A stretch of DNA of 64,000 bases from Candidatus Bathyarchaeota archaeon (GTDB lineage: Archaea; Thermoproteota; Bathyarchaeia; Bathyarchaeales; Bathyarchaeaceae): assembly GCA_030615265.1 (NCBI GenBank), contig JAUWZP010000001.1, positions 6,225 to 70,224 on the forward strand. The letters run 5' to 3'. How positions within the stretch are numbered: position 1 is the first letter of the stretch; the number at the start of each line of letters is the position of its first letter. The notes below the pieces were generated by a model. That model worked only from the letters and a program-made list of their open reading frames with translations. It did no database searches and had not been told where the DNA came from. A program made the translations under genes and the position numbers. Below are positions 1 to 64,000 of this stretch, piece after piece.

Positions 1-105
1 ACTCCATCTCATGGGCATCCAAATCTCCAGCGACATGGATGGGAAGCCAATCTGTTCCATAAAATCCTGAACCGCACACGCGAAAGATACAACTAAATTC
101 GCCAT
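1..105 (-). CDS. hypothetical protein, first 35 codons only (gene runs off left edge)
   Basis: ATG at 105..103 opens a frame (MANLVVSFACAVQDFMEQIGFPSMSLEIWMPMRWS) that stays open to position 1. No recognisable motif. Confidence 0.2.
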   Translation of the reverse strand, partial: MANLVVSFACAVQDFMEQIGFPSMSLEIWMPMRWS

Positions 106-206
106 AATCACCGATCCTTAATGGTAAAGCTTAAGACATGCAATGCTGAATTCTTTCTACAAACTTAGATCGTTGAATGCACGGAACATGTTGGGAGACA
201 TAAGGC

Positions 207-2309
207 TTGAACAAAAAGTCCTTAAAGATAACAAAAGCCACAGCGTTAATCTTACTTGTTTGTATCTTTGTTTTAAGTTCGCTACAAACCCCCAAAGTAA
301 CAGCTGATGTGACGATTTCAATTGACCCCACAAGTGGAGAGGTTGGAGAAATCATAGAAATTAATGCCACAATCGACACTGAAAACGGGTTCTATATTGT
401 TACATGGGATAACACGTTAAACCTAACGGAAGGGTATGCCGTGGGAGACACTGTGCAAACCTCGTTCACTGTTCCATTAACAGCTGGAGCCCTAGGAGGA
501 CGCAACATTACTGTAACATTAATCGACAACACAACTAGAAATAATGCAACAGCCACTTTCAAACTATACCCCGAGTATCACATTAAAGCAGTTGCACCGC
601 CATCTCCACTTCAACTGCAGGAAGGAGCAAATACAACCCTACGCGTGAATATAACCGGAGGCGAACTAAACCACAGTTATGTCGCAAACATCACCGTTAA
701 AGACCCTGAAAACAACAACTACACGTATCTACCAACGTTAATAACAAACGCTACAGGCTATGGAGAAAAAAACATAACGTATCCCACAGACTTCACTGTT
801 GCAGCGCACACAAATTACACAGGCAGATACGCAATTACCTTCAATGAAACTCTTGCCGCAAGCGAATTTTCGGTGGGCTTAACAAACGCAACACAATATG
901 ACCTATTCCAAACAGTGAATATACGAGCAGCAAACTACACGTACTCGGCGGAACACGCATGGGTAAACATAACGTACAATGGAGAAACCATATTTTTCGA
1001 AAACGTCTCAGCGACAAACGGCCTGATCGAAGCCAACTGGACAATTCCAGTAAATGCATCTATTGGCACCTACACAGTAACAGTAACAAACTCAACAACA
1101 CCGGGCACCGTTAAACCAGTGAATGACACCCAACAGTTCGAAGTAAAAAAACCTGTCTTCGCAGTTCAAGTAAAAGCAGAAAATTTAAACCACGAGCCCG
1201 TGTCCAACATCCTGGTCGAAGCACACAATGCAACAGCAAAAGTAGAATCAAAATCTACAAACGCAACTGGCGTGGCGACATTTCTACTCGAAATGGCTAA
1301 CTACACGTTTAAGGTTCTCATGAACGAAGTGGAAGTTGGAGTCCTCCCTAATCAACGCATTATGGAAAACAAGTCTCTAACTATACCATGTCAACTTACC
1401 AACATCAAAATGCTTGTGACAGACCGAGCAGGTACTCCAGTGCCCTTTGTGGGTCTCGCTGTAAATTACAGCTATACGACAACAGCGAACGCGTCAAAAC
1501 AGGAAACATTAACATTTGCAACCAACTACACAGGAGTTTGGAAGCTTCGCAACATGTTCACAAATATCAGTTACGATATTGAGGCACGACGTTACGGTCT
1601 TGTTTTTAACCAAACTTCCATTGAGAATATGGCCACCTCCCCTTGGTTCAACATGACTATCACCGTTCCCACCTACACCGCATTGATCCATGTGACGGAC
1701 TCCAAAACCAGTTCAGCTGAAGGGGTCAAAGTTGAAGCTTATGAATGGAACGGCGGATCAACTCAATACACAACAACAGATTCCAACGGTGATGCCTCCT
1801 TCTCCCTAACCTTCGGGAAATATCGAATCAGAGCATACAAAGACGATATTCTTCTAAACGAAACAACAATAGATCTAATTCAAAACCAGTCTTCTTTCAT
1901 CCTTTATCTCGCCACTTTTAACGTAGACCTCAATATTGTAGTTCTCGACTATTTCGGCCAGCCACTCCCCAACGCGAGAGTAGATGTGATGAAAGTTGAG
2001 TATGAGACAACTGTAAAATCTGTAAATGGCACCACTGGTCCCAACGGCCGTGTCACTTTCAGCGGCATTCTTGGAGGCGATTCGCGAATATCGATCTACT
2101 TTGAGGGACAGTTAAGCGGGACTAAAGACCTCTATTTGACGGACTCGGAACAAGTCACGTTTCATTTAAGCAGATATGTGATCGTTGCAGGCTACGTTAT
2201 GGAGACCAGCCAGTTTGTAACGGCAAGTGCCTTAGTCATACTAATTGTCGCCTTTATTGTGGCGTTAACTTACAAGAGGCTGTTTAAGATTTTCTTGAAG
2301 AACAAATAA
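207..2309 (+). CDS. secreted, probably heavily N-glycosylated cell-surface protein (S-layer-like) with repeated beta-sandwich (CarboxypepD_reg-like) modules and a C-terminal TM anchor
   Basis: 700 aa ORF with TTG start and GGAGA about 10 nt upstream. N-terminal signal peptide (ALILLVCIFVLSSLQTPKVTA). About 35 N-x-S/T sequons by manual count. Four modules resemble the TDxNGxAxF...GxYxI pattern. C-terminal hydrophobic helix plus a basic tail (YKRLFKIFLKNK). Confidence 0.7.
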   Translation: MNKKSLKITKATALILLVCIFVLSSLQTPKVTADVTISIDPTSGEVGEIIEINATIDTENGFYIVTWDNTLNLTEGYAVGDTVQTSFTVPLTAGALGGRNITVTLIDNTTRNNATATFKLYPEYHIKAVAPPSPLQLQEGANTTLRVNITGGELNHSYVANITVKDPENNNYTYLPTLITNATGYGEKNITYPTDFTVAAHTNYTGRYAITFNETLAASEFSVGLTNATQYDLFQTVNIRAANYTYSAEHAWVNITYNGETIFFENVSATNGLIEANWTIPVNASIGTYTVTVTNSTTPGTVKPVNDTQQFEVKKPVFAVQVKAENLNHEPVSNILVEAHNATAKVESKSTNATGVATFLLEMANYTFKVLMNEVEVGVLPNQRIMENKSLTIPCQLTNIKMLVTDRAGTPVPFVGLAVNYSYTTTANASKQETLTFATNYTGVWKLRNMFTNISYDIEARRYGLVFNQTSIENMATSPWFNMTITVPTYTALIHVTDSKTSSAEGVKVEAYEWNGGSTQYTTTDSNGDASFSLTFGKYRIRAYKDDILLNETTIDLIQNQSSFILYLATFNVDLNIVVLDYFGQPLPNARVDVMKVEYETTVKSVNGTTGPNGRVTFSGILGGDSRISIYFEGQLSGTKDLYLTDSEQVTFHLSRYVIVAGYVMETSQFVTASALVILIVAFIVALTYKRLFKIFLKNK

Positions 2310-2418
2310 TCACCCAGCGTCAAGAAAGGTTTATAATAAACATCACATTTAGATTTACTTGACTGAGAACACAACTTATGAAAAATGGTCTATTTTCAAG
2401 AAGAATGTTGTGTAAATT

Positions 2419-2706
2419 TTGGCTGAAGCAAAACATTGCTCAACAGAATGTAAATTGTTTCGATGCGCCAAAAATGCTCTAATGTACCGCGGAAACACTG
2501 TCTGGTGTAGCTGGACAGAAGAAGAATGCCGAGTAGCCAACTGCAGCTATGCGACATGCATAAAGCGACGTCTGCTCCCAAAGGGCATCTGCGGGGAAAC
2601 TGTGAAACGAAGAACCACCGAAGTAGATCCTGAACAGGATTTGATTCCAACCGTAAAGCTCAGGGGAAAAGCTCTTCGAAGACTTGGTGAAAAGGAAATT
2701 TTCTAG
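2419..2706 (+). CDS. small Cys-rich hypothetical protein (8 Cys, probable metal-binding)
   Basis: 95 aa ORF with TTG start and no competing ORF of better quality. Regularly spaced Cys (CSTECKLFRC...C...CRVANCSYATC...C). Family not recognised. Confidence 0.4.
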   Translation: MAEAKHCSTECKLFRCAKNALMYRGNTVWCSWTEEECRVANCSYATCIKRRLLPKGICGETVKRRTTEVDPEQDLIPTVKLRGKALRRLGEKEIF

Positions 2707-2826
2707 CCCTTTACACAGCGCATAGAGAAACTGTTGCCATAAAAATAGCCCTGAGGAGGCAGTGGAGACGATAGTTTGCGTAATAGTCATATGTTAGCAG
2801 CGAAAATACTAAATGTGGTGTAAATC

Positions 2827-3117
2827 TTGTACGATGAAAAAGAGATTAGCCGAGTCTCGATCGTTTTTGCTGCTTTGAGCAATCCTACGAGGCTTAAAAT
2901 TCTTTCGATTATACGTGAAACTAAGAAACCCTTGCACATTAAGGCGGTAGCCAACACGTTGAAAATGGATTACGGAGCAGTCTATAGGCATGTCACTGTC
3001 TTGAAGAAGGCTAGCCTGCTCCAAATCTTCGAAGTGGGGCGTTCACGTGTTTTATCTCCGCTTTATATAGAGGCTGTGGAACAACTTGTTCAACAGGCAG
3101 GCATCGTGGCAAAATGA
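2827..3117 (+). CDS. ArsR/SmtB-family winged-helix transcriptional regulator
   Basis: FAALSNPTRLKILSIIRE...LHIKAVANTLKMDYGAVYRHVTVLKKASLL matches the ArsR HTH_20 pattern (xLxxPxRLxIL ... helix-turn-helix ... L). Confidence 0.8.
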   Translation: MYDEKEISRVSIVFAALSNPTRLKILSIIRETKKPLHIKAVANTLKMDYGAVYRHVTVLKKASLLQIFEVGRSRVLSPLYIEAVEQLVQQAGIVAK

Positions 3118-3202
3118 TTCGTCTAGATGAAACATTAATATGACATTTTGGACATAAAGAGTGACAAAAAATATAAAAATAATTTAGCATTTCCTTATTT
3201 CA

Positions 3203-3778
3203 GTGGTTCCTTTGAGTAAACTCTATGTCAAAAGGAAAAGCGTTTTTTGGGCTGGTACAGCGATTTTAGGAGCGGTTGTCTTTGTCTTAGACTGGACGTT
3301 CAAAATTGCAGGGTTGAAAATATGGTTTCCGCCACTTATCTTTTTAAAATTTGACTTTATGGGAATACCTATGTTACTTGCATATTTCTTGTTTGGTTTT
3401 CCTGCTGGCATCGTTACAAGCTTAGTTGCTTTTCTCAGCATATCGCTTCGAAATCAGTTCAGTGGATTTATGAAATTCTTCGCTGAATTTGCAACAATTG
3501 TCGGCGTATACATTGTTTTAAGGGCGCGGAAGCCCGCAAGCAATAAGTTGAAGATTCTAGCCGCGATTTCCAGCATAGTTGTACGGGTTGCAGTGATGGA
3601 CATAGCCAACGTGCTGTTGCTTCCGATTTTCTTGCCCGTTTTCTATTCTACTCACACAGCGGTCATTGTACTCTTGCCTTTGATTTCATTGTTTAACGTG
3701 ATTCAAGGCGGTATCAGCGTGTTTGGAGGCTTTCTCCTCTATGAAGCGGTGATCCGGCGACTACCGTCTCTCAAATAG
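3203..3778 (+). CDS. integral membrane protein, ECF-transporter S-component-like
   Basis: About 6 TM helices. KFDFMGIPMLLAYFLFGFPAG resembles the S-component hallmark (fdlsdiPvllaglllGpxxG). No A/T components nearby. Confidence 0.55.
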   Translation: MVPLSKLYVKRKSVFWAGTAILGAVVFVLDWTFKIAGLKIWFPPLIFLKFDFMGIPMLLAYFLFGFPAGIVTSLVAFLSISLRNQFSGFMKFFAEFATIVGVYIVLRARKPASNKLKILAAISSIVVRVAVMDIANVLLLPIFLPVFYSTHTAVIVLLPLISLFNVIQGGISVFGGFLLYEAVIRRLPSLK

Positions 3779-3804
3779 AATAAAAGTGCAATTCAATAAT
3801 CCGC

Positions 3805-3984
3805 TTATATAGTTTGTACGCGTTTCACTACGGGTGGGCGTATCTTCTTGAGAACTCGATAGCCACAATGGGTGCATTTAACTCCGCCGCCGCGTAACTC
3901 CAACTCTTTCAAAGCCACTGCTGCGCCACACTTTACACACTCATAAACCAAACCAAGTTCAAGCTTTTCAGTTTTCTCAGACAT
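3805..3984 (-). CDS. rpoP: DNA-directed RNA polymerase subunit P (Rpo12)
   Basis: 59 aa ORF, below the ORF-track cutoff and found by hand. Translation: MSEKTEKLELGLVYECVKCGAAVALKELELRGGGVKCTHCGYRVLKKIRPPVVKRVQTI. It has the Y-x-C-x2-C ... (R/K)C-x2-CG(Y)(R/K)(I/V)L-x-K-x-R zinc-ribbon pattern typical of archaeal RpoP/eukaryotic Rpb12. Confidence 0.85.
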   Translation of the reverse strand: MSEKTEKLELGLVYECVKCGAAVALKELELRGGGVKCTHCGYRVLKKIRPPVVKRVQTI

Positions 3985-4356
3985 TTACCTTCACCACAGT
4001 TTCGCTAAGCATATTTAACATTTAATATAAATGTTTCCAACGCGGGTAACACGGAACTAATGTGCGCGCAAAGTTTGATTCTGAATATTGATTCTGGGTT
4101 CATAATAAATTTTAATAAGAGACGTAAAGTCAAACCGCGTGTGCAGGGGCAAGGATGAAGGAAAATGGTGAACCCGCTTAGAATCTTTGATGTTTCTGGT
4201 TTTTACAATCCTGTAACTTTTTTCTATTTTTTCTTACGGGTTCTATTAAGAATTTTACTTCGAAGAAAAAATCGAGACAAAATTGCGCGCGCGTGTTTTC
4301 CAGTTGGAAAAGAATTTATGATTACACTAATTATAACGAAAGGGAGGGGGAAATAA

Positions 4357-5325
4357 ATGAAAGCGCTTGTTACAGGTGGATGTGGTTTTATAGGAAGTCA
4401 TCTTGCAAACTATCTTGAGGAAAAAGGACATCGTGTCAAGGTTGCAGATATAAAAACGATCTCGGAATGTTATCTTCCTCTAAAGGTTGACAAGATAATT
4501 CAAGCAGATTTGAGAAAGTTTAACGCTTGCGATTATGCGACTAGAGATGTCGACTGGGTTTTCAATCTGTCAGCCAATATGGGGGGAATAGGCTTCATAA
4601 CTAAGGTTGGAGCAGAAGTTATGCACGATAACGCTTTGATAAACGTGAATATGATGGAAGCATGTAGACAAAATGGTGTTAAGAGAATATTTTTTTCAAG
4701 TAGTGCTTGCATTTACCCCGCATACAGACAGACAACGCCTGAAGTTGAACCTTTAAAAGAAGAATATGCCGTTCCAGCACAACCAGACAGCTTCTATGGT
4801 TGGGAAAAACTTTTCACCGAACAACTGATGAAAGCTTACTCTCGAGATTATGGAGTTGATATACGAGTAGCGCGTTTTCATAACATCTATGGTCATCACG
4901 GAACTTACAAAGGCGGTAGGGAGAAGGCACCTGCATCTTTATGTAGAAAAGTTGCTGAAGTGACGGATGGTGGAGCGATAACTATTTGGGGAGATGGAAA
5001 GCAAACTCGAAGTTTCTTATATATTGATGACTCTCTTGATGCAATTTACAAACTCATGCAAAGCGATTGTACTGAACCATTAAACATTGGAAGTGATGAA
5101 CTCATAAGCATAGATGAACTTGCCGATTTAATAATTAAAATCAGTGGAAAGAAAATTAAGAAGCAATATGATTTAGCCAAACCTCAAGGAGTTCGAGGAA
5201 GAAATGCAGACCTCAACCTTATAAAAAGCGTGTTAAATTGGGAGCCTAAAACAACTTATCGTGAAGGGCTAACAAAAACATACAAGTGGATTGCAGAAAT
5301 GGTTAGGGAAGGACAAGAAAAATGA
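4357..5325 (+). CDS. NAD-dependent sugar-nucleotide epimerase, GDP-mannose 3,5-epimerase-like
   Basis: N-terminal VTGGCGFIGSH Rossmann motif. ARFHNIYGHHGTYKGGREKAPASLCRK closely resembles the GME signature (RFHNIYGPxGTWKGGREKAPAAFCRK). Confidence 0.8.
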   Translation: MKALVTGGCGFIGSHLANYLEEKGHRVKVADIKTISECYLPLKVDKIIQADLRKFNACDYATRDVDWVFNLSANMGGIGFITKVGAEVMHDNALINVNMMEACRQNGVKRIFFSSSACIYPAYRQTTPEVEPLKEEYAVPAQPDSFYGWEKLFTEQLMKAYSRDYGVDIRVARFHNIYGHHGTYKGGREKAPASLCRKVAEVTDGGAITIWGDGKQTRSFLYIDDSLDAIYKLMQSDCTEPLNIGSDELISIDELADLIIKISGKKIKKQYDLAKPQGVRGRNADLNLIKSVLNWEPKTTYREGLTKTYKWIAEMVREGQEK

Positions 5326-5618
5326 GTAAAATCCAATGGAGTCTAGTTTGTCCTATCAAAGACGAAGTTGACGTTTTGAAATTTAGTTTACCGAGCGTCT
5401 ATGCCTTACAGCCAGACGAGGTCATAATTCCAATAGAGCCAAATTCTGAAAGCATCGAGATGGTTAAGAGGATTGCGAGAAAATGCCGGTATCAGAAGAA
5501 GACAAGGATTATAGTGTTACGTGAAAAAACACCTGATTGGCGTTTTAGGCAAGCATACGCTAGGAGAAAGGGATTTCAAGTGGCGAGAAACGACCTAATT
5601 TGCGCGCGCGACAGGTGA
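5322..5618 (+). pseudogene. truncated N-terminal fragment of a GT-A glycosyltransferase, paralog of 6185..7147
   Basis: The 98 aa align with the N-terminus of the downstream GT (CPIKDEVDVL..LPSVYALQPDEVII...ARND vs VPVRDEVNLI..LPSYLALMPDELLL...ARND). The ORF stops just before the DxD-like GDID motif, exactly at a (GC)4 tract at 5602-5610. Confidence 0.55.
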
Positions 5619-5625
5619 ACAAAAA

Positions 5626-6213
5626 ATGAAAATAACTGAGAAATTGAAGAGAAAACTTGCTGTTTCATTTGCTATGCATGAAAAGCCTGTAAGCTTGTTC
5701 CTTAAGACGATTAAAGGACATGTTTTCGTTGATGTAGGTGCAAACTATGGATATTATTCAATGCTTCTTCATGGAAACTTCGAGAAAGTCTACGCTTTTG
5801 AGCCAATCCCATCAATTTTCAAGGAATTAAAGGGCAACTTAGAAAAGTTCGATAGTGTAGAGTGTGTTAGGAAAGCAGTTTCTAACGTTGATGGGCAATT
5901 AGTGGAACTTTCTTATCACAACAGTCATGGGTTTGCTGAAACTGTGACTTTAGCTTCGTTTTTGCCTAACACGGACATTGACTTGATAAAGGTTGATGCA
6001 GAAGGTGGAGAATGGAGAGTTTTGGAAGGTGCAGAACTAATACTTGAGAGGATAAAGTCTTGGGTTGTTGAATTACATAACCCAAGTAGGAAGGAAGAAT
6101 TAGAGAATTGGTTTGTTTCTCGTGGCTACTCTGTTCGCTGGTTGGATTTTGCGTTTAGAGGTTCACAAACTGCTAATCATATTCATGCATGGAGAGATTC
6201 AAGTGAAGTTTAG
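5626..6213 (+). CDS. FkbM-family SAM-dependent methyltransferase
   Basis: VFVDVGANYGYYS (SAM-binding glycine loop) and IDLIKVDAEGGEWRVLEGA are both FkbM hallmarks. Confidence 0.8.
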   Translation: MKITEKLKRKLAVSFAMHEKPVSLFLKTIKGHVFVDVGANYGYYSMLLHGNFEKVYAFEPIPSIFKELKGNLEKFDSVECVRKAVSNVDGQLVELSYHNSHGFAETVTLASFLPNTDIDLIKVDAEGGEWRVLEGAELILERIKSWVVELHNPSRKEELENWFVSRGYSVRWLDFAFRGSQTANHIHAWRDSSEV

Positions 6214-7147
6214 CGTTGTAGTTCCAGTGCGGGACGAAGTGAATCTTATTCCGAAAACGTTGCCGTCTTATTTGGCTCTTATGCCTGATGAGTTGCTACT
6301 TTGCCTAGACAAACCAGCACCAGAAGATATGTTAGAAATCAGAGAAAAAGTTTCACGGCAATGCAAAGCAGAAAACATAGTGAAAGTTTTACAAGTACCG
6401 AAAGGAGAGTGGGGAGACCAACAAATGAAAGCAAGGCGCACAGCGTTTTTGGAAGCCAGAAATGACCGAATATTAACTGGTGACATAGATTTAATTGTGA
6501 ATCGAAACGTGTTAAAGGCTATTGCTCTAGTAGGCAAAAACGATATTGGCATGGCATCTTGTAGTAAACTACGCCTTCCTCACAACTTGATTGGAATCTA
6601 CCGGTTGCTTGGAGAATTCTTTCTAAAAAAGTGTGTGCACCCTGTAACAAACCTTGCTGGCAAATCTATGGCTGCAACTGGATTTACAGGATTGTATGCT
6701 TTGTGGCGACCATTCTGGTTGGTTGCTGAGCCCTTAGATGAAGCAAGACAATACTCGATGGTTAAACGAAAAATAAGAGACGGCAAACAGCTAACACTTG
6801 GAGATTTTATACAAACGGGGGAAGACGGTTTCTTACGAGATCACATGATAAAAAAATACAAAGTTATCTACTTGTCTGATATTGGTGCTACCGTATTGTC
6901 AGACCCTCTGGAAGACCAACCACTCATTCAATACACAACAGGTATATACTTCGCAATGAGTGGACGAAACTGGCTGGCAACACTTGGAAGGACCTTCTTT
7001 CGCCAGCAACCATATTATTTTGTCGGTTACATGTACGGAAAAAGGCTAAAGAAAGTGGCGATTGACATTCAAAACATAAAGATAGAACTTGACCGTGAAA
7101 AATTTGGTTATGGTAAATGGAGAGCCGGTGGGACGCCTGTTGATTGA
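6185..7147 (+). CDS. GT-A fold (family 2-like) glycosyltransferase
   Basis: FSVVVPVRDE start of a GT-A domain and a GDID (DxD-like) motif. I prefer ATG 6185 or GTG 6203 to the ORF-track start 6113, which lies inside the upstream FkbM gene. Confidence 0.6.
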   Translation: MHGEIQVKFSVVVPVRDEVNLIPKTLPSYLALMPDELLLCLDKPAPEDMLEIREKVSRQCKAENIVKVLQVPKGEWGDQQMKARRTAFLEARNDRILTGDIDLIVNRNVLKAIALVGKNDIGMASCSKLRLPHNLIGIYRLLGEFFLKKCVHPVTNLAGKSMAATGFTGLYALWRPFWLVAEPLDEARQYSMVKRKIRDGKQLTLGDFIQTGEDGFLRDHMIKKYKVIYLSDIGATVLSDPLEDQPLIQYTTGIYFAMSGRNWLATLGRTFFRQQPYYFVGYMYGKRLKKVAIDIQNIKIELDREKFGYGKWRAGGTPVD

Positions 7148-7268
7148 TGGAACAGAAATCTTAATCCACCTCAAAGGGATGCCAACTCCCTTTAACAATA
7201 AGATATTTTCTTGGTCACATTTTTGGAAAGAAGCTAAGGAGGAGAGAACTTAATTGAATTGGAAAGGC

Positions 7269-8228
7269 ATGTCTGTTTTGGTGACTGGCGGAGCAGGTTT
7301 TATTGGCAGTCATTTGGTAGATGCGTTAATTAACAGAGGTGCCCATGTAAAAGTTGTAGATAATCTTATTCGAGGAAAACTTTCTAACATTGCATACTGT
7401 CGTGACAAAATAGAATTTGTGGAAGAGGACTTGACAAAAAGATCAGTTGCATACGAAGCAACAAGAAATATAGACGTATGTTTTCATTTGGCAGCAACAG
7501 TTGGTGGTGTGCAATTCATGGCTTCTCATCCTGCAGAAATTTTCAAGTCAGTTTGTATTGACCATAATGTAATAGATGCTTGCTGGAAAACGGGTGTCGA
7601 AAGGCTACTTTATACGTCATCTGCATGCGTTTATCCAGTAAGTCTTCAAAAGCACGTCAGTCAACGACCTCTCAAAGAAGAGGATGCTTACAGCGTCGAA
7701 CCAGACACTGACTATGGTTGGGTGAAAATGCTGGGAGAAATTCAATGTCGTGCTTATCATAGAGCTTATAGAATGAAAATTGCAATGGTCAGGCCATTCA
7801 ATCCCTATGGAGAAAGAGAAAGTTTTGATCCAGATGATAGTCATGTAATTCCAGCGTTAATTCGAAAGGCTGTAAATCGAGAAAATCCCTTTGTTGTGTG
7901 GGGAGATGGCACGCAAACTAGATCATTCGAGTATGTTGGAGACGTTGTTGAAGGAATGATTTTGGCGGTAGAAAAAACTGTTAACGCAGATCCCATAAAT
8001 CTTGGAAGCTCAGGCATAAGCATTCGTGAGTTGGCGGAGTTAATTTTGAAGCTGACAGGGCATGAAATTCCAATCCAGTGGGATACATCGAAGCCTGTAG
8101 GAGTTAAAAGTAGAAAGGCAGATGTTTCTAAAGCAAAGAAACTTTTAGGATGGGATGCAAAAACACCGTTGGAAAAAGGTTTAAAAAAGATAATTAAGTG
8201 GTATAAAGAAACATGTCAGAAATCTTAA
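7269..8228 (+). CDS. NAD-dependent epimerase/dehydratase (UDP-sugar 4-epimerase / decarboxylase-like SDR)
   Basis: MSVLVTGGAGFIGSHLVDAL Rossmann motif, SSACVYP and a YGWVK (YxxxK) catalytic motif. ATG 7269 preferred over TTG 7254. Confidence 0.85.
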   Translation: MSVLVTGGAGFIGSHLVDALINRGAHVKVVDNLIRGKLSNIAYCRDKIEFVEEDLTKRSVAYEATRNIDVCFHLAATVGGVQFMASHPAEIFKSVCIDHNVIDACWKTGVERLLYTSSACVYPVSLQKHVSQRPLKEEDAYSVEPDTDYGWVKMLGEIQCRAYHRAYRMKIAMVRPFNPYGERESFDPDDSHVIPALIRKAVNRENPFVVWGDGTQTRSFEYVGDVVEGMILAVEKTVNADPINLGSSGISIRELAELILKLTGHEIPIQWDTSKPVGVKSRKADVSKAKKLLGWDAKTPLEKGLKKIIKWYKETCQKS

Positions 8229-8384
8229 TGCGCCCAATATGGGACTGTTCAACATCGAAGTATAAGTCTAGTAGCTATGCGAAGGGATCTCACGGTTTTA
8301 ATGGACATTGGTGGAGACTTGCATTATGCATGCATATAATCCAGAATCTGAATTCGAGATTCATAAAGTTTAAGCCGTGAAAAT

Positions 8385-9284
8385 ATGAAGCAAAGATATG
8401 TATGTAGAATAAGTGGAGAAAAACTAACTTTGTCGCTATATTCCCTCCGTAGGGCAATGCGAGATAAATTATTGCTCAAGCTTGGGTTTCAATCGCTGTT
8501 TAGGGATAATGTCAGTTCATTCTATTTTCATGCTTTGAATCGCCAAACGAATCTAGCAGAGAGGAGATGTGGACCTCCATCTGTTAACTATTACGAATTT
8601 GGTGTTGGTTTGGGAGGCACTCTCATTAATTACATCAAAGCTTTAAGAAAGTTCTGCAAACGTTCAAAAAAGGAGCTTTATTCATACCATATATTCGCAT
8701 TTGATAGCTTTAATGGGTTACCGAAGAAGAAAAGTCCAAAAGATGACTATAAAGAGTGGTATGAAGGATGTTATTCACATAGTCTTTCTGAGATAAAGCA
8801 AAGGGTAATCAAACAAGGTATAGATTTAAGACAAGGAACTGTTCATCTCATCAAAGGTTTCTACGAGAAAACGTTAACGCCTGAACTTAGAAATGAACTA
8901 AAAGATTATCCACCTTCTATTGTTACCATAGATTGTGACTATTACAGTTCTACAAAGACTGTATTGGAATGGTTGAGACCGATATTGGTCAGTGGGACCC
9001 TTTTCTATTTTGATGACATCTGGAGTTTCCACGGAAATCCACACTACGGGGAATTAGCCGCAATTAATGAATTCAATAAGGCTGAAGAGGGACAATTAAC
9101 CCCAATTCCTCTTTTCGGATTGAGCAGTAAAATATTCATATATTCGAGAAGGGAATTTGAGTTCACGAGAGAGAATCAAGACGATAGAGAATTAAATGTT
9201 GAGATTGTAGACTCTAGTACTACTTCCCTTCAAAGAAAGAGCATATATGCGTCACCTTTGAATTGTCCACTTTTAAAATGTTAG
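8385..9284 (+). CDS. TylF/MycF-like (macrocin O-methyltransferase family) class I methyltransferase
   Basis: EFGVGLGGT, FAFDSFNGLP, LIKGFYEKTL and IVTIDCDYYSST resemble the TylF family (E.GV..G.s...fDsFeGlp ... G.f.dtlp ... DgDlYeST). Confidence 0.6.
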   Translation: MKQRYVCRISGEKLTLSLYSLRRAMRDKLLLKLGFQSLFRDNVSSFYFHALNRQTNLAERRCGPPSVNYYEFGVGLGGTLINYIKALRKFCKRSKKELYSYHIFAFDSFNGLPKKKSPKDDYKEWYEGCYSHSLSEIKQRVIKQGIDLRQGTVHLIKGFYEKTLTPELRNELKDYPPSIVTIDCDYYSSTKTVLEWLRPILVSGTLFYFDDIWSFHGNPHYGELAAINEFNKAEEGQLTPIPLFGLSSKIFIYSRREFEFTRENQDDRELNVEIVDSSTTSLQRKSIYASPLNCPLLKC

Positions 9285-9345
9285 GAACATGTTAGTATCA
9301 AACCTAACATTTCCCATTGTTTTATGTCTATAATCACTTCGCGGA

Positions 9346-9442
9346 CGTGTGTGAGAGAGTGAGAGTGGATATATGATGAAGGAAGAGGAAGGAGAGGGAA
9401 GTGGAGGTAGAGGGAAGTGTGTGTGTGGGTTAAATTATTAAT
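9346..9442 (+). repeat. C-free G/A/T low-complexity tract: (GT)n-flanked GA-rich polypurine block
   Basis: From about 9347 to 9442 the top strand has no C. Sequence: GTGTGTGAGAGAGTGAGAGTGG...GAAGGAAGAGGAAGGAGAGGGAAGTGGAGGTAGAGGGAAGTGTGTGTGTGGG. It lies in the 400-nt gap between the TylF-like gene and the GT4 gene. Confidence 0.85.
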
Positions 9443-9687
9443 GCAACTTGAGATGACATAATATGAAACAGCACATGAATACTTCTTGAATCTGGTGCTT
9501 AGGATGTCTCGTTGGGAAGATGTGTTATCTTTAGAAGATGAAGAATACGTTGTAGCAAGTTGGAGAGCAGTTCTTTCTAGGGACAGTGGACACATTCAGA
9601 ATAAGAGAAAGAGACACCCAAAACTTGTTTTGACTAACCGTAGGCTGGTATACCTTTGCAGAGAAAATTGTTGAAGGTAAGAGTAAA

Positions 9688-10665
9688 ATGAAATCCTTGT
9701 ATGTCATGGGGAACAGACATTTCGGTTTTGCGCATGATTTTTATAACTATGTGCTAAGGGACTTAGGGTTTGATGTATATCGTCAAAGCACGGTAAAAGG
9801 CTATTATTTTCACTTGCTTTTACACAAATATGAGCTTATCTGGGCATGTGGTAAGGCTCGTGGTTTCTCAACTGTCTCGCTCAAACGTTTCCCGCTTTTA
9901 AAAGAAAGGATGAAAAGGACTAAAGTCGTTACACGTTTCCATCGTCAATTGGATGCCTTCTTTCATGAAAGACCAGAAGTAGCTTGGATGCCATATATGT
10001 CAATAATTGGGAGTGATAAGGTAGTGTGGGTATATGATTGCTTTGATCAGCTGAAAGAATATGTTCCAAAACTCCCAAAGTCCAAGTTTCATGTTGTTCA
10101 TAACGGTGTAGATTTAAATTGCTATAAGTCAGATGAAAGGAAACGTAAAGAGAACGAGATTTTTACATTAAGCAGTTGGCATTCACCTCGGAAATGTTTG
10201 GAAGTGTTAATTGAAGCAATGAATTATCTGCCAAAATGGCGTTTAGATATAGCTGGAAGGTTCTTGCAGAGTGATTATGAAATGAGATGCAAACAATTAG
10301 CAAAACCTAACAAAGATAGGATATACTTTCATGGTTTTGTTAATGATAAGCTAGGTTGGATGCAAAAAGCAACAGTATTTGTAATGCCAAGCAGACAGGA
10401 AGCTTGGAGTACACAAGTTATGGAAGCTATGGCATGTGAATGTTCTGTTATTGCACCTGAAATTGGAGGAGAGCCACAGTATGTTCCAGAAATCGAGCTT
10501 GTTTCAATAGATATTTCTCCAGAGCAACTTGCGGAAAAAATTATCGAGGTTGCAAATGACGAAGAATTAGGCGTATTGTACCGTAATATTGTTAAAAAAT
10601 ATGATTGGGCTATTGTGAAAAAAGAGACCGAAAACGTTCTTGGGAGGTTAAGGGATAATGCATAA
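9688..10665 (+). CDS. GT-B fold glycosyltransferase, family 4
   Basis: C-terminal E-x7-E region (PSRQEAWSTQVMEAMACECSVIAPEIGG) is typical of GT4/Glycos_transf_1. Confidence 0.8.
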   Translation: MKSLYVMGNRHFGFAHDFYNYVLRDLGFDVYRQSTVKGYYFHLLLHKYELIWACGKARGFSTVSLKRFPLLKERMKRTKVVTRFHRQLDAFFHERPEVAWMPYMSIIGSDKVVWVYDCFDQLKEYVPKLPKSKFHVVHNGVDLNCYKSDERKRKENEIFTLSSWHSPRKCLEVLIEAMNYLPKWRLDIAGRFLQSDYEMRCKQLAKPNKDRIYFHGFVNDKLGWMQKATVFVMPSRQEAWSTQVMEAMACECSVIAPEIGGEPQYVPEIELVSIDISPEQLAEKIIEVANDEELGVLYRNIVKKYDWAIVKKETENVLGRLRDNA

Positions 10666-11380
10666 CCAGTTGGCTTATAAAATGAGAATTCATATTAAAG
10701 ATTGTGCTTGCATGCCGAACCCTTTATTCATCATTCTAAAGATAATTTCTGTGCTTTGTCGAAGAAATTTTGTCCCACTCACATTTAGACAAAGTATACA
10801 ACTCCTTTTGTCAAGCAAAGATGAAACACATCTTGAAAGTTTTATGGTGGCAGAAAAATCCTTTGTGGACATAGGAGCAAATGTAGGTGTACATACATTG
10901 AGCATGGCGAAAAAAGGTGTTTTTGTATATGCTTTTGAACCTAGTCCTAACGCATTAGAAACACTTTATAGACGCACTAAATTTTTCGATAACATAAAAG
11001 TTTTTCCTTACGCTTTAGGAAGCAAAGAAGGTTTAGTGAAGTTTTACTCACACGACAAATCCGAAACAGATAGCATGTTTTTCTCTACTGATTACACAAG
11101 TGTTTGCGAAGTGAAAATGAAAACATTAGATAATTTTAATTTGAAAAATATTGGAATTATAAAAATAGATACTGAGGGTTTTGAACTTCATGTGTTGAAA
11201 GGTGCAGTTAAAACACTAAAACGTGAAAAACCTAGATTAATCTTAGAAATACATAACCCACTTTTCGATAACGAAGCAAATATCAAACGTTTTCTTATGT
11301 CTTTAGGATACGAAAATTTCAGAAAAATCTGGAAATTTCCTAGATATGGACAATTTCACTTAATTGTAAATTGGAGTTGA
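10658..11380 (+). CDS. FkbM-family SAM-dependent methyltransferase (second copy)
   Basis: FVDIGANVGVHTLSMA and IGIIKIDTEGFELHVLKGA. The start overlaps the GT4 stop (ATGCATAA). Confidence 0.8.
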   Translation: MHNQLAYKMRIHIKDCACMPNPLFIILKIISVLCRRNFVPLTFRQSIQLLLSSKDETHLESFMVAEKSFVDIGANVGVHTLSMAKKGVFVYAFEPSPNALETLYRRTKFFDNIKVFPYALGSKEGLVKFYSHDKSETDSMFFSTDYTSVCEVKMKTLDNFNLKNIGIIKIDTEGFELHVLKGAVKTLKREKPRLILEIHNPLFDNEANIKRFLMSLGYENFRKIWKFPRYGQFHLIVNWS

Positions 11381-11384
11381 ACCT

Positions 11385-11723
11385 ATGATTTTGGGTGTTA
11401 TCGGATTAGGCTTCATGGGCCTAGGCTTCTCAAGAGGCGTGAACTGTTTTAAAGCAACAGCCCTTGAAAATTCAATTAAGAGCGCATACAGATTTGCCTC
11501 TCTTCTTAAAGAACTCAACGATTACATGGTTGAAAAGTATACTCCAAAAATCAAATCGTTTCGTAAAAAGAAAATCGGCATTTTAGGCATGGCATACAAG
11601 CCAAACGCCCCTTACGTTTACGAGTCCCAACCACTGAAAATAGTCCAAGAATTACTCAAAGAAGGGTATGAGATCTATATTCACGACCTGTTAGCAGAAG
11701 CGCGGTGGAAAAGAATTGAATAG
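11385..11723 (+). pseudogene. degenerate internal/C-terminal fragment of a UDP-glucose/GDP-mannose dehydrogenase paralog
   Basis: GLGFMGLGFSRGVNCF is a decayed version of the GLGFGGPCFPRD catalytic-Cys motif. KKIGILGMAYKPNAPYVYESQPLKIVQELLKEGYEIYIHD is the UDP-binding domain. The N-terminal NAD domain is missing, and the fragment ends where the intact gene starts. Confidence 0.5.
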
Positions 11724-12951
11724 AATTTCAGTGGTTGGCTTAGGAAAGTTGGGGCTTCCGTTAGCCGTTTCTTTGGCATCTAAGGGATTTCAAGTAGTCG
11801 GAGTTGACATTGACGAAAGAAAGGTTAGAGCAATAAACAACGGTATATCCCCCGTTAGTGAAACTAATCTGCACGAAACGCTTACTCGCTTTAAAGATTC
11901 AATAGTTGCTACTCTTGATTACGATTATGCTCTTAGAAATTCTGATGTTACATTCGTTTTTACAAATACACCCAGCAATCCAGACGGAAGCTATTCAACG
12001 AGACAATTAGAATCCGCATGTCGAGAGATAGGCAAAGTTTTGCGAGACAAGAATGTGTTTCATGTCGTAATCATAATGAGCACAGTCCTGCCTCTAACGT
12101 GCGAAGAAACATTAAAACCTATACTTGAAGAGCAATCAAAGAAAAAATGTGGAGTAGACTTCGGATTATGCCACACGCCAGAATTTGTCGCCTTAGGAAG
12201 CGTAATACACGACTTCTTGAATCCTGACTTCTTTTTAATAGGGGAATCTGACCCCAAGTCTGGTCGAATAGTGGAAAACATCTACAGGAAAATCTCCGAC
12301 TCAAAAATTGTTAGAACCAGCATCGTCAATGCTGAACTTGCTAAAATCGCTATAAACTGCTTTCTAACCACAAAAATAAGCTTCGCCAACACATTGGGAG
12401 AAGTATGTGAAAAATTACCAAACGCAAATGCAAACACTGTGACATCTATACTCGGTTTAGACCACCGCATTAATGCTGGCTGTCTCAATGCAGGACTGGG
12501 TTTCGGCGGTCCCTGTTTCCCTCGCGACAACAAGGCGTTCAACTTCCTCGCCAAGCAACTGAGTTGTCAATCTTGGCTGGCAGAAGCCACAGACAAAGTG
12601 AACGCCATTCAAGTTGACAAGGTAGTAGAAAAAGTGAAAAGCAGACTTAAAGGCAAAGGCACGGTCGCTGTTCTGGGGCTCTCATATAAGCCCAATACCG
12701 AAACAGTCGAAGCATCGCAATCCCTCGAAATAGCCAAGAAATTGTCTGGTTTGGGGTACAAGGTTAAAGTCTACGATCCACAAGCAATGAATGAAGCAAA
12801 ACTCATTCTTGGCGATAACGTCGTTTATTGCAATTCGTTACAACAATGTGTAGAGAACACTGGTCTTTGTATTGTTGCCACCCCTTGGAAAGAGTTTAAG
12901 CATCTTAAAGTCAGTGTTCCCGTAATCAACTGTTGGAATATAAAGAAGTGA
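11716..12951 (+). CDS. UDP-glucose 6-dehydrogenase family nucleotide-sugar dehydrogenase (intact)
   Basis: All three domains are present: VVGLGKLGLPLAVSLASKGFQVVGVDID (NAD), GLGFGGPCFPRD (catalytic Cys) and VAVLGLSYKPNTETVEASQSL (UDP-binding domain). Confidence 0.85.
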   Translation: MNRISVVGLGKLGLPLAVSLASKGFQVVGVDIDERKVRAINNGISPVSETNLHETLTRFKDSIVATLDYDYALRNSDVTFVFTNTPSNPDGSYSTRQLESACREIGKVLRDKNVFHVVIIMSTVLPLTCEETLKPILEEQSKKKCGVDFGLCHTPEFVALGSVIHDFLNPDFFLIGESDPKSGRIVENIYRKISDSKIVRTSIVNAELAKIAINCFLTTKISFANTLGEVCEKLPNANANTVTSILGLDHRINAGCLNAGLGFGGPCFPRDNKAFNFLAKQLSCQSWLAEATDKVNAIQVDKVVEKVKSRLKGKGTVAVLGLSYKPNTETVEASQSLEIAKKLSGLGYKVKVYDPQAMNEAKLILGDNVVYCNSLQQCVENTGLCIVATPWKEFKHLKVSVPVINCWNIKK

Positions 12952-12961
12952 GAAATTTAAT

Positions 12962-13462
12962 GCTGATTCAAGTAAAGTTTTAGACCTAATTTACCAAGAT
13001 AGACGAAACTACAAGGCTGGGCTTGGGTTTGCTGGTCCGTGTTTTCCACGAGATGTGAACTGCTTCAAGACCATATGCAATGAAAATGCTATCTGGAGCG
13101 GAGATAGGTTTACCAGCATGTTAAACGACCTTAACAACTATGTTGTCGACAGATACATTCAGAAAGTCAAGTCTTCAAAGAGAAGAAAAGTTGGAATTCT
13201 TGGAGTGGCATACAAACCAAATGTTTCTTACGTGTATGAGTCACAACCATTAAAAATTGCTAAGCAACTATTGCAGGAAGGCTATGAAGTTTACATTTAT
13301 GACCCGTTAGCCGAAGGGAATGCTAAACAAGTCTTAAACAACAAAGCGCACTTCTGCTCAACCATCAAGGAATGTGTGGATGAAGTCGAAATCATTTTCA
13401 TCGGAACAGTGAATTATTCTAATGTTGAAACAGACAAGTCTACGGTGAACCCATGGAGGTAA
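12962..13462 (+). pseudogene. 3-prime fragment of a UDP-glucose dehydrogenase paralog (no NAD domain, no start for the conserved part)
   Basis: The frame is open from 12944. It encodes ...YKAGLGFAGPCFPRDVNCF...RKVGILGVAYKPNVSYVYESQPLKIAKQLLQEGYEVYIYDPLAEG. This is about 70 percent DNA-similar (by eye) to fragment 11385..11723. The ORF track lists only the part after an internal Met (13055). Confidence 0.55.
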
Positions 13463-13558
13463 TCATTGGTCTATAAATCCAACTCTTCAAACAAAAGGAT
13501 ATTGCGTAGCACTTTTCATTCTAATGTTCTACGAAGCGTTGGTCCGCGCGCTTGTTGT

Positions 13559-14116
13559 TTACGCTTTAAACCATTTGAAGATGAGGTACTGCATCTTCTT
13601 GTTTTCCTGGTTTGGCACAGCTAGGATGAACCTTTTTCTCACAGTTGTGGCGAGTCTTCCCGCCTTCACGATCTCTGTGGCTGTAACTTCATCTGTTGGC
13701 TTCTTAACTGACACCATATATGGAGCATGGTCGATGCCTGGTCCATCCTTATACACGGCGAAGTCGCAGCCGTATTTGATGCCAGGGGTCACTATCAACC
13801 CTGTGTCTCGGAGGTCTTTGTAAACCCTATATTTCAAGTCAAACTCATTGTAGAGTCTGCGAGCTCTCTGCCTAAGCTTTTTAAGGCTAACCTCCGTTTT
13901 TCTCGAACCCTCAAAAACCCCAATGACTTCTTTTTCCGCTAGGTACAAGCCTTCCATAAGGCCGATGATAAGTGGCACGTTGAATTCGGCTACTTTAGGT
14001 TTAGGGATGCCTATTGGCTTCCCGTAGTAGCCTATCTTGTAGAGTTCGGAGCCGTCCTTTGGGTTCCAAACAACCAAAAAGTTTTCAATAAATTCGGTTT
14101 CGATTTTTCGAGGCAT
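13559..14116 (-). CDS. endA: tRNA-splicing endonuclease
   Basis: The C-terminal catalytic domain GIKYGCDFAVYKDGPGIDHAPYMVSV...RLATTVRKRFILAV matches the archaeal EndA pattern (G.kfG.Df.vY......H..y.v.v ... vak.v.K). Confidence 0.85.
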   Translation of the reverse strand: MPRKIETEFIENFLVVWNPKDGSELYKIGYYGKPIGIPKPKVAEFNVPLIIGLMEGLYLAEKEVIGVFEGSRKTEVSLKKLRQRARRLYNEFDLKYRVYKDLRDTGLIVTPGIKYGCDFAVYKDGPGIDHAPYMVSVKKPTDEVTATEIVKAGRLATTVRKRFILAVPNQENKKMQYLIFKWFKA

Positions 14117-14133
14117 ATCTTACAGCCCGCTGG

Positions 14134-14793
14134 TTACATGGCGAAAGCCAAGATGCGCGCTGCGTCTGAGGCATCTTCAGCTTTGTCAGCTGCGTCTTCC
14201 ATGAGTTGAAGCACGTCTCTTAGGAGCAGCAAAACTGGAATTTCAAGGTGACTGTTAAGAATTTTAACTTCAAGCTCGCGGTACAGGTCGTCAACCACTC
14301 GTTCGGCAACTTCAACTTCTCTTGCCTTTTCTGATGTCTTGCTCGCGCCATAACTCAGAGTCATGACGGTTTCCCGGAGTTTATGGATGGTCTCAAACAT
14401 TCCCTCTGAAAGTTCCAGCAAGCTTTTTTTGATGTCCGAGGGCACCTTCCAACCTCGTTCTGTAAGTTCAAGCAAGCGGAAGGCTATTCCTTCGCAGAAA
14501 TCGGCGATTTCGTTGGTGAGACTAGTGAATCGGAGGAAGTCTTCTCTGCTTATCAATATTGCTCCTATTTCAGCCAGTTCTTTTGCCACTGTGCGTCTGG
14601 CTATGTCCACTTCCTCCTCAGACTTTCTGATTTCGGCATGTAGTTGTCTAACTATTTTTTTTTCTCCGTTCACAAAACTGTCGATTAACTGATGGGTTTT
14701 GCGAGTGACCTCCACGACCTTGCGTAGATGCTCCTGACAAATGTTCAGCGCTCTCCGTTTCACTCGTTCCTCGGTCTCCACTGGAAAAACCAT
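14134..14793 (-). CDS. DUF47/PhoU-like (TIGR00153) phosphate-transport-regulator-related protein
   Basis: All-helical 219 aa protein with the characteristic C-terminal LLLLRDVLQLMEDAADKAEDASDAARILA motif. Confidence 0.7.
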   Translation of the reverse strand: MVFPVETEERVKRRALNICQEHLRKVVEVTRKTHQLIDSFVNGEKKIVRQLHAEIRKSEEEVDIARRTVAKELAEIGAILISREDFLRFTSLTNEIADFCEGIAFRLLELTERGWKVPSDIKKSLLELSEGMFETIHKLRETVMTLSYGASKTSEKAREVEVAERVVDDLYRELEVKILNSHLEIPVLLLLRDVLQLMEDAADKAEDASDAARILAFAM

Positions 14794-14906
14794 GAGTCTC
14801 CGCCCTCAAGATTACCGTTTTAGTCTTCAAAATAAGATAGAGTGAATCCTTATTAACCTTTAAGGAAGTTTTTGACTAGCCCGAAACACTAGGCGAGGCT
14901 TACAGA

Positions 14907-15616
14907 TTGACCATTAAAGCTGTGCTGTTTGACCTTGGAAACACACTTGTTTATCAGAATCCCTATAAAACCTTCCAAAAGATACTGGGAACCCACGGCA
15001 TAGCTAAAACAACCAAGGAAATAGAAGAAGCCTTCGCGAAGACTGAAAGAGAATTTGACATTAAAAGGCATAGTAGGCTTTCTGCACACGAATTTTACAT
15101 GCAACTAAACATACACATTTTGAAACATTTAGGAATCACAAATTCCAATGCGCTGCAAGCGTTGGCAGAGAACATCAACATCCAATGGTTTAAAGCATCT
15201 AAAGTCCACCTCTACCGCGATGATAAACCTACATTGGCTAAACTGAAAAAGATGGGACTCAAACTTGGACTAATAACCGACGATTACAAAATCGATTTAG
15301 AGAAGATAATGCCTCAAGTTGGCCTCCAAAATTTTTTCGCCATCTGCGTTTGTGGTGACACTGTTGGAAAAAGAAAGCCAAACCCACAAGTTTCGAGCAT
15401 GCGTTAAACCAGTTCAACATTCGATCATCAGAAGCCATTTTTGTTGGAGACCGCATAGACACAGATTACATTGGAGCAAAAGAAGCTGGAATGACACCCA
15501 TCTTAATTCGAAGAGAAAGCAGCAAGCAAGAAGTCGCTGGTGTTAGGTCTATAACCAGTCTTAAAGAAGTTTTTAAAGTATTAGAGATAATGGAAGGCGA
15601 AGGCTCTAACCCTTAA
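14907..15616 (+). pseudogene. HAD-superfamily hydrolase (phosphatase-like) carrying a -1 frameshift
   Basis: Motif I is AVLFDLGNTLV and motif III is GKRKPNPQV. The frame then hits a stop at 15405-15407, while the frame shifted by one nt continues FEHALNQFNIRSSEAIFVGDRIDTDYIGAKEAGM (motif IV) up to the TAA at 15614-15616. The break maps to the TTT run at 15391-15393. Confidence 0.7.
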
Positions 15617-17168
15617 CTAGTTCTCCTAAATCTTCAAAGTTTAGTTTGTAACGGAAATATGCATGTAGCAGTTCGGGCAACCGCTCAACTTTGTTTCTAA
15701 CCTGCTTCCAAGTGTCACGGTCTCGCATGGTTACAGTGTCATCCTCTAATGTTTGGTAGTCAATGGTTACTCCAAGCGGTGTGCCAGCTTCATCTGCCCG
15801 TGCGTACCGCCTGCCGATAGAACCAGATTCGTCGTATTCAGCCAGAAAGCCTTCTTTAACTAAGAACTGATGCACCCGTTTGGCTTTTTCGGGTAAGCCG
15901 TTTTTGCCGACTAATGGGTAAACGCCTACCTGAACGGGCGCTATGTCTCTTGGGAAACTTAGAACCTTACGTTTCTTAATTGTTTTCAGAGCGTACTCCA
16001 CGGCGACGTATACAAGTCGGTCTAAACCAAAACTGGGTTCAACCACATGGGGAATGAAACGTCTGCCTTCCTTGAAAACGCGCATGTCAACGCCGCTGAA
16101 TTTCATATGCTGGTTCAGGTCATAATCCGTACGATAATTGTGCCCTGAAACTTCCACCCAGCCCCAGCGTTCAATGTAGATCTCTTGGTCAAAACCCTGC
16201 TTAGAATAGTGAGCTCTTTCCCAATCTAGTTTTTCAATGAACCGTTGTTTGTCTTCAGGTACTCCAAGTTCCATTAGGAAGCGTTTAGCTTGAGCCATGA
16301 AGAAGCCCTGCCACTCTGTCTTTATGAAGCCTTTACCTAAGGCTTGTTTTACAGTTATCTCAACAGGTTCTTTCTTGCCTTTCAGTTTGGCTTCAGTGAG
16401 TAGAAGTCTAAGCTTTTCGTTTTCAACATTTTGGAGTAGTGGGCACTGGGGTTCTTCTGGGTCGAAGAAGAATTCAATGTCCGCAATTGTGAATTCGCGT
16501 AATCGTATGACGCCTTGTCTTGGGGAGATTTCGTTTCTCAATGCATGGCCGATTTGGACAATGCCTAGGGGTAAGCGTTCTCGGGCGTTTTCGTACAGGC
16601 GTTTGAATTCTACGAAGATGCTTTGGGCGGCTTCTGGGCGGCCGTAGCCAACTGCGTCGGAGTAGGGACCAATAGTTGTGGAGAACATTGTCATGAACTG
16701 TTTGACTTCGCCGAATTCGCCACCGCATTCGAGACATTTAATCTCATGTTTTCTGATTTGGTCTATGAGTTGTTGGGGGCTGAGCTTCTCTGTTTTCGTG
16801 TCGCTCATTCCAGCGAACTCTTGTAACAAGTGGTCGGCTCGAAACTTGTGTTTGCATTTGCCGCATTCAACCATGGGTTCTTTAAAGTGCTCTACATGTC
16901 CCGAAGCCTCAAACACTTTGGCTGGCAAGATCACAGAAGACTCGATTTCCAGAATGCCAAGCGGTCGAATATAGAATTCTCGAAACTTGTCCTCTATTCT
17001 CCTTTTTAACATGGTGCCTAGAGAACCATACGTGACGAAGCCGCTTACTCCTCCGTAAATTTCGAAAGAAGGCCAGAAAAAGCCTCTGCGCTTGGCTAGT
17101 TCGTTAACAATTTTAAATTTGTCTGAGTCCTTCAAAGATCTGTTCTCCCAGATTATGCAATTTACCAA
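15606..17168 (-). CDS. glyS: glycine--tRNA ligase (archaeal/eukaryotic-type class II)
   Basis: RRGFFWPSFEIYGGVSGFVTYGSLG N-terminal signature, class II motifs (FRNEISPR-like LRNEISPRQGVIRLREF) and a C-terminal anticodon-binding domain. Confidence 0.9.
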   Translation of the reverse strand: MVNCIIWENRSLKDSDKFKIVNELAKRRGFFWPSFEIYGGVSGFVTYGSLGTMLKRRIEDKFREFYIRPLGILEIESSVILPAKVFEASGHVEHFKEPMVECGKCKHKFRADHLLQEFAGMSDTKTEKLSPQQLIDQIRKHEIKCLECGGEFGEVKQFMTMFSTTIGPYSDAVGYGRPEAAQSIFVEFKRLYENARERLPLGIVQIGHALRNEISPRQGVIRLREFTIADIEFFFDPEEPQCPLLQNVENEKLRLLLTEAKLKGKKEPVEITVKQALGKGFIKTEWQGFFMAQAKRFLMELGVPEDKQRFIEKLDWERAHYSKQGFDQEIYIERWGWVEVSGHNYRTDYDLNQHMKFSGVDMRVFKEGRRFIPHVVEPSFGLDRLVYVAVEYALKTIKKRKVLSFPRDIAPVQVGVYPLVGKNGLPEKAKRVHQFLVKEGFLAEYDESGSIGRRYARADEAGTPLGVTIDYQTLEDDTVTMRDRDTWKQVRNKVERLPELLHAYFRYKLNFEDLGELVKG

Positions 17169-17325
17169 ACCTTAATGCCTTATTTAACTAATAAATCAAA
17201 CGTCGACGTGCTTGGAAAAAATCTATCGTTTTACACGTGTTCAATGACTAAATGAGTGATATTTAAGGAGGCGTTTGAGTTGATTCTACTTCATTGTAGT
17301 CCCTCTTATGAAACGTTTTCCCTTT

Positions 17326-17568
17326 TCATATGTGCTCCGCTACTTCAGCTTCTTCAACTTTTCCGTTCCCGTCTATTTTTAGGCTCAGCATTATTCTGTC
17401 GGTAAAGTTTCTCTTAGTGTTGAAATTTGCGTGGCAACTTCCGCATTCTATGTCGCTTGCCATTTCGATTATATACCATGAAGCATCTGTCTAGTGACGC
17501 CCACAGTTTGGGCATCGCGTTATGGCTATGTCAAGCCAAGCCCTAGCGTCCATCATGTTTGCCCTCAT
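17326..17568 (-). other. possible small zinc-ribbon ORF interrupted by one in-frame TAG (two short ORFs in the same frame)
   Basis: MRANMMDARAWLDIAITRCPNCGRH - TAG(17493..17491) - TDASWYIIEMASDIECGSCHANFNTKRNFTDRIMLSLKIDGNGKVEEAEVAEHI. The CPNC and CGSC halves would form one 4-Cys ribbon only if read through. Confidence 0.25.
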
Positions 17569-17666
17569 CAGTTCATAGAACCCAAACATTATAAAACAGA
17601 CGATGCAACAGCAGATATCTGAGACACTCTCGCACAAAAAGGTCGAAACGGTTAGGTGAAAAATAC

Positions 17667-18734
17667 ATGGCAAAAATCAAAGTTGCACTAGTAGGCGTCG
17701 GGAACTGCGCCTCAGCTCTCGTTCAAGGCATCCAGTTCTACAAAAAAGTCGGCAACAAAGAAAAAGCATATGGTTTGAGGCATCTCAACCTCGGAGGATA
17801 TCATCCCCGAGACATAGAGTTCGTATGCGCCTTCGACATTGAGGAACGCAAAGTTGGAAAAGACTTGTCAAAAGCCATCTTTGCACCGCCCAACAACACC
17901 CTGAAATTCGCCGATGTGCCAAGGCTGAACGTGCCAGTTCTGAAGGGGCCAGTCATAGACGGAGTAGGCCCAAATTTGAAAGAAATAATTAAAGTCAGCC
18001 TATCACCAAAGTCAAATGTAACCCAAAAACTTAGAGACAGCAAAGCCGAAATCGTGCTCAATCTGCTTCCAAGCGGAGCCACAAAGGCTTCTCGATGGTA
18101 CGCCGAACACGCGCTTCAAGCAGGATGCGCTTTCATAAACGCAACGCCAAGTCTCATTGCTGGCGACGCTGCATGGAATAAACGGTTTGAGGATGCGGGG
18201 TTGCCATTGATTGGCGACGATTTAATGGATCAGGTGGGCGCCACGATTCTCCACAAGACTTTGCTCAAGCTTCTCTCCGAGCGAGGTGTTAGGATATCTG
18301 AAACTTATCAGCTTGATGTGGGCGGAGGAACGGAATCATTGGATACTCTGGGGCGAACGAGAGAGGTGAAGAGAGCTATGAAGACCAAATCTGTGGAAGC
18401 CACTTTGCCTTACAAGGCTGATGTTGTAGCTGGCTCAACTGATTATGTGGACTTTCTGGGAAATCGCCGTGACAGTTTCTTCTGGGTTCAAGGCTTATAC
18501 TTTGGGCATGTTCCAATGCGACTCGACATGCGGCTATGCACGGTGGATGCGCCTAATGCTGGCTCAGTCTTACTTGATGTATTAAGAGCGACTAAAATTG
18601 CTTTAGACCGCAAAGTGGCAGGGGCCCTTCTCAGTGTTTCTGCTTATGCCTTTAAACATCCCCCGCAGCTGTTACCTCTCGATATGGCAGAACGTTGGTT
18701 TGAAGAGTTCATTTCTGGAGAAAAAGAACGCTAA
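17667..18734 (+). CDS. myo-inositol-1-phosphate synthase (archaeal short type)
   Basis: KVALVGVGNCASALVQGIQFYK N-terminal NAD-binding motif and overall similarity to the archaeal MIPS family. GGTGA RBS 8 nt upstream. Confidence 0.8.
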   Translation: MAKIKVALVGVGNCASALVQGIQFYKKVGNKEKAYGLRHLNLGGYHPRDIEFVCAFDIEERKVGKDLSKAIFAPPNNTLKFADVPRLNVPVLKGPVIDGVGPNLKEIIKVSLSPKSNVTQKLRDSKAEIVLNLLPSGATKASRWYAEHALQAGCAFINATPSLIAGDAAWNKRFEDAGLPLIGDDLMDQVGATILHKTLLKLLSERGVRISETYQLDVGGGTESLDTLGRTREVKRAMKTKSVEATLPYKADVVAGSTDYVDFLGNRRDSFFWVQGLYFGHVPMRLDMRLCTVDAPNAGSVLLDVLRATKIALDRKVAGALLSVSAYAFKHPPQLLPLDMAERWFEEFISGEKER

Positions 18735-18873
18735 GTTTGATTGCCCTTAGGTGGATGTAAAAATTCCGTGTCATAGTCAGATCTGCATTTTATACTTAGT
18801 GGAAATCAGTATTTGCAATTCATAAAGCCTATTAAAGTTGTCATTAAAGAAGCAGAAGCCAATGGAGGATTGA

Positions 18874-19152
18874 ATGAACTTGTCAATTTATATGACTCTT
18901 TTGAGAGTCGACAGACCTAAAGCAAAGAATGCGTTGAAAAGCTTGAAGGCTCTACCGAAGACATGGAGGAACAACACGAGAATTTTCTATGTTGCAAATG
19001 TTTTTGGCGAATGGGACAACTGTGTTTGGTTTGAAGCCAACGACCACGACCATGCAATGAATTTTGTTCAGAACAAAATCTCGACGATTCCAGGCGTAAA
19101 TCACACGTACACTCTGCCAACCTCACCGATTAGGAAATACTTTAGACGCTGA
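18874..19152 (+). CDS. stand-alone Lrp/AsnC-type ligand-binding (RAM) domain protein
   Basis: 92 aa with a beta-alpha-beta-beta-alpha-beta-like pattern (IYMTLLRV...VANVFGEWDNCVWFEANDHDHAMNFVQNKISTIPGVNHTYTL). GGAGGA RBS. Confidence 0.5.
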   Translation: MNLSIYMTLLRVDRPKAKNALKSLKALPKTWRNNTRIFYVANVFGEWDNCVWFEANDHDHAMNFVQNKISTIPGVNHTYTLPTSPIRKYFRR

Positions 19153-19216
19153 ACGTAGCAACTTTGGAAAGATAGTAAATCCATTCCCCCATCTTTTTTT
19201 CACATAAGTCCCCAAG

Positions 19217-19861
19217 TCACATTGCCAGCTCTTTCTTTGTCAAGACCTGACCTTGCTTTGGCAATCTGCGTACAAGTACGTAAAGTGACAGTTTTTCTCC
19301 ACAATGAGGGCAAAACTTGAATTGGGGAAGTACATCCTTTCCGCATGCAGGACATTTTCGAAGCTTGGCAAGGTCAGTTTCTAAACCTCCAATCTTACCC
19401 CTTAGCCGTGTCATGTCAATCTTCAGTGCGTTGATGCCGTCTTTGAGAGGGCCTAATTCGTTTTTAACCTTGTTTAGAAGTATGCCATGGGTTGTTAAGG
19501 ACTCATTAATCATTGCCAATGCGGTTAATTCTGAATCAAGCCTCGGGTCTGCTTGGGCGTCGTCTACTTTGGTTTCTGAAATCACCTTTTTAACGTACGC
19601 CAAGATTGGGTCGTAGAAGGCGAGGGAACACGTGACTCCCATGAAGGCAAGTGTTGAGACTAGGGAAAGCCAAAAATACGTTACTGCATCCAGTTTTCCA
19701 ATTGTCTCTTTGATTTGGTTATAAAACGGGTAGAGTTGCAGAAGTGAACCTGCATTGTCAGTGTTAGATGCAAGAGACAGAACCGCATCGAAAGTGTGCA
19801 AGCCTGCGAAGAAGGTTAAGCAACCAAATATCCAGACGACTATGCTCTTTTTCATCTGCAA
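19217..19861 (-). CDS. membrane protein with coiled-coil segment and C-terminal zinc ribbon
   Basis: Three predicted N-terminal TM helices, a heptad-like middle segment and CPACGKDVLPQFKFCPHCGEKL near the C-terminus. Confidence 0.5.
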   Translation of the reverse strand: MQMKKSIVVWIFGCLTFFAGLHTFDAVLSLASNTDNAGSLLQLYPFYNQIKETIGKLDAVTYFWLSLVSTLAFMGVTCSLAFYDPILAYVKKVISETKVDDAQADPRLDSELTALAMINESLTTHGILLNKVKNELGPLKDGINALKIDMTRLRGKIGGLETDLAKLRKCPACGKDVLPQFKFCPHCGEKLSLYVLVRRLPKQGQVLTKKELAM

Positions 19862-20468
19862 CCCTGAATCTCAGTGGTGTACAATCTAATTCTAGAAACC
19901 ATAACTATAAGTCAAATACTGCAAAAACAGAATATATCGAAAATCGGAATATGGTCTGGAAAAGGAATACTATGATCTCTATCTATCGAAAATGTCATAG
20001 TTTGCTGACTTCTAGGTGTTTTCTCTCCAGTTGTCAACTGAGGGAAAACCTGTGAAAACTGTTTCGTAGCCACAGTTGGGACAGAAAAAGCAGACTAAAC
20101 CGTGGATGCTCATGTAAAGCAGAGGAGAACCACATCTTACGCATCTTGGAACAAGCCTCGTGATCTATGTCCTCCGGTTCTGATAAGAATGCTGCTGTAT
20201 TCAAGAAGGTTATTTCAGAAGCCAGAAGCCTCCGGGAATGGATATTCAACTCTTATAGAGAAAAAACCTAGAGGCGTCCGCCATGTTATGCTATTTCGTG
20301 CTGTAGGGTGTTTCCAGATTCTCAGCGTTGAAAACTGCTGAAACTTTGGAAAACTATTGCAGCAAGAGACTCTAAATTGGAACATGCGAAAAACGGTGAA
20401 TAATGTAATTTGGGGAAGAAAACGATTTATGGCAATCGAGACTCTCTAGTTTTCTAGGGTGAACATAA

Positions 20469-21008
20469 ATGAGCCACATTACAGGTCAAGATCGTCAGAT
20501 GCTTGAAGCTTTGCCTAGGGATAAGCTGCTTGACCTCTTCTTTCTGCATATTCGTAATCTCTGGAGGGTGGACGGTCTCTACTTTTTGGGTATAGAAGAA
20601 AAGTTTGGAACAGAAGCCGCTGCAGAGATTGACACCAACTGCTGGAAGATTATGGGTAAAATAGAAGCAAGAGACCTTAAGGTTTTGCTTGGGATAAAGC
20701 AGAACGATGTTTCCTCGCTTATGTACGCTTTAAGAAACACAAGTTGGGCATTGGACCAAAGAGACAAAGAGGTTGAAGTTTCACAGGCATCAGGAATTTT
20801 CCGCGTTGTCAAGTGCCGCACACAATTAACACGAACCCGCAAAGGACTAGAAGTTTTCCCATGCAAAAACGTGAGATTCACATACCTAAAAGCGTTCGCA
20901 GAAGAGTTTAATCCAAACATTGAGGTGGCATGCCGCATCTGCCCGCCAGGTGAACGTTCACCAAACGTGTGGTGTGAATGGGAATTCAAGCTAAAGAAAT
21001 CTACGTAG
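20469..21008 (+). CDS. conserved cytosolic protein, DUF6125-like
   Basis: VKCRTQLTRTRKGLEVFPCKNV...ACRICPPGERSPNVWCEWEFKL resembles my recollection of the DUF6125 C-terminal Cys pattern. The family assignment is from memory only. Confidence 0.5.
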   Translation: MSHITGQDRQMLEALPRDKLLDLFFLHIRNLWRVDGLYFLGIEEKFGTEAAAEIDTNCWKIMGKIEARDLKVLLGIKQNDVSSLMYALRNTSWALDQRDKEVEVSQASGIFRVVKCRTQLTRTRKGLEVFPCKNVRFTYLKAFAEEFNPNIEVACRICPPGERSPNVWCEWEFKLKKST

Positions 21009-21014
21009 CGCTGT

Positions 21015-21473
21015 TTACTCTGTTTTCTTTTCGCTTGTCCAATAAGATTTAACCGTGCCCTTCTTGTCTGTTACGGTTTCTTTTTTGAAGATCGGCGCCT
21101 CTTTCTTGTAGCGTTCAACCGCCTCCTCTAAAACTGGAAATACATGGCTGCGGTGGCTTCCAGCGATCAAAACATAAACTAGGTCTTCGCTTACATGGAA
21201 CTTTCCAGTGAAATGATGAATCTGCACGTCAACTATACCCTCTTTAGCTTGAAGTTCCCTGCAAATATTCTCTAACACTTCGTCTGCTTTCTCCTTGTAG
21301 GCTTCTAGCTCTAATCCTTTCACGGTTTCGCCTTCTCTGGTTTTGCCGCGAACAACGCCTATGAACATGGCTATGGCGCCCACCTTGTGAAAATCTGGCT
21401 TCTTTTTCATGTTTTCCAGTAGGTTAGAAATGAACAAGAGCCCCTTTTCATGAACACCTGCTTTAACCGACAT
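21015..21473 (-). CDS. moaE: molybdopterin synthase catalytic subunit MoaE
   Basis: VQIHHFTGKFHVSEDLVYVLIAGSHRSHVFPVLEEAVERYKKEAPIFKKE matches the MoaE pattern (HR.G.l..ge..v.v.v.s.HR..AF.a....id.lK...PiWKKE). Confidence 0.75.
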   Translation of the reverse strand: MSVKAGVHEKGLLFISNLLENMKKKPDFHKVGAIAMFIGVVRGKTREGETVKGLELEAYKEKADEVLENICRELQAKEGIVDVQIHHFTGKFHVSEDLVYVLIAGSHRSHVFPVLEEAVERYKKEAPIFKKETVTDKKGTVKSYWTSEKKTE

Positions 21474-21574
21474 GAAACCCCACTCAACCCTTCATTTTAC
21501 GCATCGATGGCTGGTTAACTCTATTGTGACATAATAAAATTTTTACTGAATTATAAAGCGCGCGCATATTCTGT

Positions 21575-22000
21575 CTATTTTCCAATCCTCACTACTGTCG
21601 GTTGGACGAATTGACGGCAGTGAGGGCATTCAGCCAACCCCCTTCCTCGGCTTGCCTTCCAATGGTTTTTGCAGAAGGGGCATTGCAACAAAACGTTTTC
21701 TCCCGCATAAACAGAGAAGACTTGTCGGCTGAACGCTAGAACGAAAATTCCTAAAACTAGTGCAACTGCGCCCATCATAGTCAAGTGCATCAATTTCAAC
21801 CTAACACCGAGACCAAAGTCAAACTCTTTTGTCCAGAGATACGACTCCAAAGCCGAGAACACATCATCTGAAGCAAACACGTTAGGCCATGCCTTCCATA
21901 ATACTGCAAACAGCACAATCAATCCGATAAAACAGAGTGCGATGCCTAAAGCGTAACCAGACTTTTTCCTACGAATAATTCTTCTCATGAAGCATCTCAA
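21575..22000 (-). CDS. small membrane protein with C-terminal zinc ribbon
   Basis: Two TM helices followed by CPFCKNHW...CPHCRQF. Confidence 0.45.
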   Translation of the reverse strand: MRCFMRRIIRRKKSGYALGIALCFIGLIVLFAVLWKAWPNVFASDDVFSALESYLWTKEFDFGLGVRLKLMHLTMMGAVALVLGIFVLAFSRQVFSVYAGENVLLQCPFCKNHWKASRGRGLAECPHCRQFVQPTVVRIGK

Positions 22001-22125
22001 TTTTGTTGAAAAGCTAGGCTTATTTGATTTATGAAGTTAGGATAAATAAACGGAAACATAAAGGGCGCATCCGAAACGCGCTAAGGCAAGAGCCCCTTTA
22101 AATGCAAAATGATGTCATCAGAAAT

Positions 22126-23052
22126 TTACATGTTCGTGATTGCCCATACAAGATTCACTACGAGATTGTTGATAGATGTCGGCACGCCGTCAACAAAAGG
22201 CTTCCTTTCCGTTGTCACGCCGTCTATTGCTCCAGCCTCTACAATTCTCTTCAGCAGTCGTAACTCGTTTTCCCCATCATGCTTGTACTCCAGCTTCTTC
22301 AACAGGCTAAGGCAAGCGGCAATGCCGTAGCTTCCCCAGTTCGACACTCCACTTATCACTAAAACGTCCGCAGGTGTCGTAGCGGCAATTCCTACTCCGC
22401 ATGGACATTGACACTTTGCACCATAGGGCACATATCTGCGGACAGTTTCGGCAATTGCTCCGCATCCCATCTCGTTTCCACCGTCGCCAACTGCAATGGT
22501 CGCTATGCCCGATTCCCGACCGTAGCGAAACAGATAATCGGTTTTGCCCACTAAGTCTGAGACGTTCTGTCCTTTCATGTTATGATATTCCTGTTTCTCG
22601 TTCCACCCGGGACGTTCGATAGCTATTAACACGGACGGGTTGAATTTTGAAATTAGATTTTCAGCCTCCAACCGCGCTTGCTCATTGTTGACTGGGAATT
22701 CTGAAACTTGCGTGTTAGGGCTCACAGCCTTCAGGATTTCGACACAACCATGGTCTGTTATCAAGAGAGGCTTCAATCCAACCATTTGCAGGACTTCAGC
22801 TAACACAATGGCGCCAAGCGGTCCATCAGTTTCCCACAAGTTTTCTGGGATAATAGGAAACCCCGTTAATATGAACGCTGAGTCTTCTCTTCTTGTCTCG
22901 GCTATGATCTTTTCAGCAGCAGCTAAGCATAGAGGCTTGTTAACGATGTTGAAAGCGGCTTCATAGAGCTGGCGTACCACTTTTCTAGTCGGCAAATCTA
23001 GTGCTGCCACTTGGTCAATCATGAAGGCTTTTCGGTCAATGTTGAGTTTCAT
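22126..23052 (-). CDS. DUF4392 (D-glutamate cyclase-like) protein
   Basis: ILTGFPI...ETDGPLGA, IAIERPG and AVGDGGNEMGCG motifs are typical of DUF4392. Confidence 0.6.
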   Translation of the reverse strand: MKLNIDRKAFMIDQVAALDLPTRKVVRQLYEAAFNIVNKPLCLAAAEKIIAETRREDSAFILTGFPIIPENLWETDGPLGAIVLAEVLQMVGLKPLLITDHGCVEILKAVSPNTQVSEFPVNNEQARLEAENLISKFNPSVLIAIERPGWNEKQEYHNMKGQNVSDLVGKTDYLFRYGRESGIATIAVGDGGNEMGCGAIAETVRRYVPYGAKCQCPCGVGIAATTPADVLVISGVSNWGSYGIAACLSLLKKLEYKHDGENELRLLKRIVEAGAIDGVTTERKPFVDGVPTSINNLVVNLVWAITNM

Positions 23053-23106
23053 TTACATTCAACCGGGAGAAGGTTTTTCACGAAATGTGTTGGCTAATTG
23101 AAGATG

Positions 23107-24132
23107 CTATAGGTATTTTCTCATGTGTTCCAGCGCTGCTGAAGGGACAGGCAGGTCTTTCATTGTAACTACGCCAGGCGGAGCGTTTATCACTTTAGGA
23201 ATCGAATTTGCAATCACGGCTATTGTAGCTAGATCGCCATGTACGCAGGGGCTTATCTTCTGACGGATCGGTGGCACTCCATCGATGGTTACAGCATCGT
23301 ACTCTTCTTCCGCGCCTATATAGGCTTGAAACTCAAGTGTAATCCTCTCTTTTCCGTTGACAAAGCCGTGAGCGCTTTGCTTTAGGCCTGTGGCTTGTCC
23401 TCGCTTCACTTTGATGGCTTCGCTTGAAACATCTTTCCTAGCTATTACGGGCTCAACTGGGTCTATCTTAATCTTGTCAAGTTGCCATTTTAGGGCCCCA
23501 GCGATCATGCCTATTGACTGTTCAAGACCTACGTGGCCAGTGATGGCTTTCTCCTTCATTTTTTTCTTAAATTCTTTCACGGTGAGTCCTGCTCCTATCT
23601 TCTTTTGGAACGGAACTCTCCGTGTAGCAGCGTTCATGACTCTTTCAACTTTTATTCTGTTGACTTTTTGGCACACCGCAGTAAGCGTTATGACCAGCGT
23701 GTCCATTAGAAAACCTGGGTTTATGCCTGTTCCCAGAAAGGTTACTCCGTACTTCAGGCCTAAGGCATCTAGTTTCTTTGCAAGTTCAGGTTCTGAAACA
23801 TAGGGATAAGACAGTTCTTCGCACGTGGAAACCACGTTTACTCCATACTCAGCCAATGGAGCTATTTGAGGATAGACATCCCTAAGATAAGAGCTGGTTG
23901 CATGAACCACAACGTCTGCGCAAGCCTTGCCGAACACAGCCTTCGGGTCGTTTGAAACAACGACACCTAGCCGTTTGCCAATGCTTAAAACTTCGCCTAG
24001 GTCTTTTCCAACTTTGTCTTTGGCGATGTCTATGGCGCCTACGATTTTCACTCCTTCCTTTTCGAGGAGAAATTTAGCAATGCGGCTTCCAATGGCGCCA
24101 ACACCGTAAAGAACAACTCTTATTTTCTCCAT
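23107..24132 (-). CDS. NAD(P)-dependent DapB-like amine dehydrogenase family protein (2,4-diaminopentanoate dehydrogenase-like)
   Basis: IRVVLYGVGAIGSRIAKFLL Rossmann N-terminus, GTGINPGFLMD, and a C-terminal dimerisation domain as in the DapB/AmDH-like family. Confidence 0.6.
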   Translation of the reverse strand: MEKIRVVLYGVGAIGSRIAKFLLEKEGVKIVGAIDIAKDKVGKDLGEVLSIGKRLGVVVSNDPKAVFGKACADVVVHATSSYLRDVYPQIAPLAEYGVNVVSTCEELSYPYVSEPELAKKLDALGLKYGVTFLGTGINPGFLMDTLVITLTAVCQKVNRIKVERVMNAATRRVPFQKKIGAGLTVKEFKKKMKEKAITGHVGLEQSIGMIAGALKWQLDKIKIDPVEPVIARKDVSSEAIKVKRGQATGLKQSAHGFVNGKERITLEFQAYIGAEEEYDAVTIDGVPPIRQKISPCVHGDLATIAVIANSIPKVINAPPGVVTMKDLPVPSAALEHMRKYL

Positions 24133-24513
24133 ACAGCTTCCTCGTCGGTTAGCTATTTCTAAATTGGAATCAAAGATAAAGCCTTATTCTGCTTAAAAGC
24201 CTAATCACTAACTTTCAGCGTTTAGACACTAAATGTTTTGGGTCTTCCGAAGACCATGCGCGCGCATAGTCGATCAGTCTCCCATACGTGTTTACTGTGA
24301 CCAATGAGTTCATGTCATTGTCCAAGTCCTATAGTTGCGAATTCGAGTTTTTGGCTGAACTGTTTGGGGTTGTAGATTCTTCCATCGATTAGTAGGGGGC
24401 TTTTTCTTTTTGTTGGTTGAGTTTTTCGTTTGGTGGTGATGTCGAGCGCTAAGTTAATAAATGTGTTTCTTATTTTTATTTTTGGTTATAATTTGAATAA
24501 CTAGTGGTCGATT

Positions 24514-25407
24514 ATGTCGGGGTTGCCGTTGTGGTTCACGTTGTACTCAAAATTGGTCGAGTTCGGTCTTTATAGAGATCTTGCTTTTCGTGACGTTCAA
24601 GGGGTTTTGGGTCTGTCTACTGGCCATGTTAAACAGGTTATTCGGAAGTTGTTGGAGTTGAAGTTGATTGTGGGTCGTAGCAATCCTTTGGATAAGCGTT
24701 TTACTTTGTATAGGGTTGTTCCTTTACCTCTCTGGTCGAAGTACTGCGAGATGAAAGATGGGCTACCTGAGCAGTTAAGGGATGTTTTTCCCCTTCTTTT
24801 TTCCATTAAAGATGTCCATGCCGTTTTGCTTCTGGGCAGTTATGCCAGGAAGGATTTTGATGAGAAGAGCGATGTTGATGTACTTGTTGTCAGTGATGAT
24901 CCTGAAAGAGTGTTAGATTTGACCTATCACATTTGCTTGAATTTGCCTATCGATTTGCATTCATGTACCCCAGATGAATTTAGGAATTCGTTGTACCCGC
25001 TGATTCCGCATGTTGCGTTGTATGATGATGGTACCTGTGGGGAAGTAGACGTTTCACAAATTGAGGTCCTAAAGCTTTTACGCGATGCCATTGAGGGTGC
25101 ACAGAAAGTTTTGTATTTATATGCGAACGGGTTGGTTCGATTCCATCGTGTTTTTCCGGCCGTTTATGAATTAGTTTTCATTGACACCTTGCTTCACGGT
25201 TCAACCGAGCAACGTAAAGAAGATGTTTTAGAAAAGTTCTTTGTTGAGCACACCTCGGTCGGAAACTTGAAAAATGACTTGTTTAGGCTTTTGAGAATGT
25301 ATGAAAACTTGACGAAGGCGAGAGGTGAAGAAGTAGAACGTTTAGATCTGAAGGGGGAAGTGGAAATTTATAATAAAATCATTTCAGAGGTAAGCAAACA
25401 TGTCTGA
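24514..25407 (+). CDS. minimal nucleotidyltransferase (MNT, Pol-beta superfamily) with N-terminal winged-helix domain
   Basis: LLLGSYARKDFDEKSDVDVLVV is the GS-x9-11-DxD NTase signature. The N-terminal GLSTGHVKQVIRKLLELKLIV is HTH-like. Confidence 0.7.
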   Translation: MSGLPLWFTLYSKLVEFGLYRDLAFRDVQGVLGLSTGHVKQVIRKLLELKLIVGRSNPLDKRFTLYRVVPLPLWSKYCEMKDGLPEQLRDVFPLLFSIKDVHAVLLLGSYARKDFDEKSDVDVLVVSDDPERVLDLTYHICLNLPIDLHSCTPDEFRNSLYPLIPHVALYDDGTCGEVDVSQIEVLKLLRDAIEGAQKVLYLYANGLVRFHRVFPAVYELVFIDTLLHGSTEQRKEDVLEKFFVEHTSVGNLKNDLFRLLRMYENLTKARGEEVERLDLKGEVEIYNKIISEVSKHV

Positions 25408-25777
25408 AGAAGTTCGTGGCATAATAGATAGCGGCAACAACGCGTATGATAGGGGTGATTATACGGGGGCGGTTTTGGCGTATGATTCAGCCATTGAAGG
25501 AATGTTTAGAAGATATTTTTTCACGCGATACAATGAGACCGTTGGTTATGATTGGAGAAAGGTTGAAGAGGAATTCAAATCAAAGAACGTTAAACTTCCG
25601 CGTAAAATAAGCCGCCTTGTGTCTGAGTTTGCCCTTCTCAGATGGAAATCAAAGAGGGGCCCAAAATATCATTGGGCCAGAGCATTTGATAAAAGGGATG
25701 CTGAAAGGTACAAGGAACTAGTTAACAAGGTCTACGTAGCCACACAAAAATATCTACATAGGTTGCCACCAATTTGA
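25400..25777 (+). CDS. HEPN-domain protein, partner of the MNT
   Basis: All-helical 125 aa with an R-x4-H motif (KRGPKYH). 8-nt overlap with the upstream NTase gene, the usual MNT-HEPN operon layout. Confidence 0.5.
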   Translation: MSEEVRGIIDSGNNAYDRGDYTGAVLAYDSAIEGMFRRYFFTRYNETVGYDWRKVEEEFKSKNVKLPRKISRLVSEFALLRWKSKRGPKYHWARAFDKRDAERYKELVNKVYVATQKYLHRLPPI

Positions 25778-25874
25778 ATGTTGGTGCGACGCGCGGGTGT
25801 GAGTTGTATTATCTTTTTGTTAGTGTCTTTTTGTAGACCTTTACCTACCCCCTCTAGGTTTCCATGTATCGCGA

Positions 25875-25913
25875 ATATTTGAATCCAAATATGCAGGGTA
25901 TGGAAAAAAGGGG
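25875..25913. promoter_or_regulatory. composite module copy 1: near-palindrome ATATTTGAATCCAAATAT + 9-nt spacer + GGAAAAAAGGGG
   Basis: Read directly from the sequence. Copy 2 at 26712-26753 has identical spacing. On the minus strand the second half reads CCCCTTTTTTCC, which is oligo-T terminator-like. Confidence 0.6.
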
Positions 25914-26345
25914 TGTTTTTTCAGAACGTGTTTACTTGTCGTCGGCGCTAAGCGCCATAAGACGACGACAACTATAAAACTTCCAGACTTGCAAGGGGGC
26001 CCTACCTGAAAAGTCTACTGCAACTTGTTGTTGTGCAAAACCCACAGAAAAACACACAACAACAAGTGTGCCTCTCAGCAAGGATCTTCTAACACCTGAG
26101 CAGGCCTTGAAGATTTTAGCTGGCGCCAATCAAAAAGGCAGGTGGGAGTTGTTGTTGGTAAGCGAAAAACTAAGAAAACAACAACTGTGCCTTAGCAGGT
26201 TAGGCTTAAAAGTAGTTGTTCGCCGAAAACCTGGGAAACCGTGAACAACAACTTCTAAGCTTGTTCCCAAGGATATTTTAACACATGATAATCATCTTTT
26301 TACGTGGAATTTTTGGCATAAAAATGATACCCCCTATATTTTTCG
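25902..26345. ncRNA. candidate structured ncRNA / hairpin array (strand unresolved)
   Basis: No credible ORF. Six consecutive hairpins: 25936-25971, 25985-26016, 26023-26067, 26070-26105, 26147-26186 and 26210-26254. The ends are partly complementary (GGGGT at 25910 vs ACCCC at 26329). T-runs lie at 26338-26356 on the plus strand, and the A6 at 25904-25909 gives a minus-strand T-run. Confidence 0.35.
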
Positions 26346-26363
26346 TTATTCTTTTTGAGCTTT

Positions 26364-26411
26364 GGAAAAAAGGTCGTTTTCAACATACGTCCTTTATTAG
26401 GATCCAAATAT
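26364..26411. repeat. rearranged third copy of the module: GGAAAAAAGG + 26 nt + GGATCCAAATAT half-palindrome
   Basis: It has the same two sequence elements as 25875-25913 and 26712-26753, but in swapped order. Confidence 0.5.
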
Positions 26412-26413
26412 GC

Positions 26414-26600
26414 TCACCCTTTTGCAGTTAACAAGACGCCGACTATTGTTCCGATTAACCCGATGATTGCAGAGAAGATCTCGCTACTGAAAGAACCGAT
26501 GTACACAATGTGCACAATCTTGCTTCTACTTCGCCTGCCTTGAGAACGGTTACGCTGATTCCCCAGCCTGCTGGTATGGCCGTGTAGTCGATGTCGTAAA
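26414..26600 (-). pseudogene. relic of the C-terminal end of a membrane-anchored protein (frameshifted, no start)
   Basis: One frame gives NIYDIDYTAIPAGWGISVTVLKAGEVEAR. A neighbouring frame continues IVHIVYIGSFSSEIFSAIIGLIGTIVGVLLTAKG-stop (a TM helix). A stop lies immediately upstream. Confidence 0.3.
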
Positions 26601-26711
26601 TGTTTTAACACATGAAAAGGTTTGGAGTTCTGGTGGCGTTTCCATCAAACTTTGTGCGCAGCTTTCTAATTTTGAACGCCAAAAAAAACACGTCTTTCTC
26701 CCATAGTTTTT

Positions 26712-26753
26712 ATATTTGGATCCAAATATCTGTTCTATGGGAAAAAAGGGGGG
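26712..26753. promoter_or_regulatory. composite module copy 2: perfect 18-nt palindrome ATATTTGGATCCAAATAT + 9-nt spacer + GGGAAAAAAGGGGGG
   Basis: Read directly from the sequence. It is followed by TATCCCC, so the minus strand reads GGGGATACCCCCCTTTTTT, a hairpin plus a U-run. Confidence 0.6.
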
Positions 26754-26802
26754 TATCCCCGTTTTACGAATTAGAAAACTGCTTACGCCTCAGCAGACCT
26801 TT

Positions 26803-26859
26803 TCATGCGTTAAAACCTCGCCTGGGAACAAGCTTAGAAGTAGTAGCCTATGGCTACTA
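26803..26859 (-). repeat. inverted copy of the 26210-26288 module (hairpin + CTTCTAAGCTTGTTCCCA + TTTTAACRCATGA)
   Basis: 18-nt perfect inverted repeat, 26252-26269 vs 26823-26840. The flanking TTTTAACGCATGA (reverse complement of 26803-26815) matches TTTTAACACATGA at 26276-26288. The hairpin position is kept but its sequence differs (TAGTAGCC-TAT-GGCTACTA, 26841-26859). Confidence 0.7.
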
Positions 26860-26944
26860 ATTATCGGTTGCAGTAAAAATTTTCACGGCGGAGTACGTAT
26901 GCACGTGCACGTCGCAAAAACCGTTCAAAACAAGCTTGGAAACA

Positions 26945-26975
26945 GAAAAAAGGGGAGTTTACGGGGGACATCTCC
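26945..26975 (-). terminator. probable terminator of the rpl3-rpl4-rpl23 transcript
   Basis: The minus strand reads GGAGATGTCCCCCGTAAACTCCCCTTTTTTC, about 45-75 nt after the rpl23 stop. GGAG/CTCC can pair and are followed by a T6 run; archaeal termination typically uses oligo-T. Confidence 0.5.
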
Positions 26976-27018
26976 AGCATTAATATCTTAAAAGCCTAAT
27001 GACTTAATTCGCAGCCAA

Positions 27019-27279
27019 CTACAGAATGCCGAGTTTAATGGCGACGTCAACAGCCTTGTACTCTGGATGAAGTTTCACAAATGCCTTCTTCAAACCTTTC
27101 GGCGTAATTGCAACATTCACCTTTTCAACTCTCACTTCGTAGAGTTCTTCCACCGCTCGCCTAATGTCACCTTTGGAGGCCTTAAGGTTCACAATGAAAA
27201 CCAGCTTGTTCTCTGCCTCAAGTATGCGGCTAGCCACCTCGGTCATGAGAGGATACATTACAACGTCTTGTGGATCCAA
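27019..27279 (-). CDS. rpl23: 50S ribosomal protein L23 (uL23)
   Basis: The 86 aa sequence ...KLVFIVNLKASKGDIRRAVEELYEVRVEKVNV... has the L23 pattern. It sits directly after rpl4. Confidence 0.9.
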   Translation of the reverse strand: MDPQDVVMYPLMTEVASRILEAENKLVFIVNLKASKGDIRRAVEELYEVRVEKVNVAITPKGLKKAFVKLHPEYKAVDVAIKLGIL

Positions 27280-27284
27280 GCATT

Positions 27285-28064
27285 CTAGCCTCCGAACAAT
27301 TCTCCAAGCTTTTCAAAAGCCGACTTTGACCACATAGTGAGCCTACCAGGATGCGTTCCAGGAGCCAAAAGTTCAACGTTTAAATTGTTAACCTGGACAA
27401 CATCCATACCAAGAATATTTCTGGCTGCCTTCATTATGCCTCCGTTTTCAGCAACCACAAGTAAGGGTCCAACCGCATGCTTCCTCCTTCGCCCTCTCAT
27501 TTTGCCCTTGCCCGCCCGAATTTTCCGGCTTTCCTCAACTCGGTAAATGTCAGGCCAAACACCTAGCTTGATGAGAGTCTCTTTCACTTCGAGTGTCTTC
27601 TTCAATTTTTGAATATCATCGGCTACCACAAGGGGAAAGTCTGGAACATAGTCAGTTATGTGCCCACGGGAAGTCACAGTTTCCTTCAAGGCAGTTGCAG
27701 CTACAGCTGAACGCAGAGCTAGCTTCATCTCTTTTTTAGGAATTCTCTTCACAATCTTCTTCTCGATAACTGGAGGATAAGCCTCTCGACCGCCAACTGT
27801 GCCAACTACAAAGCCACCCTTGTGTCCCATCCCTTTAATTCTTGGAATTCGCGAAATTCCGAGGCCAGTACCCAAAAATTCAACGCTTCTTCTTTTTCCA
27901 GCCAGGGGGTTTCGTCCCTGCGGTTGAAAGCGGCGAGACTGAAGGGCAATTACAGCGCGTTTTATGACGTCACGTCTAATCGGAGTTTTGAAAACTGCGG
28001 GAAGGCTGACTTTGCCCAGTGCTTTGCCTTCTAGGTTGAAGATTTTGGCTGTTCTCTTGCCCAT
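27285..28064 (-). CDS. rpl4: 50S ribosomal protein L4 (uL4)
   Basis: The 259 aa sequence has ...RFQPQGRNPLAGKRRSVEFLGTGLGISRIPR...GGREAYPP... typical of archaeal L4. It lies between rpl3 and rpl23. Confidence 0.9.
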   Translation of the reverse strand: MGKRTAKIFNLEGKALGKVSLPAVFKTPIRRDVIKRAVIALQSRRFQPQGRNPLAGKRRSVEFLGTGLGISRIPRIKGMGHKGGFVVGTVGGREAYPPVIEKKIVKRIPKKEMKLALRSAVAATALKETVTSRGHITDYVPDFPLVVADDIQKLKKTLEVKETLIKLGVWPDIYRVEESRKIRAGKGKMRGRRRKHAVGPLLVVAENGGIMKAARNILGMDVVQVNNLNVELLAPGTHPGRLTMWSKSAFEKLGELFGG

Positions 28065-28080
28065 TTTTCCAAGTCCTCAT

Positions 28081-29091
28081 TTATCCTTGGGGTGACTCAA
28101 GCGATATGGAAACTATTTTCGGAGGTTCTTCTGGAACTCTTCTCGGAGGACGTGCAGGAGCGCGTAGCCTTATTAGGCGTTTGGTGGGGCCTGGTACGCT
28201 ACCGTCTATGAGGATATAGGCCCCGTTGATTTGGCCGTAGCGTAGAAATCCTCCTTTCGGCGTAACTTCGCTTCCGTCTGCCCCAATTTTCAGGATGCGC
28301 TTGTTATATTCAGTGCGTTGGTGGTAGCCCATTTGACCTGCTCTTGGAATGCTGTACTGGACTCTTGCGGGGTGCCAAGGTCCAAGGGTTGCAATGCCTC
28401 GTTTTGTCTTTCGAGCCTTGTGAGATAGAAGTCTAACGCCCCAACGTTTAACAGGTCCTTGAAAGCCTTTGCCTTTTGTTATGGCGATGGCGTCAACATA
28501 TTGGCCTTCTTTGAAGATGTCGGTAGCCGAAACTGTGTTTCCCAAGAGGTTCTTTGCGTATTCAAACTGCTCTTGAATTTGGGCTCCAGCTACTTTGATT
28601 TCCATCACGTCCGGCTTCTTTTTCGGGACGCTTGCAAGTCTGGGCTGAGTGGCAACCAAAAGGCGGAATTCAACAATTTTTTCGAGGTTTTCTTCCATTT
28701 TCTTGAAGGCTTGTTCTGGATTGTGGTTTTTAGGTGGCGTTAAAGCTCGGTTAAGGTCTTTTGGCGGTTTTTTCATCCAGGCTTCTGTGAAACTTTGTAA
28801 ACCATACGGGTTTTTTATGTAAGCGCGTATGGCACAAACTATGATAGGCGGAACGTCTATAACCGTAGCAGCGTGGGCTACTTCTTTGCCGAAATCTGAT
28901 GAGCCAGACTTGTCGTTAACCATGAAAACGTGGGTTAATCCAGCCTTGTAACCAGCAAACCCAAGTAGAATTGGGGTTTCAGCATCAATCTCAGGCCAAA
29001 AACGGATTCTGCCAACTGAACTTGCAGCACGTCCCTTAGGCAAAAAGGCGAGGGAACCACGTTTCGGGGCGTGCTTTTTTCTATGACCCAT
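28081..29091 (-). CDS. rpl3: 50S ribosomal protein L3 (uL3)
   Basis: MGHRKKHAPKRGSLAFLPKGRA... N-terminus and ITKGKGFQGPVKRWGV, both L3 hallmarks. Confidence 0.9.
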   Translation of the reverse strand: MGHRKKHAPKRGSLAFLPKGRAASSVGRIRFWPEIDAETPILLGFAGYKAGLTHVFMVNDKSGSSDFGKEVAHAATVIDVPPIIVCAIRAYIKNPYGLQSFTEAWMKKPPKDLNRALTPPKNHNPEQAFKKMEENLEKIVEFRLLVATQPRLASVPKKKPDVMEIKVAGAQIQEQFEYAKNLLGNTVSATDIFKEGQYVDAIAITKGKGFQGPVKRWGVRLLSHKARKTKRGIATLGPWHPARVQYSIPRAGQMGYHQRTEYNKRILKIGADGSEVTPKGGFLRYGQINGAYILIDGSVPGPTKRLIRLRAPARPPRRVPEEPPKIVSISLESPQG

Positions 29092-29167
29092 GGGTTTGCA
29101 TCTCGTCCTTTTTCAGATAAGAATGTCAAGTTATAAAGGTTGCGAATTCTTTTGTTGGATTGGTTTA

Positions 29168-30049
29168 TCAGTCAAGTGTGTTTAAGATGGCTAAAGTAGT
29201 GTATACTGCCTCTTCGGTTCGCACAGTTTCTGTTCCTTGATTTGGAATGGTATTAACAATGAAGCTGGCGATATCTCCGAGTCTTAGATGTTCACGAGCG
29301 ACAATTTCATGTAATCCTTGTGTGGGTGCCCCGAAGGCCACCAAAACTTTCTTGGAAACTTTCCATTTTTCTCTCAGTTTATCAATTACTTCTATGATTG
29401 GTTTTCCCTTCCGAGAAGTCGCAACTACTAGGTTATATCTTCTCTTTTTTATCAATTTTCCAAATGGAACCTTGGAAACGGCTACACTATAGCCCCAGTA
29501 TGTTCCAATTTCTTTTCGACTTACCAAAGTTGCCAGAAACGGTTTCTTAAGGTTGGCTATTTTCACTGTAACTCGCATGTTCTTCGGCAGTTTCTTCCTA
29601 GTTATAAGTGCTGGCTGTTCTACACCGACGTCTATAAGCGGCCCGTTCTTAGTTACGGAGACAACAACTCCTTCTCGGTATTCTCCGACGTTAAGTCTTG
29701 CTAGCCTATTAGCCAACGGGTGATGCGATGTGCGGAGGGGAGGTAAAACACCTGCATAGCGTAGTTCTGGCCTAATTTTGAAAAGTCTTTTCCGAAGGTA
29801 TTGAGGGGTTTCCATGTAGGAGAGAATGGAAGCGAGAAGGTCAGTGTCTCGACTTTGATTGAAGTTTGGCATGTCTGGATAGACAATAATCTCATCTATT
29901 CTGAAAATTGCTGCTGCCCGTCCGACCTGTCCGATTCTAACGGTTTTTTCTCGGAGATGCGGTGTATCAGAGACAAAAGATGCGGGTATGGCTATAGAAA
30001 TCTCATGTAGTCGCCGTAGGGACTCAGATTTTTCCTTTAAACCTTTCAA
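29168..30049 (-). CDS. SPOUT-superfamily putative RNA methyltransferase (DUF171/COG2106)
   Basis: ISIAIPASFVSDTPHLREKT..IGQVGRAAAIFRIDEIIVY N-terminus, an inserted OB-like segment (GEYREGVVVSV) and the conserved position upstream of rpl3 seen in many archaea. Confidence 0.6.
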   Translation of the reverse strand: MKGLKEKSESLRRLHEISIAIPASFVSDTPHLREKTVRIGQVGRAAAIFRIDEIIVYPDMPNFNQSRDTDLLASILSYMETPQYLRKRLFKIRPELRYAGVLPPLRTSHHPLANRLARLNVGEYREGVVVSVTKNGPLIDVGVEQPALITRKKLPKNMRVTVKIANLKKPFLATLVSRKEIGTYWGYSVAVSKVPFGKLIKKRRYNLVVATSRKGKPIIEVIDKLREKWKVSKKVLVAFGAPTQGLHEIVAREHLRLGDIASFIVNTIPNQGTETVRTEEAVYTTLAILNTLD

Positions 30050-30192
30050 GCGAGCCAGCCAAGAGCATGTAAGAATAACTATTTTCTAAAGTTTGCGGAT
30101 TGGTGTGAACTCTTTCTTCTTCGTTTCTCGCATTCGATTAAAGTTAATAGTGACATTGCGTAAGGCATTGTTGATTTGCATGGTGGATATGC

Positions 30193-30807
30193 ATGTTTGA
30201 ATTTGGGAAACTCCGTTTTAGACCCATAGAGAGAGAGGATTTGAAGCTGTTGCATGAATGGGAAAACGATTTTGAACTGATAATGTATTCGAGAAGCAAG
30301 CCGATGAACTTTGTGAATATGGCTCAGTTGGAAAAGCAATATGAGGAGTGGGTGAAAGACGAGAAAGAACTTCGGTTCATAGTTGAACTTGTTGATTCGA
30401 AAGAGGCTATTGGAATTGCTCGCCTGAGACGACAAGATTGGGGCAATGTGAAGACCGCCGAAGTGGGGACGTACATTGGCAAGAAGGAACTGTGGGGAAA
30501 AGGCTTGGGTCGACAAATCACCGTGGCTTTACTGGAAATGTCCTTTAACCAATTGAATGTGGACCGCTGTGAAGCTTGGAGCGTAGAATATAACCATCGT
30601 GCCCACAAAGCTCTAGAAGCATGCGGCTTCAAAAAAGGCGGGGCGATGAGGCAAGCTGCCTTTGTGAATGGACGAAAATGGGATGGCTTCCACTTTGATA
30701 TCCTTCGAGATGAATACCTAAAAAAACGAACGAACTTGCTGAAGCAAACGTTAGGAGACAAATTAGAAAAATACTCTGAGAAACACTGCACTATCAACGG
30801 ATATTAG
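30193..30807 (+). CDS. GNAT-family N-acetyltransferase (RimJ/RimL-like)
   Basis: LRFRPIEREDLKLLHEWEND..., GKGLGRQITVALLEMSF (acetyl-CoA loop) and NHRAHKALEACGFKKGG. Confidence 0.8.
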   Translation: MFEFGKLRFRPIEREDLKLLHEWENDFELIMYSRSKPMNFVNMAQLEKQYEEWVKDEKELRFIVELVDSKEAIGIARLRRQDWGNVKTAEVGTYIGKKELWGKGLGRQITVALLEMSFNQLNVDRCEAWSVEYNHRAHKALEACGFKKGGAMRQAAFVNGRKWDGFHFDILRDEYLKKRTNLLKQTLGDKLEKYSEKHCTINGY

Positions 30808-30846
30808 GCGCATGGGTGTATGCAATGACAAGTCGTGTTCTAGAGT

Positions 30847-31146
30847 TTATCTCTTGATCTCCGCCTTTTTCATGCGTCCTATAGTCCGCTGACTTGCTTT
30901 TCCACATTCTTTACACGTTAGCTTCATCGGAATTTTTCTGGTCGTTTTGGACCTTCGCGCCATTCTGCTGACGGGAACTTTGGAGAATTTTCCGTGTCCG
31001 CCAATTCCTCGGTCTCTGCGAGCTTTCTGTATCTCTCCTTTTGACAATTTGCCTCTTCTGTGGCTTACGCTGAGTACGCTGACTGTGTGAACCGTATGTT
31101 TCTTGCAGGTTGCGCAGTAGGTTCTGATTTCCTTTGGCAGCAGCAT
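30847..31146 (-). CDS. rpl44e: 50S ribosomal protein L44e (eL42)
   Basis: PKEIRTYCATCKKHTVHTV ... KLTCKECGK: a two-CxxC zinc-ribbon arrangement and a basic composition typical of L44e. Confidence 0.85.
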   Translation of the reverse strand: MLLPKEIRTYCATCKKHTVHTVSVLSVSHRRGKLSKGEIQKARRDRGIGGHGKFSKVPVSRMARRSKTTRKIPMKLTCKECGKASQRTIGRMKKAEIKR

Positions 31147-31235
31147 TTCTATAGCGCCTAAACTGAAAACTACGAGTTAATATATAAACATTAACGATAG
31201 CCTTTCAGTAAGAGTGAAATTTCACATTTAAATTC

Positions 31236-32324
31236 TCAAATCAAGAACTTGCCGTCTTTATAGATTAGTTCGCTGTCTGCGTGGATTTCTCCGTGTTTCA
31301 TGTCTTTCAGAAGGTCCCAGTGAATGCTGGACTGGTTTTTTCCGCCTGAAATTGGAATAGACCTTCCAAGTGCAAGGTGCATGCAGTGGTCCATTTTTTC
31401 GTCGAAGAGCATGTTTTTCGTGAAACGTGTGATGCCCTTGTTTGTGCCTATGGCGATTTCGCCTATCCTCTTTGCTCCAGTGTCAGTTTTGAGGAGTTCT
31501 CTCAGGAGTCCTTCGCCCTTCTCAGCTCTTGCTTGCACGACTTTACCGTTTTTGAAGACCAACGTTATGTCTTCTATTTCTCTTCCCATGTAGATTCCGG
31601 GATAGGTGAATCTGATTTGTCCTCGAGCTGAGTTTTCGACGGGTCCTGTGAAGACTTCTCCACTTGGCATGTTGACGTGTCCGTCGCTGTTTATCCATTT
31701 TCGGCCTTCAACCTTGAGTTTAAGGTCGGTGTCTTCGCCTACGAATCGCATGTTCTTGATTTTGTCGAGCTTCTGTGTGATGCGCTCCTGTTTTTTTGAC
31801 AGTTTCCTCCATTCCTCAACTGGGTCTTTCTTATCTAGGTAGCATGCTTTGGCTACGAAGTCTTGGTATTCAAACAGGGACATTTCTGCTTCTTGCGCGA
31901 AGGCTTCTGTCGGGTAAGGAATTATTGCCAGCGCTCCAGGTTTAACGTGTTTCATGTAGAGGTCAATTATTTCCCGTTGAGAAGCAGTTCTTTGCTTGAT
32001 CTTCGCTGGAGGCACACCTGAAAGCCTTTTCAAATTGGTTTCGGCAAAGATGCTGATTATCCCGTCGATTTCTTTCAAGAAGAATTTGGTGAACGGAGAT
32101 ACGTGAGTGACCTGTTTTTCGCTTCCATACGTGTAGAGCAATTCAGTTAAACCATCTACTCTTATGCGTAGTACTGGGTGTCCGCCTTTTAGGAGTATAT
32201 GCTTGTAAAGTTGCTGAATAAGCGGTGCTGCAACAGCGTGTCCTATAATGCCTATTTTCTTGTCCTCTGAAACGGGTAGGCAGTATTCTGTGGCTAGGAT
32301 CGCAAGTTTTTCTACGTCGAACAT
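31236..32324 (-). CDS. aminopeptidase, M29 (AmpS/PepS) family
   Basis: GEIAIGTN..., MHLALG... and HWDLLKDM... C-terminal motifs of thermophilic-metalloprotease M29. ATG 32324 preferred to TTG 32330. Confidence 0.75.
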   Translation of the reverse strand: MFDVEKLAILATEYCLPVSEDKKIGIIGHAVAAPLIQQLYKHILLKGGHPVLRIRVDGLTELLYTYGSEKQVTHVSPFTKFFLKEIDGIISIFAETNLKRLSGVPPAKIKQRTASQREIIDLYMKHVKPGALAIIPYPTEAFAQEAEMSLFEYQDFVAKACYLDKKDPVEEWRKLSKKQERITQKLDKIKNMRFVGEDTDLKLKVEGRKWINSDGHVNMPSGEVFTGPVENSARGQIRFTYPGIYMGREIEDITLVFKNGKVVQARAEKGEGLLRELLKTDTGAKRIGEIAIGTNKGITRFTKNMLFDEKMDHCMHLALGRSIPISGGKNQSSIHWDLLKDMKHGEIHADSELIYKDGKFLI

Positions 32325-32430
32325 GGACAAATTCTCCCCAAAGCAACCTTTACCATGTATGATAGCTTTAAAGAGTTTACGTGTTCAATCGGCAAAGATA
32401 AATAATCTGCTGGACTGTAACTTTCAAGCA

Positions 32431-34140
32431 ATGATTTATCGAAAAGCTGTGTCACTGATTCTTACTTACATGTTTCTTTCATTAGCCTTTAACGTAACAT
32501 TGAGCCCAGTGCAGAGTCGCGGAGGATTAAAGCCCGAAGAGTCACAGGTCACTGCAATGGTAAACGGAACAAACGCATACAATTACGCCTTAAAGCTGGA
32601 AGAGATAGCGTTGAACCATAGCGTTTCTAAATATTCATTCCGAGCTGGGGGATCGGTTGGAGCACTTGAAACAGCCAAGTGGATTGAGACTCAGTTTAAA
32701 AGTTTCGATCTTGAAACTCATATGGAGTCATTTGAGTTCACGAACTGGAGTCTGTTTAGCCAGCCAGAGTTAGCCGTTGATTACGACGGCAACCAGTTCG
32801 CGATCGAGTCTTTTCAGTCCACGCATTACAGTTGGCCAACTTCGCAAAGCGGCGTATTTGCGGATCTCGTTGTTCTACCTCTACCCGAAGCAGCCAATCG
32901 CGATGAAGTTGGCAGCCGCTCTATTGATATGACGCTTTGGGACGCCGTGGATACAGATGGCAAGATACTGTTAGTCGGCAAAGAAGTTCGTTGGAGCAGT
33001 ACGTGGGAGCAAACCTTTAAGAACAAACTGACAGCCCAACCGCCTGCTGCGGTCATTTATACATGGTGGTATGATTGGATGAATTTTACTCCGCCCATGT
33101 TTAGCTCTGGAGGCGGTCGACCATTGAGTGGATTAGGCGCCTACTATTGGGACTTGAAGATTCCCGTGGGATGGGTGAATTACGAGGATGGCTTGATGAT
33201 TCGAGGCATGGAGCAGGAGCTGAACGTGTCTGCAAGAGTTAGCATCAACTCGGTTATCGGGTTTGGTTCACATTACAATGTTATTGGAAGGTTACAGGGC
33301 TCTGGTGACTCTGAAAAGTTCATCATTGTTTCTGGACATTACGACACAGTTATGACTAGCGGTTTCTGCGATAATGCAGCTGGCACTGCCGGGGTCATAG
33401 AGCTGGCTCGAATTTTTTCTGAAGCCTTTAAAAGCGGCTGGTACGCTCCAAAGTATACGATCTTGTTTATCGGCTTTGCAAGTGAGGAACTCGGGCTTAT
33501 CGGTTCAGTAGACTATGTGAGGCAACATAAAGCCGAGATGGAGGACATTATTGCGGTTGTTAACTTGGACAGCATTGGCAGCGACGAGCTTACTGTTTCA
33601 GAGGCTCCTGACGACGACTTAAATCTAGATGGGCTTATCTTAGAGGCTGCAAGCGACCTAAACGTTAGTGCAAGGCTGATTAATCCCGGCAGCTCAGATC
33701 AGGAGGCTTTCAGGAACCCAAGGGGCAGCAACGAGTTCTATAAGCTTTGGGGTTCAGATGCCAACATTAGTGACGCGGTTCCTGTAAAGTCTAGCACCAT
33801 GATTGCTTCTTCTCCAATCATGTATAGTGACAAGTGGATTCTGGAAAAGCCAGGTTGGATTCACACCTCTTATGATAATTCCACTTCTACTCAAACATTA
33901 GGCTGGGCTGAACCAGACAACATGCAAGACCAGATTCAAGTTGCAGCACTTTCGGTTATGCGGATTTCTCCCTCGGCTCCCTCAGCTCCGTTTTCTTGGT
34001 TAACTCCAACAACTATCGTTGCTTTCACCGTGGTTGCCACCGTATTTTCAGTGATCGCAGTAGTGTACTTTGCGAAAGTGAGAAAACGCACGCCCACTCA
34101 GATTAAAGAAGAATCTGGGCAAGAGAAAACTGTCTTCTAA
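32431..34140 (+). CDS. secreted/membrane-anchored M28-family metallopeptidase with PA-like insert
   Basis: Signal peptide from ATG 32431 (MIYRKAVSLILTYMFLSLAF). NVIGRL...IIVSGHYDTV, DNAAGTAGVIELARIF and FASEELGLIGS are M28 zinc-ligand motifs. C-terminal TM helix. The ORF-track start at 32248 overlaps the divergent M29 gene. Confidence 0.75.
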   Translation: MIYRKAVSLILTYMFLSLAFNVTLSPVQSRGGLKPEESQVTAMVNGTNAYNYALKLEEIALNHSVSKYSFRAGGSVGALETAKWIETQFKSFDLETHMESFEFTNWSLFSQPELAVDYDGNQFAIESFQSTHYSWPTSQSGVFADLVVLPLPEAANRDEVGSRSIDMTLWDAVDTDGKILLVGKEVRWSSTWEQTFKNKLTAQPPAAVIYTWWYDWMNFTPPMFSSGGGRPLSGLGAYYWDLKIPVGWVNYEDGLMIRGMEQELNVSARVSINSVIGFGSHYNVIGRLQGSGDSEKFIIVSGHYDTVMTSGFCDNAAGTAGVIELARIFSEAFKSGWYAPKYTILFIGFASEELGLIGSVDYVRQHKAEMEDIIAVVNLDSIGSDELTVSEAPDDDLNLDGLILEAASDLNVSARLINPGSSDQEAFRNPRGSNEFYKLWGSDANISDAVPVKSSTMIASSPIMYSDKWILEKPGWIHTSYDNSTSTQTLGWAEPDNMQDQIQVAALSVMRISPSAPSAPFSWLTPTTIVAFTVVATVFSVIAVVYFAKVRKRTPTQIKEESGQEKTVF

Positions 34141-34157
34141 CACGATCGGTTAAGGGT

Positions 34158-34673
34158 TTACCTCGATAGTACTGCATTGCAATGGTAACATTTGCTTCTG
34201 AAGGAGCCCGTTGGAAGAGGCTTCCCGCATTTTGAGCATCTGAATTTTTCTTCAGATTCTTTAAGCCATACTTTGATTTCAGCCTCGCCTTTTCGGATTC
34301 TTTCCAAGTTAGCTCTCAAGTCTACGCCGTTTTCTTCAAGATAGGGGTTAGCTAAGTTTTCAAATTTTTCACAAGAATGCTCCTCGTATTGCTTGCATTG
34401 GTAGCAGAACTCTAGGTTTTCAGCTCTTAAACATTGGACGATTTTACATTTGTATCCCCAGCAGTTTGGAGTTAAAGCTTGACAACCTTCGCAACGTACT
34501 TTTTCGGGTGGACACTTGAAGTGTGCCGCAAGCCTCTTCAGATAGTCTCCGTTGTCTTTGTATGCGCGGTAGATGCCACAAGCACCACAGTAGAGCCCAC
34601 ATCTGCCAACAAGCCGCGTATCAACCAAACCAAAACAACCCACTTTCAAATTCATGTAGTTCTTTAATAGCAT
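34158..34673 (-). CDS. DUF3795-like Cys-rich protein
   Basis: CGLYCGACGIYRAY ... CEGC ... CKIVQC ... CYQCKQYEEHSC ... CSKCGK. ATG 34673 preferred because the ORF-track start lies 21 nt from the tRNA. Confidence 0.6.
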   Translation of the reverse strand: MLLKNYMNLKVGCFGLVDTRLVGRCGLYCGACGIYRAYKDNGDYLKRLAAHFKCPPEKVRCEGCQALTPNCWGYKCKIVQCLRAENLEFCYQCKQYEEHSCEKFENLANPYLEENGVDLRANLERIRKGEAEIKVWLKESEEKFRCSKCGKPLPTGSFRSKCYHCNAVLSR

Positions 34674-34733
34674 CCCTTTTCCTTTTTCTGTCTTGCGATA
34701 TCCCAAATACAAACTGGAAAACTACAAATAAAA

Positions 34734-34839
34734 TGGTGCGGCGGGCCGGATTCGAACCGGCGAACCCCTACGGGAAAGGATCTTGAGTCCTTCGCCTAAT
34801 GTCGCTTTTCAAGCTTTGACCTGGCTTGGCTACCGCCGC
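34734..34839 (-). tRNA. tRNA-Leu(CAA): tRNA-Leu (anticodon CAA) with encoded CCA and an about 18-nt intron at a non-canonical D-arm position
   Basis: The reverse complement reads GCGGCGG-TA-GCCAAGCCAGGTCAAAG[CTTGAAAAGCGACATTAG]GC-G-AAGGA-CTCAAGA-TCCTT-TCCCGTAGGGGTTC-GCCGG-TTCGAAT-CCGGC-CCGCCGC-A-CCA. It has a 7-bp acceptor stem, a T-arm, a long variable arm and a CAA anticodon loop. The bracketed insert (plus-strand 34796-34813) breaks the D-stem. Confidence 0.85.
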
Positions 34840-34979
34840 ACCTAGAAACACTCAAACATAAACAAAATTTAAGCGTTGCTTGTCTAGGCGCTTTTCTTCT
34901 CCATATTCAAGCATGTAGAACTCGAAAGAATTCTCTTTAAGGGTCAAATCAGATATAGCTCAGATGGTTCTTACACGGT

Positions 34980-35678
34980 TTAGGTGGCTGACGCTTCCGT
35001 TTGCTGAGCAGTTGTTTCTCGACGTTCAACCACGTTTTCGGCTGGTTCATATGGCTTCATTGGTTCTGCTGCAACTGCTGGTTTAGCTGGCTCTGGTGCT
35101 TTCGCTACTTGCGGTACCGGGGCAGCTTTGGCCGTTTCAACCGTTTTAGCTGTCTCAGCCACCTTAGTTTGCTCTCCAGTTTTTAAACTCTTAACTGGGA
35201 CCCCTTGCCCGTTAGATGAAAGCAGGTCAGGCGGAGGATAAATCGTGCCTATAACCGAGGCAAGCATGTAAATCGCTGTGAAAACGTGTTGATACACGCG
35301 GTGAAAAACAAAAGGAACCTTACTTTCAGGGTCAACCTCCAACACCTTATCGATAAGTGCATCCTTACCAGTTAAAGTTGCGCTACCTCCAACCTCGTAT
35401 TTTACAACGCTGGGCTTAGTTCGTACGGTTAGCGCAAACAAAACAATAACTCTTCCACTTCGACGCTCCTTCTCCTCCAACTTCGCGCTCACATCAAACC
35501 TGACGGGCTCAGCTCCCACGTCTCCAGACAGCTTCACCCCTGACAAATTGGTAATTTCCACAAAGACTGAAACGTCTACCCATCTCACCGAAGACTCGAT
35601 CTTTGACACACTCCCCAAGAGAAAACTACAATTACAAACCCTTCGGTCCACAACCCTCCAAACAAACCCTAAAGTCAA
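34980..35678 (-). CDS. hypothetical protein with Pro/Ala/Lys-rich C-terminal tail
   Basis: 232 aa ORF of uncertain start. A beta-rich core ends in ...FHRVYQHVFTAIYMLASVIGTIYPPPDLL, faintly SecB-like, followed by a low-complexity tail (AKAAPVPQVAKAPEPAKPAVAAEPMKP). Confidence 0.4.
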   Translation of the reverse strand: MTLGFVWRVVDRRVCNCSFLLGSVSKIESSVRWVDVSVFVEITNLSGVKLSGDVGAEPVRFDVSAKLEEKERRSGRVIVLFALTVRTKPSVVKYEVGGSATLTGKDALIDKVLEVDPESKVPFVFHRVYQHVFTAIYMLASVIGTIYPPPDLLSSNGQGVPVKSLKTGEQTKVAETAKTVETAKAAPVPQVAKAPEPAKPAVAAEPMKPYEPAENVVERRETTAQQTEASAT

Positions 35679-35880
35679 AAAGCAAAGTCATTTTGTGTGT
35701 ACCACTATGCTACACACACCCTTAACGCGAGGGTTCATAGTCAGTTGTGCACGACTTAAGTTTCAAAACAAAGCATAACTAAACTGCTACGAAAGAAGGG
35801 CACAGACCATGACTTATTCGGCTGCAAAACGCGCGAAAAAAGAAGAATTAGATTCCATGAAATATGACTTAACCATGCGG

Positions 35881-36432
35881 TTAGGTGTAGACTTCTTTTA
35901 ACATGGAAAAGTCTGCAGAGAAATTGAATTTTTCCGTGAATTCCTTGTCTCTTTTATGGCGTAAAACTATTTTTTCGGGCACTCCATTGTTAACATAGGT
36001 TATGTAGATTATGTCTTTTCCGAGAGTTGACTTCTCCAGATTCTCTATTGAGCTTTTAACCTTGTTAAGTTGTTCTATCTTTCCATTTATTTCCTCGATG
36101 GCGTCAAAAAGTATCTCGGCTTCTCCTTGCTCACTCGCGCTTAGCATGATGCCTTTGTAGGAGATCCACTCTGTGGATGTACCCTCCTTCTTTTTCTTTT
36201 CTTTTTTCCCCTCTTTTTTGATTTTCCCCTTCTGAGATTTTTGAAATGTTGACAGACTTTTGAACCATTCTTCATCGCCATGTGTCGCTTCCATGTCTCT
36301 GAGGAAGGACCCCAACCATTGACTGTACTCGTCGGCAACAGCCTTATAATGAGCGATCTCCTCCTCGATGCTTTCACGTAAGTTGCGCAAGGAATAGAAA
36401 CTGCGGATTTCAGTTGACAGATTTTCCAACAA
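35881..36432 (-). CDS. hypothetical coiled-coil protein with poly-Lys/Glu linker
   Basis: 183 aa with helical heptad-like N- and mid-regions and a KGKIKKEGKKEKKKKEG linker. No family recognised. Confidence 0.4.
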   Translation of the reverse strand: MLENLSTEIRSFYSLRNLRESIEEEIAHYKAVADEYSQWLGSFLRDMEATHGDEEWFKSLSTFQKSQKGKIKKEGKKEKKKKEGTSTEWISYKGIMLSASEQGEAEILFDAIEEINGKIEQLNKVKSSIENLEKSTLGKDIIYITYVNNGVPEKIVLRHKRDKEFTEKFNFSADFSMLKEVYT

Positions 36433-36451
36433 TGTTAAGTTCTCTCCTTGT

Positions 36452-36703
36452 TCATTCTATTCTCCTCACTGTAACCTTTCTGTTTAGCTGCTTTAGAACC
36501 TGCTGAAGGAGAACACAGAGTTCTTTAATACGTATCTCCTCTTGCAAGATAAATTCTCTTAATTCCAAGGTTTCTTCGTTCATGACACTGAAAGACTCTT
36601 GCATTTGGCCACCTGAAGATTGGTAACGGCGAGGAAGAGTTTCTCCTTTAATGTGTCCTTTGGAGTTCTCAACACTCTTCTCTTCAACTTCAGCTTTTTC
36701 CAA
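36452..36703 (-). CDS. hypothetical small helical protein
   Basis: 83 aa, 19 nt upstream of the previous gene on the same strand. No family recognised. Confidence 0.35.
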   Translation of the reverse strand: MEKAEVEEKSVENSKGHIKGETLPRRYQSSGGQMQESFSVMNEETLELREFILQEEIRIKELCVLLQQVLKQLNRKVTVRRIE

Positions 36704-36916
36704 TAACCTTGCCTCCGGAGACTTGTTCGAACATTATTTCGTTGCTTTAAACGATAGGATGAGACCATATGAGAATTTGTATATAGCGTCGTGCTACGCA
36801 CTGGACAAGTTATCAAAGTTTGACTCGCAATATGAATTGTCAATTCAGAAGTATAAAATATAGAGATAGTAGACATTCGCTTTCGATGTCAATTCCAAAT
36901 TAGATTCAAACACGGA

Positions 36917-37843
36917 ATGTTGGCGTTCATGGAAACCCTCGCAAAAAAACCTGAAACCGTTGTCAAGCTATATGACGATAAGGCAGGGCTGTACAAATTT
37001 GTAATGAAGGATAAAGGTCCGCTGAAAAGCCTTGAAACAATTGGAAACGCTCTTCAAAAACTGGGGCTTTCCAAAAATGAGATTAGGGTTTATGTTTACC
37101 TTGCGAGAACTGGAATGTGTAAGGCGAGCGAGATTTCTGAGGCTATTTCTCTTCATCGAACTGAAACATACAGGATTCTGCGAGACCTCGAGAAGATCGG
37201 TTTGGTGTCCTCTGTTTTCGAGAAGCCGCTGAAGTTTGTAGCTACTCCTTTTGAAAAGACGTTAGACCTTCTGATAAACTGCAAGAAACTCAAGCTGCAA
37301 CTTCTTGAAAGAAAAAAGAAAGGTCTTGTTGACTTGTGGGGAGCTCTTCCTAAGCCAGAGATAGAATTTGTGAAGAGAGAAGTTTTCCAGATACTGGAAG
37401 GGGACGAGCAGATTAACTTAAAGGCCGAAGAAATTTTAGCAAAAACCAAAAAGGAAATCTGGGTGTTCCTATGCGATTCAGATATTTCCCGTTTTTATCA
37501 TTCCGGGTTCCTGGATGAACTGGAGAGATTCGCAAAGAAGGATTTGTCTGCGCGGCTTTTGACAAGTGATTCAGCTAAGAGTTGTTTCTTCGTTAAAAAG
37601 CTGAAGCTCAACGATGTTAAATGCTTGTCAAAATGCCCTAACGATCTTCCAAGCTTTATCATAGTTGACCAGGAGCATCTTCTTTTCTTAATCAGAAGAA
37701 ATAGTGAGCAAAGCGACGATGTGGAACAGAAAAGAGGGAAACTTGCGGCTCTCTGGACAAATTATGAGGCTTTTATCAAAGCTTTGAGTGCACTCTTTAC
37801 GGAATTGTGGAGCACAGAAATGCGACTTGAACCAGTAAGATAG
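36917..37843 (+). CDS. TrmB-family transcriptional regulator
   Basis: LQKLGLSKNEIRVYVYLARTGMCKASEISEAISLHRTETYRILRDLEKIGLV matches the TrmB N-terminal wHTH. The C-terminal domain is of TrmB-like length. Confidence 0.75.
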   Translation: MLAFMETLAKKPETVVKLYDDKAGLYKFVMKDKGPLKSLETIGNALQKLGLSKNEIRVYVYLARTGMCKASEISEAISLHRTETYRILRDLEKIGLVSSVFEKPLKFVATPFEKTLDLLINCKKLKLQLLERKKKGLVDLWGALPKPEIEFVKREVFQILEGDEQINLKAEEILAKTKKEIWVFLCDSDISRFYHSGFLDELERFAKKDLSARLLTSDSAKSCFFVKKLKLNDVKCLSKCPNDLPSFIIVDQEHLLFLIRRNSEQSDDVEQKRGKLAALWTNYEAFIKALSALFTELWSTEMRLEPVR

Positions 37844-37913
37844 TAATTGGATAATTCCTTGGAATTTTGATTGAATTCGTCATCTGAATTTTAGGTTAAA
37901 ATTTTTAGAGTGC

Positions 37914-37928
37914 GTAGCAGACTGCTAC
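37914..37928. promoter_or_regulatory. perfect palindrome GTAGCAGaCTGCTAC upstream of pilin gene 1 (candidate operator)
   Basis: It lies about 70 nt upstream of the ATG at 37997 and about 35 nt upstream of a TATA-like TTAAATAAAAA (37962-37972). It belongs to the GTAG-N7-CTAC series. Confidence 0.5.
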
Positions 37929-37996
37929 AGATGAATCCTATTAGTTCACTTCATCATATGCTTAAATAAAAAGCACTGTTTGAGGCGAAAGACTGT

Positions 37997-38560
37997 ATGA
38001 AACGGCTCATAAAAGATAGGAAGGGATTGAGCACAGTTGTTACTACACTGATTATTCTAGTAGTCGCTATTTTGCTAGCCACCGTTGTTACTTTCTATGC
38101 CATCAACGTTACAACGACTAGGGTTCAAGAGGAAAGTCTGCAGATCTTTAAACAGCATATCTGGCATAATGGCACGACTTATGCAGAAGGCGCATTTCTA
38201 GTAATCAATACTGGCGGTCGCGATCTTGTCATAGATAAGATCGCTGTCCGTGGTCAAGAATCCGCATGGAGCACAGTATACTACAACAAAACCACCAATG
38301 CAATTTCGGCTGACCTGACATACATCACGCCATTGACTAACGGTACACTAGTGGGCAAAAACTCGACTATAGGAGGAACTGACTACCCCTTAACTCAAGC
38401 TAGCGATGATTTGATATTGAAGTCTGGCTGGAGCATGATTGTCTACATCACGAACCCTGACAGCATATCGGTGAGTGATATAGGCGTTACTGTAGGGTTC
38501 ACAGCCTTCACTTCGAATGCTCAATACTACAAAGAGACAAACGTAGAAGCATCGGTGTAA
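37997..38560 (+). CDS. archaeal type IV pilin (class III signal peptide), paralog 1
   Basis: MKRLIKDRKG/LSTVVTTLIILVVAILLATVV has the K-G cleavage motif followed by a hydrophobic helix (DUF1628-type). Several N-x-S/T sequons. Confidence 0.8.
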   Translation: MKRLIKDRKGLSTVVTTLIILVVAILLATVVTFYAINVTTTRVQEESLQIFKQHIWHNGTTYAEGAFLVINTGGRDLVIDKIAVRGQESAWSTVYYNKTTNAISADLTYITPLTNGTLVGKNSTIGGTDYPLTQASDDLILKSGWSMIVYITNPDSISVSDIGVTVGFTAFTSNAQYYKETNVEASV

Positions 38561-38662
38561 ACAACTTTCCTTTTTTTCTTATTTGTTCTTCAATGGTATT
38601 TTTAGAGAATGCTTAACCAAGCTAGTTCAACGAGGTATGGTACATTAATTCGTTTTAGAATT

Positions 38663-38700
38663 GTAGTACTGTTCTACGTGGGTGTGTAGTGCTGTTCTAC
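38663..38700. promoter_or_regulatory. tandem GTAG-N7-CTAC motifs (GTAGTACTGTTCTAC, GTAGTGCTGTTCTAC) upstream of pilin gene 2
   Basis: The two copies are 8 nt apart, 60-95 nt upstream of the ATG at 38759, and are followed by the conserved block GCACAAATTATCTTAT. Confidence 0.5.
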
Positions 38701-38758
38701 GCACAAATTATCTTATTTCTTAAGATACAAACTCCCGTCGTCAAACGGAGATAAAAAA

Positions 38759-39331
38759 ATGAAAAGTCTCTTGAAGAGTAAAAAAGGGCTCAGCACCGTA
38801 GTGACAACGCTGATCATCTTGGTGGTCTCAGTGCTACTGGCAACTGTCGTTACTTTCTACGCTATCAACGTAACTACCACGAGAGTACAAGAGGAAAGTT
38901 TGCAGATGTTTAAACAGCACATTTGGCATAACGGTACCACGCATTCAGAAGGCGCATTTCTAGTAATCAATACTGGCGGTCGCGATTTCGTCCTAGACAA
39001 GATTGCTGTCAGAGGACAAGAAAGCAATTGGACCAACATATGGTACTCCAAAACAACGAACTCCATCTCAGCAGATCTGCCATACGTGACACCAGAAACC
39101 GACGGCACATTAAACGGTACTGATATGGTAACTGTCAGCGCGAATACATACAACTTTACACGGGGTTCAGTCGGAGAAGACTTAATATTGAAGTCTGGTT
39201 GGAGCATGATTGTCTACCTCACGTATCCCGACAGCGTTTCAGTAAGCGACATCGGTGTCACAATAGGAATCACGATACACACAGCAACCGCTCAATACTA
39301 CAAAGAAACCAACGTAGAAGCATCTGTTTAG
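38759..39331 (+). CDS. archaeal type IV pilin (class III signal peptide), paralog 2
   Basis: MKSLLKSKKG/LSTVVTTLIILVVSVLLATVV. Nearly identical to paralog 1 at the N- and C-termini and divergent in the central part. Confidence 0.8.
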   Translation: MKSLLKSKKGLSTVVTTLIILVVSVLLATVVTFYAINVTTTRVQEESLQMFKQHIWHNGTTHSEGAFLVINTGGRDFVLDKIAVRGQESNWTNIWYSKTTNSISADLPYVTPETDGTLNGTDMVTVSANTYNFTRGSVGEDLILKSGWSMIVYLTYPDSVSVSDIGVTIGITIHTATAQYYKETNVEASV

Positions 39332-39340
39332 AAAAGAAGC

Positions 39341-39372
39341 CCTACCCCCCTTTCTTTTTCCCCCCCTTTTTT
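39341..39372 (+). terminator. pyrimidine-rich C/T tract after pilin gene 2 (probable oligo-T terminator)
   Basis: CCTACCCCCCTTTCTTTTTCCCCCCCTTTTTT starts 10 nt after the stop codon. Confidence 0.5.
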
Positions 39373-39419
39373 ATGAAAAAATTACGGTATCTTAGAATAC
39401 GTATGCTGTATTCTGATGT

Positions 39420-39434
39420 GTAGTACTGATTTAC
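39420..39434. promoter_or_regulatory. GTAGTACTGATTTAC motif plus conserved ACACAAATCATCTTAT block upstream of the pilus assembly operon
   Basis: About 36 nt (39417-39453) are homologous to 38683-38720 upstream of pilin 2. Confidence 0.45.
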
Positions 39435-39548
39435 ACACAAATCATCTTATCTATTATCCTATCAGAAGTCCTTCCCACGAAAAAGGGAGAAGAGAAAACC
39501 AGCTGTATTTCACAACTGGTTCTCTCCAATCCTTTTCACTGTAGGGGA

Positions 39549-40394
39549 GTGCGTTACATGGAGAAACACAAGCGTAGGGAAAATTCGCCGAACCTCCTAT
39601 CTTCTCAGAGAGGAATAGCTCTTCCTGTTACTTTTTTGATGCTATTTGTTTCTCTAGTTCTGTTAATTTCAGCCACCTACTATTTTTCGATAAGCAGAAT
39701 CAGCGCAAAAACTCAAGCATTAAAAGTTTCGGGTGCAGAACAAGGAATGCTTTCACTTGAAAAAATCGTTAAATTTGTGGCTTGGTCCCCTGGCTCTTAC
39801 GAAATTTACGAGTTCGATGATTTCGGAGGCGAGTTCGGGGTTGTGCCAACCGCAAAAAGATTGGTACTGAACTTAACCGATGATTCTTCTTTTTATGATG
39901 TTTTCTTTAACAGTACTATTGGGAAAGTTGTCTATGAATTGCCTCCTTCAGAAACAATTGATAACCTTTTCTTAAAAGGAGACAATCGTGTCATTGTGAA
40001 TCAAAGTTCATCCACGATGACTCAGCTATACATTTCTCAAGGCACAGAATATTATGAGATAACGCTTTCATATCGTCCTTCGGCTGGCTCAACAGTCACA
40101 GGCTCAAGCAGTGGGAAACCCGTGAACAATCTGCGAGTCTACATAATTAACCTTAATTCGTCACAGAACATAACACGGCTTGGAAACTTCCGTCTCAAAG
40201 TAACTAGCGTAAATGTTACCTCTAGTTGGCGAACCTACAATTTCACAGATCCAATAACATCTCTATTGGTGAAAGCAAGTATAGATGGAACTAACAGCGA
40301 GGTTTCCTTGCCCATCACAAGTAACCCAACCGGCGCCATAGTCAACTTGGAGACGGTGACCTGCAACATTAAAACGGAAGATGTAGGCTGGTGA
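39549..40394 (+). CDS. pilin-like protein (class III signal peptide), probable minor pilin/assembly component
   Basis: ...SSQRG/IALPVTFLMLFVSLVLLISATYYF N-terminus and a sequon-rich beta-type body. First gene of a tightly packed operon. Confidence 0.6.
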   Translation: MRYMEKHKRRENSPNLLSSQRGIALPVTFLMLFVSLVLLISATYYFSISRISAKTQALKVSGAEQGMLSLEKIVKFVAWSPGSYEIYEFDDFGGEFGVVPTAKRLVLNLTDDSSFYDVFFNSTIGKVVYELPPSETIDNLFLKGDNRVIVNQSSSTMTQLYISQGTEYYEITLSYRPSAGSTVTGSSSGKPVNNLRVYIINLNSSQNITRLGNFRLKVTSVNVTSSWRTYNFTDPITSLLVKASIDGTNSEVSLPITSNPTGAIVNLETVTCNIKTEDVGW

Positions 40395-40401
40395 TGACAG
40401 T

Positions 40402-40854
40402 TTGCCATCAATTCTCCCAAGTCACATCTACACCCTAGTTGCTTTATCCGCTGTTTGCACAATTCTACTCGCTTCACTTAACGCCTATACAACCTCTCTA
40501 AAAGCTACACCTGAGATAGAACAACTGGAAAACATGATTAACCATGTTGCGGCAAAGGGAAACGAACTTTTAACAATAGTAGCTACAACAAACTCTTCAG
40601 CACAGGTTTCCATTCAACTACCCGCAACAATCGGATATAAGCAATATTGGATACGCGTCCGCAATGACTCCTCAAGCGCGTGGCTAGAAGGCTCTTTAGG
40701 CCAAATAATTGAAAATGAATCGATACATCGAGTTTACTTGCCTAAAAGAACATCCGCATCAGGCTACTACATAGGAGGATACGGACCAGCAATCTTAGAG
40801 TGTGCCATGAACGGTTCAACCCCACAGCTTAATCTCTCTTCTTTAGGAGGCTAA
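40402..40854 (+). CDS. pilin-like/pilus accessory protein with N-terminal hydrophobic helix
   Basis: MPSILPSHIYTLVALSAVCTILLASL N-terminus. 7-nt gap from the previous gene. Confidence 0.45.
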   Translation: MPSILPSHIYTLVALSAVCTILLASLNAYTTSLKATPEIEQLENMINHVAAKGNELLTIVATTNSSAQVSIQLPATIGYKQYWIRVRNDSSSAWLEGSLGQIIENESIHRVYLPKRTSASGYYIGGYGPAILECAMNGSTPQLNLSSLGG

Positions 40855-40859
40855 CGCAA

Positions 40860-42461
40860 GTGAAACTTAAGATAAAAAAAAGGAAAGGAGACAAAAAACA
40901 AGAGGAAAGCGCATCTGAGGAGCCTCATGTAGAAACCTTACTTGGACAATTAGGTCTCAGGCAACATGGACCCCCCGAAGGATACATCAAAGTAGAAACC
41001 TACCCCCTCAAACCACCATTCTCTTATGCTTCAATAGTCCAAAATGAAAACACAGCTGAGCTCCTGTACATAATTGACGAGCTTCCTCTGGAAAAAGAGG
41101 AGAGAGAAGCACACGACCGCATGAGAAACGTGCTTGAATACGAGTTAAAGGCACCAGAAGGAGAAGAAAGCCTAAGCGAATCTTTTCATCGACAACTGCC
41201 GATAATTACCGAAAATCATCCTAAGACAACCATGGGAATTTCGCAAATTGGCATCCGAAAAATCCAGTATTACTTAGAACGAAGCATCATAGGCTATGGA
41301 AAAATTGAACCTTTAATACATGACCCATACGTAGAAGACATAAGTTGCGGCGGCATTGGCAAGCCAATTTTTCTTTGGCACAGAGTCTACGAAAACATCA
41401 AAACCAACATTTTCTTCAACACCGAAGAAGAAGTGAACAACTTTGTTATGAGAATAGTTCACAAAGCTGGAAAACACGTCAGCATTGCCTTTCCAATAGT
41501 GGACGTAACCTTGCCTGGCAAGCATCGTTTGGCTGTCTCCTACGGAAGAGAAACAACTCCTTCTGGAACAAGCTTCACAATAAGGAAATTCCGTAAAGAC
41601 CCGTTCACCATAGTTGATCTAATTGAAAACGAGACATTAGACGAGTCTGTAGCGGCTTATCTTTGGCTCCTTGTAGAAAATAAGATGCCCATCATGATTA
41701 TAGGTGCCACTGGCGCTGGCAAAACCACAGCCTTAAACGCAATCGCATGTTTGATTCGTCCCAGCTACAAGATAATCACGGTAGAAGAAGTTGCTGAAAT
41801 AAACCTGCCCCATGAAAACTGGACTTCAACCATTGCACGTTCCGGCTTTGGAGCAGAAAAGGAGGGCGAAATAACCCTTTATGACCTTATAAAATCGTCT
41901 GTAAGACACCGCCCAGACCTAATAATCGTAGGCGAAATAAGAGGCGAAGAGGCATATGTGCTGTTTCAAGCGCTCGCCACAGGACACGGTGGACTTTGTA
42001 CCATGCACGCTGATGATGTTGAAACCGCTGTTAAGAGGCTTACTCAACCTCCAATGAATATTCCAGCGTCTATTATTACATTAATGAAATGTGTAATCGC
42101 TGTAAGACATGTTCGAACACCAGTCTTTCTAGAGTCCGGTAGGAGATTGTCAAGTAGAAAATTTGTACAAGTTTCTGAGATAAGAGATGCCAGCTCAACT
42201 GTTGATGTGTTCGATTGGAACGCTTCGTCTGATATTTTTCAAGAAAAGCTTGAGAAAAGCATCTTTTTTAAGCGTATAGCAAAAAGGCTGGACATATCTC
42301 TTGAGCAGTTAATCGACGAATTTGAATACCGCAAAAAAGTGTTGCTAACCATGGTAGAACACAACGTAAGAGACTATCGAAGCGTCAACAGGGTTCTAAG
42401 CAAATACTATCACAACCCAAGCGCCTTGCATGGTGAATCATTAAGAAATTTCAAGTGGTGA
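40860..42461 (+). CDS. type II/IV secretion-family assembly ATPase (FlaI/PilB/TadA-like)
   Basis: Walker A IIGATGAGKTTALNA, Walker B/Asp box DLIIVGEIRGEEA and His box ATGHGGLCTMHAD. Confidence 0.9.
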   Translation: MKLKIKKRKGDKKQEESASEEPHVETLLGQLGLRQHGPPEGYIKVETYPLKPPFSYASIVQNENTAELLYIIDELPLEKEEREAHDRMRNVLEYELKAPEGEESLSESFHRQLPIITENHPKTTMGISQIGIRKIQYYLERSIIGYGKIEPLIHDPYVEDISCGGIGKPIFLWHRVYENIKTNIFFNTEEEVNNFVMRIVHKAGKHVSIAFPIVDVTLPGKHRLAVSYGRETTPSGTSFTIRKFRKDPFTIVDLIENETLDESVAAYLWLLVENKMPIMIIGATGAGKTTALNAIACLIRPSYKIITVEEVAEINLPHENWTSTIARSGFGAEKEGEITLYDLIKSSVRHRPDLIIVGEIRGEEAYVLFQALATGHGGLCTMHADDVETAVKRLTQPPMNIPASIITLMKCVIAVRHVRTPVFLESGRRLSSRKFVQVSEIRDASSTVDVFDWNASSDIFQEKLEKSIFFKRIAKRLDISLEQLIDEFEYRKKVLLTMVEHNVRDYRSVNRVLSKYYHNPSALHGESLRNFKW

Positions 42462-42467
42462 CCCATT

Positions 42468-43976
42468 TTGCTAAAAACTCGGGGCAAAAGGAACATCTTT
42501 GGTCGGATACTTAGTCTACTCTCTAAAGAGAAATCTGGAGAAATTGACCGTGAGTTGCCCTTCGCCGTGATGATGTTCACCACATTGGCTGCAAGCGGCG
42601 TTACACTTTATGAAAGTTGGAAAAAAATGCGCGTTGTTCATCTTCTCCCTAAAATTCAAAAAGACGCTGAAGATGTGGTTCGACAAGTCGAAGTTTTGGG
42701 TTATGATCCTCTCACTGTTATGGAGAAAAAAGCTGAGAAAACCACTTCGAAACTATATCGGGACTTTTTGGCTGGATTTGTTTCCTCAGTTAGGAGTGGA
42801 GGCAACGTTGTCAGCTTCTTGAAAAGCAAGTTGCATTCGATTTTGGAGATTCAGAATGCAGCCGCAACACGGTCAATTGAAAAGTTGGGAGCGCTTGTTG
42901 AGACTTATGCTGTCATGCTGATAGTGATTCTTTGCACTTACATCTTGTACGTCGTGATGTCTTCGACTTCGATTTTCGAACTTAGGCAGACTGGCTCTGT
43001 AGCCTCAAGTGCTCCTGAACCCTTCATGTATGTCCTAATATTCTTGATAATGCCCTCAATTTCCATCGTGTTTATGGCAGTTGCTCATTTAGCCCGTAAA
43101 AGCAGCTTCATATCTCTTGGCTCCGTATACCGCAAAGTAATCGTTCCAGTTGTGGGCGCTTCAGCCTTCCTTATGTTGGTCATATTTGTGCCCCAAGTGC
43201 AGTTTATAATGGAATCATTCAGTTTGGCAGCGATTGTAACACTTTGCCTTATAGTTGTTTCTGTACCTTCAGCTCTTGCTTATCATCGAGTTGCAGTTGT
43301 GAATTTTGCAGCAGAAGAATCCATGCCAAGTTTTCTACGAGACGTTACCGAAGCAAGGAAAATTGGGCTATCTCCAGAAAAAAGTATCATTCATGCCTCA
43401 AAGAGAAGAGGTTACGGAAGATTCTCGGGGCTTCTGGAGCTTGTTAGAAGCCAAATAGAGTGGGGTGTCGCTTTGAAAAAAATATTTACCAACATTAGAA
43501 GGAAACTTCAAAGCTGGCCTGTGCTTGTTCACTTTTTCATCCTCGTTGAAACAATAGAAATTGGAGGCGGCTCTGCCAAGGCTTTGGAAATACTCGCTGA
43601 ATACTCTGAGAAAAACAGAGACATTGAGATGAATAAGCGGTCCATGCTCAAGCCCTACATTGTTTTAGCCTTTATTTGGAGTGTTTTAATAGCTTTTACA
43701 ACAACAATTGTGGCTGTAACAATATCCGTGCTTGTTCAGATTTCAGTTCCCGGCATGGCTCCATCATCTTTTGACGTTATGCAACAGCAGATAACTCTTT
43801 TTTCAATCGGCATAATCTTTCAAACTTGGATGTCAGGCTTCTTTGTAGGCAAGGTTAGCGAGGGCTCCTTTGCTGCGGGCTTCAAGTATTCTGCTATGTT
43901 GGCAGCTACGGCTTATGTTTCTCTTATACTGTCTCAGCATTTTATGGCTGGCTTATTCACGTCAGGCTACACCTAG
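42468..43976 (+). CDS. polytopic membrane platform protein (FlaJ/TadC, T2SS-F family)
   Basis: 502 aa with two repeated T2SSF-like halves, each with cytoplasmic helical bundles followed by TM helices. It lies immediately downstream of the ATPase. Confidence 0.8.
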   Translation: MLKTRGKRNIFGRILSLLSKEKSGEIDRELPFAVMMFTTLAASGVTLYESWKKMRVVHLLPKIQKDAEDVVRQVEVLGYDPLTVMEKKAEKTTSKLYRDFLAGFVSSVRSGGNVVSFLKSKLHSILEIQNAAATRSIEKLGALVETYAVMLIVILCTYILYVVMSSTSIFELRQTGSVASSAPEPFMYVLIFLIMPSISIVFMAVAHLARKSSFISLGSVYRKVIVPVVGASAFLMLVIFVPQVQFIMESFSLAAIVTLCLIVVSVPSALAYHRVAVVNFAAEESMPSFLRDVTEARKIGLSPEKSIIHASKRRGYGRFSGLLELVRSQIEWGVALKKIFTNIRRKLQSWPVLVHFFILVETIEIGGGSAKALEILAEYSEKNRDIEMNKRSMLKPYIVLAFIWSVLIAFTTTIVAVTISVLVQISVPGMAPSSFDVMQQQITLFSIGIIFQTWMSGFFVGKVSEGSFAAGFKYSAMLAATAYVSLILSQHFMAGLFTSGYT

Positions 43977-43988
43977 GGGAGCTTTCTG

Positions 43989-45056
43989 TTGCCAGCATCC
44001 TCCATTGACACCTTTCTCGCATGCTCAGTCATGATTGTACTCGTTTTGTCAGCAATGGTAGGTACATCTAAGCTTATGACTCCTTACATACGTGGCTTGT
44101 CAAACAGAGATGATCCTGAGCGGCTGCAGCAACTTGCTTCGCATATCCTTTTAAATACTGGAACGCCGTCCAACTGGGGAGAAACGCAGGAAGTCACACC
44201 TAGCAGTCTAGGTCTAGCTAAGGCAGATTCTTTCCTGCCTTATGAACTCGACATCGACAAAGTTTCACGTCTAAACAGCGAAAACGCATATGCGCTGACT
44301 TACCGTGAGCTATGGGAATCACTTGGCATACAAGATGTCGCCTTTCAGATAGAAATAGGAACATTGTTTGAACTTTCAATTGAGGCAACTTCAAATCAAA
44401 CACAAGGAGCTGATACAGTTTACGAGTTTGAAGTTACGACAAAAAAATCTGGAATGCCTATCCCAGCGAACTTGAGCAGCTATGTGGTTGTTGAAAATTT
44501 TGTGAATAACGTGACCTCTTCCACCTCTTCTAACGGAGTTGGCTCATTTTCCATCAATGTTCCAAACTCGGTGAATGGCACAACGCTTCTACTCGTTTTC
44601 GCCAGGGCACAAGCTAATCCGCGGATGGTTTCCTTCAACGTTTACGCTTTCGGTCACAACTCGGCGACTCCTTCTCCTAACAGAACCTTCCTATCCCTCA
44701 GCCCTCTAAACTACGTCTTAAACGTGTCCATCACCTATTCCAGCACAGAGATTCTGAAAGCACAAGTGTTCACATTTAACTACAATTTCAGCCTAACCGA
44801 GAAAGCTCAAGGGAACCAAACTGTAGAGTACAATATTCCGCGCCTTCTAGATTCAAGCCCAATGATACTAGTGCTCACCGGACTCAACGGGTCATCTTCC
44901 TTCGCGGAGTGGGTTTCATATCCTCAACTGCCACTGCAGATAGGCTCAGATTTCAGCCAGAGTATAGCTGGGGCAAAAATAGTCTCACAAACTACTATTG
45001 TAACCATAAATTTTGCGCTTTACGAAGTTGTGACAAAATGGGGAGGACCAACATAA
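43989..45056 (+). CDS. pilus-associated secreted protein with N-terminal hydrophobic helix, sequon-rich
   Basis: IDTFLACSVMIVLVLSAMVGTS N-terminus and many N-x-S/T. Operon context. Confidence 0.45.
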   Translation: MPASSIDTFLACSVMIVLVLSAMVGTSKLMTPYIRGLSNRDDPERLQQLASHILLNTGTPSNWGETQEVTPSSLGLAKADSFLPYELDIDKVSRLNSENAYALTYRELWESLGIQDVAFQIEIGTLFELSIEATSNQTQGADTVYEFEVTTKKSGMPIPANLSSYVVVENFVNNVTSSTSSNGVGSFSINVPNSVNGTTLLLVFARAQANPRMVSFNVYAFGHNSATPSPNRTFLSLSPLNYVLNVSITYSSTEILKAQVFTFNYNFSLTEKAQGNQTVEYNIPRLLDSSPMILVLTGLNGSSSFAEWVSYPQLPLQIGSDFSQSIAGAKIVSQTTIVTINFALYEVVTKWGGPT

Positions 45057-45479
45057 GTGCTTGACAACAGAGGACAAACCAGAATAATCGAAGCCTTTCT
45101 GGCAATTGCAGTTGTATTTTCAGCGCTGATAATTAGCGCTGTCACGTTTCCGTCTTCCCCAACTCTCACGAAGCAAAAGTCTTTGGCAAGCCTTGGAATA
45201 CAAGCTTTAATAGAACTTGACATTAATGGCACGCTTGGAAAACTCGTTGCGCAAGAAAACTGGACTGCAATAAAACAATCTCTCGACGTCGTACTGCCCA
45301 TAGGTGTTTCATTTAACCTCACAATCTATGATGAAAACTTAATCCAGCTTAACTCGCAAGTTATTCAGAACACCAATTTGCTGGGCCGTGAAACAGTTTC
45401 GGTGCAATATTTCTGTGCAACTCAAAGCCAGAACATCCAGTTTTTTACCCTTCGCATGCAGTTGGCTTGGACTAGGTGA
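45057..45479 (+). CDS. pilin-like protein (class III signal peptide)
   Basis: MLDNRGQ/TRIIEAFLAIAVVFSALIISAV. The GTG start abuts the previous stop. Confidence 0.55.
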   Translation: MLDNRGQTRIIEAFLAIAVVFSALIISAVTFPSSPTLTKQKSLASLGIQALIELDINGTLGKLVAQENWTAIKQSLDVVLPIGVSFNLTIYDENLIQLNSQVIQNTNLLGRETVSVQYFCATQSQNIQFFTLRMQLAWTR

Positions 45480-46246
45480 CAGAAATGAGAGAAAAGAAAA
45501 ATTCCGGCCAAGTTCTGTTGATTGCTGCTTTCATTATGGCCCTTCTTCTCCTATCCGCTGAACTTTACATTTTTGATGTTGGAAAAATCATGTACGAAGT
45601 CGAGTTGAATTCTCTAACCGATTTCGTTCTCGCTGTTGAACTAGGCTCCAGACATGTTGTGGTGGGCTCTCTTGCAAACGTTTCTAATGGTGGATCAAGT
45701 AGCGTCCTCGAGTGGAACCTTCAGAATTGGTCTTCTCTCATCAACGGGCAATATCAGTTTGGAAAGAGTGTTTTAGATTACACTTTGGAAGAGACCTCTC
45801 CTTACTCGTCTGGCATTTGGATAGATTGGGGCACAAATGGCCTTGGGGTTTCTTCAGCCTACGCCAACTTCACGTACAAACTATTAGGTCGAGAGGCCAA
45901 TCTCAACCAGTCCTACTTCATAAACGTGACAACCATGCTTCTTATCGAGAGCGCCTTTAGGACGATCCAGGGAAATGACAAACAGATCAACGTTACCATT
46001 AATCTTCTAAACGGCGGAAACCCCGCGCTTGCAGGGCAGATTGCTGTCTACTACAATGATCAGCAAGGTAACTGGTTGATTCCAGACGAAACAAGCAACA
46101 ACTACACAATTTCGGACTATGGCAATGGCACGTACCTAGCATCCTTCGTAGCCAGCATTCCCGGTCAAAACGTGGAAGTATCAACCAATGTCATCGACCA
46201 GAGGGAAATCTACGTCCAGTCCAATGCGACAAGCACGGAAATCTAA
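45476..46246 (+). CDS. pilin-like protein (class III signal peptide)
   Basis: ...KKNSGQ/VLLIAAFIMALLLLSAELYIF. 4-nt overlap with the previous gene. Confidence 0.55.
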   Translation: MTEMREKKNSGQVLLIAAFIMALLLLSAELYIFDVGKIMYEVELNSLTDFVLAVELGSRHVVVGSLANVSNGGSSSVLEWNLQNWSSLINGQYQFGKSVLDYTLEETSPYSSGIWIDWGTNGLGVSSAYANFTYKLLGREANLNQSYFINVTTMLLIESAFRTIQGNDKQINVTINLLNGGNPALAGQIAVYYNDQQGNWLIPDETSNNYTISDYGNGTYLASFVASIPGQNVEVSTNVIDQREIYVQSNATSTEI

Positions 46247-46361
46247 ATATCGATATTTATCGGATTGTTGCGCTCCAAAGATCTGTGTTGGCAGACTAAC
46301 AAGTTTTATTTCTTAGCACAGATAAATACGCATTTGTCATTTCATCGAGCTAGGGTTGGAC

Positions 46362-46667
46362 ATGGCTAAGTCATATCGCCTTATTGTGCGTGTTAAAGAA
46401 ATCAGAGGTAAATGCCCAGTCTTCAAGGTTGGAGATAAAATTGTCATTGAATCACCTCATATAATTCCAAAAGAAACTGATGCTCTCTGCGTTCACGCGT
46501 TGGGTTCTATGTTGTCCATGATTACCGCCTTAAGTCACGGCATCAGCTTTGAGGAACTGGGACTTGCCCATGAAAAAGGCGATATTGGGTATGTTCAATG
46601 TCTTGACCCTGGACCACCATACACTCTAGGCGGGACCGTGATCTTCGAGATAAGGCGAGAGCGATAA
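46362..46667 (+). CDS. TIGR04076-family protein
   Basis: GKCPVFKVGDKIVIE...DALCVHALGSMLSMITAL...YVQCLDPGPP...VIFEIRR matches my recollection of TIGR04076 (C-P...GD ... C..A...l.p....l ... CpDp ... v.FeI.R). Confidence 0.6.
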   Translation: MAKSYRLIVRVKEIRGKCPVFKVGDKIVIESPHIIPKETDALCVHALGSMLSMITALSHGISFEELGLAHEKGDIGYVQCLDPGPPYTLGGTVIFEIRRER

Positions 46668-46758
46668 GGGAATTCTTTGAAGAAGAAACAGGATTGAAGC
46701 TAATAATCAAGGATGCAGAATCTTCATTTTGTGAGCTAACCTATTTATTATCTCTATA

Positions 46759-47310
46759 ATGAGGAAGTGGAAGATGAACGCTACTAGGAGAACCGTGGTG
46801 CTAGGCCTTGTCTTTCTCTTCCTTTTGGCTTTGTCCTACATTGAAAACGTGTCTTTTTTCAACTACATTCAGGACGTTTTTATGAACTTTCCATTAGCTA
46901 TGAGTCTTGTATTTATTCACAACCTTCTGGCAGTTTCGCTGATTATACTTGGCATGGCGTTTTATGTCGAGTTTGTTTTGGCTTTTCTGCCTGAAAAGGA
47001 AATAGAACGCGTTGTGCTTCATCATCCTCGCATCTTCGCTTTGGTGTTTACCATTGTGATTCTATCTATGAGTATTCTGAGGGCATCTACTTTGTTTCAG
47101 GGTCAAGTTGCAGTTAATACCTTGGCGTTTGTGGTGCTTTTCAGTCTGCCAAACGGAATCTTAGAGGGCTACGGCATTTTTCGGTCTATAGAGAAAACTT
47201 TGGGGAGAAAACTTGTGCTTAAAGACCTTGTCATCGTCTACTCAATCTTCTTTTTCGCAGCCATCTTCGAAGTAGGGTTTGTTCACATTCTAATCTGGAT
47301 ATCCACTTAG
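46759..47310 (+). CDS. membrane protein, SpoIIM/DUF95-like
   Basis: 4-5 TM helices. FIHNLLAVSLIILG and LPNGILEGYGIF resemble the DUF95 N..v......G / pHGi.E.pa motifs. Confidence 0.45.
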   Translation: MRKWKMNATRRTVVLGLVFLFLLALSYIENVSFFNYIQDVFMNFPLAMSLVFIHNLLAVSLIILGMAFYVEFVLAFLPEKEIERVVLHHPRIFALVFTIVILSMSILRASTLFQGQVAVNTLAFVVLFSLPNGILEGYGIFRSIEKTLGRKLVLKDLVIVYSIFFFAAIFEVGFVHILIWIST

Positions 47311-47504
47311 CCCTGTCTATTGATTACCCTGTGAAAATCTTCTCGGTCACCCTATGGTCAGAGCTTGCATTCTTATATTTCAGTGTGGCGGAACCTGAGC
47401 GCACCTTCTTATTCCGATTCAGCTTTGAGAGATTCACGATCCATAATCCTTTTCAATATTCAGAACCAGAATCGATGCACGAAGACATCTGGAGGACATG
47501 GAAA

Positions 47505-47612
47505 ATGAGGAGGTTCTTAGTCACTAGCGGATGCAGTTTCATCGGAAGTCACATGGCAACCGGCGCACGCAAGTCTAGAACACATCTACATTTAGAAACA
47601 ATTTCACCATGA
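47505..47612 (+). pseudogene. possible decayed N-terminal relic of an NAD-dependent epimerase
   Basis: MRRFLVTSGCSFIGSHMA resembles MKALVTGGCGFIGSHLA of the gene at 4357. Similarity is lost after 18 residues and the frame ends 35 codons in. Confidence 0.25.
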
Positions 47613-47621
47613 AAACAATGG

Positions 47622-48164
47622 TCAGCTTGTTGATTGCTCGGAATCGTCTGGTGAAAATGCTTTCGCTGACTTCTGAAGTTCCTTTGTGATAGTCGACATG
47701 AACCTTACACGTGTTTCGATCTTTTGTCGATGTGAGGCAACCAGTCTCTTCAACGTTGGCATGATATCATAGGTAATCTTGAGAAGAAGCTCACGATGTC
47801 TCTGCTCTGTTAAGTTTATTGACTTCATTCTTCCATTTGGATAAAGGATAAGGAGTTGACCGGTGAGATCCAGGTTTGCTTGGCTCACCTTTCCCCATTC
47901 TTCTGGCAATACTGCGATGGAAACCGGCAGTGTCCGGGTGAGAGGTTTCATAATTTTAAGGAGAGCTGCGAGGAATTCTTTGACGAGCATGTTTTCTTCT
48001 GTTGTAAGTTCGGAAATTTGCCCTGTTTGTTCACGTATGTCGTTCAGAGTTTTGAGATGATCTTCGGGGCTTTTCTCTTTCATCTCTGGGATTGCCTTTT
48101 TTTCCTTTTGGGGCTCCTCTACACTTTTTACTTCTTTAAGAAACTGTTCTTGGCTCATGAGCAT
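47622..48164 (-). CDS. hypothetical helical protein
   Basis: 180 aa, charged and helical. No family recognised. Confidence 0.4.
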   Translation of the reverse strand: MLMSQEQFLKEVKSVEEPQKEKKAIPEMKEKSPEDHLKTLNDIREQTGQISELTTEENMLVKEFLAALLKIMKPLTRTLPVSIAVLPEEWGKVSQANLDLTGQLLILYPNGRMKSINLTEQRHRELLLKITYDIMPTLKRLVASHRQKIETRVRFMSTITKELQKSAKAFSPDDSEQSTS

Positions 48165-48481
48165 CCTCCTTGAAGGTGGAGGGGAAAGTTAGTTAAAAGA
48201 TTTGTATGTAGCATGATTCTTCGCACATTTTTAATGCGCGTGCCTTATGTATAATTGATTTTTTGTAGGAGAGTTATAATGTGCGTAGGCTTAGGGTTTC
48301 TTCTATCGCCCATGTGCGTTATGTTAAGTGAGAATAGTTTTCAGGTGTGGTCATGAGTGTGCATAGATGTTATATCTCAAGTCATAAGACATAATATTTA
48401 TATGTTTTCCGCACTATATTTAAAGTTGAGGTTCAGATTCTGTCGCTCCAAACCCGAGGGACAACCAAGGTAGACAAAGAA

Positions 48482-49453
48482 GTGGTGCATGTAAGACGAA
48501 ATGGCGCTAGGATCAGTGTTCGATTAACTAGGAAGCAATCTGCGACGAAATCACCTCTCGAAAACCTGTACAATGTTGACCTCAAGAAATATAATCTTCA
48601 TCGAAATTACGAATTTCCACAGAAAGTCCAAAGCTTAATTCCGATGGGCACGCCTCCATTCATCCAGGGCGAACATGATTACGTTACGCAGATAATAAGA
48701 GCCCTTTACCATTTCAAGCAATGCGCACTAATCGGTCCATCTGGAACGGGAAAGACCCATATCGCATATCTCGTGTGTGAGCTTACGGGGTTGCCTATGT
48801 ATGAGATTAACTGCGGTCTTCAAACGTCGTCCTATGATCTTATAGGACGGTACATCGGGCTTGGAAAAGAGAACTGGATCGACGGCCCGTTGGTTTCTTG
48901 GCTTAAGAATGGAGGCTTGATGTATCTGGATGAAGCCAACATGATGAAACAAGATGTTGCCACGAGGCTAAACCCTGTACTTGACACGAGGGGGCACATG
49001 GTGATCACGGAGAAAGACGGTGAAGTCGTCCATCGAAGCAAGCATGGATACTTAATGATTACTTTGAACCCTTTTTCTGCAGAGTTCGCTGGAACCAAAC
49101 CGATGAACGCAGCCTTCAGAAGGCGTATGACTGTATGGGTAAATTTTGATTACGCCAGTGTCGGAGACCGAATTGTTCCTGCAGAAGCCAAGCTAATAGC
49201 TAAGAAAGGTGTAGATGAGGACACTGCCTATCAGATTCTTAGGGTTGGAGCAGAGATGCGGAGGCAGTACAAGGCAGGAGACTTGCCTTACGGGCCTTCA
49301 CTTGGAGATTTAATGCACTGGGCGGTTCTGATTGGCGATGGTCTTGATCCTGTAGTGGCGGGCGAGAACACAATAGTTGCTTTGACCAGTGATAGCATTG
49401 AAGTGCAGGGAGATGTAAGAAGAATTATCGAAAGAGTTTTCAAGAGCGATTAG
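48482..49453 (+). CDS. AAA+ ATPase, AAA_5 / CbbQ-NorQ-MoxR-like
   Basis: Walker A LIGPSGTGKTHIA, Walker B GGLMYLDEANMM and a sensor region ...LMITLNPF... Paired with a VWA protein. Confidence 0.8.
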   Translation: MVHVRRNGARISVRLTRKQSATKSPLENLYNVDLKKYNLHRNYEFPQKVQSLIPMGTPPFIQGEHDYVTQIIRALYHFKQCALIGPSGTGKTHIAYLVCELTGLPMYEINCGLQTSSYDLIGRYIGLGKENWIDGPLVSWLKNGGLMYLDEANMMKQDVATRLNPVLDTRGHMVITEKDGEVVHRSKHGYLMITLNPFSAEFAGTKPMNAAFRRRMTVWVNFDYASVGDRIVPAEAKLIAKKGVDEDTAYQILRVGAEMRRQYKAGDLPYGPSLGDLMHWAVLIGDGLDPVVAGENTIVALTSDSIEVQGDVRRIIERVFKSD

Positions 49454-49481
49454 CCGGTCATCGGCTACAATATAACGCAAT

Positions 49482-51224
49482 ATGGTGGTTCCAGTGGGTT
49501 ACCTTGAATATGCCGTGTCTTTATTTTTCAGAAAAGACCAGTTCAAGACAAAGTTGCGCATCGACCCAGAACTCGAGCAACCAACTCTTTCACGCGATGA
49601 AGTTGGCTTTTCAATAGTTTTGCCAGAACCTGTTATACATGGGGATGAGGAGGAGGAAACAATTTCGTTTTTGGGATATCAATTTCCAGCGGGGAAGTCG
49701 GGGAAACTACTCGTTGCTAAACTGTTCAAGGCTTGTGTCTTCCACCTTAGCGCACACGTTGCTACTTCAAGTTTTGAAGTCTACTCCAAATGGGAGAAGC
49801 AGAAAGAGGGGCGTCTTGCAAAGTTTACGGAGTCACTGGTTGAAGATGCCAAAGTTAACGCCTATATCTTTGCACGGTATCCCGGTAAGCTTGTAGACAT
49901 AGCTTTCGCTAACTCTCTCGCCTTCAAAAGATCAAAGTCTCTTGGAAAAATCTGGAATCCAGCCACTAGGGTTATGGCTGCATCGCTGCTGCAAGCTAAT
50001 ATAGGTGTAGTTAAGGGCGAGATGAGAACGGAAGAACAGGAAATAGTTAGTCAAGTAGTGAATAAGCTTGGACAACTGAAGAATACAGTATTGGAATCTT
50101 TTGCTGGTGAGGAGACAAACAAAGACAATGTAGGATTGAAAGCTGCTGATGAAATCTATCATGTTCTTGAACCTTATGGACCTGTACTTGAGGTTCCATC
50201 CTTTCCTCATACAGAACAGTTCGATCGGTGTACTCTTTTTCCTCAATGTCAAGTGCAGCCAGACGATGGAGTCGGAGATGTATTCAGCAAATGTTTAACA
50301 GCTCTAGGAGGAGAAGGTTCAGGAGGTGAGTTACAACAGACGATGTGGGAAAAGGCAGCTGAGGCGGAGGCATTTCAAGTCTTCGATTCTTGGTCTCGCG
50401 AAAAAGAAAAAAAGGAAAAGGTCCTTGACAGATATGAAGAACTTGTTTCTTTGACCAGATTTAAATCAGTTGGCTTTCCATGTGATGACTACACGCAATA
50501 CCTTAGAGCGAAGGCTACGACTAAAAGCGCAACAAGGAGGCTCATAGATAGCCTCATGGTGGGGTTCGATGCCTTGGATGAGGACCCTAGAAAAATGTTT
50601 GGGGTTTTAGACATTCAAGAAGTTATACAAGTTATGGCTGCTAAGGGTTCGAGAACGGATGTTTTCATGCGAGAGGAGAATTTAAGCAAGAGCTATGCTT
50701 GGGTCATCCTCCTTGATGCAAGTAGAAGTATGAGTCCTATTGGCGATGATGTTCGAAATTTTGGCATATGTCTTGCTGAGTGCGCAAAGGAGATGTTGAT
50801 AGATTCAACATCTTGGGGATTGTACGCATTTAACGATCGGTTTCTCATTTTGAAGGATTCGACAGAAAGATATGGGCCCAAAATAAAAGCAAGGATGGGA
50901 GGACTGAGGTTTGAAGGTTTAACCTACATGCCGGATGCTCTTCAGCTTGCGGGAGAAATTCTAAAGAGCAGAGCTGAAAATCTTAGACTAATAACTATTC
51001 TCTCTGACGGATGGCCCTATGGATACTCAAAGATAACTGCAGCTCTGGCTGAAACCCTTGATTTTCTCGAAAGAAGGAGTATATCTGTCGTTGGAGTGGG
51101 AGTTAAGAGCGACAGGATGGAGAATTACTTCAGGGCAAATTGCAACATCAAAAGCATGAAGGATTTGTCAAAGAGATTTTCAAATCTATTTCTGGAGGCT
51201 TGTAGAGGTGCCGTTGGTCTCTAA
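49482..51224 (+). CDS. von Willebrand factor A domain protein, CbbO/NorD-like partner of the AAA+ ATPase
   Basis: C-terminal VWA domain with MIDAS VILLDASRSMS ... and ITILSDGWP. A long helical N-terminal region as in NorD/CbbO. Confidence 0.75.
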   Translation: MVVPVGYLEYAVSLFFRKDQFKTKLRIDPELEQPTLSRDEVGFSIVLPEPVIHGDEEEETISFLGYQFPAGKSGKLLVAKLFKACVFHLSAHVATSSFEVYSKWEKQKEGRLAKFTESLVEDAKVNAYIFARYPGKLVDIAFANSLAFKRSKSLGKIWNPATRVMAASLLQANIGVVKGEMRTEEQEIVSQVVNKLGQLKNTVLESFAGEETNKDNVGLKAADEIYHVLEPYGPVLEVPSFPHTEQFDRCTLFPQCQVQPDDGVGDVFSKCLTALGGEGSGGELQQTMWEKAAEAEAFQVFDSWSREKEKKEKVLDRYEELVSLTRFKSVGFPCDDYTQYLRAKATTKSATRRLIDSLMVGFDALDEDPRKMFGVLDIQEVIQVMAAKGSRTDVFMREENLSKSYAWVILLDASRSMSPIGDDVRNFGICLAECAKEMLIDSTSWGLYAFNDRFLILKDSTERYGPKIKARMGGLRFEGLTYMPDALQLAGEILKSRAENLRLITILSDGWPYGYSKITAALAETLDFLERRSISVVGVGVKSDRMENYFRANCNIKSMKDLSKRFSNLFLEACRGAVGL

Positions 51225-51409
51225 AAGACAACAAATTATATGTGTGCGCGCATGTTTGAGCCTTATCTTTTGATATATACTTTCAATTCATAAGCAATAA
51301 TAGTGTACTGCATATAACTATCAAATGAAGCTCTTGCCATTAACGTTTTCAAGAGTATGCGTTGATGACAAGGTCTATCTCACAACCTAGTTAAGAAGAG
51401 TAGTTGAAT

Positions 51410-51907
51410 ATGCGTGAAGGAAAGGCAGCAATTGACGCGCGCACCTTGTCGCCTGTTAAGGTCGCCCATGTAATGGTTAAGCAAGTAATAGCTGCTAATT
51501 CAGATTTGACGGTTAGAGAAGCAGTAAACTTGATGAATAAATTCGAGATCGGATGCTTGATTGTATTAACCAAAGGTAAGGTAAATGGGATAGTCACAGA
51601 GCGAGATATACTCAAACGAGTCATAGGCAAGAGTAGAGATGTAAACAAGACAAAGATCAAAGAAATTATGTCACGACCAGTCTTGGTCATTGAGCCCAAC
51701 GCGGAATTAGAAACTGCACTTAAACATATGTTAAGAATGAAAATCAAGAAACTTCCAGTAGTGGAAAAAGGCACACTCGTAGGACTCGTAACCCTCACAG
51801 ACATAGCACGTTTTCAACCCAAAATTCTCAATAAGTTCAAGAAATTACTAATGGGAGAACAGACACCCAAGCGAATCCAAAGAGTAACCAATTGTTACAT
51901 ATCCTGA
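51410..51907 (+). CDS. CBS-domain pair protein
   Basis: Two CBS repeats (VAHVMVKQVIAANSDLTVREAVNLMNKFEIGCLIV...GIVTERDIL and IMSRPVLVIEPNAELETALKHMLRMKIKKLPVV...GLVTLTDI). Confidence 0.8.
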   Translation: MREGKAAIDARTLSPVKVAHVMVKQVIAANSDLTVREAVNLMNKFEIGCLIVLTKGKVNGIVTERDILKRVIGKSRDVNKTKIKEIMSRPVLVIEPNAELETALKHMLRMKIKKLPVVEKGTLVGLVTLTDIARFQPKILNKFKKLLMGEQTPKRIQRVTNCYIS

Positions 51908-52138
51908 ATAGCTCACCAATTTCCTATGCTTCTTTCAAAACCGCTTTTTCATGTGAAATCCTCAGAAAGAAAACGCCGGGTTTTTCTTTACAAGCCGATT
52001 TTCGATGTATTTCGGTAACAGAAACATTGTCTAACTGTTCAGAGGCGCTTGTTTTGTTTGAATGCGCATTTTTTAGACTTAAATGGGTTGATTTAATATG
52101 GCGGGCGCGCATACATCCAGAAGCTTTGGTGCGAGTTC

Positions 52139-52864
52139 TCACACAAGTGCGAAGTAGACACGACGGTTATGTTTCCCCTTGTTTTGAGTTTTAAGCAATT
52201 TTATCTGCCCAACCTCTCTCAGGTTTCTAACGTGTGTTCCCCCATCAGCCTGTCTATCCACACCGACTATCTCTACAATGCGAAGCTTGGGAATATCTGG
52301 AGGAAGCGCCTTAGCCATCTTTATCACTCCCGGGATCTTCAGGGCTTCTCCTTTGGGGAGTTCATACGATTTCACAGCCACGTTTTTCCTGAACAATTCA
52401 TTTGCCTCATCTATGTACTTGTTGAGAATTTCCCGATCATACTTTTCCAAGCTGAAATCGAAACGGATCTTATCTTCTTCAATCTGGTTGCCCGTGACAA
52501 GAGCATGTGTCCCAGTACATAGAAGCGAAGCGAACGCGTGAGCTGCTGTGTGGCTTCGCATAAGCCTGTACCTTCTTTCCCAGTTCAAGACGCAATGAGC
52601 TTTGTCCCCTGCTCTTAACCCGGCTCGATCAACCTCATGGGATACCTCTCCCGAGAACTTGCCAACGTAAACGACATTGTAAACTTCATTTTCCATGATG
52701 ATCTTCCCGGTGTCCCACGGTTGACCTCCACCCTTGGGATAGAAGATGGTCTGGTCAAGAACTATGTATTTTCCATCCTTGACTGAAACCACGTTGGCGT
52801 CGCATTCTCGACGGTAACTGTCCTCCAAATATAACGTTTTAGTCACAGGAAGACCCCCAAGCAA
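52139..52864 (-). CDS. alaX: alanyl-tRNA editing protein AlaX (AlaX-M type)
   Basis: LYLEDSYRRECDANVVSV N-terminal beta-barrel, the HTAAHAFASLL (HxxxH) motif and the GGTHV zinc motif of the second additional domain. Confidence 0.8.
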   Translation of the reverse strand: MLGGLPVTKTLYLEDSYRRECDANVVSVKDGKYIVLDQTIFYPKGGGQPWDTGKIIMENEVYNVVYVGKFSGEVSHEVDRAGLRAGDKAHCVLNWERRYRLMRSHTAAHAFASLLCTGTHALVTGNQIEEDKIRFDFSLEKYDREILNKYIDEANELFRKNVAVKSYELPKGEALKIPGVIKMAKALPPDIPKLRIVEIVGVDRQADGGTHVRNLREVGQIKLLKTQNKGKHNRRVYFALV

Positions 52865-52971
52865 GGTAGATTTTACGGTTTATAAGTGGTACTACGTTCT
52901 ATTTACTGACGCGTTCGTTAAAAACCGCACGTATGCCTAAAGCACGCTAACATTGACCGCACGTGGTTGTG

Positions 52972-53313
52972 TCATTTGATGAATCTCAGAACATAGTCGT
53001 TCACTGTCTGCAGAAACGTCTCTTCCAACTCTAAGCCATAATGCTCGGCTAAAACAAAGATTATGTACAGCAAGTCTGAAAGCTCCTTGGACAACATCTC
53101 CCTAGTCTTAGACTTGTCAGGAGGCTTCAAACCCTCCAACCCCTTAACTACAGCGGCTACCTCGCCAGCCTCCTCAAGCAAATCTGTAACCATCACAAAA
53201 GGCGTCCACCCTTTCCCCCTCTCAGGATCAAGCCTATCATTGATCTTCCTGAAGTTCTTCCAACAAAAATATTGAGCATCACGCAAAGTGACCGACATAC
53301 AAATCACCAGCAC
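52972..53313 (-). CDS. MazG-like nucleoside triphosphate pyrophosphohydrolase
   Basis: LLEEAGEVAAVVKG...ELSDLLYIIFVLAEHYGLELEE is the EExGE ... ExxDxxxxL helical MazG core. Confidence 0.7.
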   Translation of the reverse strand: MLVICMSVTLRDAQYFCWKNFRKINDRLDPERGKGWTPFVMVTDLLEEAGEVAAVVKGLEGLKPPDKSKTREMLSKELSDLLYIIFVLAEHYGLELEETFLQTVNDYVLRFIK

Positions 53314-53448
53314 CGAATTAACAAAGCAAGATTAATAACAATTTTCAAATTTCGATTTTCGGGCGACTATTTCGCGCGCAATGCTTACATAAGAGCGAAC
53401 ACAAAAAGTTAACTCTCAGTAAGAAACAGAAAGCTGGGAGGATACGCC

Positions 53449-54645
53449 TTGACTTCACTAGAATATGAAATTAAACTTCTCTCAAAGATGGTTGAAATAA
53501 ACACCGAATCAGTTTCAAAGAAAGAATATGACAAGTGTGCATCGCTTATCGTGGAGGAAGCACAGCGAAACTCTCTAGATGTAGAAATAATCGACGGAGA
53601 GAAAGGAGCTAAAGATGGGCTTTCACGTCCAAACGTTATTGTAACTCTCGATGCAGGCTCAGATGTAACTCTGCTTCTGGAATCACATTTCGACATTGTC
53701 CCACCCGGACCTAACTGGACCTATCCACCGTTTAAGCTGACAGTTAAAGATGGAAAAGCTTACGGAAGAGGCACTGCAGACAACAAATCAGGTATAGCCG
53801 CCGCAATTGGAGCCATGCGACAACTAAAGAAAGAAAAGCTAGACGTAAACCTCAAGCTCATCGCAGGAGTAGATGAAGAAATCGGAGGAAGATACGGCGT
53901 AGACTACGTGTTAAGCGACCACGGATTAACAGGCGAAGCAGTATTAATCCTTGACGCAGGCCCAGAAAGACTTTACCTAGGAGCAAGCGGAATCATCTGG
54001 GGAAAAATAACAGTTGAGGGAAAACAAGGACATGCAGGATACCCTTTCAAAGCCAAAAACGCCATCGATGAAGCCATAAAACTGCTCGTCGCGTTTGAAT
54101 CCTACAAGAACGCAGTGGAGAAAAAAGAGTCGATTCTATATGCGCCGCCTGAAGCTCCAAGACAACGTGTTTGGGGAAGATATACGGTAACAATGATCAA
54201 GGCAGGAGAAAAGGAAAACGTAATACCTGGCACATGCGAAGTTCGCTTTGACCGAAGACTCATACCAGAAGAGCCCGTAGAACAAGCTGAAAAGGAACTG
54301 AGCGACTTCTTTCAGAAGGCTGTTGGGAAAACTGGTTGTAAAGCGTCACTAGAGATCATTTACAAACTTCCGGGGTACCACACACCAAAGGATTTGGTCT
54401 TTGTGCAAACAGTTTCAGAAAACATCAAGAAAACAGTAGGTCAAAGTCTACCCTTCGCTGGAGAACTGGGAGGAAACGACGGAACCTTTTTTGCCAAAAA
54501 TGGAATTCCAGTGATATGTTACGGAACGATCAGAGCTGACACACATTATCATGGTGTGGACGAATTCGTGTATCTTGAAGACGTAAAGAACACGCGAAAC
54601 TTGATAGTTAATCTGGGAAAAGTATCAAGGGAGAAAATAGCATAG
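53449..54645 (+). CDS. M20-family metallohydrolase (ArgE/DapE/acetylornithine deacetylase-like)
   Basis: LLLESHFDIVPPG, GRGTADNKSGIAAAI and GVDEEIGG are M20 metal-ligand motifs. Confidence 0.8.
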   Translation: MTSLEYEIKLLSKMVEINTESVSKKEYDKCASLIVEEAQRNSLDVEIIDGEKGAKDGLSRPNVIVTLDAGSDVTLLLESHFDIVPPGPNWTYPPFKLTVKDGKAYGRGTADNKSGIAAAIGAMRQLKKEKLDVNLKLIAGVDEEIGGRYGVDYVLSDHGLTGEAVLILDAGPERLYLGASGIIWGKITVEGKQGHAGYPFKAKNAIDEAIKLLVAFESYKNAVEKKESILYAPPEAPRQRVWGRYTVTMIKAGEKENVIPGTCEVRFDRRLIPEEPVEQAEKELSDFFQKAVGKTGCKASLEIIYKLPGYHTPKDLVFVQTVSENIKKTVGQSLPFAGELGGNDGTFFAKNGIPVICYGTIRADTHYHGVDEFVYLEDVKNTRNLIVNLGKVSREKIA

Positions 54646-54665
54646 TACCAAATGAGCGTGCACTA

Positions 54666-55550
54666 TTAGGAACCTTCAACAACAAAGTTTTCAAGTTTCC
54701 CAATTGCCTCTATTTCAATAGTTAGTGTGTCTTTCGGTTTCAGAAATTTCGGTTCAGGCTTCATGAAAACTCCAACTCCGGCCGGCGTGCCCGTTGCAAT
54801 TATGTCGCCTAACTCCAAGGTCATAACTCTGCTTACGTGATGAATAATCTCGTAAACGTTGAAAACCATATTCTTCGTGGATGAATCTTGTCTCAGTTCA
54901 CCATTCACCCAAGTTCTTATCTTCAAGTTGTTTGGATTTCCGATTTGGTTAGCGGTGGTTATGTAAGGACCCATCGGGGCAAAGGTGTCGAAGCTCTTGC
55001 CGCGAGTCCACTGTCTATCCTTGAATTGGATGTCTCTGGCTGAAACATCATTGAGAATCGTGTATCCGAAAACGTACTGCTTCGCCTCTTCCACCGATAT
55101 GTCCTTGCCTTTCTTCCCAATCACAACTGCAAGCTCAGCCTCATAATCAAGCTTCTTGACAAATTCCGGCTTAATAATGGGCTTGTTCGGACCTGTTATG
55201 GCCGTGCGAGGTTTCATAAAGATTATTGGTTCCTCCGGAATCTCGGCATCTTGCTCTGCGGCATGGTCATGATAGTTTAAGCCTACGCAAACTATTTTAG
55301 GGGGGTTAACAATCGGAGCTAGCAATTCCACGTCGGCCAGCTTGTAAATGGCATCTTTTTTGATTTCCTCCTGATCTTCAAGCGCTTCTTTGATGTTGTT
55401 CCAGGATTCTGGGCTAAGCGAGATTAATTCTTCAATTGTTTGGGGAGCTGAGCATTTATTGAAAGGTGAAATAGTAGTGATCGACAGCATTTGGTCGTCT
55501 ACTATTCCGTAAAACTCTCTCTCTTCAGCTTTGAAACGGGCAATCCTCAA
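54666..55550 (-). CDS. fumarylacetoacetate hydrolase (FAH) family protein
   Basis: KIVCVGLNYHDHAAE, DYEAELAVVIGK, ILNDVSARD and GDIIATGTPAGVG are canonical FAH-fold motifs. Confidence 0.85.
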   Translation of the reverse strand: MRIARFKAEEREFYGIVDDQMLSITTISPFNKCSAPQTIEELISLSPESWNNIKEALEDQEEIKKDAIYKLADVELLAPIVNPPKIVCVGLNYHDHAAEQDAEIPEEPIIFMKPRTAITGPNKPIIKPEFVKKLDYEAELAVVIGKKGKDISVEEAKQYVFGYTILNDVSARDIQFKDRQWTRGKSFDTFAPMGPYITTANQIGNPNNLKIRTWVNGELRQDSSTKNMVFNVYEIIHHVSRVMTLELGDIIATGTPAGVGVFMKPEPKFLKPKDTLTIEIEAIGKLENFVVEGS

Positions 55551-55660
55551 AGTTATACAACCTCCAATTTACATGAAGTAACTAGGCTTCCAACTTTATT
55601 CAATTGTTGTCTCCTCTTTCAAAAAATATCTTGAACAGCAGACAAAAGCGCGTTTGTGCG

Positions 55661-56248
55661 TTAGTCGACGATTTCCGCTTTGATTATTTTAACTTCTTGT
55701 AGTGGTCTATCGTTTTCATCTGTATTTACTTTGGCGATGTTATCAACAACATCCATCCCCTGTATCACTTTCCCGAAAACTGGATGCTTTGAGTCCAAGC
55801 GGTTGTTATCCACCAGATTAATAAAGAATTGGCTGCTTCCTGTGTTTGGACCTGCATTTGCCATGGCTATTGTACCCCTATCGTTTCTGTTATGATCTGT
55901 AAATTCATCCGTTATCGAGGGTATCGAGGGATCTCCGTATCCTGTTCCAGTAGGATCCCCTCCTTGAATCATGAAGCCATCTATTACTCTGTGAAAAATA
56001 GCGCCATCGTATACGCCTTGCTGGACCAGTTTCTTGAAATTTCCTGTTGTAATCGGCATGTCATCATATAGCTCAATCACTATGTCTCCCATATTCGTCT
56101 TAAGCAAAACTCTAACTGTGCTTGAACCATTTTTGGCAACCATACTAGACCACACTATTATTACTGCAACAACAGCCAGAAAAACTATTATGAATATAGG
56201 TTTTCTGCTTTTACGAGATCTGTATTTCCGTGATTTGCGCGGACTCAT
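55661..56248 (-). CDS. cyclophilin-type peptidyl-prolyl cis-trans isomerase with N-terminal membrane anchor
   Basis: From ATG 56248: a basic SPRKSRKYRSRKSRKP segment and a TM helix, then FHRVIDGFMIQGGDP...GTIAMANAG.NTGSSQFFI, the cyclophilin core. Confidence 0.85.
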   Translation of the reverse strand: MSPRKSRKYRSRKSRKPIFIIVFLAVVAVIIVWSSMVAKNGSSTVRVLLKTNMGDIVIELYDDMPITTGNFKKLVQQGVYDGAIFHRVIDGFMIQGGDPTGTGYGDPSIPSITDEFTDHNRNDRGTIAMANAGPNTGSSQFFINLVDNNRLDSKHPVFGKVIQGMDVVDNIAKVNTDENDRPLQEVKIIKAEIVD

Positions 56249-56440
56249 GTTCAAGATATGGTAGCAGCCATTGATTAAAACATATCTATATTGAGAAACT
56301 AAGCTGAATAAGCGAGGCAACACACGCGATAATCGCAAAAAAGCTGTAAAACTCTCAGAATACAAGAGTAAACTGTCACACCTTCCGACACTTCAAGGTA
56401 ACAATGCAAAATCTTCCGCAAGCGAAAGCGGATAAGTTCA

Positions 56441-57052
56441 TTGGGAAATAGAAAAGTTTTATTGAACTCACAGGCAATCTTAGACGATAAGTTGGAGAGT
56501 GATTTTGTGAAGCCAGCGGTTATGATCACTGACATGATAAACGATTTTGTAACAGGAATCCTCAAAAACGAACGCGCAGAAAAGATCATTCCCAACGTTA
56601 AGCAGCTAATCAATTTTGCTCGTGAAAACCATATTCCCGTTATCTACGTCAATGATGCTCATATGCAGAATGTTGATGTCGAATTCGACGTTTGGCCTGA
56701 GCATGCTGTTGCTGACACTTGGGGAGCCCAAGTCGTGAACGAACTTAAGCCCGAGAAGAGCGACTTTGTTCTTCAAAAAAGAAGATATAGCGCGTTCCAA
56801 GGCACAGGTCTAGACCAGTTGCTGAGGGAACTCAAAGTGGACACGTTAATTCTGACGGGTGTGGTCACAGACATATGTATTCAGCACACGGCTGCCGACG
56901 CCTTCTTTAGAGGATACAAAATAATAGTTCCCGAAGACTGTGTCGAAGCCATTAACGAGCAGACGCAAAAAGCAGCATTGGACTATTTGAAAAGAATCTA
57001 CGGATGCGAAATCACTAGGAAAGACAAAATAGTGAAGAGAAAGTGGAGCTAA
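56441..57052 (+). CDS. pncA: isochorismatase-family hydrolase, probable nicotinamidase
   Basis: AVMITDMINDF, IPVIYVNDAH and LILTGVVTDICIQHTAADA (catalytic Cys). It lies directly upstream of a nicotinate phosphoribosyltransferase gene. Confidence 0.7.
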   Translation: MGNRKVLLNSQAILDDKLESDFVKPAVMITDMINDFVTGILKNERAEKIIPNVKQLINFARENHIPVIYVNDAHMQNVDVEFDVWPEHAVADTWGAQVVNELKPEKSDFVLQKRRYSAFQGTGLDQLLRELKVDTLILTGVVTDICIQHTAADAFFRGYKIIVPEDCVEAINEQTQKAALDYLKRIYGCEITRKDKIVKRKWS

Positions 57053-57065
57053 GAGGCGAAAAAAT

Positions 57066-58256
57066 ATGCCAGTTTTTCATCATGCAACTGACGAGGAAAT
57101 AAAGAAAGGTGAAACAACAGACATCTACTTCGTAAGAACCAAGCAGGTTCTTGAAGCTAAGAGGCTTACTAAGATCCGGGCTTACGCCGAAGTGACTCCA
57201 GGCGTGCTTCCAAGTAGCTGGCCATGGGGAGTCTTATGTGGCATTGAAGAAGAAGCCCGCCTGTTTGAAGGTTGCCCAGTTGACGTTTACGCTATGCCGG
57301 AAGGAAGCGTGTTCTACCACGACGATTACACGGGAATACGCGAGCCAGTCATGTACATAGAAGGCCCCTACGGAGAATTCTGTCTCCTAGAAACTCCTCT
57401 GCTTGGGCTTCTTTGCCAAGCTTCCGGTGTAGCCACAAAGGCTGCGAGAGTGAAAAAGGTTGCCGAAGAAAAACTTGTCCTCGCCTTTGGCATCCGCCGC
57501 ATGCACCCAGCCTTGTCGCCTATGCTTGACCGTGCGGCCTATATAGGTGGTTGTGACGGTGTTTCCAGCTTAAGCGGCGCCAAAATTACTGGAACCAAAC
57601 CAATGGGAACCATGCCTCACGCGTTGATTATTGCGTTTGGCGACCAAGTGAAGGCTTGGAAGGCATTCGATGAGGTTATGCCCCATGACGTGCCACGTGT
57701 TGCGTTGATTGACACCTATTATGATGAGAAGGCAGAGGCAATAATGGCGGTAGAAGCTTTGAAACAGCGACTTCACGGTGTACGGTTAGATACGCCGGGT
57801 TCAAGGAAAGGCAATTTCGCTGAAATCGTTCGAGAGATTCGGTGGGAACTCGACGTGAGAGGCTACAAGCACGTTAAGATTTTCGTTTCCGGCGGACTAA
57901 ACGAAGAGTCGATTAGAATCTTAAGCGGTGCTGGTGCCGAGGCTTTCGGCGTTGGGACATCCATAAGCAATGCTCCAACTATTGATTTCGCTATGGATAT
58001 CGTTGAACTGAATGGTAAGCCAGTGGCCAAACGAGGTAAGCTAAGCTGTAAAAAGCAGGTGTGGAGATGCCCAAAATGCCTTAGGGACACTGTACAGCTT
58101 TTCGACTTGCCTATGCCTAAATGTCCCAAATGCTGTGGCAAGACTGAAGCTATGTTAAAGCCTCTAGTTAAGAAAGGAGAAATTGTTGCAAAACTTCCAA
58201 AGCCAAGCGCAATTCGCAGATACGTGCTTAAACAGCTTGAAAAGCTCATCTTATAG
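57066..58256 (+). CDS. nicotinate phosphoribosyltransferase (archaeal type, C-terminal zinc ribbon)
   Basis: TDIYFVRT N-terminus, GTMPHALI and VRLDTPG motifs of the type II PRTase family. C-terminal CPKC...CPKCCG. Confidence 0.8.
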   Translation: MPVFHHATDEEIKKGETTDIYFVRTKQVLEAKRLTKIRAYAEVTPGVLPSSWPWGVLCGIEEEARLFEGCPVDVYAMPEGSVFYHDDYTGIREPVMYIEGPYGEFCLLETPLLGLLCQASGVATKAARVKKVAEEKLVLAFGIRRMHPALSPMLDRAAYIGGCDGVSSLSGAKITGTKPMGTMPHALIIAFGDQVKAWKAFDEVMPHDVPRVALIDTYYDEKAEAIMAVEALKQRLHGVRLDTPGSRKGNFAEIVREIRWELDVRGYKHVKIFVSGGLNEESIRILSGAGAEAFGVGTSISNAPTIDFAMDIVELNGKPVAKRGKLSCKKQVWRCPKCLRDTVQLFDLPMPKCPKCCGKTEAMLKPLVKKGEIVAKLPKPSAIRRYVLKQLEKLIL

Positions 58257-58365
58257 CTCTAGTGGGCTTGTTCGATTAGCTTCCAAATGCCTTACGTCGT
58301 AACAGCATGCTTTGCTTTTTCAGTTTAGAAAAAAAGAAGTGGGCAAGTTTTCAGTTTATGTTTGG

Positions 58366-58611
58366 CTACACAAGTCTCGTCGACATAGCTATTGCAGTTT
58401 GCGTTTTGAGAACCCCCTCGAGAGAATGAATTTTCTCTAAGAGCTTTCCCAAGTCATCTATGTTGCTGGACTCAACGAAGGCTACCACGTCGAATGGCCC
58501 CGTAACTGCATGGGCGGTTTTAACACCGTTGATTTGCAACGCGGATTCAGCGACTTCCCATGGTTTGCCGGGCTCTGTGCTAATGAGTATGTAGGCTTGC
58601 ACATTTTTCAC
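58366..58611 (-). CDS. stand-alone Lrp/AsnC-type ligand-binding (RAM) domain protein
   Basis: AYILISTEPGKPWEVAESALQINGVKTAHAVTGPFDVVAFVESSNIDDLGKLL.KIHSLEGVLKTQT is a typical AsnC_trans_reg fold pattern without an HTH. Confidence 0.65.
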   Translation of the reverse strand: MKNVQAYILISTEPGKPWEVAESALQINGVKTAHAVTGPFDVVAFVESSNIDDLGKLLEKIHSLEGVLKTQTAIAMSTRLV

Positions 58612-58653
58612 CTCTTAACGTATTAAAGAATAAGAATGAAAGGTAGAAAAGCT

Positions 58654-59565
58654 TTAGCCTTGCAAAAGTTTCAGAAGGATTCCTTTCGCCGTGTAGAGTC
58701 GGTTTTCGCTTTGCTCGTAGATGATTGATCTCTCGCTTTCGATTATTTCGCCGCTGATTTCGTAGCCTCGATGAATCGGCATGTCATGCATCACAAGAGC
58801 TTTGCCTTCTTTCAGCAGTTCCCTATTGACTTGGTAGGGCATCATCAGTTTGATTCGCTTCTCTTTTTTTTCCTTGAATTTCGGGTCGAGGAAGAATTCC
58901 ATGTCAACCCATGTGTCAGTGTAAACTACGTCGGCATCTTTCACTGCGTTTTCAACGTTCAACGTTGTCTTGTGTAATCCGGTTTTCTCAGCGGCTTCCA
59001 TGAGTTCTTTATCGAGCGAAGGCTCATTCTTTATAGGCGTAACAGTTGTGATCTCCATGCCCGTCTTGGTGCAGCCCACAATTAGCGAGTTGCAGACATT
59101 GTTGTGAACCCCTATGTACACGAGCTTCGCACCTTTCAGTCTTCCAGTTTTCTCTTTGATTGTCATGAGGTCAGTAATAGCCTGACACGGATGATATTTC
59201 TCGTCGCATCCATTGATCACTGGAACCTGCGAGGCTTCAGCCATGGCTTTAAGGTCTGAGTTTCTAAGCAAACGCGCCATGATGCAGTCAACGTTTCTCG
59301 AAAGATAGCGGGTTTCATCCTTAATGTCTGCCATTTTGAAGTTTGTGGTTCTCCAGTCCAAGTAGAGTGCGTGGCCGCCCAGTTGAGTCATGGCTACCTC
59401 GAAGGAAACACGTGTTCGAGTTGAAGTCTTCTGGAAGATCAGGGCTAAAGACCTGTCTTTTAACGTGGTTCTAAACCTCTCAGGGGTTCTCTTGATTTCC
59501 ATGGACTTTTCAATGACCTCCTCAATCTGCCCTGGACTCCAATCTTTTAGGGTTAACAAATGCAT
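58654..59565 (-). CDS. aspartate/ornithine carbamoyltransferase-superfamily enzyme with non-canonical second-substrate motifs
   Basis: The carbamoyl-phosphate motifs STRTR and HPCQ are present. In place of the OTC motifs DxxxSMG and HCLP, the sequence has DTWVDME and HDMP. Confidence 0.75.
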   Translation of the reverse strand: MHLLTLKDWSPGQIEEVIEKSMEIKRTPERFRTTLKDRSLALIFQKTSTRTRVSFEVAMTQLGGHALYLDWRTTNFKMADIKDETRYLSRNVDCIMARLLRNSDLKAMAEASQVPVINGCDEKYHPCQAITDLMTIKEKTGRLKGAKLVYIGVHNNVCNSLIVGCTKTGMEITTVTPIKNEPSLDKELMEAAEKTGLHKTTLNVENAVKDADVVYTDTWVDMEFFLDPKFKEKKEKRIKLMMPYQVNRELLKEGKALVMHDMPIHRGYEISGEIIESERSIIYEQSENRLYTAKGILLKLLQG

Positions 59566-59670
59566 CTGGTATCACCTACTGGTGCTCGCTTTGAGTGTCG
59601 AACCTGTTGATTTAAGTTTTATGGAAACTCTTAATTTGAACTTGAAACTCAATGGCGCTTGAGGATTTAC

Positions 59671-60486
59671 ATGATTCTAATTGTGGCTTCAACCAAAGAC
59701 CCTGCGAGCATGAACATTGCGCAAAAAATCATTGACAATTATGGATTTGAAAGTTTTTCAGAAAGTTTTCAGCATAACCCAGTTTACATTAAGGCGGTGT
59801 CAGGGCGGGAAGTTAAACTCGTTTTCGTTAAGGAAGAACTTATTCACACGCAGTTTCTTACAGATTTTTTCACGCCTGAACTCTTAGTTTTTGTTTCAAA
59901 GCACAGCAGCGTAAGCGGTATTCCAACGCTTTCGGTTCATACACCTGGCAACTTCGGCGAGGCACAGGTAGGCGGCATAACAAGGAAGATTTCCGTTTCT
60001 CCAGCGAGCGCCATGAAAGAAGCTCTTCTAGAAGTGTCAAGGCGAAAGGAGCAGTTAGGGCTGAACTACAAGGTTTCGTATGAATGCACACATCACGGTC
60101 CATCTTTAGATGTGCCAACAATGTTTGTAGAGCTTGGTAGTTCACCCGTGCAGTGGAAAGATTTGAAAGCAGCAGAGGCAGTAGCATATGCGGCTATGGC
60201 TGCAGTCACCAAACGATCAAGGCACTCAGCTGTTTTGGGAGTTGGCGGTCCCCATTATAATGAGAGATTCACCAAGATGGTTTTGAACACGGAAGTAGCG
60301 TTCGGTCACATAATTCCGAAATATGCCATTCCAAAAATCGATGCTGCAATGTTGAAGCAATGTGTCCAAAGAACTGTTGAAACGGTGGAATCAGCTGTTT
60401 TTGATTGGAAAGGCATGCGAGGCGCAGATAAAAAAAGATTAATGACGATATTAGATGAAATCGGTGTTTCCGTAGAAAAGGCCTGA
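59671..60486 (+). CDS. dtdA: D-aminoacyl-tRNA deacylase, archaeal type (DTD2)
   Basis: MILIVASTKDPASMNI..., SKHSS.SGIPTLSVHTPGN and ECTHHGPS motifs of the DtdA family. Confidence 0.8.
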   Translation: MILIVASTKDPASMNIAQKIIDNYGFESFSESFQHNPVYIKAVSGREVKLVFVKEELIHTQFLTDFFTPELLVFVSKHSSVSGIPTLSVHTPGNFGEAQVGGITRKISVSPASAMKEALLEVSRRKEQLGLNYKVSYECTHHGPSLDVPTMFVELGSSPVQWKDLKAAEAVAYAAMAAVTKRSRHSAVLGVGGPHYNERFTKMVLNTEVAFGHIIPKYAIPKIDAAMLKQCVQRTVETVESAVFDWKGMRGADKKRLMTILDEIGVSVEKA

Positions 60487-60673
60487 AAATCTCAAAATCA
60501 GCCTTTTGACAGGATACGATTGTTGGTTTACCCCTGAAACTTAAGGAACTGAAGATGATTTTGCTCAAGGCTAAACCGTCCTTGAGAACCTGATGAAAAG
60601 CTAAAGCAAGAAAGATTATTCTATCGTTTTGAAAGTCTTATATAGCCCATTTCGTTATGTTATCGTGAGAACA

Positions 60674-60982
60674 ATGGCGGAAATCTGTTCTATATGCGGT
60701 CTTCCTCGCGACATATGCGTTTGCAGCGAAATCAGCAAAGAGCAACAACGAATCAAAGTGCGTTTAGAAACAAGAAAGTATAGAAGAGCAGTTACTATTA
60801 TAGACGGCATCAACGACAAGGACACAGACCTTGGGCGACTAGCCAAAAAACTAAAGTCATTCTGCGCCTGCGGAGGCACAGCCAAAAACCGCCAAGTGAT
60901 ACTCCAAGGCGACCACAGACAAAAAGTTTACTCCTACCTTCTTCAGATGGGCTATCCTCAAGAGAACATTGAGCTCCAGTGA
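60674..60982 (+). CDS. translation initiation factor aSUI1 (eIF1 homolog)
   Basis: MAEICSICGLPRDICVC zinc knuckle, then IKVRLETRKYRRAVTIIDGI...LAKKLKSFCACGGT...ILQGDHR, the SUI1 fold signature. Confidence 0.85.
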   Translation: MAEICSICGLPRDICVCSEISKEQQRIKVRLETRKYRRAVTIIDGINDKDTDLGRLAKKLKSFCACGGTAKNRQVILQGDHRQKVYSYLLQMGYPQENIELQ

Positions 60983-61061
60983 TTACAAAAACGGTTAAAG
61001 ACATGTCAGGAAGCGAGAAAGCTTGGGGTTACTTCAAAACCTACGCGAAGTATTTGGGAAA

Positions 61062-61268
61062 ATGAAAAGAAGCCAGCCGACGCCAAAGTTTTGCCCCAGA
61101 TGTGGAAGCTCCGAAATTCAACTTTCAAGCCGCTTTGACCTTTGGCTTTTTCCAGAACAATATGTCTGTCTAAAATGCGGCTATAAAGGTCCAGTTGTAT
61201 TGGAACTAGAAAAAGAAGAGGAAAAAGAGAAGCCTAGTCGGGAATCTCCAAGTGCAACTGTCTCTTAA
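61062..61268 (+). CDS. small zinc-ribbon protein (hypothetical)
   Basis: MKRSQPTPKFCPRCGSSEI...YVCLKCGYKG with an acidic tail. Its 3-prime end overlaps the convergent tfb gene by about 35 nt, which lowers confidence. Confidence 0.35.
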   Translation: MKRSQPTPKFCPRCGSSEIQLSSRFDLWLFPEQYVCLKCGYKGPVVLELEKEEEKEKPSRESPSATVS

Positions 61269-62166
61269 GGCTCTTATAGCGGTTTCTAACAGTCACTTCA
61301 GTTACGCCAGCCGCCTCAGCAATATCCTTCTGCGTCTTCTTCTCACTGTTCTGCAGACAAGCAATGTAAAGCGCGGCGGCGGCCAAGCCCATCGGGTCTT
61401 TTCCAGAAGCCGCCCGTTTCGCTCTGGCCTCCCTCAAAATCTTAATGGCCATTCCTTGGGTTTTACCGCTAATGCCTGTGCTCTCGGCAATCTTGGAGAC
61501 GTAAGTGAGAGGGTCAGCGATCGGCATCTGTATGTCGAGTTCTCTAAGCAACAGCCTGTAGCAACGAGCAACATCTTTCTTGTCGACAAGGCTGGCTTCA
61601 GAGATTTCGCGAAGAGTTCTTGGAGTTTTTGTACTGCGACAAGCTGCATGTAGAGCAGCAGCTGCGATAGCGGCTATTGACCTTCCACGGACTAAGCCTT
61701 TTTCTAAAGCCTTACGGTAGATAACCGCTGCTTTCTCCTTGACTGGCCCTGGGATGTAAAGTTTGTCGGAAAGTCTGTCAAGTTCAGCCATAGCTTGAGC
61801 AAGGTTTCGGTCGACTGAAGAATGAACCCGAGAGCGGATTTGCCATTTTCTGAGCCGCCACATTTGAAGTCTTGTTGAAAGTGGAAGTTTACGTCCGAAG
61901 GCATCTCGGTCTACGCGGCCAATAGCTGTGGACAGGCCTTTATCGTGCACAGAGTATGATGTTGGGACGCCGACACGGCTACGTGATGCTTTCTCTTCTT
62001 GGGTAAAAGCTCGCCATTCCGGCCCTTTATCGATCATTTGCTCATGCAAAACGAGACCGCATGTTCCGCATATGGTTTCACCTGTATCGTAATCGTGAAT
62101 AAGGTTAGCACTGCCACATTCAGCGCATTTTTCGGCTGCTCGTCGCTTTATTTCTCCTTTTTCCAT
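61234..62166 (-). CDS. tfb: transcription initiation factor IIB (TFB)
   Basis: N-terminal zinc ribbon CAECGSANLIHDYDTGETICGTCGLV, a B-reader/linker and two cyclin-fold repeats ending in ...VTEVTVRNRYK.L. Confidence 0.92.
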   Translation of the reverse strand: MEKGEIKRRAAEKCAECGSANLIHDYDTGETICGTCGLVLHEQMIDKGPEWRAFTQEEKASRSRVGVPTSYSVHDKGLSTAIGRVDRDAFGRKLPLSTRLQMWRLRKWQIRSRVHSSVDRNLAQAMAELDRLSDKLYIPGPVKEKAAVIYRKALEKGLVRGRSIAAIAAAALHAACRSTKTPRTLREISEASLVDKKDVARCYRLLLRELDIQMPIADPLTYVSKIAESTGISGKTQGMAIKILREARAKRAASGKDPMGLAAAALYIACLQNSEKKTQKDIAEAAGVTEVTVRNRYKSLKRQLHLEIPD

Positions 62167-62451
62167 GGATTATGTTCCCTCTATAGAGTATTGTGGCGAG
62201 AAAACCGTCACTGTTGGTGGTTCTTCATGGGAACCTTCAGGTTAGAATGTGTCCATCTGGCCCCGCCGCGAAGAATCTTTTAGAAATGTTTTAATATATA
62301 AACCTTACGATTTACATAAATGGATTCAATGTACGTTCTGTACCGATTAACTTCCAGTCTCGCTTGAGACTTCATCTTTCAAATTTATTGTCGAAATCTG
62401 TCTGCGGAACAGTTAAGAATTGTCGGTTTGCCCTGTAGTTACGGTGATTTC

Positions 62452-63648
62452 ATGGGCAAACTGTGGCTTGGTTGCTCCGGCTGGTTCTACAAAGACTGGG
62501 TTGGACCGTTTTACCGAGAAGAAACGAAAAGCAAGCTTGCAGCCTATTCGCAGGTTTTCAAAACAGCGGAGATTGACTCGACCTTCTATGCTTATCCCTC
62601 TAAGGGCATGGTTATGGGCTGGCTCAAGTATACCCCGCCAGATTTCATCTACTCAGCTAAGTTGCCCCGCTTGATTACGCACAAGAAGAAGCTTGATGTG
62701 AACAAAGGTGTAGAAGAGGACCTGCAACGTTTCTGTAAGTTAATGGAGCCTCTGCAACAAAACGGAAAACTGGGCTGTCTTCTCGCTCAGTTGCCGCCTA
62801 GCTTGAAGTTTAATCTTCCCCTTATGGAAAGTTTTCTAAGCGTTTTTCCCTCGAGGTTTAGGGTTGCTGTTGAGTTTCGCGATGAGTCTTGGCTTAGAGA
62901 GGAAACTTGGAGGCTTTTTGAACAGTATAATGCGGCATATACCATCGTGGATGAGCCTTTGTTGCCGCCTAAGGTGAAAGTGACCTCTGACATAGCCTAT
63001 GTACGCTGGCACGGGAGAGGCGACTATCCATGGTACAATTATCACTATAAAACCGAAGAGCTGGAGCAGTGGGTGCCGAAAGTTGAGGAAACCGTGAACC
63101 AAGCAGAAACCACGTTCGGATACTTCAACAATCATTATCATGCCTACGCTGTGAAGAACTGCCTCGAAATGATGGATAAACTAGGTGCAATATTACCTCG
63201 GCAAAAAGAAGTCAAAAAGACGGTGAAAGAGTACCTGAAGGCTCGACCGAAAGCGCCTCCACCAAAACCATCCCTAGCTTTAACGGCGTTCATGCCAGAA
63301 GAGATCAACCGTATGGGTTTCAAAGATTTGCTCCGCATCTTCATAGATAACCGCAGAATCAAAAGGGCTAAAGGCATAAAGGATGAGGAAGTGAAACTTC
63401 AAGAAGTAACCAGCGATCTTGTGAAGGCAACCGTACGCAGGTATCGTGTGACAATTGATGTTTCAAACCGACTGATACTACACGACTGTGCGGATTGGAG
63501 CCGGTGTGCCCCTGTTAAGCAGCTCTGTAAGCATGTGGGCAAAGTGTTAATGATGATGCCTGAAGAGGAAGCCGTCAGCCTTCTAAGAAAGATTGGCACA
63601 GAACGGGAAAAATGGGAGTTTAAGCCTTACGTGGCTCAGGTTCTATAA
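62452..63648 (+). CDS. DUF72-family protein fused to a C-terminal Cys/His zinc-finger-like extension
   Basis: LGCSGWFYKDWVGPFY and NNHY are typical DUF72 motifs. The extra roughly 130 aa tail has H-x-C-x5-C-x6-C-x-H (HDCADWSRCAPVKQLCKH), which is SWIM-like. Confidence 0.7.
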   Translation: MGKLWLGCSGWFYKDWVGPFYREETKSKLAAYSQVFKTAEIDSTFYAYPSKGMVMGWLKYTPPDFIYSAKLPRLITHKKKLDVNKGVEEDLQRFCKLMEPLQQNGKLGCLLAQLPPSLKFNLPLMESFLSVFPSRFRVAVEFRDESWLREETWRLFEQYNAAYTIVDEPLLPPKVKVTSDIAYVRWHGRGDYPWYNYHYKTEELEQWVPKVEETVNQAETTFGYFNNHYHAYAVKNCLEMMDKLGAILPRQKEVKKTVKEYLKARPKAPPPKPSLALTAFMPEEINRMGFKDLLRIFIDNRRIKRAKGIKDEEVKLQEVTSDLVKATVRRYRVTIDVSNRLILHDCADWSRCAPVKQLCKHVGKVLMMMPEEEAVSLLRKIGTEREKWEFKPYVAQVL

Positions 63649-63808
63649 TTAACTCGTCCATCTCTTCTTCACTGTTGTAGAGGTAGGAGGTAAAACCGTT
63701 ATTCCATGCGCCCCCGCGCAGAGACAGTAAGTTTGCTTCCACATTGTCAAAATTTAATACTGACTTTGTTCAAATGCCTTGTATGTAATGAAAAGGAGTG
63801 GAAAATAG

Positions 63809-64000
63809 TTGAGTGAAAAACAGGTTATTGTGGTTACGACGCCGACCTTGCCTGGCTACCAGATTGTGAAGGTTCTGGGAACTGTCCACGGCTTAACCGT
63901 GCGAACCAGAGGAATAGGCGGAAAAATTGTGGCTGGAATTGAAGGAATTTTCGGTGGCGAAGTGACATCTTACACTTCAGAAGCCGAAAAGGCACGAAGA
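63809..64000 (+). CDS. YbjQ/UPF0145 (DUF74) family protein, N-terminal part (runs off right edge)
   Basis: TTPTLPGYQIVKVLGTVHGLTVRTRGIGGKIVAGIEGIFGGEV matches the YbjQ pattern. TTG start with a GGAGTG RBS 8 nt upstream. Confidence 0.7.
   Translation, partial: MSEKQVIVVTTPTLPGYQIVKVLGTVHGLTVRTRGIGGKIVAGIEGIFGGEVTSYTSEAEKARR

Follow-up and report, generated by a model that had tools for sequence, protein, structure and literature searches.

Enterobacterial REP/BIME elements are short extragenic palindromes that are scattered between genes in hundreds of copies, have a GC-rich imperfect stem as their core, and are tied both to rearrangement and to transcript 3' ends. Archaea have repeats of a related kind in their MITEs and PATEs, which include the SM elements of Sulfolobus and the palindrome-associated elements of haloarchaea. 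Dyad-symmetric cores with flanking accessory sequence are also found in the sites of tyrosine recombinases (dif, loxP, att) and in attC, and short runs of T after a gene may have a different meaning again, as archaeal oligo-T terminators are expected shortly after gene ends. A further class of archaeal dyads is that of the origin recognition boxes (ORBs), whose consensus is CTTCCAGTGGAAACGAAAGGGGT (PMC4153887) and in which the TTCC half of the dyad is a core motif (PMC1904270); in Pyrococcus, single mini-ORB-like repeats are scattered outside the origins (PMC1904270), and integration is a known route by which archaea gain origins (PMC4010727).

Here we describe, starting from a 64-kb stretch of bathyarchaeal DNA (64,000 nucleotides, henceforth the window), an 18-nt palindrome that is the invariant core of an extragenic repeat family dispersed in Bathyarchaeia. 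These archaea are abundant and almost wholly uncultured, and to our knowledge nothing is known of the cis-acting elements of their genomes. The family is apparently undescribed; no mention of its sequences was found in the searchable literature.

A repeat mosaic in an ORF-poor gap

An initial annotation of the window had drawn attention to a recurrent module composed of an 18-nt palindrome, a 9-nt spacer and a run of the form G2-3 A6 G4-6, and this module is real. The palindrome ATATTTGGATCCAAATAT is matched three times when up to 3 mismatches are allowed, where shuffles lead one to expect 0.04, and the G/A run GGAAAAAAGGGG is likewise matched three times (0.52 expected, with three reached in 1 of 100 shuffles), at 25902-25913, 26740-26751 and, with 1 mismatch, 26944-26955. 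The two palindrome-to-G/A spacers, GCAGGGTAT and CTGTTCTAT, are each exactly 9 nt long and end in TAT. All copies are confined to one ORF-poor gap of 1.24 kb, outside which the 64 kb hold no palindrome at up to 3 mismatches. As annotated, copy 1 (25875-25892, ATATTTGAATCCAAATAT) carries a single central mismatch and copy 3 (26712-26729) is perfect; the copy taken as rearranged does contain a palindrome, but only its right 12 nt had been listed, and copy 2 as a whole spans 26394-26411 (TTATTAGGATCCAAATAT, 2 mismatches). The module is also not self-contained, for the dyad of copy 3 is the centre of an imperfect palindrome of ~215 nt (26602-26816; inverted-repeat pairs I3, I13 and I4; fold z = -7.3), and a conserved box at 25844-25874 lies on the other side of copy 1. 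What had been annotated is no signal in its own right; it covers the innermost ~40 nt of a composite DNA repeat.

In the window's own lineage, the palindrome is joined on one or both sides to a unit of ~130 nt, arm C, whose first 25 nt are the spacer and the G2-3 A6 G4-6 run of the module. As aligned (alignment A3), copy 1 is followed by a truncated proximal arm at 25893-25927 (plus strand), with the 9-nt spacer, GGAAAAAAGGGG and a T6 run. The arm of copy 2 (26270-26393, minus strand) reads outward from the palindrome and holds, at 26364-26373, the GGAAAAAAGG of the supposed rearrangement, while copy 3 has both a left arm (26590-26711, minus strand; pairs I3, I13 and I4) and a right one (26730-26850, plus strand), the latter with GGGAAAAAAGGGGGG at 26739-26753. 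Arm C was rejected as coding because its copies differ by frameshifts, which yield MKRSAEA or MKRSVDA, each followed by a stop, a 13-aa ORF or an 82-aa ORF. An array of four hairpin mini-repeats with stems of the GTTGTTG/CAACAAC type covers 25934-26259 (25934-25975, 26023-26067, 26147-26187 and 26205-26259; inverted-repeat pairs I9 and I11; fold z = -5.0 and -4.3), and copies of them are also found at three further loci (L130, L133 and L138), with two compensatory stem changes.

The three palindrome units and four hairpin mini-repeats make up a mosaic of 1.2 kb that is comparable to a bacterial BIME. Its modules recur, reordered, in L130, L133 and L138; the window, L130 and L138 have 3 palindrome copies each within about 1 kb, interleaved with common arm C and hairpin modules whose order differs, and L133 and L138 derive from the same metagenome as L123, a locus 98% identical to the window. 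Assemblies built from short reads break at the repeats, one of them (L001) inside the long palindrome, and the repeat element explains the assembly breaks of this lineage at these loci.

A recent, species-specific insertion

The gap sits within an insertion of 2,795 bp that is bounded by a perfect 14-bp direct repeat, at 24192-24205 (CTTAAAAGCCTAAT) and 26987-27000. The repeat has two matches in the window, against 0.07 expected, and the likeness of the left copy to the right one extends to 20 of 23 nt. Six relatives (86-93% L4 identity) lack the insertion and have the DAP-dehydrogenase gene about 90 nt after rpl23, and between these two genes the relatives L116-118 hold one copy of the direct-repeat sequence. 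The insertion is recent and species-specific, and the mosaic arrived with it or accreted inside it; the presence/absence polymorphism between relatives is seen for the 2.8-kb segment that carries the copies. As cargo, the insertion encodes a minimal nucleotidyltransferase of the MNT type (297 aa, 24514-25407, plus strand; Pfam NTP_transf_2 and Polbeta) and, overlapping it by 8 nt, a 125-aa partner ORF (25400-25777, plus strand) with no Pfam family match. The gene pair recurs in L140-L144; in L140 there is also a Y1_Tnp gene, with no palindrome nearby. We considered a casposon, of which the 14-bp direct repeat is suggestive, but the ends of the insertion have no terminal inverted repeats and neither Cas1 nor PolB is present.

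A family dispersed across Bathyarchaeia

A pattern scan of 185,579 species genomes with the exact 18-mer palindrome gave at least 114 matches. Among the matches listed, at least 41 sites fall in 15 Bathyarchaeia assemblies, at least 5 or 6 per genome, and the complete chromosome OY970176.1 has at least 5 copies, at about 95, 875, 1164, 1374 and 2200 kb. The copies are intergenic, with one full copy per 8-kb locus, and their number per genome, among the matches listed, falls well short of what classical REPs reach. That the motif might prove to be scattered through the genome had been set by the initial annotation against its own reading, and at the level of the family (at least 41 sites, 15 assemblies) this is what we find. 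One archaeal MAG (L009) has a variant palindrome and no A box, and one MAG labelled bacterial (L111) carries the full element in flanks about 90% identical to those of L112; the remaining listed matches belong to bacterial assemblies and look like chance.

The A box, a conserved segment of 27-31 nt, lies on one side of the palindrome at a fixed offset of 12 nt in 32 of the 41 listed sites, or 33 sites with L111. Its class-wide form is pal-[CT]CATGRTACRTTGAAACCTAGGAGGGGTAGG, and over 27 nt that lie outside the search pattern it is, on average, 88.7% identical from one genome to another; the perfect conservation of the palindrome, by comparison, is in part ascertainment, as the pattern searched for was the exact 18-mer. 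The box beside copy 1 of the window (25844-25874, minus strand, TCGCGATACATGGAAACCTAGAGGGGGTAGG) is matched by nhmmer at 25844-25899 (E = 5.6e-13) and shares 24 of 27 positions with the family consensus (z = 7.6). A relation between the two sides of the palindrome, in which the G/A run would be a degenerate A box in inverted orientation, was rejected, as the similarity is weak (z = 1.3-2.0). At the orthologous sites of L062 and L101 the element is near-identical while the flanks drop to about 70% identity, and four of the five copies in OY970176.1 have a private CCGAGG variant in common. Such near-identity together with a private variant speaks for sequence constraint or homogenisation. That 48 nt should stay near-identical from species to species is not what one usually sees in selfish MITEs or REPs; a role for the host, for instance as a binding site of a regulatory, architectural or replication-related kind, would account for it at least equally well.

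No partner gene recurs beside the family. A census of 149 neighbouring ORFs, with 156 Pfam families, revealed no recurrent partner, and among the 25 commonest Pfam families of these ORFs there is no recombinase, transposase, integrase or RAYT-like gene, a count that may pass over families occurring only once; an IS or integrase association was rejected on the same census, which has no recurrent mobile-element family. A 96-aa gene (MQRRL...) beside the A box in 5 loci was considered as encoding the binding protein and set aside, as neither Pfam nor PDB has anything similar to it and most loci lack it. A viral or plasmid origin was likewise dismissed, given that the palindrome has no match in 2.9 million viral contigs and the arm C marker is absent from them; the A box matches once in these contigs, within a gene and without the palindrome.

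Junctions at the palindrome

In 15 pairwise comparisons, the homology on the A side runs for 85-3,500 nt and ends -2 to 0 from the first base of the palindrome, so that synteny between genomes breaks at its outer edge. The joints seen there are A/pal/C, C/pal/C, A/pal/B and X/pal/B. Beside one and the same neighbour the element is found flipped (L092 vs L107, L040 vs L082), and L112 has, relative to L111, an extra 2.7 kb next to the palindrome that encode ArsR, an HMA protein and a P-type ATPase. In L082 the unit is enclosed by a direct repeat of about 20 nt, and neither a consistent TIR or TSD nor an empty site emerged for single units. Synteny breaks can arise passively at any dispersed repeat.

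We favour, with a probability of about one in two, the reading that the element is a REP/BIME- or MITE-like DNA element that is recognised by a protein and prone to recombination, and whose T6 runs probably also stop transcription. A sequence-specific protein would bind the dyad as a dimer and use the flanking boxes as accessory contacts. The element may then act as a junction at the DNA level, where flanking DNA gets exchanged, inserted or flipped. The agent could be a transposase-like enzyme or site-specific recombinase supplied in trans; alternatively, a hairpin or cruciform could provoke breakage. T5-T8 runs facing the palindrome on the inward-reading strands would, incidentally, stop transcription from either side, and the solo G/A copy would terminate the rpl3-rpl4-rpl23 operon. 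A dimeric-protein operator was among the suggestions of the initial annotation and, to judge from the perfect dyad and from an A box that was not selected for and yet is conserved in at least 15 assemblies, a putative dimeric-protein site is the most defensible part of that reading.

Alternative explanations

We consider it unlikely that the elements are ordinary transcription signals, that is, oligo-T terminators combined with a bidirectional terminator/insulator hairpin or a symmetric TATA/BRE element, reused intergenically by chance. Such signals are nevertheless present. The solo G/A run TTGGAAACAGAAAAAAGGGG (26936-26955, plus strand) reads CCCCTTTTTTC on the minus strand at 26955-26945, with at least 5 T, 64 nt beyond the stop codon of rpl23 (27019); because of this position and of what is known of archaeal oligo-T termination, it is probably the terminator of rpl3-rpl4-rpl23. 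Copies 1 and 3 also have T5-T8 runs directed at them on the strands that read inward; of 33 family loci, about 9 have a tRNA whose 3' end is turned towards the element, and 7 have, at 9-10 nt from the palindrome, a GC-rich palindrome that is followed by a T-run. The oligo-U terminators proposed at the outset from the minus-strand C4-6 T6 are plausible, above all for the solo run, but do not extend to the family, most of which has no T-run (present in 7 of 33 members); the short stems said to precede the T6 runs do not stand out in folding from shuffled sequence (z = -0.2 and +0.5), for which reason hairpin-plus-T terminators were rejected, a scan for bacterial-type terminators being uninformative. 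Gene starts face the element as often as gene ends do, at distances from 9 to more than 800 nt, which fits neither a promoter at a set position nor an element devoted to termination. The proposed symmetric TATA/BRE promoter fails on the same ground, as palindrome-to-start distances are unconstrained and all four orientations of the flanking genes occur, and a T7 run directly downstream of the palindrome speaks against outward promoter use. Neither role needs a 27-nt A box conserved base by base.

It is quite unlikely, too, that the mosaic is a cluster of small non-coding RNA genes, in which arm C (~50-90 nt, from a TTTTAAC TATA-like box to the T-runs) and the hairpins would be transcribed and the palindrome would form a common 3' end. 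The folding is strong (z = -7.3, -5.0 and -4.3), the TTTTAACRCATGA box is kept at the distal end of every arm with the T-runs proximal, and the hairpin stems vary between copies by two compensatory changes, but both strands fold equally, as DNA palindromes would, the independent copies are too few for a covariation test, and no terminator or promoter regularly accompanies the class-wide core of palindrome and A box. Known RNAs were rejected as candidates: Rfam 15 gives no match at gathering score in the window and only chance-level ones in the gap at E up to 10, it gives none in L130, L133 and L138, and ARAGORN finds no tRNA in the gap. The absent RNA families, the frameshifted arm C and the lack of a recurrent partner gene fit a non-coding DNA repeat.

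A proposal that reaches across the class, and which we hold to be improbable, is that an initiator or recombinase of the Orc1/Cdc6 or another winged-helix type binds the dispersed palindrome/A-box elements and their arm C variant with the ORB-like TGGAAA-AAAGGGGT box, and that these sites serve as auxiliary or dormant origins, as datA-like sites that titrate the initiator, or as landing pads for accessory DNA. If true, recognition of the replication-initiator kind and genome plasticity would be connected in Bathyarchaeia.

More improbable still is that replication starts at the locus itself, or once did so in an extrachromosomal replicon that has since integrated, with the G/A runs and the A box as ORB-like boxes of an Orc1/Cdc6-type initiator around AT-rich palindromes. 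A likeness to ORBs had been remarked in the initial annotation, and the G/A runs indeed match the 3' two-thirds of the archaeal consensus: TGGAAA--AAAGGGGT, with a gap of 2 nt, agrees with CTTCCAGTGGAAACGAAAGGGGT in all of 14 positions (z = 5.0), and copy 3, the solo copy and the A box score z = 4.5, 4.1 and 3.2, respectively. At copy 1, moreover, two ORB-like boxes diverge in inverted orientation from the palindrome, all five matches of TGG(G)AAA-N0-8-GGGG in the 64 kb lie within the insertion, and the region is inserted DNA, as acquired archaeal origins can be. Against this, the TTCC half of the ORB dyad is missing from all copies and the inverted boxes at copy 1 are only 36 bp apart. The clustering of pattern matches was discarded as a signal, as it is accounted for by the repeat copies and by two matches in coding sequence, one of them conserved in L144 for coding reasons, and relatives show about one match per 10 kb. 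The absence of orc1/cdc6 from the window, already pointed out in the annotation, extends to the fetched loci of the family (about 41), in none of which an Orc1/Cdc6-like ORF is found. The two window ORFs with a Walker A motif are a MoxR/CbbQ-type AAA protein and a T2SSE ATPase, no Orc1-sized Walker-A ORF occurs in any fetched Bathyarchaeia locus, and the Cdc6 family is not among the recurrent neighbour families in the Pfam census of 149 ORFs. There is no AT-rich unwinding element, the lowest GC content of the gap being 31% over 100 nt compared to a genome average of about 43%, and GC skew, which the annotation had proposed as a check, follows gene strand only. Finally, the locus is not conserved, as the six close relatives lack the region, its modules recur in similar clusters at no fewer than three other loci of the same population, and the copies of the family are single and dispersed. 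Should the ORB-like resemblance be functional, it would bear on the spread of archaeal initiator-binding sites.

That the palindrome is the operator of the adjoining MNT/125-aa toxin-antitoxin-like pair is effectively refuted by palindrome-free homologous pairs (L140-L144) and by the unrelated genes that neighbour the family elsewhere, since, although toxin-antitoxin systems typically have palindromic operators and copy 1 is 66 nt downstream of the pair, it lies there at the 3' end of the operon and not by the promoter.

Significance and relation to described elements

A 48-nt, near-invariant element in at least 15 species-level genomes offers a handle on genome rearrangement and DNA acquisition in Bathyarchaeia, with a lineage-specific amplification into mosaics. 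Its positions are those of synteny breakpoints, beside tRNA genes and accessory cargo, and it provides a defined probe for finding the protein that reads it.

Among described systems, archaeal oligo-T terminators resemble the solo run, which is C-rich and then T6 on the transcribed strand just after rpl23, but here the T-run is embedded in a longer repeat and is wanting in most family members. With ORBs and mini-ORBs the element shares TGGAAA(C), an A-rich spacer and GGGG(T), as well as inverted boxes on either side of an AT-rich centre, yet the TTCC half, an adjacent initiator gene and an unwinding element are all absent, and the locus is unconserved in relatives and multi-copy across the genome. 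The cores of tyrosine recombinases and attC are similar to it in that a dyad-symmetric core is flanked by accessory sequence, in that differing DNA segments meet at the core, and in that accessory cargo (metal resistance, toxin-antitoxin-like genes) adjoins. They differ in having arms of 11-13 bp, where the palindrome has arms of 6 bp and a centre of 6 bp, and no recombinase gene lies nearby. Nor, unlike attC, is there a cassette array with ORFs, the intervals between palindromes being non-coding; an integron attC, with R''(RYYYAAC)/R'(GTTRRRY), was rejected as a candidate because the outer arms GTTTTAAC and GTTAAAAC (pair I3) are each one base too long and the window has no IntI or other integrase.

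Archaeal MITEs and PATEs come closer, being equally non-coding, repeated, palindromic and intergenic, and the window copies also lie in a strain-specific insertion with a direct repeat, at which assemblies break. Their differences from the bathyarchaeal element are that no terminal inverted repeats or target-site duplication can be defined for each unit and no parent IS was found, and that a conserved core of 48 nt is common to genomes whose flanks have diverged to about 70%. From enterobacterial REP/BIME elements the family is set apart by its core, an AT-rich perfect dyad of 18 bp, by the long, asymmetric and conserved A box, by copy numbers in the tens among the matches listed, by a sequence that is nearly invariant across many species, and by the lack of a RAYT-type Y1 transposase among the 25 commonest Pfam families of the 149 neighbouring ORFs. 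What it has in common with them is its build and setting: short extragenic palindromes scattered between genes, mosaics of alternating orientation with conserved linker motifs, and a location at gene ends, with ties to rearrangement and to transcript 3' ends.

A mosaic of palindromes beside rpl23

All copies of the palindrome and of the accompanying G/A run (G2-3 A6 G4-6) are housed in a single ORF-poor gap (25778-27018), flanked on one side by the plus-strand genes for an MNT-type nucleotidyltransferase (24514-25407) and its 125-aa partner (25400-25777), and on the other by the minus-strand rpl3-rpl4-rpl23 operon. The 18-mer ATATTTGGATCCAAATAT is found at 25875 with one mismatch (copy 1), at 26394 with two (copy 2) and at 26712 in perfect form (copy 3), with no fourth site in the 64 kb at up to 3 mismatches (expected count 0.04). 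The G/A run GGAAAAAAGGGG is exact at 25902 and 26740 and has one mismatch at 26944 (0.52 expected in the 64-kb window). These three palindromes and three G/A runs bear out the composite module of the initial annotation, including its two full copies with a shared layout, in which both spacers measure 9 nt and end in TAT. Its 12-mer "rearranged copy" is likewise a real site, but corresponds to copy 2, a full 18-mer with a diverged and inverted arm C.

Arm C, defined by aligning the sequence outward from six palindrome copies (alignment A3), is a unit of ~125-140 nt in the window's own lineage with the layout pal-N5-CTATGGAAAAAAG(AC/GG)GTG-T7-GCGATTCAAAATTAGAAAGCTGC...CTTTTCATGCGTTAAAA, and what had been described as a 9-nt spacer followed by G2-3 A6 G4-6 is its opening 25 nt. 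Copy 1 has an additional conserved box, the A box, to the left, on the side opposite its G/A run, and a truncated arm C to the right; copy 2 has arm C to the left; and copy 3 has it on both sides, which makes this copy the midpoint of a ~215-nt imperfect palindrome (inverted-repeat pairs I3, I13 and I4; RNA-fold z = -7.3). The copies of arm C differ by frameshifts and therefore encode no protein, and Rfam holds no family match for the repeat modules. Between copies 2 and 3, the sole non-repeated stretch carries a minus-strand 65-aa ORF (26414-26611), basic at its N-terminus and hydrophobic in a C-terminal segment (IFSAIIGLIGTIVGVLLTAKG); it matches no Pfam family and may either encode a small membrane peptide or be spurious.

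A metagenome scan with an 18-mer taken from the gap yielded three more loci (L130, L133 and L138), in which these modules recur in a different arrangement, next to other genes and with 1-4 palindrome copies each; L133 and L138 come from the same source metagenome as L123, a contig that matches the window. Four hairpin mini-repeats lie between copies 1 and 2. One of them, 55 nt long, is found at 26205-26259 in the window, 1137-1191 in L138, 6282-6336 in L133 and 1329-1383 in L130; its base is conserved (CTTAGAAGT...ACTTCTAAG), and its upper stem shows two compensatory changes among copies, as in the comparison with L138 (GTTGTTC/GAACAAC vs GTAGTCC/GGACTAC). Among L001, L119 and the contigs of P0121-P0135, short-read contigs of the same strain terminate within the repeats; L001 ends at window position 26658, inside the long palindrome. 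Homologues of the MNT gene are mostly found on contigs of 1-4 kb, consistent with assembly breaks at repeats.

A 2,795-bp insertion

By its L4 homologues the window belongs to a Bathyarchaeia genome. In six relatives, with L4 identities of 93% (L145, L146 and L147), 92% (L116), 88% (L117) and 86% (L118), rpl23 is followed after ~90 nt by a DapB_N/DAP_DH_C gene, with no insertion. In the window this gene (23107-24132) lies 2.9 kb away from rpl23, and alignment to the relatives shows that 2,795 bp split the ancestral spacer. The direct repeat CTTAAAAGCCTAAT stands at both ends of the insertion (24192-24205 and 26987-27000), with the likeness extending to 20 of 23 nt. Between them lie 300 nt of non-coding sequence with the palindrome ATGCGCGCGCAT, the MNT and 125-aa gene pair, and the 1.2-kb repeat-bearing gap; no gene for an integrase, a transposase, Cas1 or an initiator lies inside it. 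This recent, species-specific insertion is also present in L123, which matches the window over 24844-28676 at 98% identity. The rpl operon (27019-29091) ends after rpl23 without rpl2-rps19 next, and since the relatives without the insertion share this break in gene order, it is ancestral rather than a result of the insertion.

Taken from the minus strand, the direct repeat is ATTAGGCTTTTAAG and has ATTAGGCT in common with the palindrome variant CTATTAGGCTCCAAATAT of L130 (858-875), and copy 2 (26394-26411, TTATTAGGATCCAAATAT) is one base off this 8-mer. This hints at an insertion target similar to a palindrome half-site. In locus L140, a homologous MNT/125-aa pair has a TnpB-like gene (Cas12f1-like_TNB) on one side and the gene of a Y1 transposase of the IS200/IS605 type on the other (2547-3584 and 8308-8709), also with a ParE toxin gene beside it, and no palindrome copy is present there. 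Elsewhere in the window, a gene cluster at 37997-46246 resembles a type IV pilus or archaellum system, with two pilin-like ORFs bearing the signal-anchor sequence KGLSTVVTTLIILVV, a T2SSE ATPase (40860-42461) and membrane proteins.

A dispersed family in Bathyarchaeia

An exact scan for ATATTTGRATCCAAATAT in one genome per species matched at least 114 stretches. Among the matches listed are at least 41 sites in at least 15 Bathyarchaeia assemblies, several per genome, including copies at ~95, 875, 1164, 1374 and 2200 kb of the complete 2.35-Mb chromosome OY970176.1. Besides L009, an archaeal MAG with a variant palindrome but no A box, and the contig L111, which bears a bacterial MAG label, the other non-Bathyarchaeia stretches among the matches listed come from bacterial assemblies and look like chance matches. 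The A box ([CT]CATGRTACRTTGAAACCTAGGAGGGGTAGG) was not part of the search pattern, and is found at a fixed offset on one side of the palindrome at 32 of the 41 listed sites and in L111, with a mean identity between genomes of 88.7% over 27 nt; at five loci one side is taken by another box, termed the B box. With a profile of the element, one full copy is found per 8-kb locus, the one in the window being at 25844-25899 on the minus strand (E = 5.6e-13), where the A box agrees with the family consensus at 24 of 27 positions (z = 7.6).

Family sites are intergenic, with flanking genes in all combinations of orientation and 9 to >800 nt away, and a tRNA gene aims its 3' end at the element at ~9 of 33 sites. 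At 15 of 33 sites there is a GCGC-type palindrome no more than 50 nt from the element, compared with 9% of background windows. In the window, GCGCGC(GC) palindromes (4064, 4285, 5602, 13546, 21558, 24258, 51246, 52105 and 53374) are almost confined to intergenic spacers, often as TGCGCGCA or ATGCGCGCGCAT, and look like a second intergenic signal scattered through these genomes.

No association of the element with a known RNA, virus, initiator or transposase was found: it is absent from viral contigs, and the 149 neighbouring ORFs, which map to 156 Pfam families, show no recurrent recombinase, transposase or initiator among the 25 commonest of these. Five loci (L026, L046, L055, L071 and L083, of which two share a chromosome) have a ~96-aa ORF (MQRRLCYVADKYNLDMQKVRFELILELK...) ~35 nt after the A box; conserved and helical, it has no similarity in Pfam or PDB.

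Homology breaks and inversions at the element

In 15 pairwise genome comparisons, homology spans the palindrome, the A box and 85-3,500 nt beyond, and ends at -2 to 0 relative to the palindrome's first base; the true junction could be at either edge, because the element itself is conserved everywhere. Compared with its close relative L111, locus L112 has an extra 2.7 kb beside the palindrome, with genes for ArsR, an HMA protein and a P-type ATPase, while L111 has a 2.2-kb insertion on the other side and a partial, degenerate duplicate of the tRNA-Cys 3' end adjoining the A box. This duplicate, which the 2.2 kb (+60 to +2300 from the palindrome, oriented) separates from the intact tRNA-Cys gene, is a classic footprint of a tRNA-targeting integrative element. 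Beside the same neighbour, the element is reversed in L092 vs L107 and in L040 vs L082. Constraint is suggested by the orthologous sites L062 and L101, where it is near-identical and its flanks are ~70% identical. Within genomes its identity is 92.3%, slightly above the between-genome value, and a private CCGAGG variant is shared by 4 of 5 copies on one chromosome, in the manner of concerted change.

Interpretation

We consider the locus a mosaic cluster of a dispersed, extragenic, palindrome-centred repeat inside a species-specific 2.8-kb insertion, with a probability of about one half. The invariant perfect dyad and its conserved flanks are most simply read as a probable site for a dimeric protein, as the initial annotation had proposed. 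A DNA-binding protein acting in trans, probably as a dimer, would recognise the dyad and flanking boxes, the element may form a junction at which DNA is exchanged or inserted, and its T-runs may stop transcription. The main caveat is that the strong conservation across species may reflect not mobility but a host function, for instance in architecture, regulation or the binding of an initiator.

Read on the minus strand, the G/A runs become C4-6 T6, and the solo copy lies 64 nt beyond the rpl23 stop codon. As archaeal termination needs oligo-T alone, this copy would be a sensible terminator of the rpl operon; the stems proposed to precede the T6 runs are not significant. Of 33 family members, just 7 have a T-run beside the palindrome, its end invariably 9-10 nt away, so that termination is plausible as a local function of the window copies and not as the reason for the family's existence.

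A replication origin built from ORBs is an improbable reading. Against the archaeal ORB consensus of Pelve et al., CTTCCAGTGGAAACGAAAGGGGT as quoted in PMC4153887, TGGAAA--AAAGGGGT agrees at all 14 positions once a 2-nt gap is allowed (z = 5.0), and matches are also seen for copy 3 (z = 4.5), the solo copy (z = 4.1) and the A box (z = 3.2). This likeness is closer than first thought, but sits in the G/A run itself and not in the 18-mer. The pattern TGG(G)AAA-N0-8-GGGG has five matches in the window, all within the insertion: the A box, two G/A runs and two within genes, of which one owes its conservation to coding (L144). Relatives have ~1 match per 10 kb, and the solo copy falls outside the pattern because its spacer is 9 nt. 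However, the TTCC half of the ORB dyad, a core motif (PMC1904270), is missing, the locus has no AT-rich unwinding element, the region is absent from the six relatives, and similar repeat clusters occur at several loci of the same population. The window contains no initiator gene, the lack of orc1/cdc6 having already been remarked, nor does any family locus covered, and none of these loci has an Orc1-like ORF. It is also improbable that the scattered elements are sites for a winged-helix protein, Orc1/Cdc6-like or other, and are coupled to genome plasticity. A symmetric TATA/BRE role as core promoter is unlikely, given the unconstrained distances and orientations of flanking genes and the T7 run outward of the palindrome.

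The mosaic of dispersed repeats finds its closest analogues in REP/BIME elements and MITEs. Its palindrome/A-box family appears to be undescribed so far, with no mention of these sequences found in the searchable literature; while MITEs and dispersed palindromic repeats as such are known, this family is unusual for a perfect dyad that is AT-rich, for a long asymmetric box and for its near-invariance across many species.

Follow-up and report, generated by a model that had tools for sequence, protein, structure and literature searches.

A hairpin array in a Bathyarchaeia chromosome as a probable relic of a small gene that precedes a terminase-like gene in virus-like elements

The pac sites located in the small-terminase genes of P22 (gene 3) and SPP1 (gene 1 region) are cis elements found once per genome, inside a small gene placed directly upstream of the large terminase gene. 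We know of next to no packaging signals described for archaeal head-tail-like viruses, and of none at all for uncultivated viruses of Bathyarchaeia. The pac of P22 is a 22-bp asymmetric site, known pac sites are not hairpins, and the small terminase (TerS), a protein of 15-21 kDa with an N-terminal HTH and a helical oligomerisation core, is encoded beside the large one (TerL) (PMC9611059). Clusters of short palindromes in non-coding DNA, variable in number and orientation and different between strains, are described in bacteria as REP/BIME and BOX-type repeats, a REP being a short palindrome with an unpaired GTAG or CGTC tag at one end (PMC3733652). Here we analyse a 64-kb stretch of a Bathyarchaeia chromosome (hereafter, the window) containing an array of hairpins that invites comparison with these systems.

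The original prediction placed six back-to-back hairpins in an ORF-free tract and proposed that they form a novel structured RNA or a protein-binding array. All six were recovered: H0 (25936-25971), Hx (25985-26016), H1 (26023-26067), Hy (26070-26105), H2 (26147-26186), and H3 (26210-26254). H1 is a perfect 13-bp inverted repeat (26023-26035 / 26055-26067), and the stems of H0, H2, and H3 reach 9, 10, and 11/12 bp. The loops (GAAAAAC or GAAAAC) and the sequence GTGCCT..AGCA(A)GG following H1 and H2 are also as described. Folding of 25900-26290 is far more favourable than that of dinucleotide-shuffled controls on the plus strand (-125.5 kcal/mol, z -5.01) and on the minus strand (-127.4 kcal/mol, z -4.42), with 0/100 shuffles as good in either case. 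In agreement with the predicted lack of a known RNA family, scanning the window at Rfam gathering thresholds gave 0 matches and a permissive scan of 25700-26500 gave only noise (E>=0.25), the best match being ctRNA_pT181 (27 bits vs 56 needed, E 0.25); the fast-filter scan did miss a true tRNA elsewhere in the window. ARAGORN placed no tRNA in the tract, and the idea of a split or intron-bearing tRNA or of a tmRNA-like domain was considered from the sequence and dropped. T-arm-like fragments at two other loci (L038 and L062) are not tRNAs according to Rfam, whose scan of L062 1980-2720 returned only noise. The array is not a CRISPR, as had been noted: a repeat search gave only paralogous palindromes with irregular spacing (124 and 63 nt). 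Repeats of the type found in Type III toxin-antitoxin RNAs were dropped on the same irregular spacing, and origin-of-replication ORB boxes were dropped in view of the lack of an Orc1/Cdc6 gene among the annotated neighbouring genes (24 ORFs scanned).

The tract is indeed ORF-free, in that only short ORFs (46-65 aa) overlap it, yet its plus strand reads as frameshifted, stop-interrupted relics of a protein-coding gene, here called gene X. At positions 25930-26298 of this strand, the central segment of gene X stands four times in tandem, in degenerate form, and tblastn with gene X proteins matches 26026-26124 (E 9.6e-8) and 26182-26298 (E 3.7e-6) across stop codons and frameshifts. The hairpins are therefore paralogous copies of one unit, as predicted, and that unit is a fragment of a protein-coding gene. 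H0, H1, H2, and H3 are the hairpin formed by Val codons and Thr codons in this segment. Hx and Hy, listed in the original prediction as separate hairpins, are neighbouring parts of the same coding relic, and the GTGCCT..AGCAAGG tail is a relic of VPLSKD codons.

Gene X itself was found as the ORF directly upstream of a TerL-like gene in 19-20 IMG/VR loci. It encodes ~141-161 aa, with an HTH-like N-terminus (Myb/GcrA-like; weak matches of E 1e-5 to 2e-2, below cutoffs) and a helical C-terminus, and matches no Pfam or PHROG family, TerS included, at threshold. The size and the HTH-plus-helical layout of the protein fit the published description of TerS (PMC9611059), and the small terminases of P22 and SPP1 resemble it in their N-terminal HTH, helical core, and mass of ~16-18 kDa. 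Position, size, and the weak HTH matches hint at a TerS-like protein, an assignment we make tentatively. The downstream gene matches the PHROG terminase large subunit (2e-20) and is always followed by an ABC-ATPase-like gene. A PHROG search around one of the copies (L131) recognised no portal, capsid, or other virion genes. The elements carrying gene X are called viral mainly on the basis of their classification in IMG/VR, and they could be another type of mobile element or a defence module.

We aligned the window copies jointly with the viral gene X hairpins (alignment A8). The first relic, copy 0, contributes H0, a (GTC)n-type Val/Thr hairpin reading LLVVGAKRHKTTTTIKLPDL that aligns with the viral ones; its module recurs in two other loci (L064 and L068) with the loop flipped. 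Relic copy 1 (25981-26139) comprises Hx, H1, and Hy and aligns with gene X proteins at tblastn E values of 1e-7 to 1e-3 (..TTTSVPLSKDLLTPEQALKILAGA vs TTTTVPLDKDLLTHEEALKFLAGT). It is followed by a short relic (26143-26195) that contains H2, reads GVVVGKRKTKKTTTVP followed by a stop, aligns with the viral hairpins in A8, and is comparable to MGVVVGQKKIQRTTTTT of L131. Relic copy 2 (26182-26298) includes H3 and an 'E/T core' (26248-26291); read on the minus strand, the latter forms the conserved core of a neighbouring unit, A'. The tblastn alignment pairs LSRLGLKVVVRRKPGKP-stop-TTTSKLVPKDILTHDNHL with KRLDLKVVVQRNGSYRTTTSGLLPSDILTHEQAL of viral locus L140. The arms of H3 are nearly identical to those of L140, one being the same (GAACAACAACTT) and the other differing (AAGTAGTTGTTC vs AAGTTGTTGTTC) at what is the A/A mismatch of the window stem. 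The copies of the tract no longer encode protein: the reading frame was lost and stems of 9-13 bp were kept.

The hairpin is also a feature of the intact gene. All intact copies of gene X (19/19) have a perfect stem of 8-12 bp, in which V-V-V codons pair with T-T-T(T) codons 15-25 nt downstream, and the arms come as GTT/AAC, GTA/TAC, GTC/GAC, or GTG/CAC, so that synonymous third positions covary. Part of this pairing comes for free, because two of the three positions of a Val codon (GTN) complement those of a Thr codon (ACN) in any case, and when the partner is slid by +/-3 columns in A8 the pairing is still 57-74%. One could thus argue that the hairpin is a by-product of coding V-V-V and T-T-T, or of template-switch mutations that homogenise palindromes, without function in virus or host, and that the tract is junk, a decaying scar of mobile-element recombination. 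The surrounding units are clearly pseudogenes, and in a strain variant of the locus (L037) the stems of H1, H2, and H3 carry changes that disrupt them, with a rate of 2.2% similar to that of neighbouring genes, so present constraint on the chromosomal copies is not evident. Yet free pairing falls short of what is observed. First, when synonymous codons are resampled the mean perfect stem is 6.1 bp, against 10.3 bp in the actual genes, and only 0-47 of 500 trials per gene reach the observed stem. Second, A8 exceeds its shuffles (0/500 as high in each case) in paired cells (79.5% vs 67.2%), double-change cells (38 vs 14.9), and covariation score (0.307 vs 0.111), and two pairs of synonymous sites show all four Watson-Crick types. 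Third, the diverged genes keep the perfect stem by means of four different codon pairs, and the V and T runs are themselves conserved at the linker between the domains. Fourth, the relics retain their stems in spite of destroyed frames. These arguments leave the purely neutral reading unlikely. Since covariation of synonymous third positions maintains the pairing, the hairpin in gene X is best seen as a selected nucleic-acid element.

The distribution of the hairpin suggests where it may act. In the 220.7 kb of gene-X loci there are 47 perfect hairpins of at least 9 bp; 22 fall inside gene X, which accounts for ~8.6 kb of the total, and none of the remaining 25, all outside gene X, is of the GTN type. 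The GTN/NAC hairpin occurs once per locus in these partial genomes. The viral copies (19 IMG/VR loci) therefore share with pac-type sites a position inside or beside a small gene upstream of TerL, and, as far as partial genomes go, a unique site per genome; the window array has no such position. The difference from the P22 site is that the latter is an asymmetric sequence, whereas in gene X it is base pairing that is kept, through synonymous covariation, and the candidate site is known from the sequences of uncultivated elements. In the virus-like elements, the hairpin would be a cis-acting site for the terminase-like machinery, e.g., a signal for packaging or cleavage comparable to pac. DNA is its probable active form, since the stems show no preference for wobble pairs: among stem mismatches there are 5 G.T vs 8 A.C. 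The lack of a G.U bias and the flipping of loops between loci also disfavour a loop-specific RNA function. Given its gene in the terS position, its synonymous covariation through four codon-pair variants, and its single copy per element, the hairpin of gene X is a concrete and testable candidate for a packaging signal, or for another cis-acting site of a terminase-like module.

How did four copies of this segment come to lie in a chromosome? The tract is part of a 2.8-kb insertion (24206-26986) with a 14-bp direct repeat on both sides: the left copy, CTTAAAAGCCTAAT, is at 24192-24205 and its exact repeat at 26987-27000, after which comes the stop codon of the minus-strand gene rpl23 (27019). 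The closest relatives among Bathyarchaeia lack the insertion, and in them rpl23 abuts the next gene: rpl3-rpl4-rpl23 are followed within ~95 bp by a DAP-DH-like gene (L001, L002, and L004), and two of these loci (L001 and L004) have a single copy of the repeat within this intergenic region. The arrangement with the insertion is backed by independent contigs (L037, 98.2% identity; L036, 100%). The hairpin tract had no blastn match in 35 syntenic Bathyarchaeia loci. The absence of the whole block from the syntenic site of the closest relatives speaks against a dedicated structured-RNA gene and against a conserved cellular feature. Within the block we found no integrase, replication, or capsid-remodelling genes, and a tblastn search with the TerL-like protein matched nothing in the window, so there is no provirus in these 64 kb.

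The array is flanked by relics of other small genes. On its left, P1 is a promoter-like palindrome, ATATTTGAATCCAAATAT (25875-25892), followed by an ATG (25900) and ~12 codons of a type-1 small gene (together 25875-25935, plus strand); it points into the tract and is paralogous to P2, to P3, and to the promoter and start of full-length genes in L070-L072. On its right, the head of unit A' (26292-26411, minus strand) likewise points into the tract; it combines the promoter-like palindrome P2 (26394-26411), an ATG (26386), and a decayed stretch of ~28 codons from a type-1b small gene, and resembles the small gene that precedes TerL in L075 and L076. P1 and P2 are thus convergent relics that bracket the hairpins. 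Beyond them, 26414-26611 (minus strand) is the relic of a small membrane ORF that precedes the small gene in virus-like elements (blastn matches to L070-L072), its C-terminal 32 aa being 75% identical to L072 483-725 (E 7e-15). Unit B' (26602-26729, minus strand, identified by alignments) consists of P3 and a frameshifted 5' fragment of a type-1 small gene with a stop after 12 codons. A repeat search showed that P3 (26712-26729) is a perfect 18-bp palindrome, ATATTTGGATCCAAATAT, common to B' and to the divergent unit C (26737-26991, plus strand). Unit C carries a 5' fragment, an antisense gene-X core (26797-26844), a short (GTA)n hairpin (26838-26862), and an 84-codon ORF that evolves neutrally: it has 76% amino-acid identity with L060 at 88% nucleotide identity, the neutral expectation, and a 2-nt deletion in the strain variant L037 breaks its frame. 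Its frame also differs from that of D-type units across conserved DNA, and such conserved DNA runs over frameshifts between units. We rejected a leaderless small protein encoded by the window units (e.g., 26737-26991) as non-functional, given that there is no conserved frame or purifying selection. Full-length functional homologues of these small genes occur only outside the window, where they were reached by protein-database searches with the spurious ORFs of the units. Structure prediction gave a generic helical bundle for the type-1 small protein, and Foldseek gave no specific structural match. Scanning viral contigs for the DNA patterns of motifs E, P, and T returned either 0 matches or chance ones of 17-20 nt alone.

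These palindromes bear on whether the tract is transcribed. The original prediction started a minus-strand RNA at a TATA-like TTAAAATAT (26273-26281), which lies inside a gene X relic and is not conserved as a TATA box in the paralogous copies. A minus-strand transcript is plausible nonetheless, and P2, which faces the tract, would be a better candidate for its start. The tract might then be a stand-alone structured ncRNA gene. Its transcript would either begin at P2 and cover about 26386 to 25900 of the minus strand, with its end at CCCCTTTTTTCC, or begin at P1 and follow the plus strand, and the hairpins would be functional domains, e.g., of a decoy, an antitoxin, or an antisense RNA against the mRNA of gene X. 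Several observations agree with this: both conserved palindromes facing the tract have an Inr-like TATGG, the fold is very stable, the stems outlive the reading frame, the plus strand has no T5 run in 25922-26295 and several beyond, and the antisense of the gene-X segment comes after the promoter in all paralogous units. Still, an ncRNA gene seems quite improbable. It is missing from the syntenic site of the closest relatives and belongs to no Rfam family, the conserved 5' core of the units has no consensus RNA structure (-1.7 kcal/mol), and the modules vary between loci in number, order, and orientation, with reverse-complemented loops. Moreover, the array contains three T5 runs on its minus strand, the stems show no excess of G.U pairs, and the promoters are inherited from a protein gene.

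Truncated copies of the small genes are followed by the same modules in other metagenomic loci as well, at least 8 of them (L038 and L060-L069), and between loci the loops can be reverse-complemented in otherwise identical contexts. Whole hairpins were gained or lost (L064 has an extra one and B' has a remnant), and the modules are scattered over many short metagenomic contigs that break inside them. Such traits, together with the GTAG and CGTC strings in the arms, which resemble the tags of REP superfamilies (PMC3733652), raise the question of whether the hairpins are REP/BIME- or MITE-like mobile palindromes that spread by themselves in Bathyarchaeia genomes and look like gene X by chance. 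However, the homology to the coding sequence of gene X extends beyond the palindrome to both flanks, and in virus-like elements the hairpin is strictly single-copy and intragenic. REPs, reported for bacteria, have loops of 2-20 nt, a high copy number, and often a RAYT transposase, whereas the hairpins of the tract derive from a coding segment, have loops of 15-25 nt, and exist once in their source element; the insertion showed no RAYT/IS200-like gene or other transposase. The tag of a REP is a terminal tetranucleotide that stays unpaired, and GTAG and CGTC occur here only as part of the paired arms, (GTA)n and (GTC)n. The direct repeat flanking the block recalls MITEs and transposons, and no terminal inverted repeats were found at the ends of the block. 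As no further copy of the tract was found in the rest of the window or in the loci of the 35 relatives either, we regard self-spreading palindromes as rather doubtful.

Integron attC sites are another case of hairpins conserved in structure over sequence, arranged in arrays beside small cassette-like genes that include toxin-antitoxin systems. They have RYYYAAC...GTTRRRY ends, so that the 5' arm ends with AAC and the 3' arm starts with GTT, contain extrahelical bases, and require the IntI integrase. The arms in the tract are (GTN)n on the 5' side and (NAC)n on the 3' side, and no integrase is present; attC was dropped from the sequence because the polarity of the arms is wrong.

Taken together, sequence comparisons make it probable that the tract is a recombination-relic array of gene X segments, derived from a virus or another mobile element, which keeps a cis-acting hairpin that is possibly a packaging signal. 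The array may still be bound or cut while an element with gene X is active; P1 or P2 may also drive transcription of the array. There is a parallel with phage satellites and islands that carry pac/cos or terS variants (PICI, PLE), which are also small, repeat-bounded chromosomal islands with sequences from a packaging-gene region. Here, by contrast, the island has only 2.8 kb, its terS-like sequences are non-coding relics, and the genes typical of such satellites are lacking. A bolder version, which we hold to be unlikely, is that the array is not a dead scar and that its four chromosomal copies of a viral hairpin for packaging or cleavage are still at work. The array might act in three ways: 1) as a decoy by which the terminase-like machinery of gene-X viruses is titrated or misdirected, in the service of defence; 2) as a handle by which the island and neighbouring host DNA would be packaged, as in satellite or lateral transduction; or 3) as an antisense source, where conserved promoters facing gene-X antisense would give rise to RNA, antisense or double-stranded, that targets the small-terminase mRNA of a competing virus type. 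Under the preferred reading, relic arrays in host chromosomes suggest that the region of gene X enters host DNA by recombination and leaves behind structured remnants, flanked by promoters, that can pass for novel RNA genes. An 'ORF-free, hairpin-rich' tract can thus be a pseudogenised coding segment whose hairpin predates the decay, a point of use for annotation.

The insertion also has cargo. A plus-strand gene (24514-25407) encodes a 297-aa protein with a wHTH and a minimal nucleotidyltransferase (MNT-type, GSxxR..DVD; Pfam NTP_transf_2 7e-8, Polbeta), which is below the cutoff of NCBIfam MntA and is labelled PDC-S09 by PADLOC. Another locus with the units (L067) has a different wHTH-MNT beside them, the alignment being limited to the 29-aa NTase motif (41% identity within it); since this NTase is only a distant relative, a specific link between hairpins and MNT genes is not supported, and the association was dropped. 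The stop codon of the MNT gene is overlapped by a 125-aa ORF (25400-25777, plus strand) without family match, in which an RGPKYH (Rx4H-like) motif was spotted by eye and which we infer to be a possible HEPN-type partner. The pair differs from type VII MNT-HEPN systems in its longer MNT with an N-terminal wHTH and in a partner that matches no HEPN family. It resembles them in the order of an MNT gene and an overlapping small gene, and the 297-aa protein has, besides its Pfam match, the motif that characterises the MNT of these systems (GSx10DxD), whose HEPN partner is recognised by an Rx4-6H motif.

All six hairpins of the original prediction (H0, Hx, H1, Hy, H2 and H3, in that order, within 25936-26254) are present where they had been placed, H1 being a perfect inverted repeat of 13 bp, and the segment 25900-26290 folds better than every one of its dinucleotide shuffles (z -5.0 on the plus strand and z -4.4 on the minus strand). 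The tract had been described as free of credible ORFs, and those overlapping it are merely 46-65 aa long. A known RNA family can be set aside, because neither the whole window at gathering thresholds nor a permissive scan of 25700-26500 gave an Rfam match. The local scan is the decisive one, since the fast whole-window scan, like ARAGORN, overlooked a real tRNA gene at 34737-34839 (minus strand), which reaches 50.3 bits when Rfam is scanned locally, carries an insertion of ~26 nt in the D-loop region and encodes its CCA. No tRNA was found in the hairpin tract, which contains no CRISPR-like repeat, as the prediction had held, is not attC-like, and is without the unpaired tag that defines REP elements.

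The tract instead resembles part of a protein-coding gene. IMG/VR viral contigs encode 80 relatives of a TerL-like protein, and the tract, used as a query against these loci, matches ~450-550 nt upstream of TerL. In 19-20 of them the ORF directly upstream of TerL is what we call gene X. Its product (141-161 aa) has an HTH-like N-terminus with weak Myb/GcrA matches, a motif ..R(L/M)G(L/V)xVV(V/G)-x5-12-TTT(S/T)..LPxELPSxEEALKILAGAL.. and then a helical C-terminus; it matches no family model at threshold, and its size and layout are those of small terminases (PMC9611059). Searches with gene X proteins (tblastn) find relics on the plus strand at 25981-26139 (..CCCAKPTEKHTTTSVPLSKDLLTPEQALKILAGA, E down to 1e-7) and 26182-26298 (LSRLGLKVVVRRKPGKP*TTTSKLVPKDILTHDNHL, E 4e-6), H2 translates as GVVVGKRKTKKTTTVP* and H0 as LLVVGAKRHKTTTTIKLPDL. 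From these matches and readings, H0, H1, H2 and H3 are the V-V-V / T-T-T segment of four tandem gene X relic copies, which have lost the frame and retained stems of 9-13 bp. We thus regard the tract as very probably four relics, no longer coding, of the segment that bears the hairpin in a gene in terS position. The duplication that had been proposed is real as a set of paralogous tandem copies of a coding segment, not of a stand-alone element; Hx and Hy, listed as hairpins in their own right, are neighbouring coding relics by the same tblastn matches, and the GTGCCT..AGCAAGG tail, taken for a feature of the unit, is a relic of VPLSKD codons. Hy itself (26070-26105, codons VPL...EEA) has a counterpart hairpin in the intact gene X of contig L147 (7513-7548, GCCTCTC...GAAGAGGC).

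The gene X hairpin is a selected nucleic-acid element. A perfect stem of 8-12 bp, opposing Val and Thr codons, is found in 19/19 gene X sequences, and its arms occur as GTT/AAC, GTA/TAC, GTC/GAC and GTG/CAC, so that the synonymous third positions of the Val and Thr codons covary. Some of the pairing comes free, since any GTN codon can pair with any ACN codon at two of the three positions, and pairing still reaches 57-74% when the partner is slid by +/-3 columns. The mean perfect stem is 10.3 bp, against 6.1 bp under synonymous-codon resampling, with 0-47 of 500 resamples per gene reaching the observed stem. When 17 viral and 4 window copies were aligned jointly and scored at 13 pairs, the observed values were attained in 0/500 shuffles for the cells paired (79.5% vs 67.2%), the cells changed on both sides (38 vs 14.9) and the covariation score (0.307 vs 0.111), and all four Watson-Crick types occur at both synonymous-site pairs. 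Each gene-X locus (220.7 kb in total) has a single GTN/NAC hairpin, always inside gene X. The stem mismatches, 5 G.T vs 8 A.C and thus small in number, have no wobble bias and give no sign of selection on sense RNA alone, which fits a DNA-level or two-strand structure.

Self-comparison of the ORF-poor stretch around the tract revealed repeated modules in both orientations, which we call units (A', B' and C). Each can comprise a promoter-like palindrome ATATTTGGATCCAAATAT (P1 at 25875; P2 at 26394-26411, minus strand; P3 at 26712-26729, which serves both strands), TATGG 7 bases further downstream, a 5' region that is short and conserved, a core that is conserved as well (CTTTTCATGYGTTAAAA ... 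TGGGAACAAGCTTAGAAGT), and hairpins. A pattern scan of metagenomes gave a stand-alone unit in contig L038 and, because gene callers sometimes annotate ORFs in such DNA, we used the spurious ORFs of the units as protein-database queries and recovered further copies (L060-L069). The unit ORFs are ruled out as functional genes in the window: conserved DNA runs on across frameshifts between units, comparison of the unit C ORF (84 codons) with L060 gives 76% identity in protein and 88% in DNA, the neutral expectation, and strain L037 has a 2-nt deletion close to the start of this ORF. Two database matches are genuine proteins of ~115 aa, of which a small family exists, and they share with the unit ORFs the N-terminus MxKRGVFLxFKIRKLRAEFDGKTQAVRGALIAELEEL...; the predicted structure is a generic helical bundle. 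In contig L072 the palindrome and a small membrane ORF precede a full-length gene of this kind (type-1), and after it comes a 417-aa gene matching the PHROG terminase large subunit (2e-20). The window ORF 26414-26611 (minus strand) is what remains of this membrane ORF (24/32 residues identical, E 7e-15), and a T-run just after the promoter-like element, considered as an odd early terminator, is codons for V-F-L. The truncated units match the type-1 gene to about codon 23 only; the core that follows is antisense to VPxDKD(I/L)LTHE in gene X. Each unit is thus chimeric, a promoter and ~23 type-1 codons running head-on into an antisense gene-X fragment, and its head derives from a real small gene beside a terminase-like gene.

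An ABC-ATPase-like gene of ~480 aa invariably comes after the TerL-like gene (L072 1234-3929; L131 7677-10627), and the ORF directly upstream of TerL is of several unrelated-looking types across L074-L153 (gene X; type-1 'DTQ..R'; 'FCRIA..SLQYMKLAAKLLGL'; others), which suggests that the small subunit is swapped modularly while TerL is retained. The viral label of the gene-X and type-1 elements follows the IMG/VR classification and the presence of the TerL-like gene, PHROGs recognising no portal or capsid genes in L131. The L072 module adjoins PLD, DndB, HaeIII-type RE/MTase and HsdR_N genes, a neighbourhood that looks like a defence island. The 64-kb window has no TerL-like gene.

The genome is that of a member of the Bathyarchaeia, its rpl4 product sharing 84% identity with the one from a Bathyarchaeota MAG, and the insertion in which the hairpin tract sits is lineage-specific. 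A SPOUT methyltransferase gene and rpl3-rpl4-rpl23 (minus strand) end at 27019. The closest three relatives have the homologue of window gene 23107-24132 within ~95 bp of rpl23, whereas in the window the two stand 2.8 kb apart; the rpl23/DAP-DH intergenic region lacks this block in the closest relatives. The block is bounded by exact copies of a 14-bp direct repeat, CTTAAAAGCCTAAT (24192-24205 and 26987-27000), which the relatives have a single time; no integrase or terminal inverted repeats were seen at the block. It holds a wHTH-MNT nucleotidyltransferase gene (297 aa), an overlapping 125-aa ORF and the ORF-poor stretch of 1.24 kb that includes the hairpins. Two independent contigs confirm that the arrangement is real: JGI contig L037 (98.2% identical) covers it from the MNT gene into rpl3, and Logan contig L036 is identical across 24886-26153, ending inside H2. 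In another strain contig (L060 1-709) an 11-nt microhomology, AATCAAARAGG, links the H1-Hy segment to the 125-aa gene at its 3' end, which reflects either a rearrangement of this island or a chimeric assembly. Units also lie beside an MNT-type gene, in like orientation at both contig ends, in a toxin-antitoxin island (L067 1-3381: UPF0175, a DUF3368 PIN-like gene and a wHTH-MNT nucleotidyltransferase), whose nucleotidyltransferase aligns with that of the window solely in the NTase motif (29 aa, 41% identity there).

In the source elements the hairpin would act as a cis-acting site for the terminase-like machinery. The pac sites of headful packagers lie within terS genes (PMC9611059), which makes a pac-like site the obvious candidate and the closest functional analogue; by this analogy we hold the identification tentatively, with somewhat less than even confidence. 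The two differ in that the gene X hairpin is a covarying stem-loop, whereas a pac site is a sequence motif. In a narrow literature check, the Bathyarchaeia virus paper (PMC10541130) describes no such element ('hairpin' and 'inverted repeat' occur 0 times each). The hairpin is a testable packaging-signal candidate, and the tract a cautionary case for RNA-gene prediction. Recombination with the source elements would have produced the chromosomal array, which is bracketed by convergent promoter-plus-5'-fragment relics of the related small gene inside the insertion with the MNT-type gene pair. The array might act as a decoy, provide a handle for packaging or give rise to antisense RNA. Strain variant L037 has stem-breaking substitutions at the background rate, so there is no evidence of current constraint on it.

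Among unit loci the hairpin modules differ in number and order, with whole hairpins gained or lost, and several short contigs begin or stop within units, as expected if the repeat disrupts assembly. Between the window (25936-25971) and L064 (1779-1814), and again between L061 (574-609) and L068 (1779-1814), the (GTC)n module has its loop reverse-complemented in a context that is otherwise the same, which implies DNA inversion between the arms; the stems are alike in each pair, and the 12-nt flanks are identical in L061/L068 and merely similar in window/L064. Several units have, ~20 nt upstream of the palindrome, a tRNA-3'-end-like fragment, GGGTTCRAATCCC...GGCGCCA (L038 6036-6150 and, in reverse, 7900-7935; L061 ~280-310; L062 2390-2416), which Rfam does not call as tRNA and which is possibly left over from an att site. 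A Bathyarchaeia MAG of more distant relationship (L024 4722-4760) has, upstream of rpl3, a P-like palindrome, ATATTTGGACCCTAATAG, with GGGGGCTATCC after it; the promoter-like module thus extends past the immediate lineage.

Follow-up and report, generated by a model that had tools for sequence, protein, structure and literature searches.

Introduction

The described systems closest to the locus analyzed here are degraded prophage or integrated-element islets, dispersed repeats of the REP/BIME and pneumococcal BOX kind, and non-autonomous transposable elements with terminal inverted repeats (MITEs). The locus lies in a 64-kb stretch of DNA from a Bathyarchaeia genome, the whole of which is referred to below as the window. 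Like degraded prophage islets, the insertion found there is missing from related genomes, has an exact short direct repeat at its borders, and is composed of truncated viral genes, a toxin-antitoxin-like gene pair and regulatory scraps. In contrast to such islets, there is neither an integrase nor a tRNA at the site, and the non-coding part consists mostly of repeats of one hairpin-bearing gene segment instead of a collinear remnant.

Hairpin units of the type seen in the window resemble REP/BIME and BOX repeats in that they combine modularly, in either orientation and in intergenic DNA, with stems kept by paired changes. However, REP/BIME and BOX repeats are dispersed every few kb, whereas the hairpin units make up one cluster in the 64-kb window; moreover, hairpin clusters are tied to the ends of integrated elements, and their units are homologous to a viral gene. 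Across related loci (~500 kb) we found only a few similar hairpins and no high dispersed copy number, and no RAYT-type (Y1) transposase was seen next to hairpin clusters. The likeness to MITEs is likewise partial. The region is short and non-coding, with inverted repeats ~570 nt apart and multi-copy components, but its supposed terminal repeats are internal pieces of larger, coding-derived units, it has no target-site duplication in the window, and the unit as a whole is unrepeated.

A preliminary description had drawn attention to two inverted modules at either end of positions 26210-26859, read as the ends of such an element or as the shared promoter module of two diverging small-RNA genes. 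We favor instead, at a probability of roughly 70%, the view that the modules are broken, opposed copies of a viral hairpin segment, lying in ~2.8 kb of mobile-element debris beside a ribosomal-protein operon, and are not transposon ends. For the locus itself this is mainly a clarification, in that an eye-catching inverted repeat becomes mobile-element debris. The wider point is that a gene-internal hairpin of uncultivated Bathyarchaeia viruses recurs as non-coding arrays with conserved stems at the ends of integrative elements.

Results

We confirmed that the 18-mers at 26252-26269 (plus strand) and 26823-26840 (minus strand) are exact reverse complements. The exact inverted match is actually 19 nt long (26251-26269/26823-26841; 22 nt at 95%) and is continued by 12 matches in 13 positions, with the arms ~570 nt apart; outward, the similarity runs into hairpins H3 and H4, as part of larger units. 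The motif TTTTAACACATGA (TTTTAACRCATGA) also recurs as had been described, with copies at 26276-26288 and 26603-26615 and a minus-strand copy, TTTTAACGCATGA, at 26803-26815, and a fourth, degenerate copy (TTCTAACACCTGA) was found at 26087-26099. Chance, which had been considered improbable, was ruled out: the module pattern occurs nowhere else in the 64 kb, and two matches were seen in 0 of 100 shuffles. Likewise, none of 100 first-order Markov windows contained an 18-mer pair, and apart from 26251-26269/26823-26841 the window has no exact inverted pair of ≥14 nt spaced within 1 kb. Farther right lies a degenerate third copy of the 18-mer region; the minus-strand stretch that includes it (27002-26910) can be aligned along an entire hairpin unit, with a score equaled in 1 of 500 shuffles. 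Judged by sequence, the two inverted modules are diverged copies of one unit.

Both reported hairpins proved to be real. H3 is longer than first reported, extending to 26203-26263 (RNA fold -23.8 kcal/mol, z -4.1), with the 3' half of the stem made up by the leading 10 nt of the 18-mer; the short hairpin of the inverted copy has the structure TAGTAGCC-TAT-GGCTACTA. H1-H3 folded better than shuffles (z -2.7 to -4.6), and the right module overall folded no better than shuffles (z -1.2 / -1.4). The left module translates as 'GLKVVVRRKPGKP*TTTSKLVPKDILTHD'. Coordinates of these and the remaining features are summarized in Table 1.

Table 1. Features of the insertion and its borders, in window coordinates
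Feature	Position	Strand	Remarks
Left copy of 14-bp direct repeat CTTAAAAGCCTAAT	24192-24205	+	Exact repeat of 26987-27000; insertion border
Inserted segment, 2,781 bp	24206-26986		Missing from closest related genomes
297-aa protein, winged-helix N-terminus and Pol-beta/MNT-type nucleotidyltransferase domain	24514-25407	+	Pfam PF01909, PF18765
125-aa partner protein, R-x4-H motif (RGPKYH)	25400-25777	+	Translation; 8-nt overlap with upstream gene
Palindrome copy 1 (ATATTTGAATCCAAATAT, 25875-25892) with inverted G-boxes (CCCCCTCTAGGTTTCCAT ... TATGGAAAAAAGGGG) and T-run	25846-25921		Repeat listing
Array of four hairpin units and linkers	25908-26290	+	H0 25933-25974, H1 26023-26067, H2 26147-26186, H3 26203-26263
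Left module	26203-26288	+	Extended H3, 18-mer CTTCTAAGCTTGTTCCCA (26252-26269), TTTTAACACATGA (26276-26288)
Palindrome copy 2 (TTATTAGGATCCAAATAT), variant left flank ATGTTGAAAAC...CTTTTTTCC	26394-26411		Repeat listing
3' fragment (last 35 codons and stop) of 82-aa two-TM viral membrane protein gene	26417-26521	-	Family P0101-P0123
Fragment 'IYDIDYTAIPAGW' of viral 152-aa gene	26562-26601	-	82.5% identity over 40 nt to L080 5286-5325
Middle unit	26603-26729	-	Minus-strand order: palindrome 3, G-box, TTCAAAATTAGAAAGCTGC, third TTTTAACACATGA (plus-strand reading 26603-26615)
Right unit, including right module	26712-26862	+	Palindrome 3 (26712-26729), G-box CTATGGGAAAAAAGGGGGGTATCCCC, TCATGCGTTAAAA (26803-26815), minus-strand 18-mer (26823-26840), truncated H4 (26838-26862)
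Third copy of 18-mer region, degenerate (TTCCAAGCTTGTTTTGAACGG)	26916-26941	-	Repeat listing
Right copy of 14-bp direct repeat CTTAAAAGCCTAAT	26987-27000	+	18 nt from rpl23 stop codon

The source of the repeated unit was found in a viral gene. The protein family of the relic between the arms (see below) led to a locus (L071) with the gene order 82-aa gene, 148-aa HTH gene, TerL, and tailed viruses of Bathyarchaeia encode this HTH/coiled-coil protein immediately upstream of the large terminase. The module unit aligns as a homologue of codons ~45-80 of the protein, which is 141-163 aa long. The HTH gene overlaps the TerL start, and its product has an N-terminal HTH that is GcrA/Myb-like (below threshold) followed by a coiled coil; PHROGs names its nearest family transcription regulator. 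We found the protein in 12 IMG/VR contigs, all with the VV..TT segment, and the hairpin occurs once per virus, within the HTH gene, in 10 of 12 distinct viruses. This segment encodes ...RLGL(K/E)VVV, then 4-8 basic residues, then TTTS-L.LPKELPSVEE..., and since the Val run (GTN)n is complementary to the Thr run (ACN)n, the gene carries a built-in hairpin of 10-14 bp, in which third codon positions pair with each other. Within the modules, the 18-mer comprises the 3' base of the stem and the SKLVP codons, corresponding to '(T)SKLVP(K)', while TTTTAACACATGA reads 'ILTHD', the counterpart of viral 'LPSVE', and matches viral 'TSLKLPKELPSVEE'.

Several searches linked the array to the same segment. 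By tblastn, residues 36-66 and 59-82 of the 148-aa L071 protein matched 25908-25985 and 26056-26127, respectively, and a profile made from 13 viral proteins matched 26044-26136 (iE 1.8e-5); E values of the tblastn and profile matches to 25908-26136 ranged from 2e-4 to 2e-5. A DNA alignment (A3) takes in both modules and four viral genes, and array units match viral genes at the DNA level (L056-L074, 75%; L064-L080, 80%). IMG/VR scans with the 18-mer and the palindrome gave no matches. The array consists of non-coding, frame-broken tandem fragments of the viral segment 'FQKCKRLGLKVVV-loop-TTTSLKLPKELPSVEEALKILAGA'. Open reading frames considered as genes were rejected, since the frame of a small ORF at 26612-26860 and of a 7-codon ORF after TTTTAACRCATG is not kept between copies, and a 58-aa ORF (26068-26244) and 'ORF-B' of L056 are not conserved in L066.

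Rickettsia palindromic elements (RPE), which sit in frame within genes, are a precedent for translatable palindromic repeats. Unlike an RPE, the segment occurs in 13 of 13 viral protein sequences, in a conserved linker, and so looks native to the gene; with no viral homologue lacking it, we rejected an RPE-like in-frame insertion. Paired amino-acid changes on the two arms keep the pairing (VVKK/FSTT in L080, VVEQ/RSTT in L083, RVVV/TTRE in L079). In a synonymous recoding test, the hairpin of the viral gene was no stronger than recoded versions (z -0.1 to -1.7), so that in these genes it may be incidental to the Val and Thr runs.

We next turn to the DNA between the arms, where a single frameshifted membrane-protein gene had been placed at 26414-26600 (minus strand). 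That assignment did not hold, as the stretch is made of two fused fragments of neighboring viral genes. The membrane-protein fragment (26521-26417) shares 91% aa identity with L071 7001-7249 (E 7e-16) and 83% DNA identity over 107 nt, and the ORF matched by the other fragment (L080 5007-5465) contains 'GIYDIDYTAIPTGWAVTV'. The viral gene order places the 152-aa gene immediately 5' of the membrane-protein gene, and the inter-module DNA contains collapsed fragments of these two genes, which precede the HTH gene.

The supposition that the module is multi-copy was borne out, as it recurs in at least 3 other public-metagenome loci (L056, L059 and L064) and in a 98%-identical copy of the locus (L049). 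Similarity extends well beyond the 18-mer, to as much as 196 nt at 91%. Pieces in L056, L059 and L064 are 79-96% identical and stand in other orders and orientations. The left-module block is 84-96% identical in all three, the middle unit is 88-92% identical to L064 616-705 and L059 6162-6232, and the right unit can be aligned with the viral gene segment and runs collinear with L059 6162-6293 at 79-89% identity. L059 and L064 are placed in the population of the window solely via the metagenome that they share with L049.

Target-site duplications and empty sites had been proposed as checks on an element at 26210-26859. No duplication was found at 26210/26859, the sole flanking repeat being that at 24192/26987, and three related genomes lack the larger segment, 24206-26986, not 26210-26859. 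Compared with the ends first reported, the true insertion borders thus lie farther out, by ~2 kb on the left side and 130 bp on the right. The insertion sits between rpl23 and a DapB/DAP-dehydrogenase-like gene (23107-24132), adjoining the ribosomal-protein operon, and the left 14-bp repeat overlaps the TATA-like box of the dehydrogenase gene promoter. In the three genomes without the insertion (L002, L003 and L005; tblastx, ORFs and sequences), rpl23 is followed after ~70-90 nt by the orthologue of 23107-24132. The 14-mer occurs twice in the window and once in L002 and L003 (≤1 mismatch), and the L005 version is more diverged; ribosomal protein L4 of the window is 81-84% identical to that of Bathyarchaeia MAGs. 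L049, which is 98% identical, carries the same insertion, and its divergence from the window (~1.5% in the non-coding patch vs 2% in neighboring genes) holds little information at this distance.

The insertion contains a nucleotidyltransferase/HEPN-like gene pair and a 1.2-kb non-coding patchwork, and it is in this non-coding part, between the two copies of the 14-bp repeat, that the modules lie. The repeat could stem from target duplication, an att-like crossover or microhomology. The insertion site is not at a tRNA, and ARAGORN found no tRNA in the window or the loci.

Within the pair, the 297-aa protein scored 33 bits against PF01909 (cut-off 21) and 24.5 bits against the NCBIfam MntA equivalog, under the cut-off of 60. 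Its 125-aa partner had no match in Pfam, NCBIfam or PDB, HEPN included, and we infer, no more firmly than that, that it is HEPN-like. The arrangement recalls MNT-HEPN (type VII) toxin-antitoxin systems in that the nucleotidyltransferase gene overlaps a small downstream R-x4-H gene and the pair moves between contexts as a cassette. It differs from type VII in the length of the nucleotidyltransferase (297 aa, with an extra winged-helix N-terminus and a C-terminal helical part), and in that family thresholds were missed and the partner has no HEPN profile match. Throughout L037-L046 the 125-aa gene comes next after the 297-aa gene, and the pair is kept in all relatives. The non-coding DNA 3' of the pair is not conserved with it, except in the two closest relatives. 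L044, which is 95% identical up to palindrome 1, passes straight from this palindrome into the counterpart of window 26412 and beyond.

Arrays of the same unit also occur in integrative elements. L056 and L066-L070 encode a tyrosine integrase (PF00589), a PriS-like primase (PF01896), a 613-aa P-loop protein and a Cdc6-like ATPase (Cdc6 lid domain). We had considered the L056 contig as a chromosomal primase/cdc6 region and rejected this: its integrase, its tRNA-like end and the differing chromosomal neighbors (BREX in L066, AFOR genes in L070) mark it as an integrative element. In L070 the tRNA-like sequence adjoining the integrase is a sub-threshold Rfam tRNA match (26.3 bits, E 0.003). The frame-broken hairpin unit is amplified at the tRNA-proximal end of these elements as arrays, with units in both orientations, and the arrays abut tRNA 3'-end fragments. 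Each array has 3-8 units, and the parts of the elements seen hold integrase and replication genes and no structural genes; the total length, estimated from overlapping partial contigs, is ~9-10 kb. The window palindrome with its G-box, in the copy-2 variant, stands 79-96 nt 5' of the Cdc6-like gene in L056 and L066-L070. The integrase, primase, Cdc6-like and 613-aa proteins of these elements had no match in the window, which also holds no structural gene, and IMG/VR viral contigs yielded no relatives of the L056 613-aa protein or primase.

Stems are the conserved part of the arrays. In 21 units they measure 10-17 bp and have invariant GT.GT.G / C.AC.AC with paired third positions, in both orientations, and pairing is preserved in each of the stem flavors GTT/AAC, GTC/GAC and GTA/TAC. 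When the orthologous L056 and L066 arrays are compared, identity is 92% in stems, 39% in loops and 64% in linkers. Formal covariation, computed for only three such arrays, could not be told apart from shuffles, and MAFFT/RNAalifold on 24 units gave only a 6-bp core, as a result of register shifts in the 3-nt-periodic stems. High stem identity could also come from gene conversion within palindromes. Since stems are conserved in arrays that are non-coding, the hairpin unit probably is, or was, a cis-acting nucleic-acid site.

Discussion

In the reading that we prefer, the insertion would be decayed, recombined debris of integrase/primase elements or proviruses, and the nucleotidyltransferase/HEPN-like pair, a candidate addiction module, may keep it in place. 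On this view, hairpin and palindrome units would have recombined with one another or been duplicated in inverted orientation, and this, instead of the transposition of any discrete element, would have produced the inverted arrangement of the modules. The modules themselves would most probably serve no function at the locus.

In P22 and SPP1, pac sites are located within the small-terminase gene or beside it. By analogy, the hairpin might be a pac-like site within its own gene, read by the viral HTH/coiled-coil protein as a candidate small terminase, with elements carrying arrays for packaging or interference and the window copies being remnants or active decoys. We regard this as unlikely, although it accounts for several findings: the HTH and coiled-coil architecture of the protein and the overlap of its gene with the TerL start, the element arrays of 3-8 units in company with integrase and replication genes and no structural genes in the parts seen, the conservation of stems against drifting loops and linkers, the viral amino acids that change together on the two arms, and the co-occurrence of virus and element in metagenome 3300037598. 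However, the small-terminase assignment derives from position and architecture, and PHROGs points to a transcription regulator; the recoding test did not point to selection on the viral gene at the nucleotide level; the element 613-aa protein and primase lack relatives among IMG/VR viral contigs; mixed unit orientation is unexpected for a directional pac site; and the encapsidation part is speculative.

Virus satellites (PICI, P4, pSSVx) are the corresponding described systems. Elements of the L056 type resemble them in having an integrase, divergent regulators, a primase/replication module and small size, in showing no structural genes in the parts seen, and in carrying sequence from a gene of the virus packaging module. 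Known satellites carry cos/pac sites or terS genes, whereas the L056-type elements carry arrays of a gene-internal hairpin, and they are likened to satellites by genes and shared sequence, not by helper dependence, packaging or interference. The window itself holds debris only and no such element. There is a similarly small chance that a packaging-recognition or other cis site of the viruses was copied by elements in order to be packaged or to sabotage viruses, which would make the window modules fossils. If true, such site mimicry would represent the first satellite-helper system for Bathyarchaeia, for which we know of no cultivated host-virus system. Should the arrays act in cis, as packaging mimicry or decoys, they would provide a testable link from Bathyarchaeia viruses to candidate satellites, and would serve as a sequence tag by which these elements can be recognized in metagenomes.

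The palindromes raise another alternative. Archaeal ORB elements consist of a short dyad and a G-string, and the 18-bp palindrome ATATTTGGATCCAAATAT is present three times in the window (25875, 26394 and 26712), each copy forming the center of a ~70-nt dyad with 'TATGGRAAAARGGGG' boxes. The region might accordingly be pictured as, or as including, the site where replication of an integrated plasmid-like element starts or is controlled, with the palindromes as ORB-like sites for a Cdc6-like initiator flanking AT-rich 26285-26360. The location of the palindrome 5' of the Cdc6-like gene in five element copies fits this proposal, but such a place suits an ordinary promoter or operator equally. The likeness to ORB is putative, the Cdc6-like protein (298-304 aa; Pfam matches to AAA and lid domains only) is without the C-terminal winged helix that reads ORB, and the window has no initiator gene. 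Moreover, the proposal concerns the palindromes and not the two inverted modules. We consider it improbable, and more so than the packaging proposal.

We give still less weight to two diverging paralogous small-RNA genes with a shared 5' module, in which each hairpin is preceded, at a distance of 24-26 nt, by a TTAAAA box as the putative TATA box. As proposed, transcription would run leftward through H3-H0 and rightward through H4. In both modules, and in L059 as well, TTAAAA(T/C) is indeed found ~25 nt away from the base of the hairpin, H1-H3 form more stable folds than shuffled sequences, and a hairpin followed by TTTT is present at 26779-26796, as found in a promoter/terminator scan of bacterial type. 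However, the sequence taken for a shared promoter module is homologous to viral protein-coding sequence, L056 and L064 keep the 18-mer and hairpin but have other sequence in place of the TTAAAA box, the right module lacks the folding advantage, and a single array contains units in both orientations. Rfam gave 0 matches at the gathering threshold, and chance-level matches only at the E-value threshold, in the window, L056, L059 and L064.

A MITE at 26210-26859 can be set aside as having next to no chance of being correct, for although an inverted match of 19 + 13 nt ~570 nt apart, an interior with no intact ORF and multi-copy modules first suggested one, the module pair brackets this interior in the window and in L049 (the same locus) only, other loci hold single modules in either orientation and other contexts, the interior is composed of viral gene fragments, no target-site duplication is present, and the polymorphic unit is 24206-26986 (relative to other genomes) or 25894-26411 (relative to L044).

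A minor observation concerns 'TGGCGCCA' at 26121-26128, which we considered as a tRNA-end (att) relic and rejected, as it represents the codons for 'LAGA' of the viral protein.

The inverted modules and their viral relatives

The two oppositely oriented modules, 26203-26288 on the left and within 26712-26862 on the right, are, as read by homology, a decayed pair of copies of a virus-derived hairpin unit. The 18-mer inverted pair (CTTCTAAGCTTGTTCCCA) has the sequence given in the preliminary description, and no further copy occurs in the window with up to 3 mismatches permitted. The exact match is 19 nt long and is the sole exact inverted pair of at least 14 nt within 1 kb across the 64 kb; two CTTCTAAGCTTGTTCCCA matches were seen in 0 of 100 dinucleotide shuffles, and the 18-mer pair in 0 of 100 Markov-simulated windows. 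The TTTTAACACATGA and TTTTAACGCATGA copies were likewise recovered, together with a weaker fourth copy of the TTTTAACACATGA motif (TTCTAACACCTGA). Both described hairpins are real: H3, the last of the left array H0-H3, was widened in span (z -4.1), with the 18-mer contributing its first ten bases as the 3' half of the stem, and the short H4 belongs to the right module.

Features of the window around the inverted modules
Feature	Position	Strand
DapB_N/DAP_DH_C gene, orthologue	23107-24132	
Exact 14-bp direct repeat CTTAAAAGCCTAAT	24192-24205; 26987-27000	
297-aa winged-helix + MNT-type nucleotidyltransferase	24514-25407	
125-aa gene, R-x4-H motif, overlapping the nucleotidyltransferase gene	25400-25777	
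T-run GGGGTGTTTTTT, after 125-aa gene	25914-25921	plus
Hairpins H0; H1; H2	25933-25974; 26023-26067; 26147-26186	
Hairpin H3	26203-26263	
18-mer CTTCTAAGCTTGTTCCCA	26252-26269	plus
18-mer CTTCTAAGCTTGTTCCCA	26823-26840	minus
TTTTAACACATGA	26276; 26603	
TTTTAACGCATGA	26803	minus
TTCTAACACCTGA	26087	
Relic, two-TM protein fragment	26521-26417	minus
Relic, preceding-gene fragment	26601-26562	minus
Hairpin H4	26838-26862	
T-run CCCCTTTTTTC, after rpl23	26945-26955	minus
rpl23	27019-27279	minus
rpl4	27285-28064	minus
rpl3	28081-29091	minus

In the tailed-virus block of L071, a Bathyarchaeia tailed virus, an intact two-TM gene precedes a 148-aa gene, behind which lies the large terminase (Terminase_6N/6C, phrog_2). 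One relic fragment corresponds to the last 35 codons of this ~82-aa two-TM family. Since the other matches the gene preceding the membrane-protein gene in these viruses, what had been taken for a single gene relic is instead a pair of collapsed fragments that keep the viral gene order.

The 148-aa protein carries, in this order, an HTH resembling Myb/GcrA (sub-threshold), the stretch '...KRMGLRVVVVTKGYTTTTSLKLPKELPSVEEALKILAGA...' and a coiled coil; the same HTH protein is encoded in twelve IMG/VR contigs, all with a VV..TT linker. One frame of the window's hairpin region reads '...HTTTSVPLSKDLLTPEQALKILAGANQKGRW...QQLCLSRLGLKVVVRRKPGKP*TTTSKLVPKDILTHD'. Using tblastn, residues 59-82 of the viral protein were placed at 26056-26127 and residues 36-66 at 25908-25985, while the viral-protein profile matched 26044-26136 (iE 1.8e-5) as well as units in the metagenome loci L064 and L049. 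Array units match viral genes at 75-80% at the DNA level, and both modules align with the viral gene segment. By this homology, the 18-mer comprises the last part of the Thr run and the SKLVP codons, and TTTTAACACATGA is the stretch reading ILTHD.

A multi-copy mosaic rather than a mobile pair

Among 19 loci with the 18-mer in a metagenome scan, most are chance single matches and four are related: L049 (the same locus), L059 and L064 (from L049's metagenome) and L056 (from another). The sequence is thus multi-copy, with pieces of 25850-26850 present at 79-96% identity in related metagenome loci in varying order and orientation. Shared among them are ~45-nt hairpins, the linker TGTGCCTYAGCAGGTTAGGCTTRAAAG, the 18-mer, a TTTTAAC motif and an 18-bp palindrome, ATATTTGGATCCAAATAT, with G-boxes. 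The proposal of a MITE-like element at 26210-26859 fails, as the pair with its interior is repeated at no locus and target duplication is absent at 26210/26859. The modules, alternatively read as twin diverging small-RNA genes, are considered inert at this locus.

L059 carries two mutually inverted repeat clusters (6125-6460 and 7905-8125), each adjoining a tRNA 3'-end fragment, that enclose a 219-aa ORF and a flavin-reductase gene whose product extends by its C-terminal 40 residues into a repeat cluster.

A layered insertion downstream of rpl23

The surroundings are interpreted as mixed debris of proviruses and integrative elements, which entered together with a 14-bp repeat between rpl23 and its neighbour. 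Window L4 is 81-84% identical to that of Bathyarchaeia MAGs. In L002, L003 and L005, the three closest genomes that still have the gene downstream of rpl23, a spacer of 70-90 nt separates rpl23 from a 341-348-aa DapB_N/DAP_DH_C gene, so the window has ~2.8 kb of extra DNA. CTTAAAAGCCTAAT is present once in the relatives' uninterrupted spacers, and the insertion is shared by L049 (98% identity to the window). The insertion's right end, repeat included, aligns to a hairpin unit with a score that one shuffle in 500 reached; the crossover may thus have made use of TTAGGCTTNNAAG, the 5' flank of the unit, a reading that is no more than suggestive.

In the window (27019-29091, minus strand) and these three genomes, rpl2 is absent after rpl3-rpl4-rpl23 and a DapB/DAP-dehydrogenase-like gene stands instead, breaking the usual archaeal L3-L4-L23-L2 order in this lineage. 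Both T-runs inside the insertion are preceded by a C/G-rich box; if they work as archaeal terminators, the inserted DNA would now end the rpl operon.

The nucleotidyltransferase/125-aa pair moves as a cassette among unrelated contexts, and the remaining 1.2 kb of the insertion holds no credible genes. In the pair's two nearest relatives, L044 (95%) and L045 (91%), the first palindrome is directly joined to the equivalent of window 26412 onward, indicating that block 25894-26411, which contains H0-H3 and the left module, is a further layer between two copies of GGATCCAAATATG. A more distant copy of the pair (L037, 490-16894) lies amid many small toxin-antitoxin-like and transposon genes, among them ParE, PaREP1, two Y1 transposases and a TnpB/Cas12f-like gene. 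Two short-read contigs from run SRR14872670, L001 and L043, are 100% identical to the window and break inside the repeat patch (at 26658 and 26153, one in the 5' arm of H2), the pattern expected if that sample has repeated or polymorphic units.

Hairpin pairing and related integrative elements

In the viral HTH gene (L071 7401-7437 and its counterpart in L072-L083), (GTN)n Val codons are complementary to (ACN)n Thr codons, and third codon positions pair mutually. Ten of 12 distinct viruses have the hairpin, once each and within the gene. Synonymous recoding of the viral genes did not weaken it, so in these genomes it could result simply from the peptide encoded. In some viruses the arm amino acids co-vary (VVKK/FSTT, VVEQ/RSTT, RVVV/TTRE), as if the protein were under constraint from a nucleic-acid hairpin. 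All 24 sequences compared (21 distinct units) have the cores GT.GT.G and C.AC.AC without change, and the variable stem position forms T/A, C/G or A/T pairs. Non-coding arrays keep their stems despite broken reading frames; comparing L056 with L066, whose arrays are orthologous, gives an identity of 92% in stems, 39% in loops and 64% in linkers. Formal covariation among three array sequences was not significant. The hairpin unit as such is probably a cis-acting site.

Arrays of 3-8 units also occur in a Bathyarchaeia integrative element family (L056 1-8012, L066 5316-11852 and L067-L070; estimated length 9-10 kb), whose copies differ in chromosomal neighbours. Their common gene order runs from a divergent winged-helix regulator, an RHH protein, small ORFs and a 613-aa P-loop protein through a PriS-like primase (PF01896), a 70-aa ORF and a Cdc6-like AAA+ protein without winged helix to a tyrosine integrase (PF00589) and a tRNA-like sequence. 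The palindrome and G-box, not found in the viruses, lie 79-96 nt upstream of the Cdc6-like gene; the arrays are at the other end, adjoining tRNA 3'-end fragments. The parts of the elements seen hold no virion genes. Of the readings that remain, packaging-site mimicry by satellite-like elements is the most interesting, if an improbable one. Archaeal satellites in the literature concern fuselloviruses, haloarchaeal spindle-shaped viruses and one putative Asgard case, and our search found nothing like these arrays or elements for Bathyarchaeia.

The L066 element adjoins a BREX system (PglZ, BrxL). Solitary hairpins of similar style lie near ribosomal-protein genes in more distantly related Bathyarchaeia (L006 10024-10067; L011 4906-4951 and 13093-13142; L036 12773-12811), with stems GTTGTGGTG..., ATGTTGTTG... 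and GTCGTCGGG... and loops of 15-20 nt.
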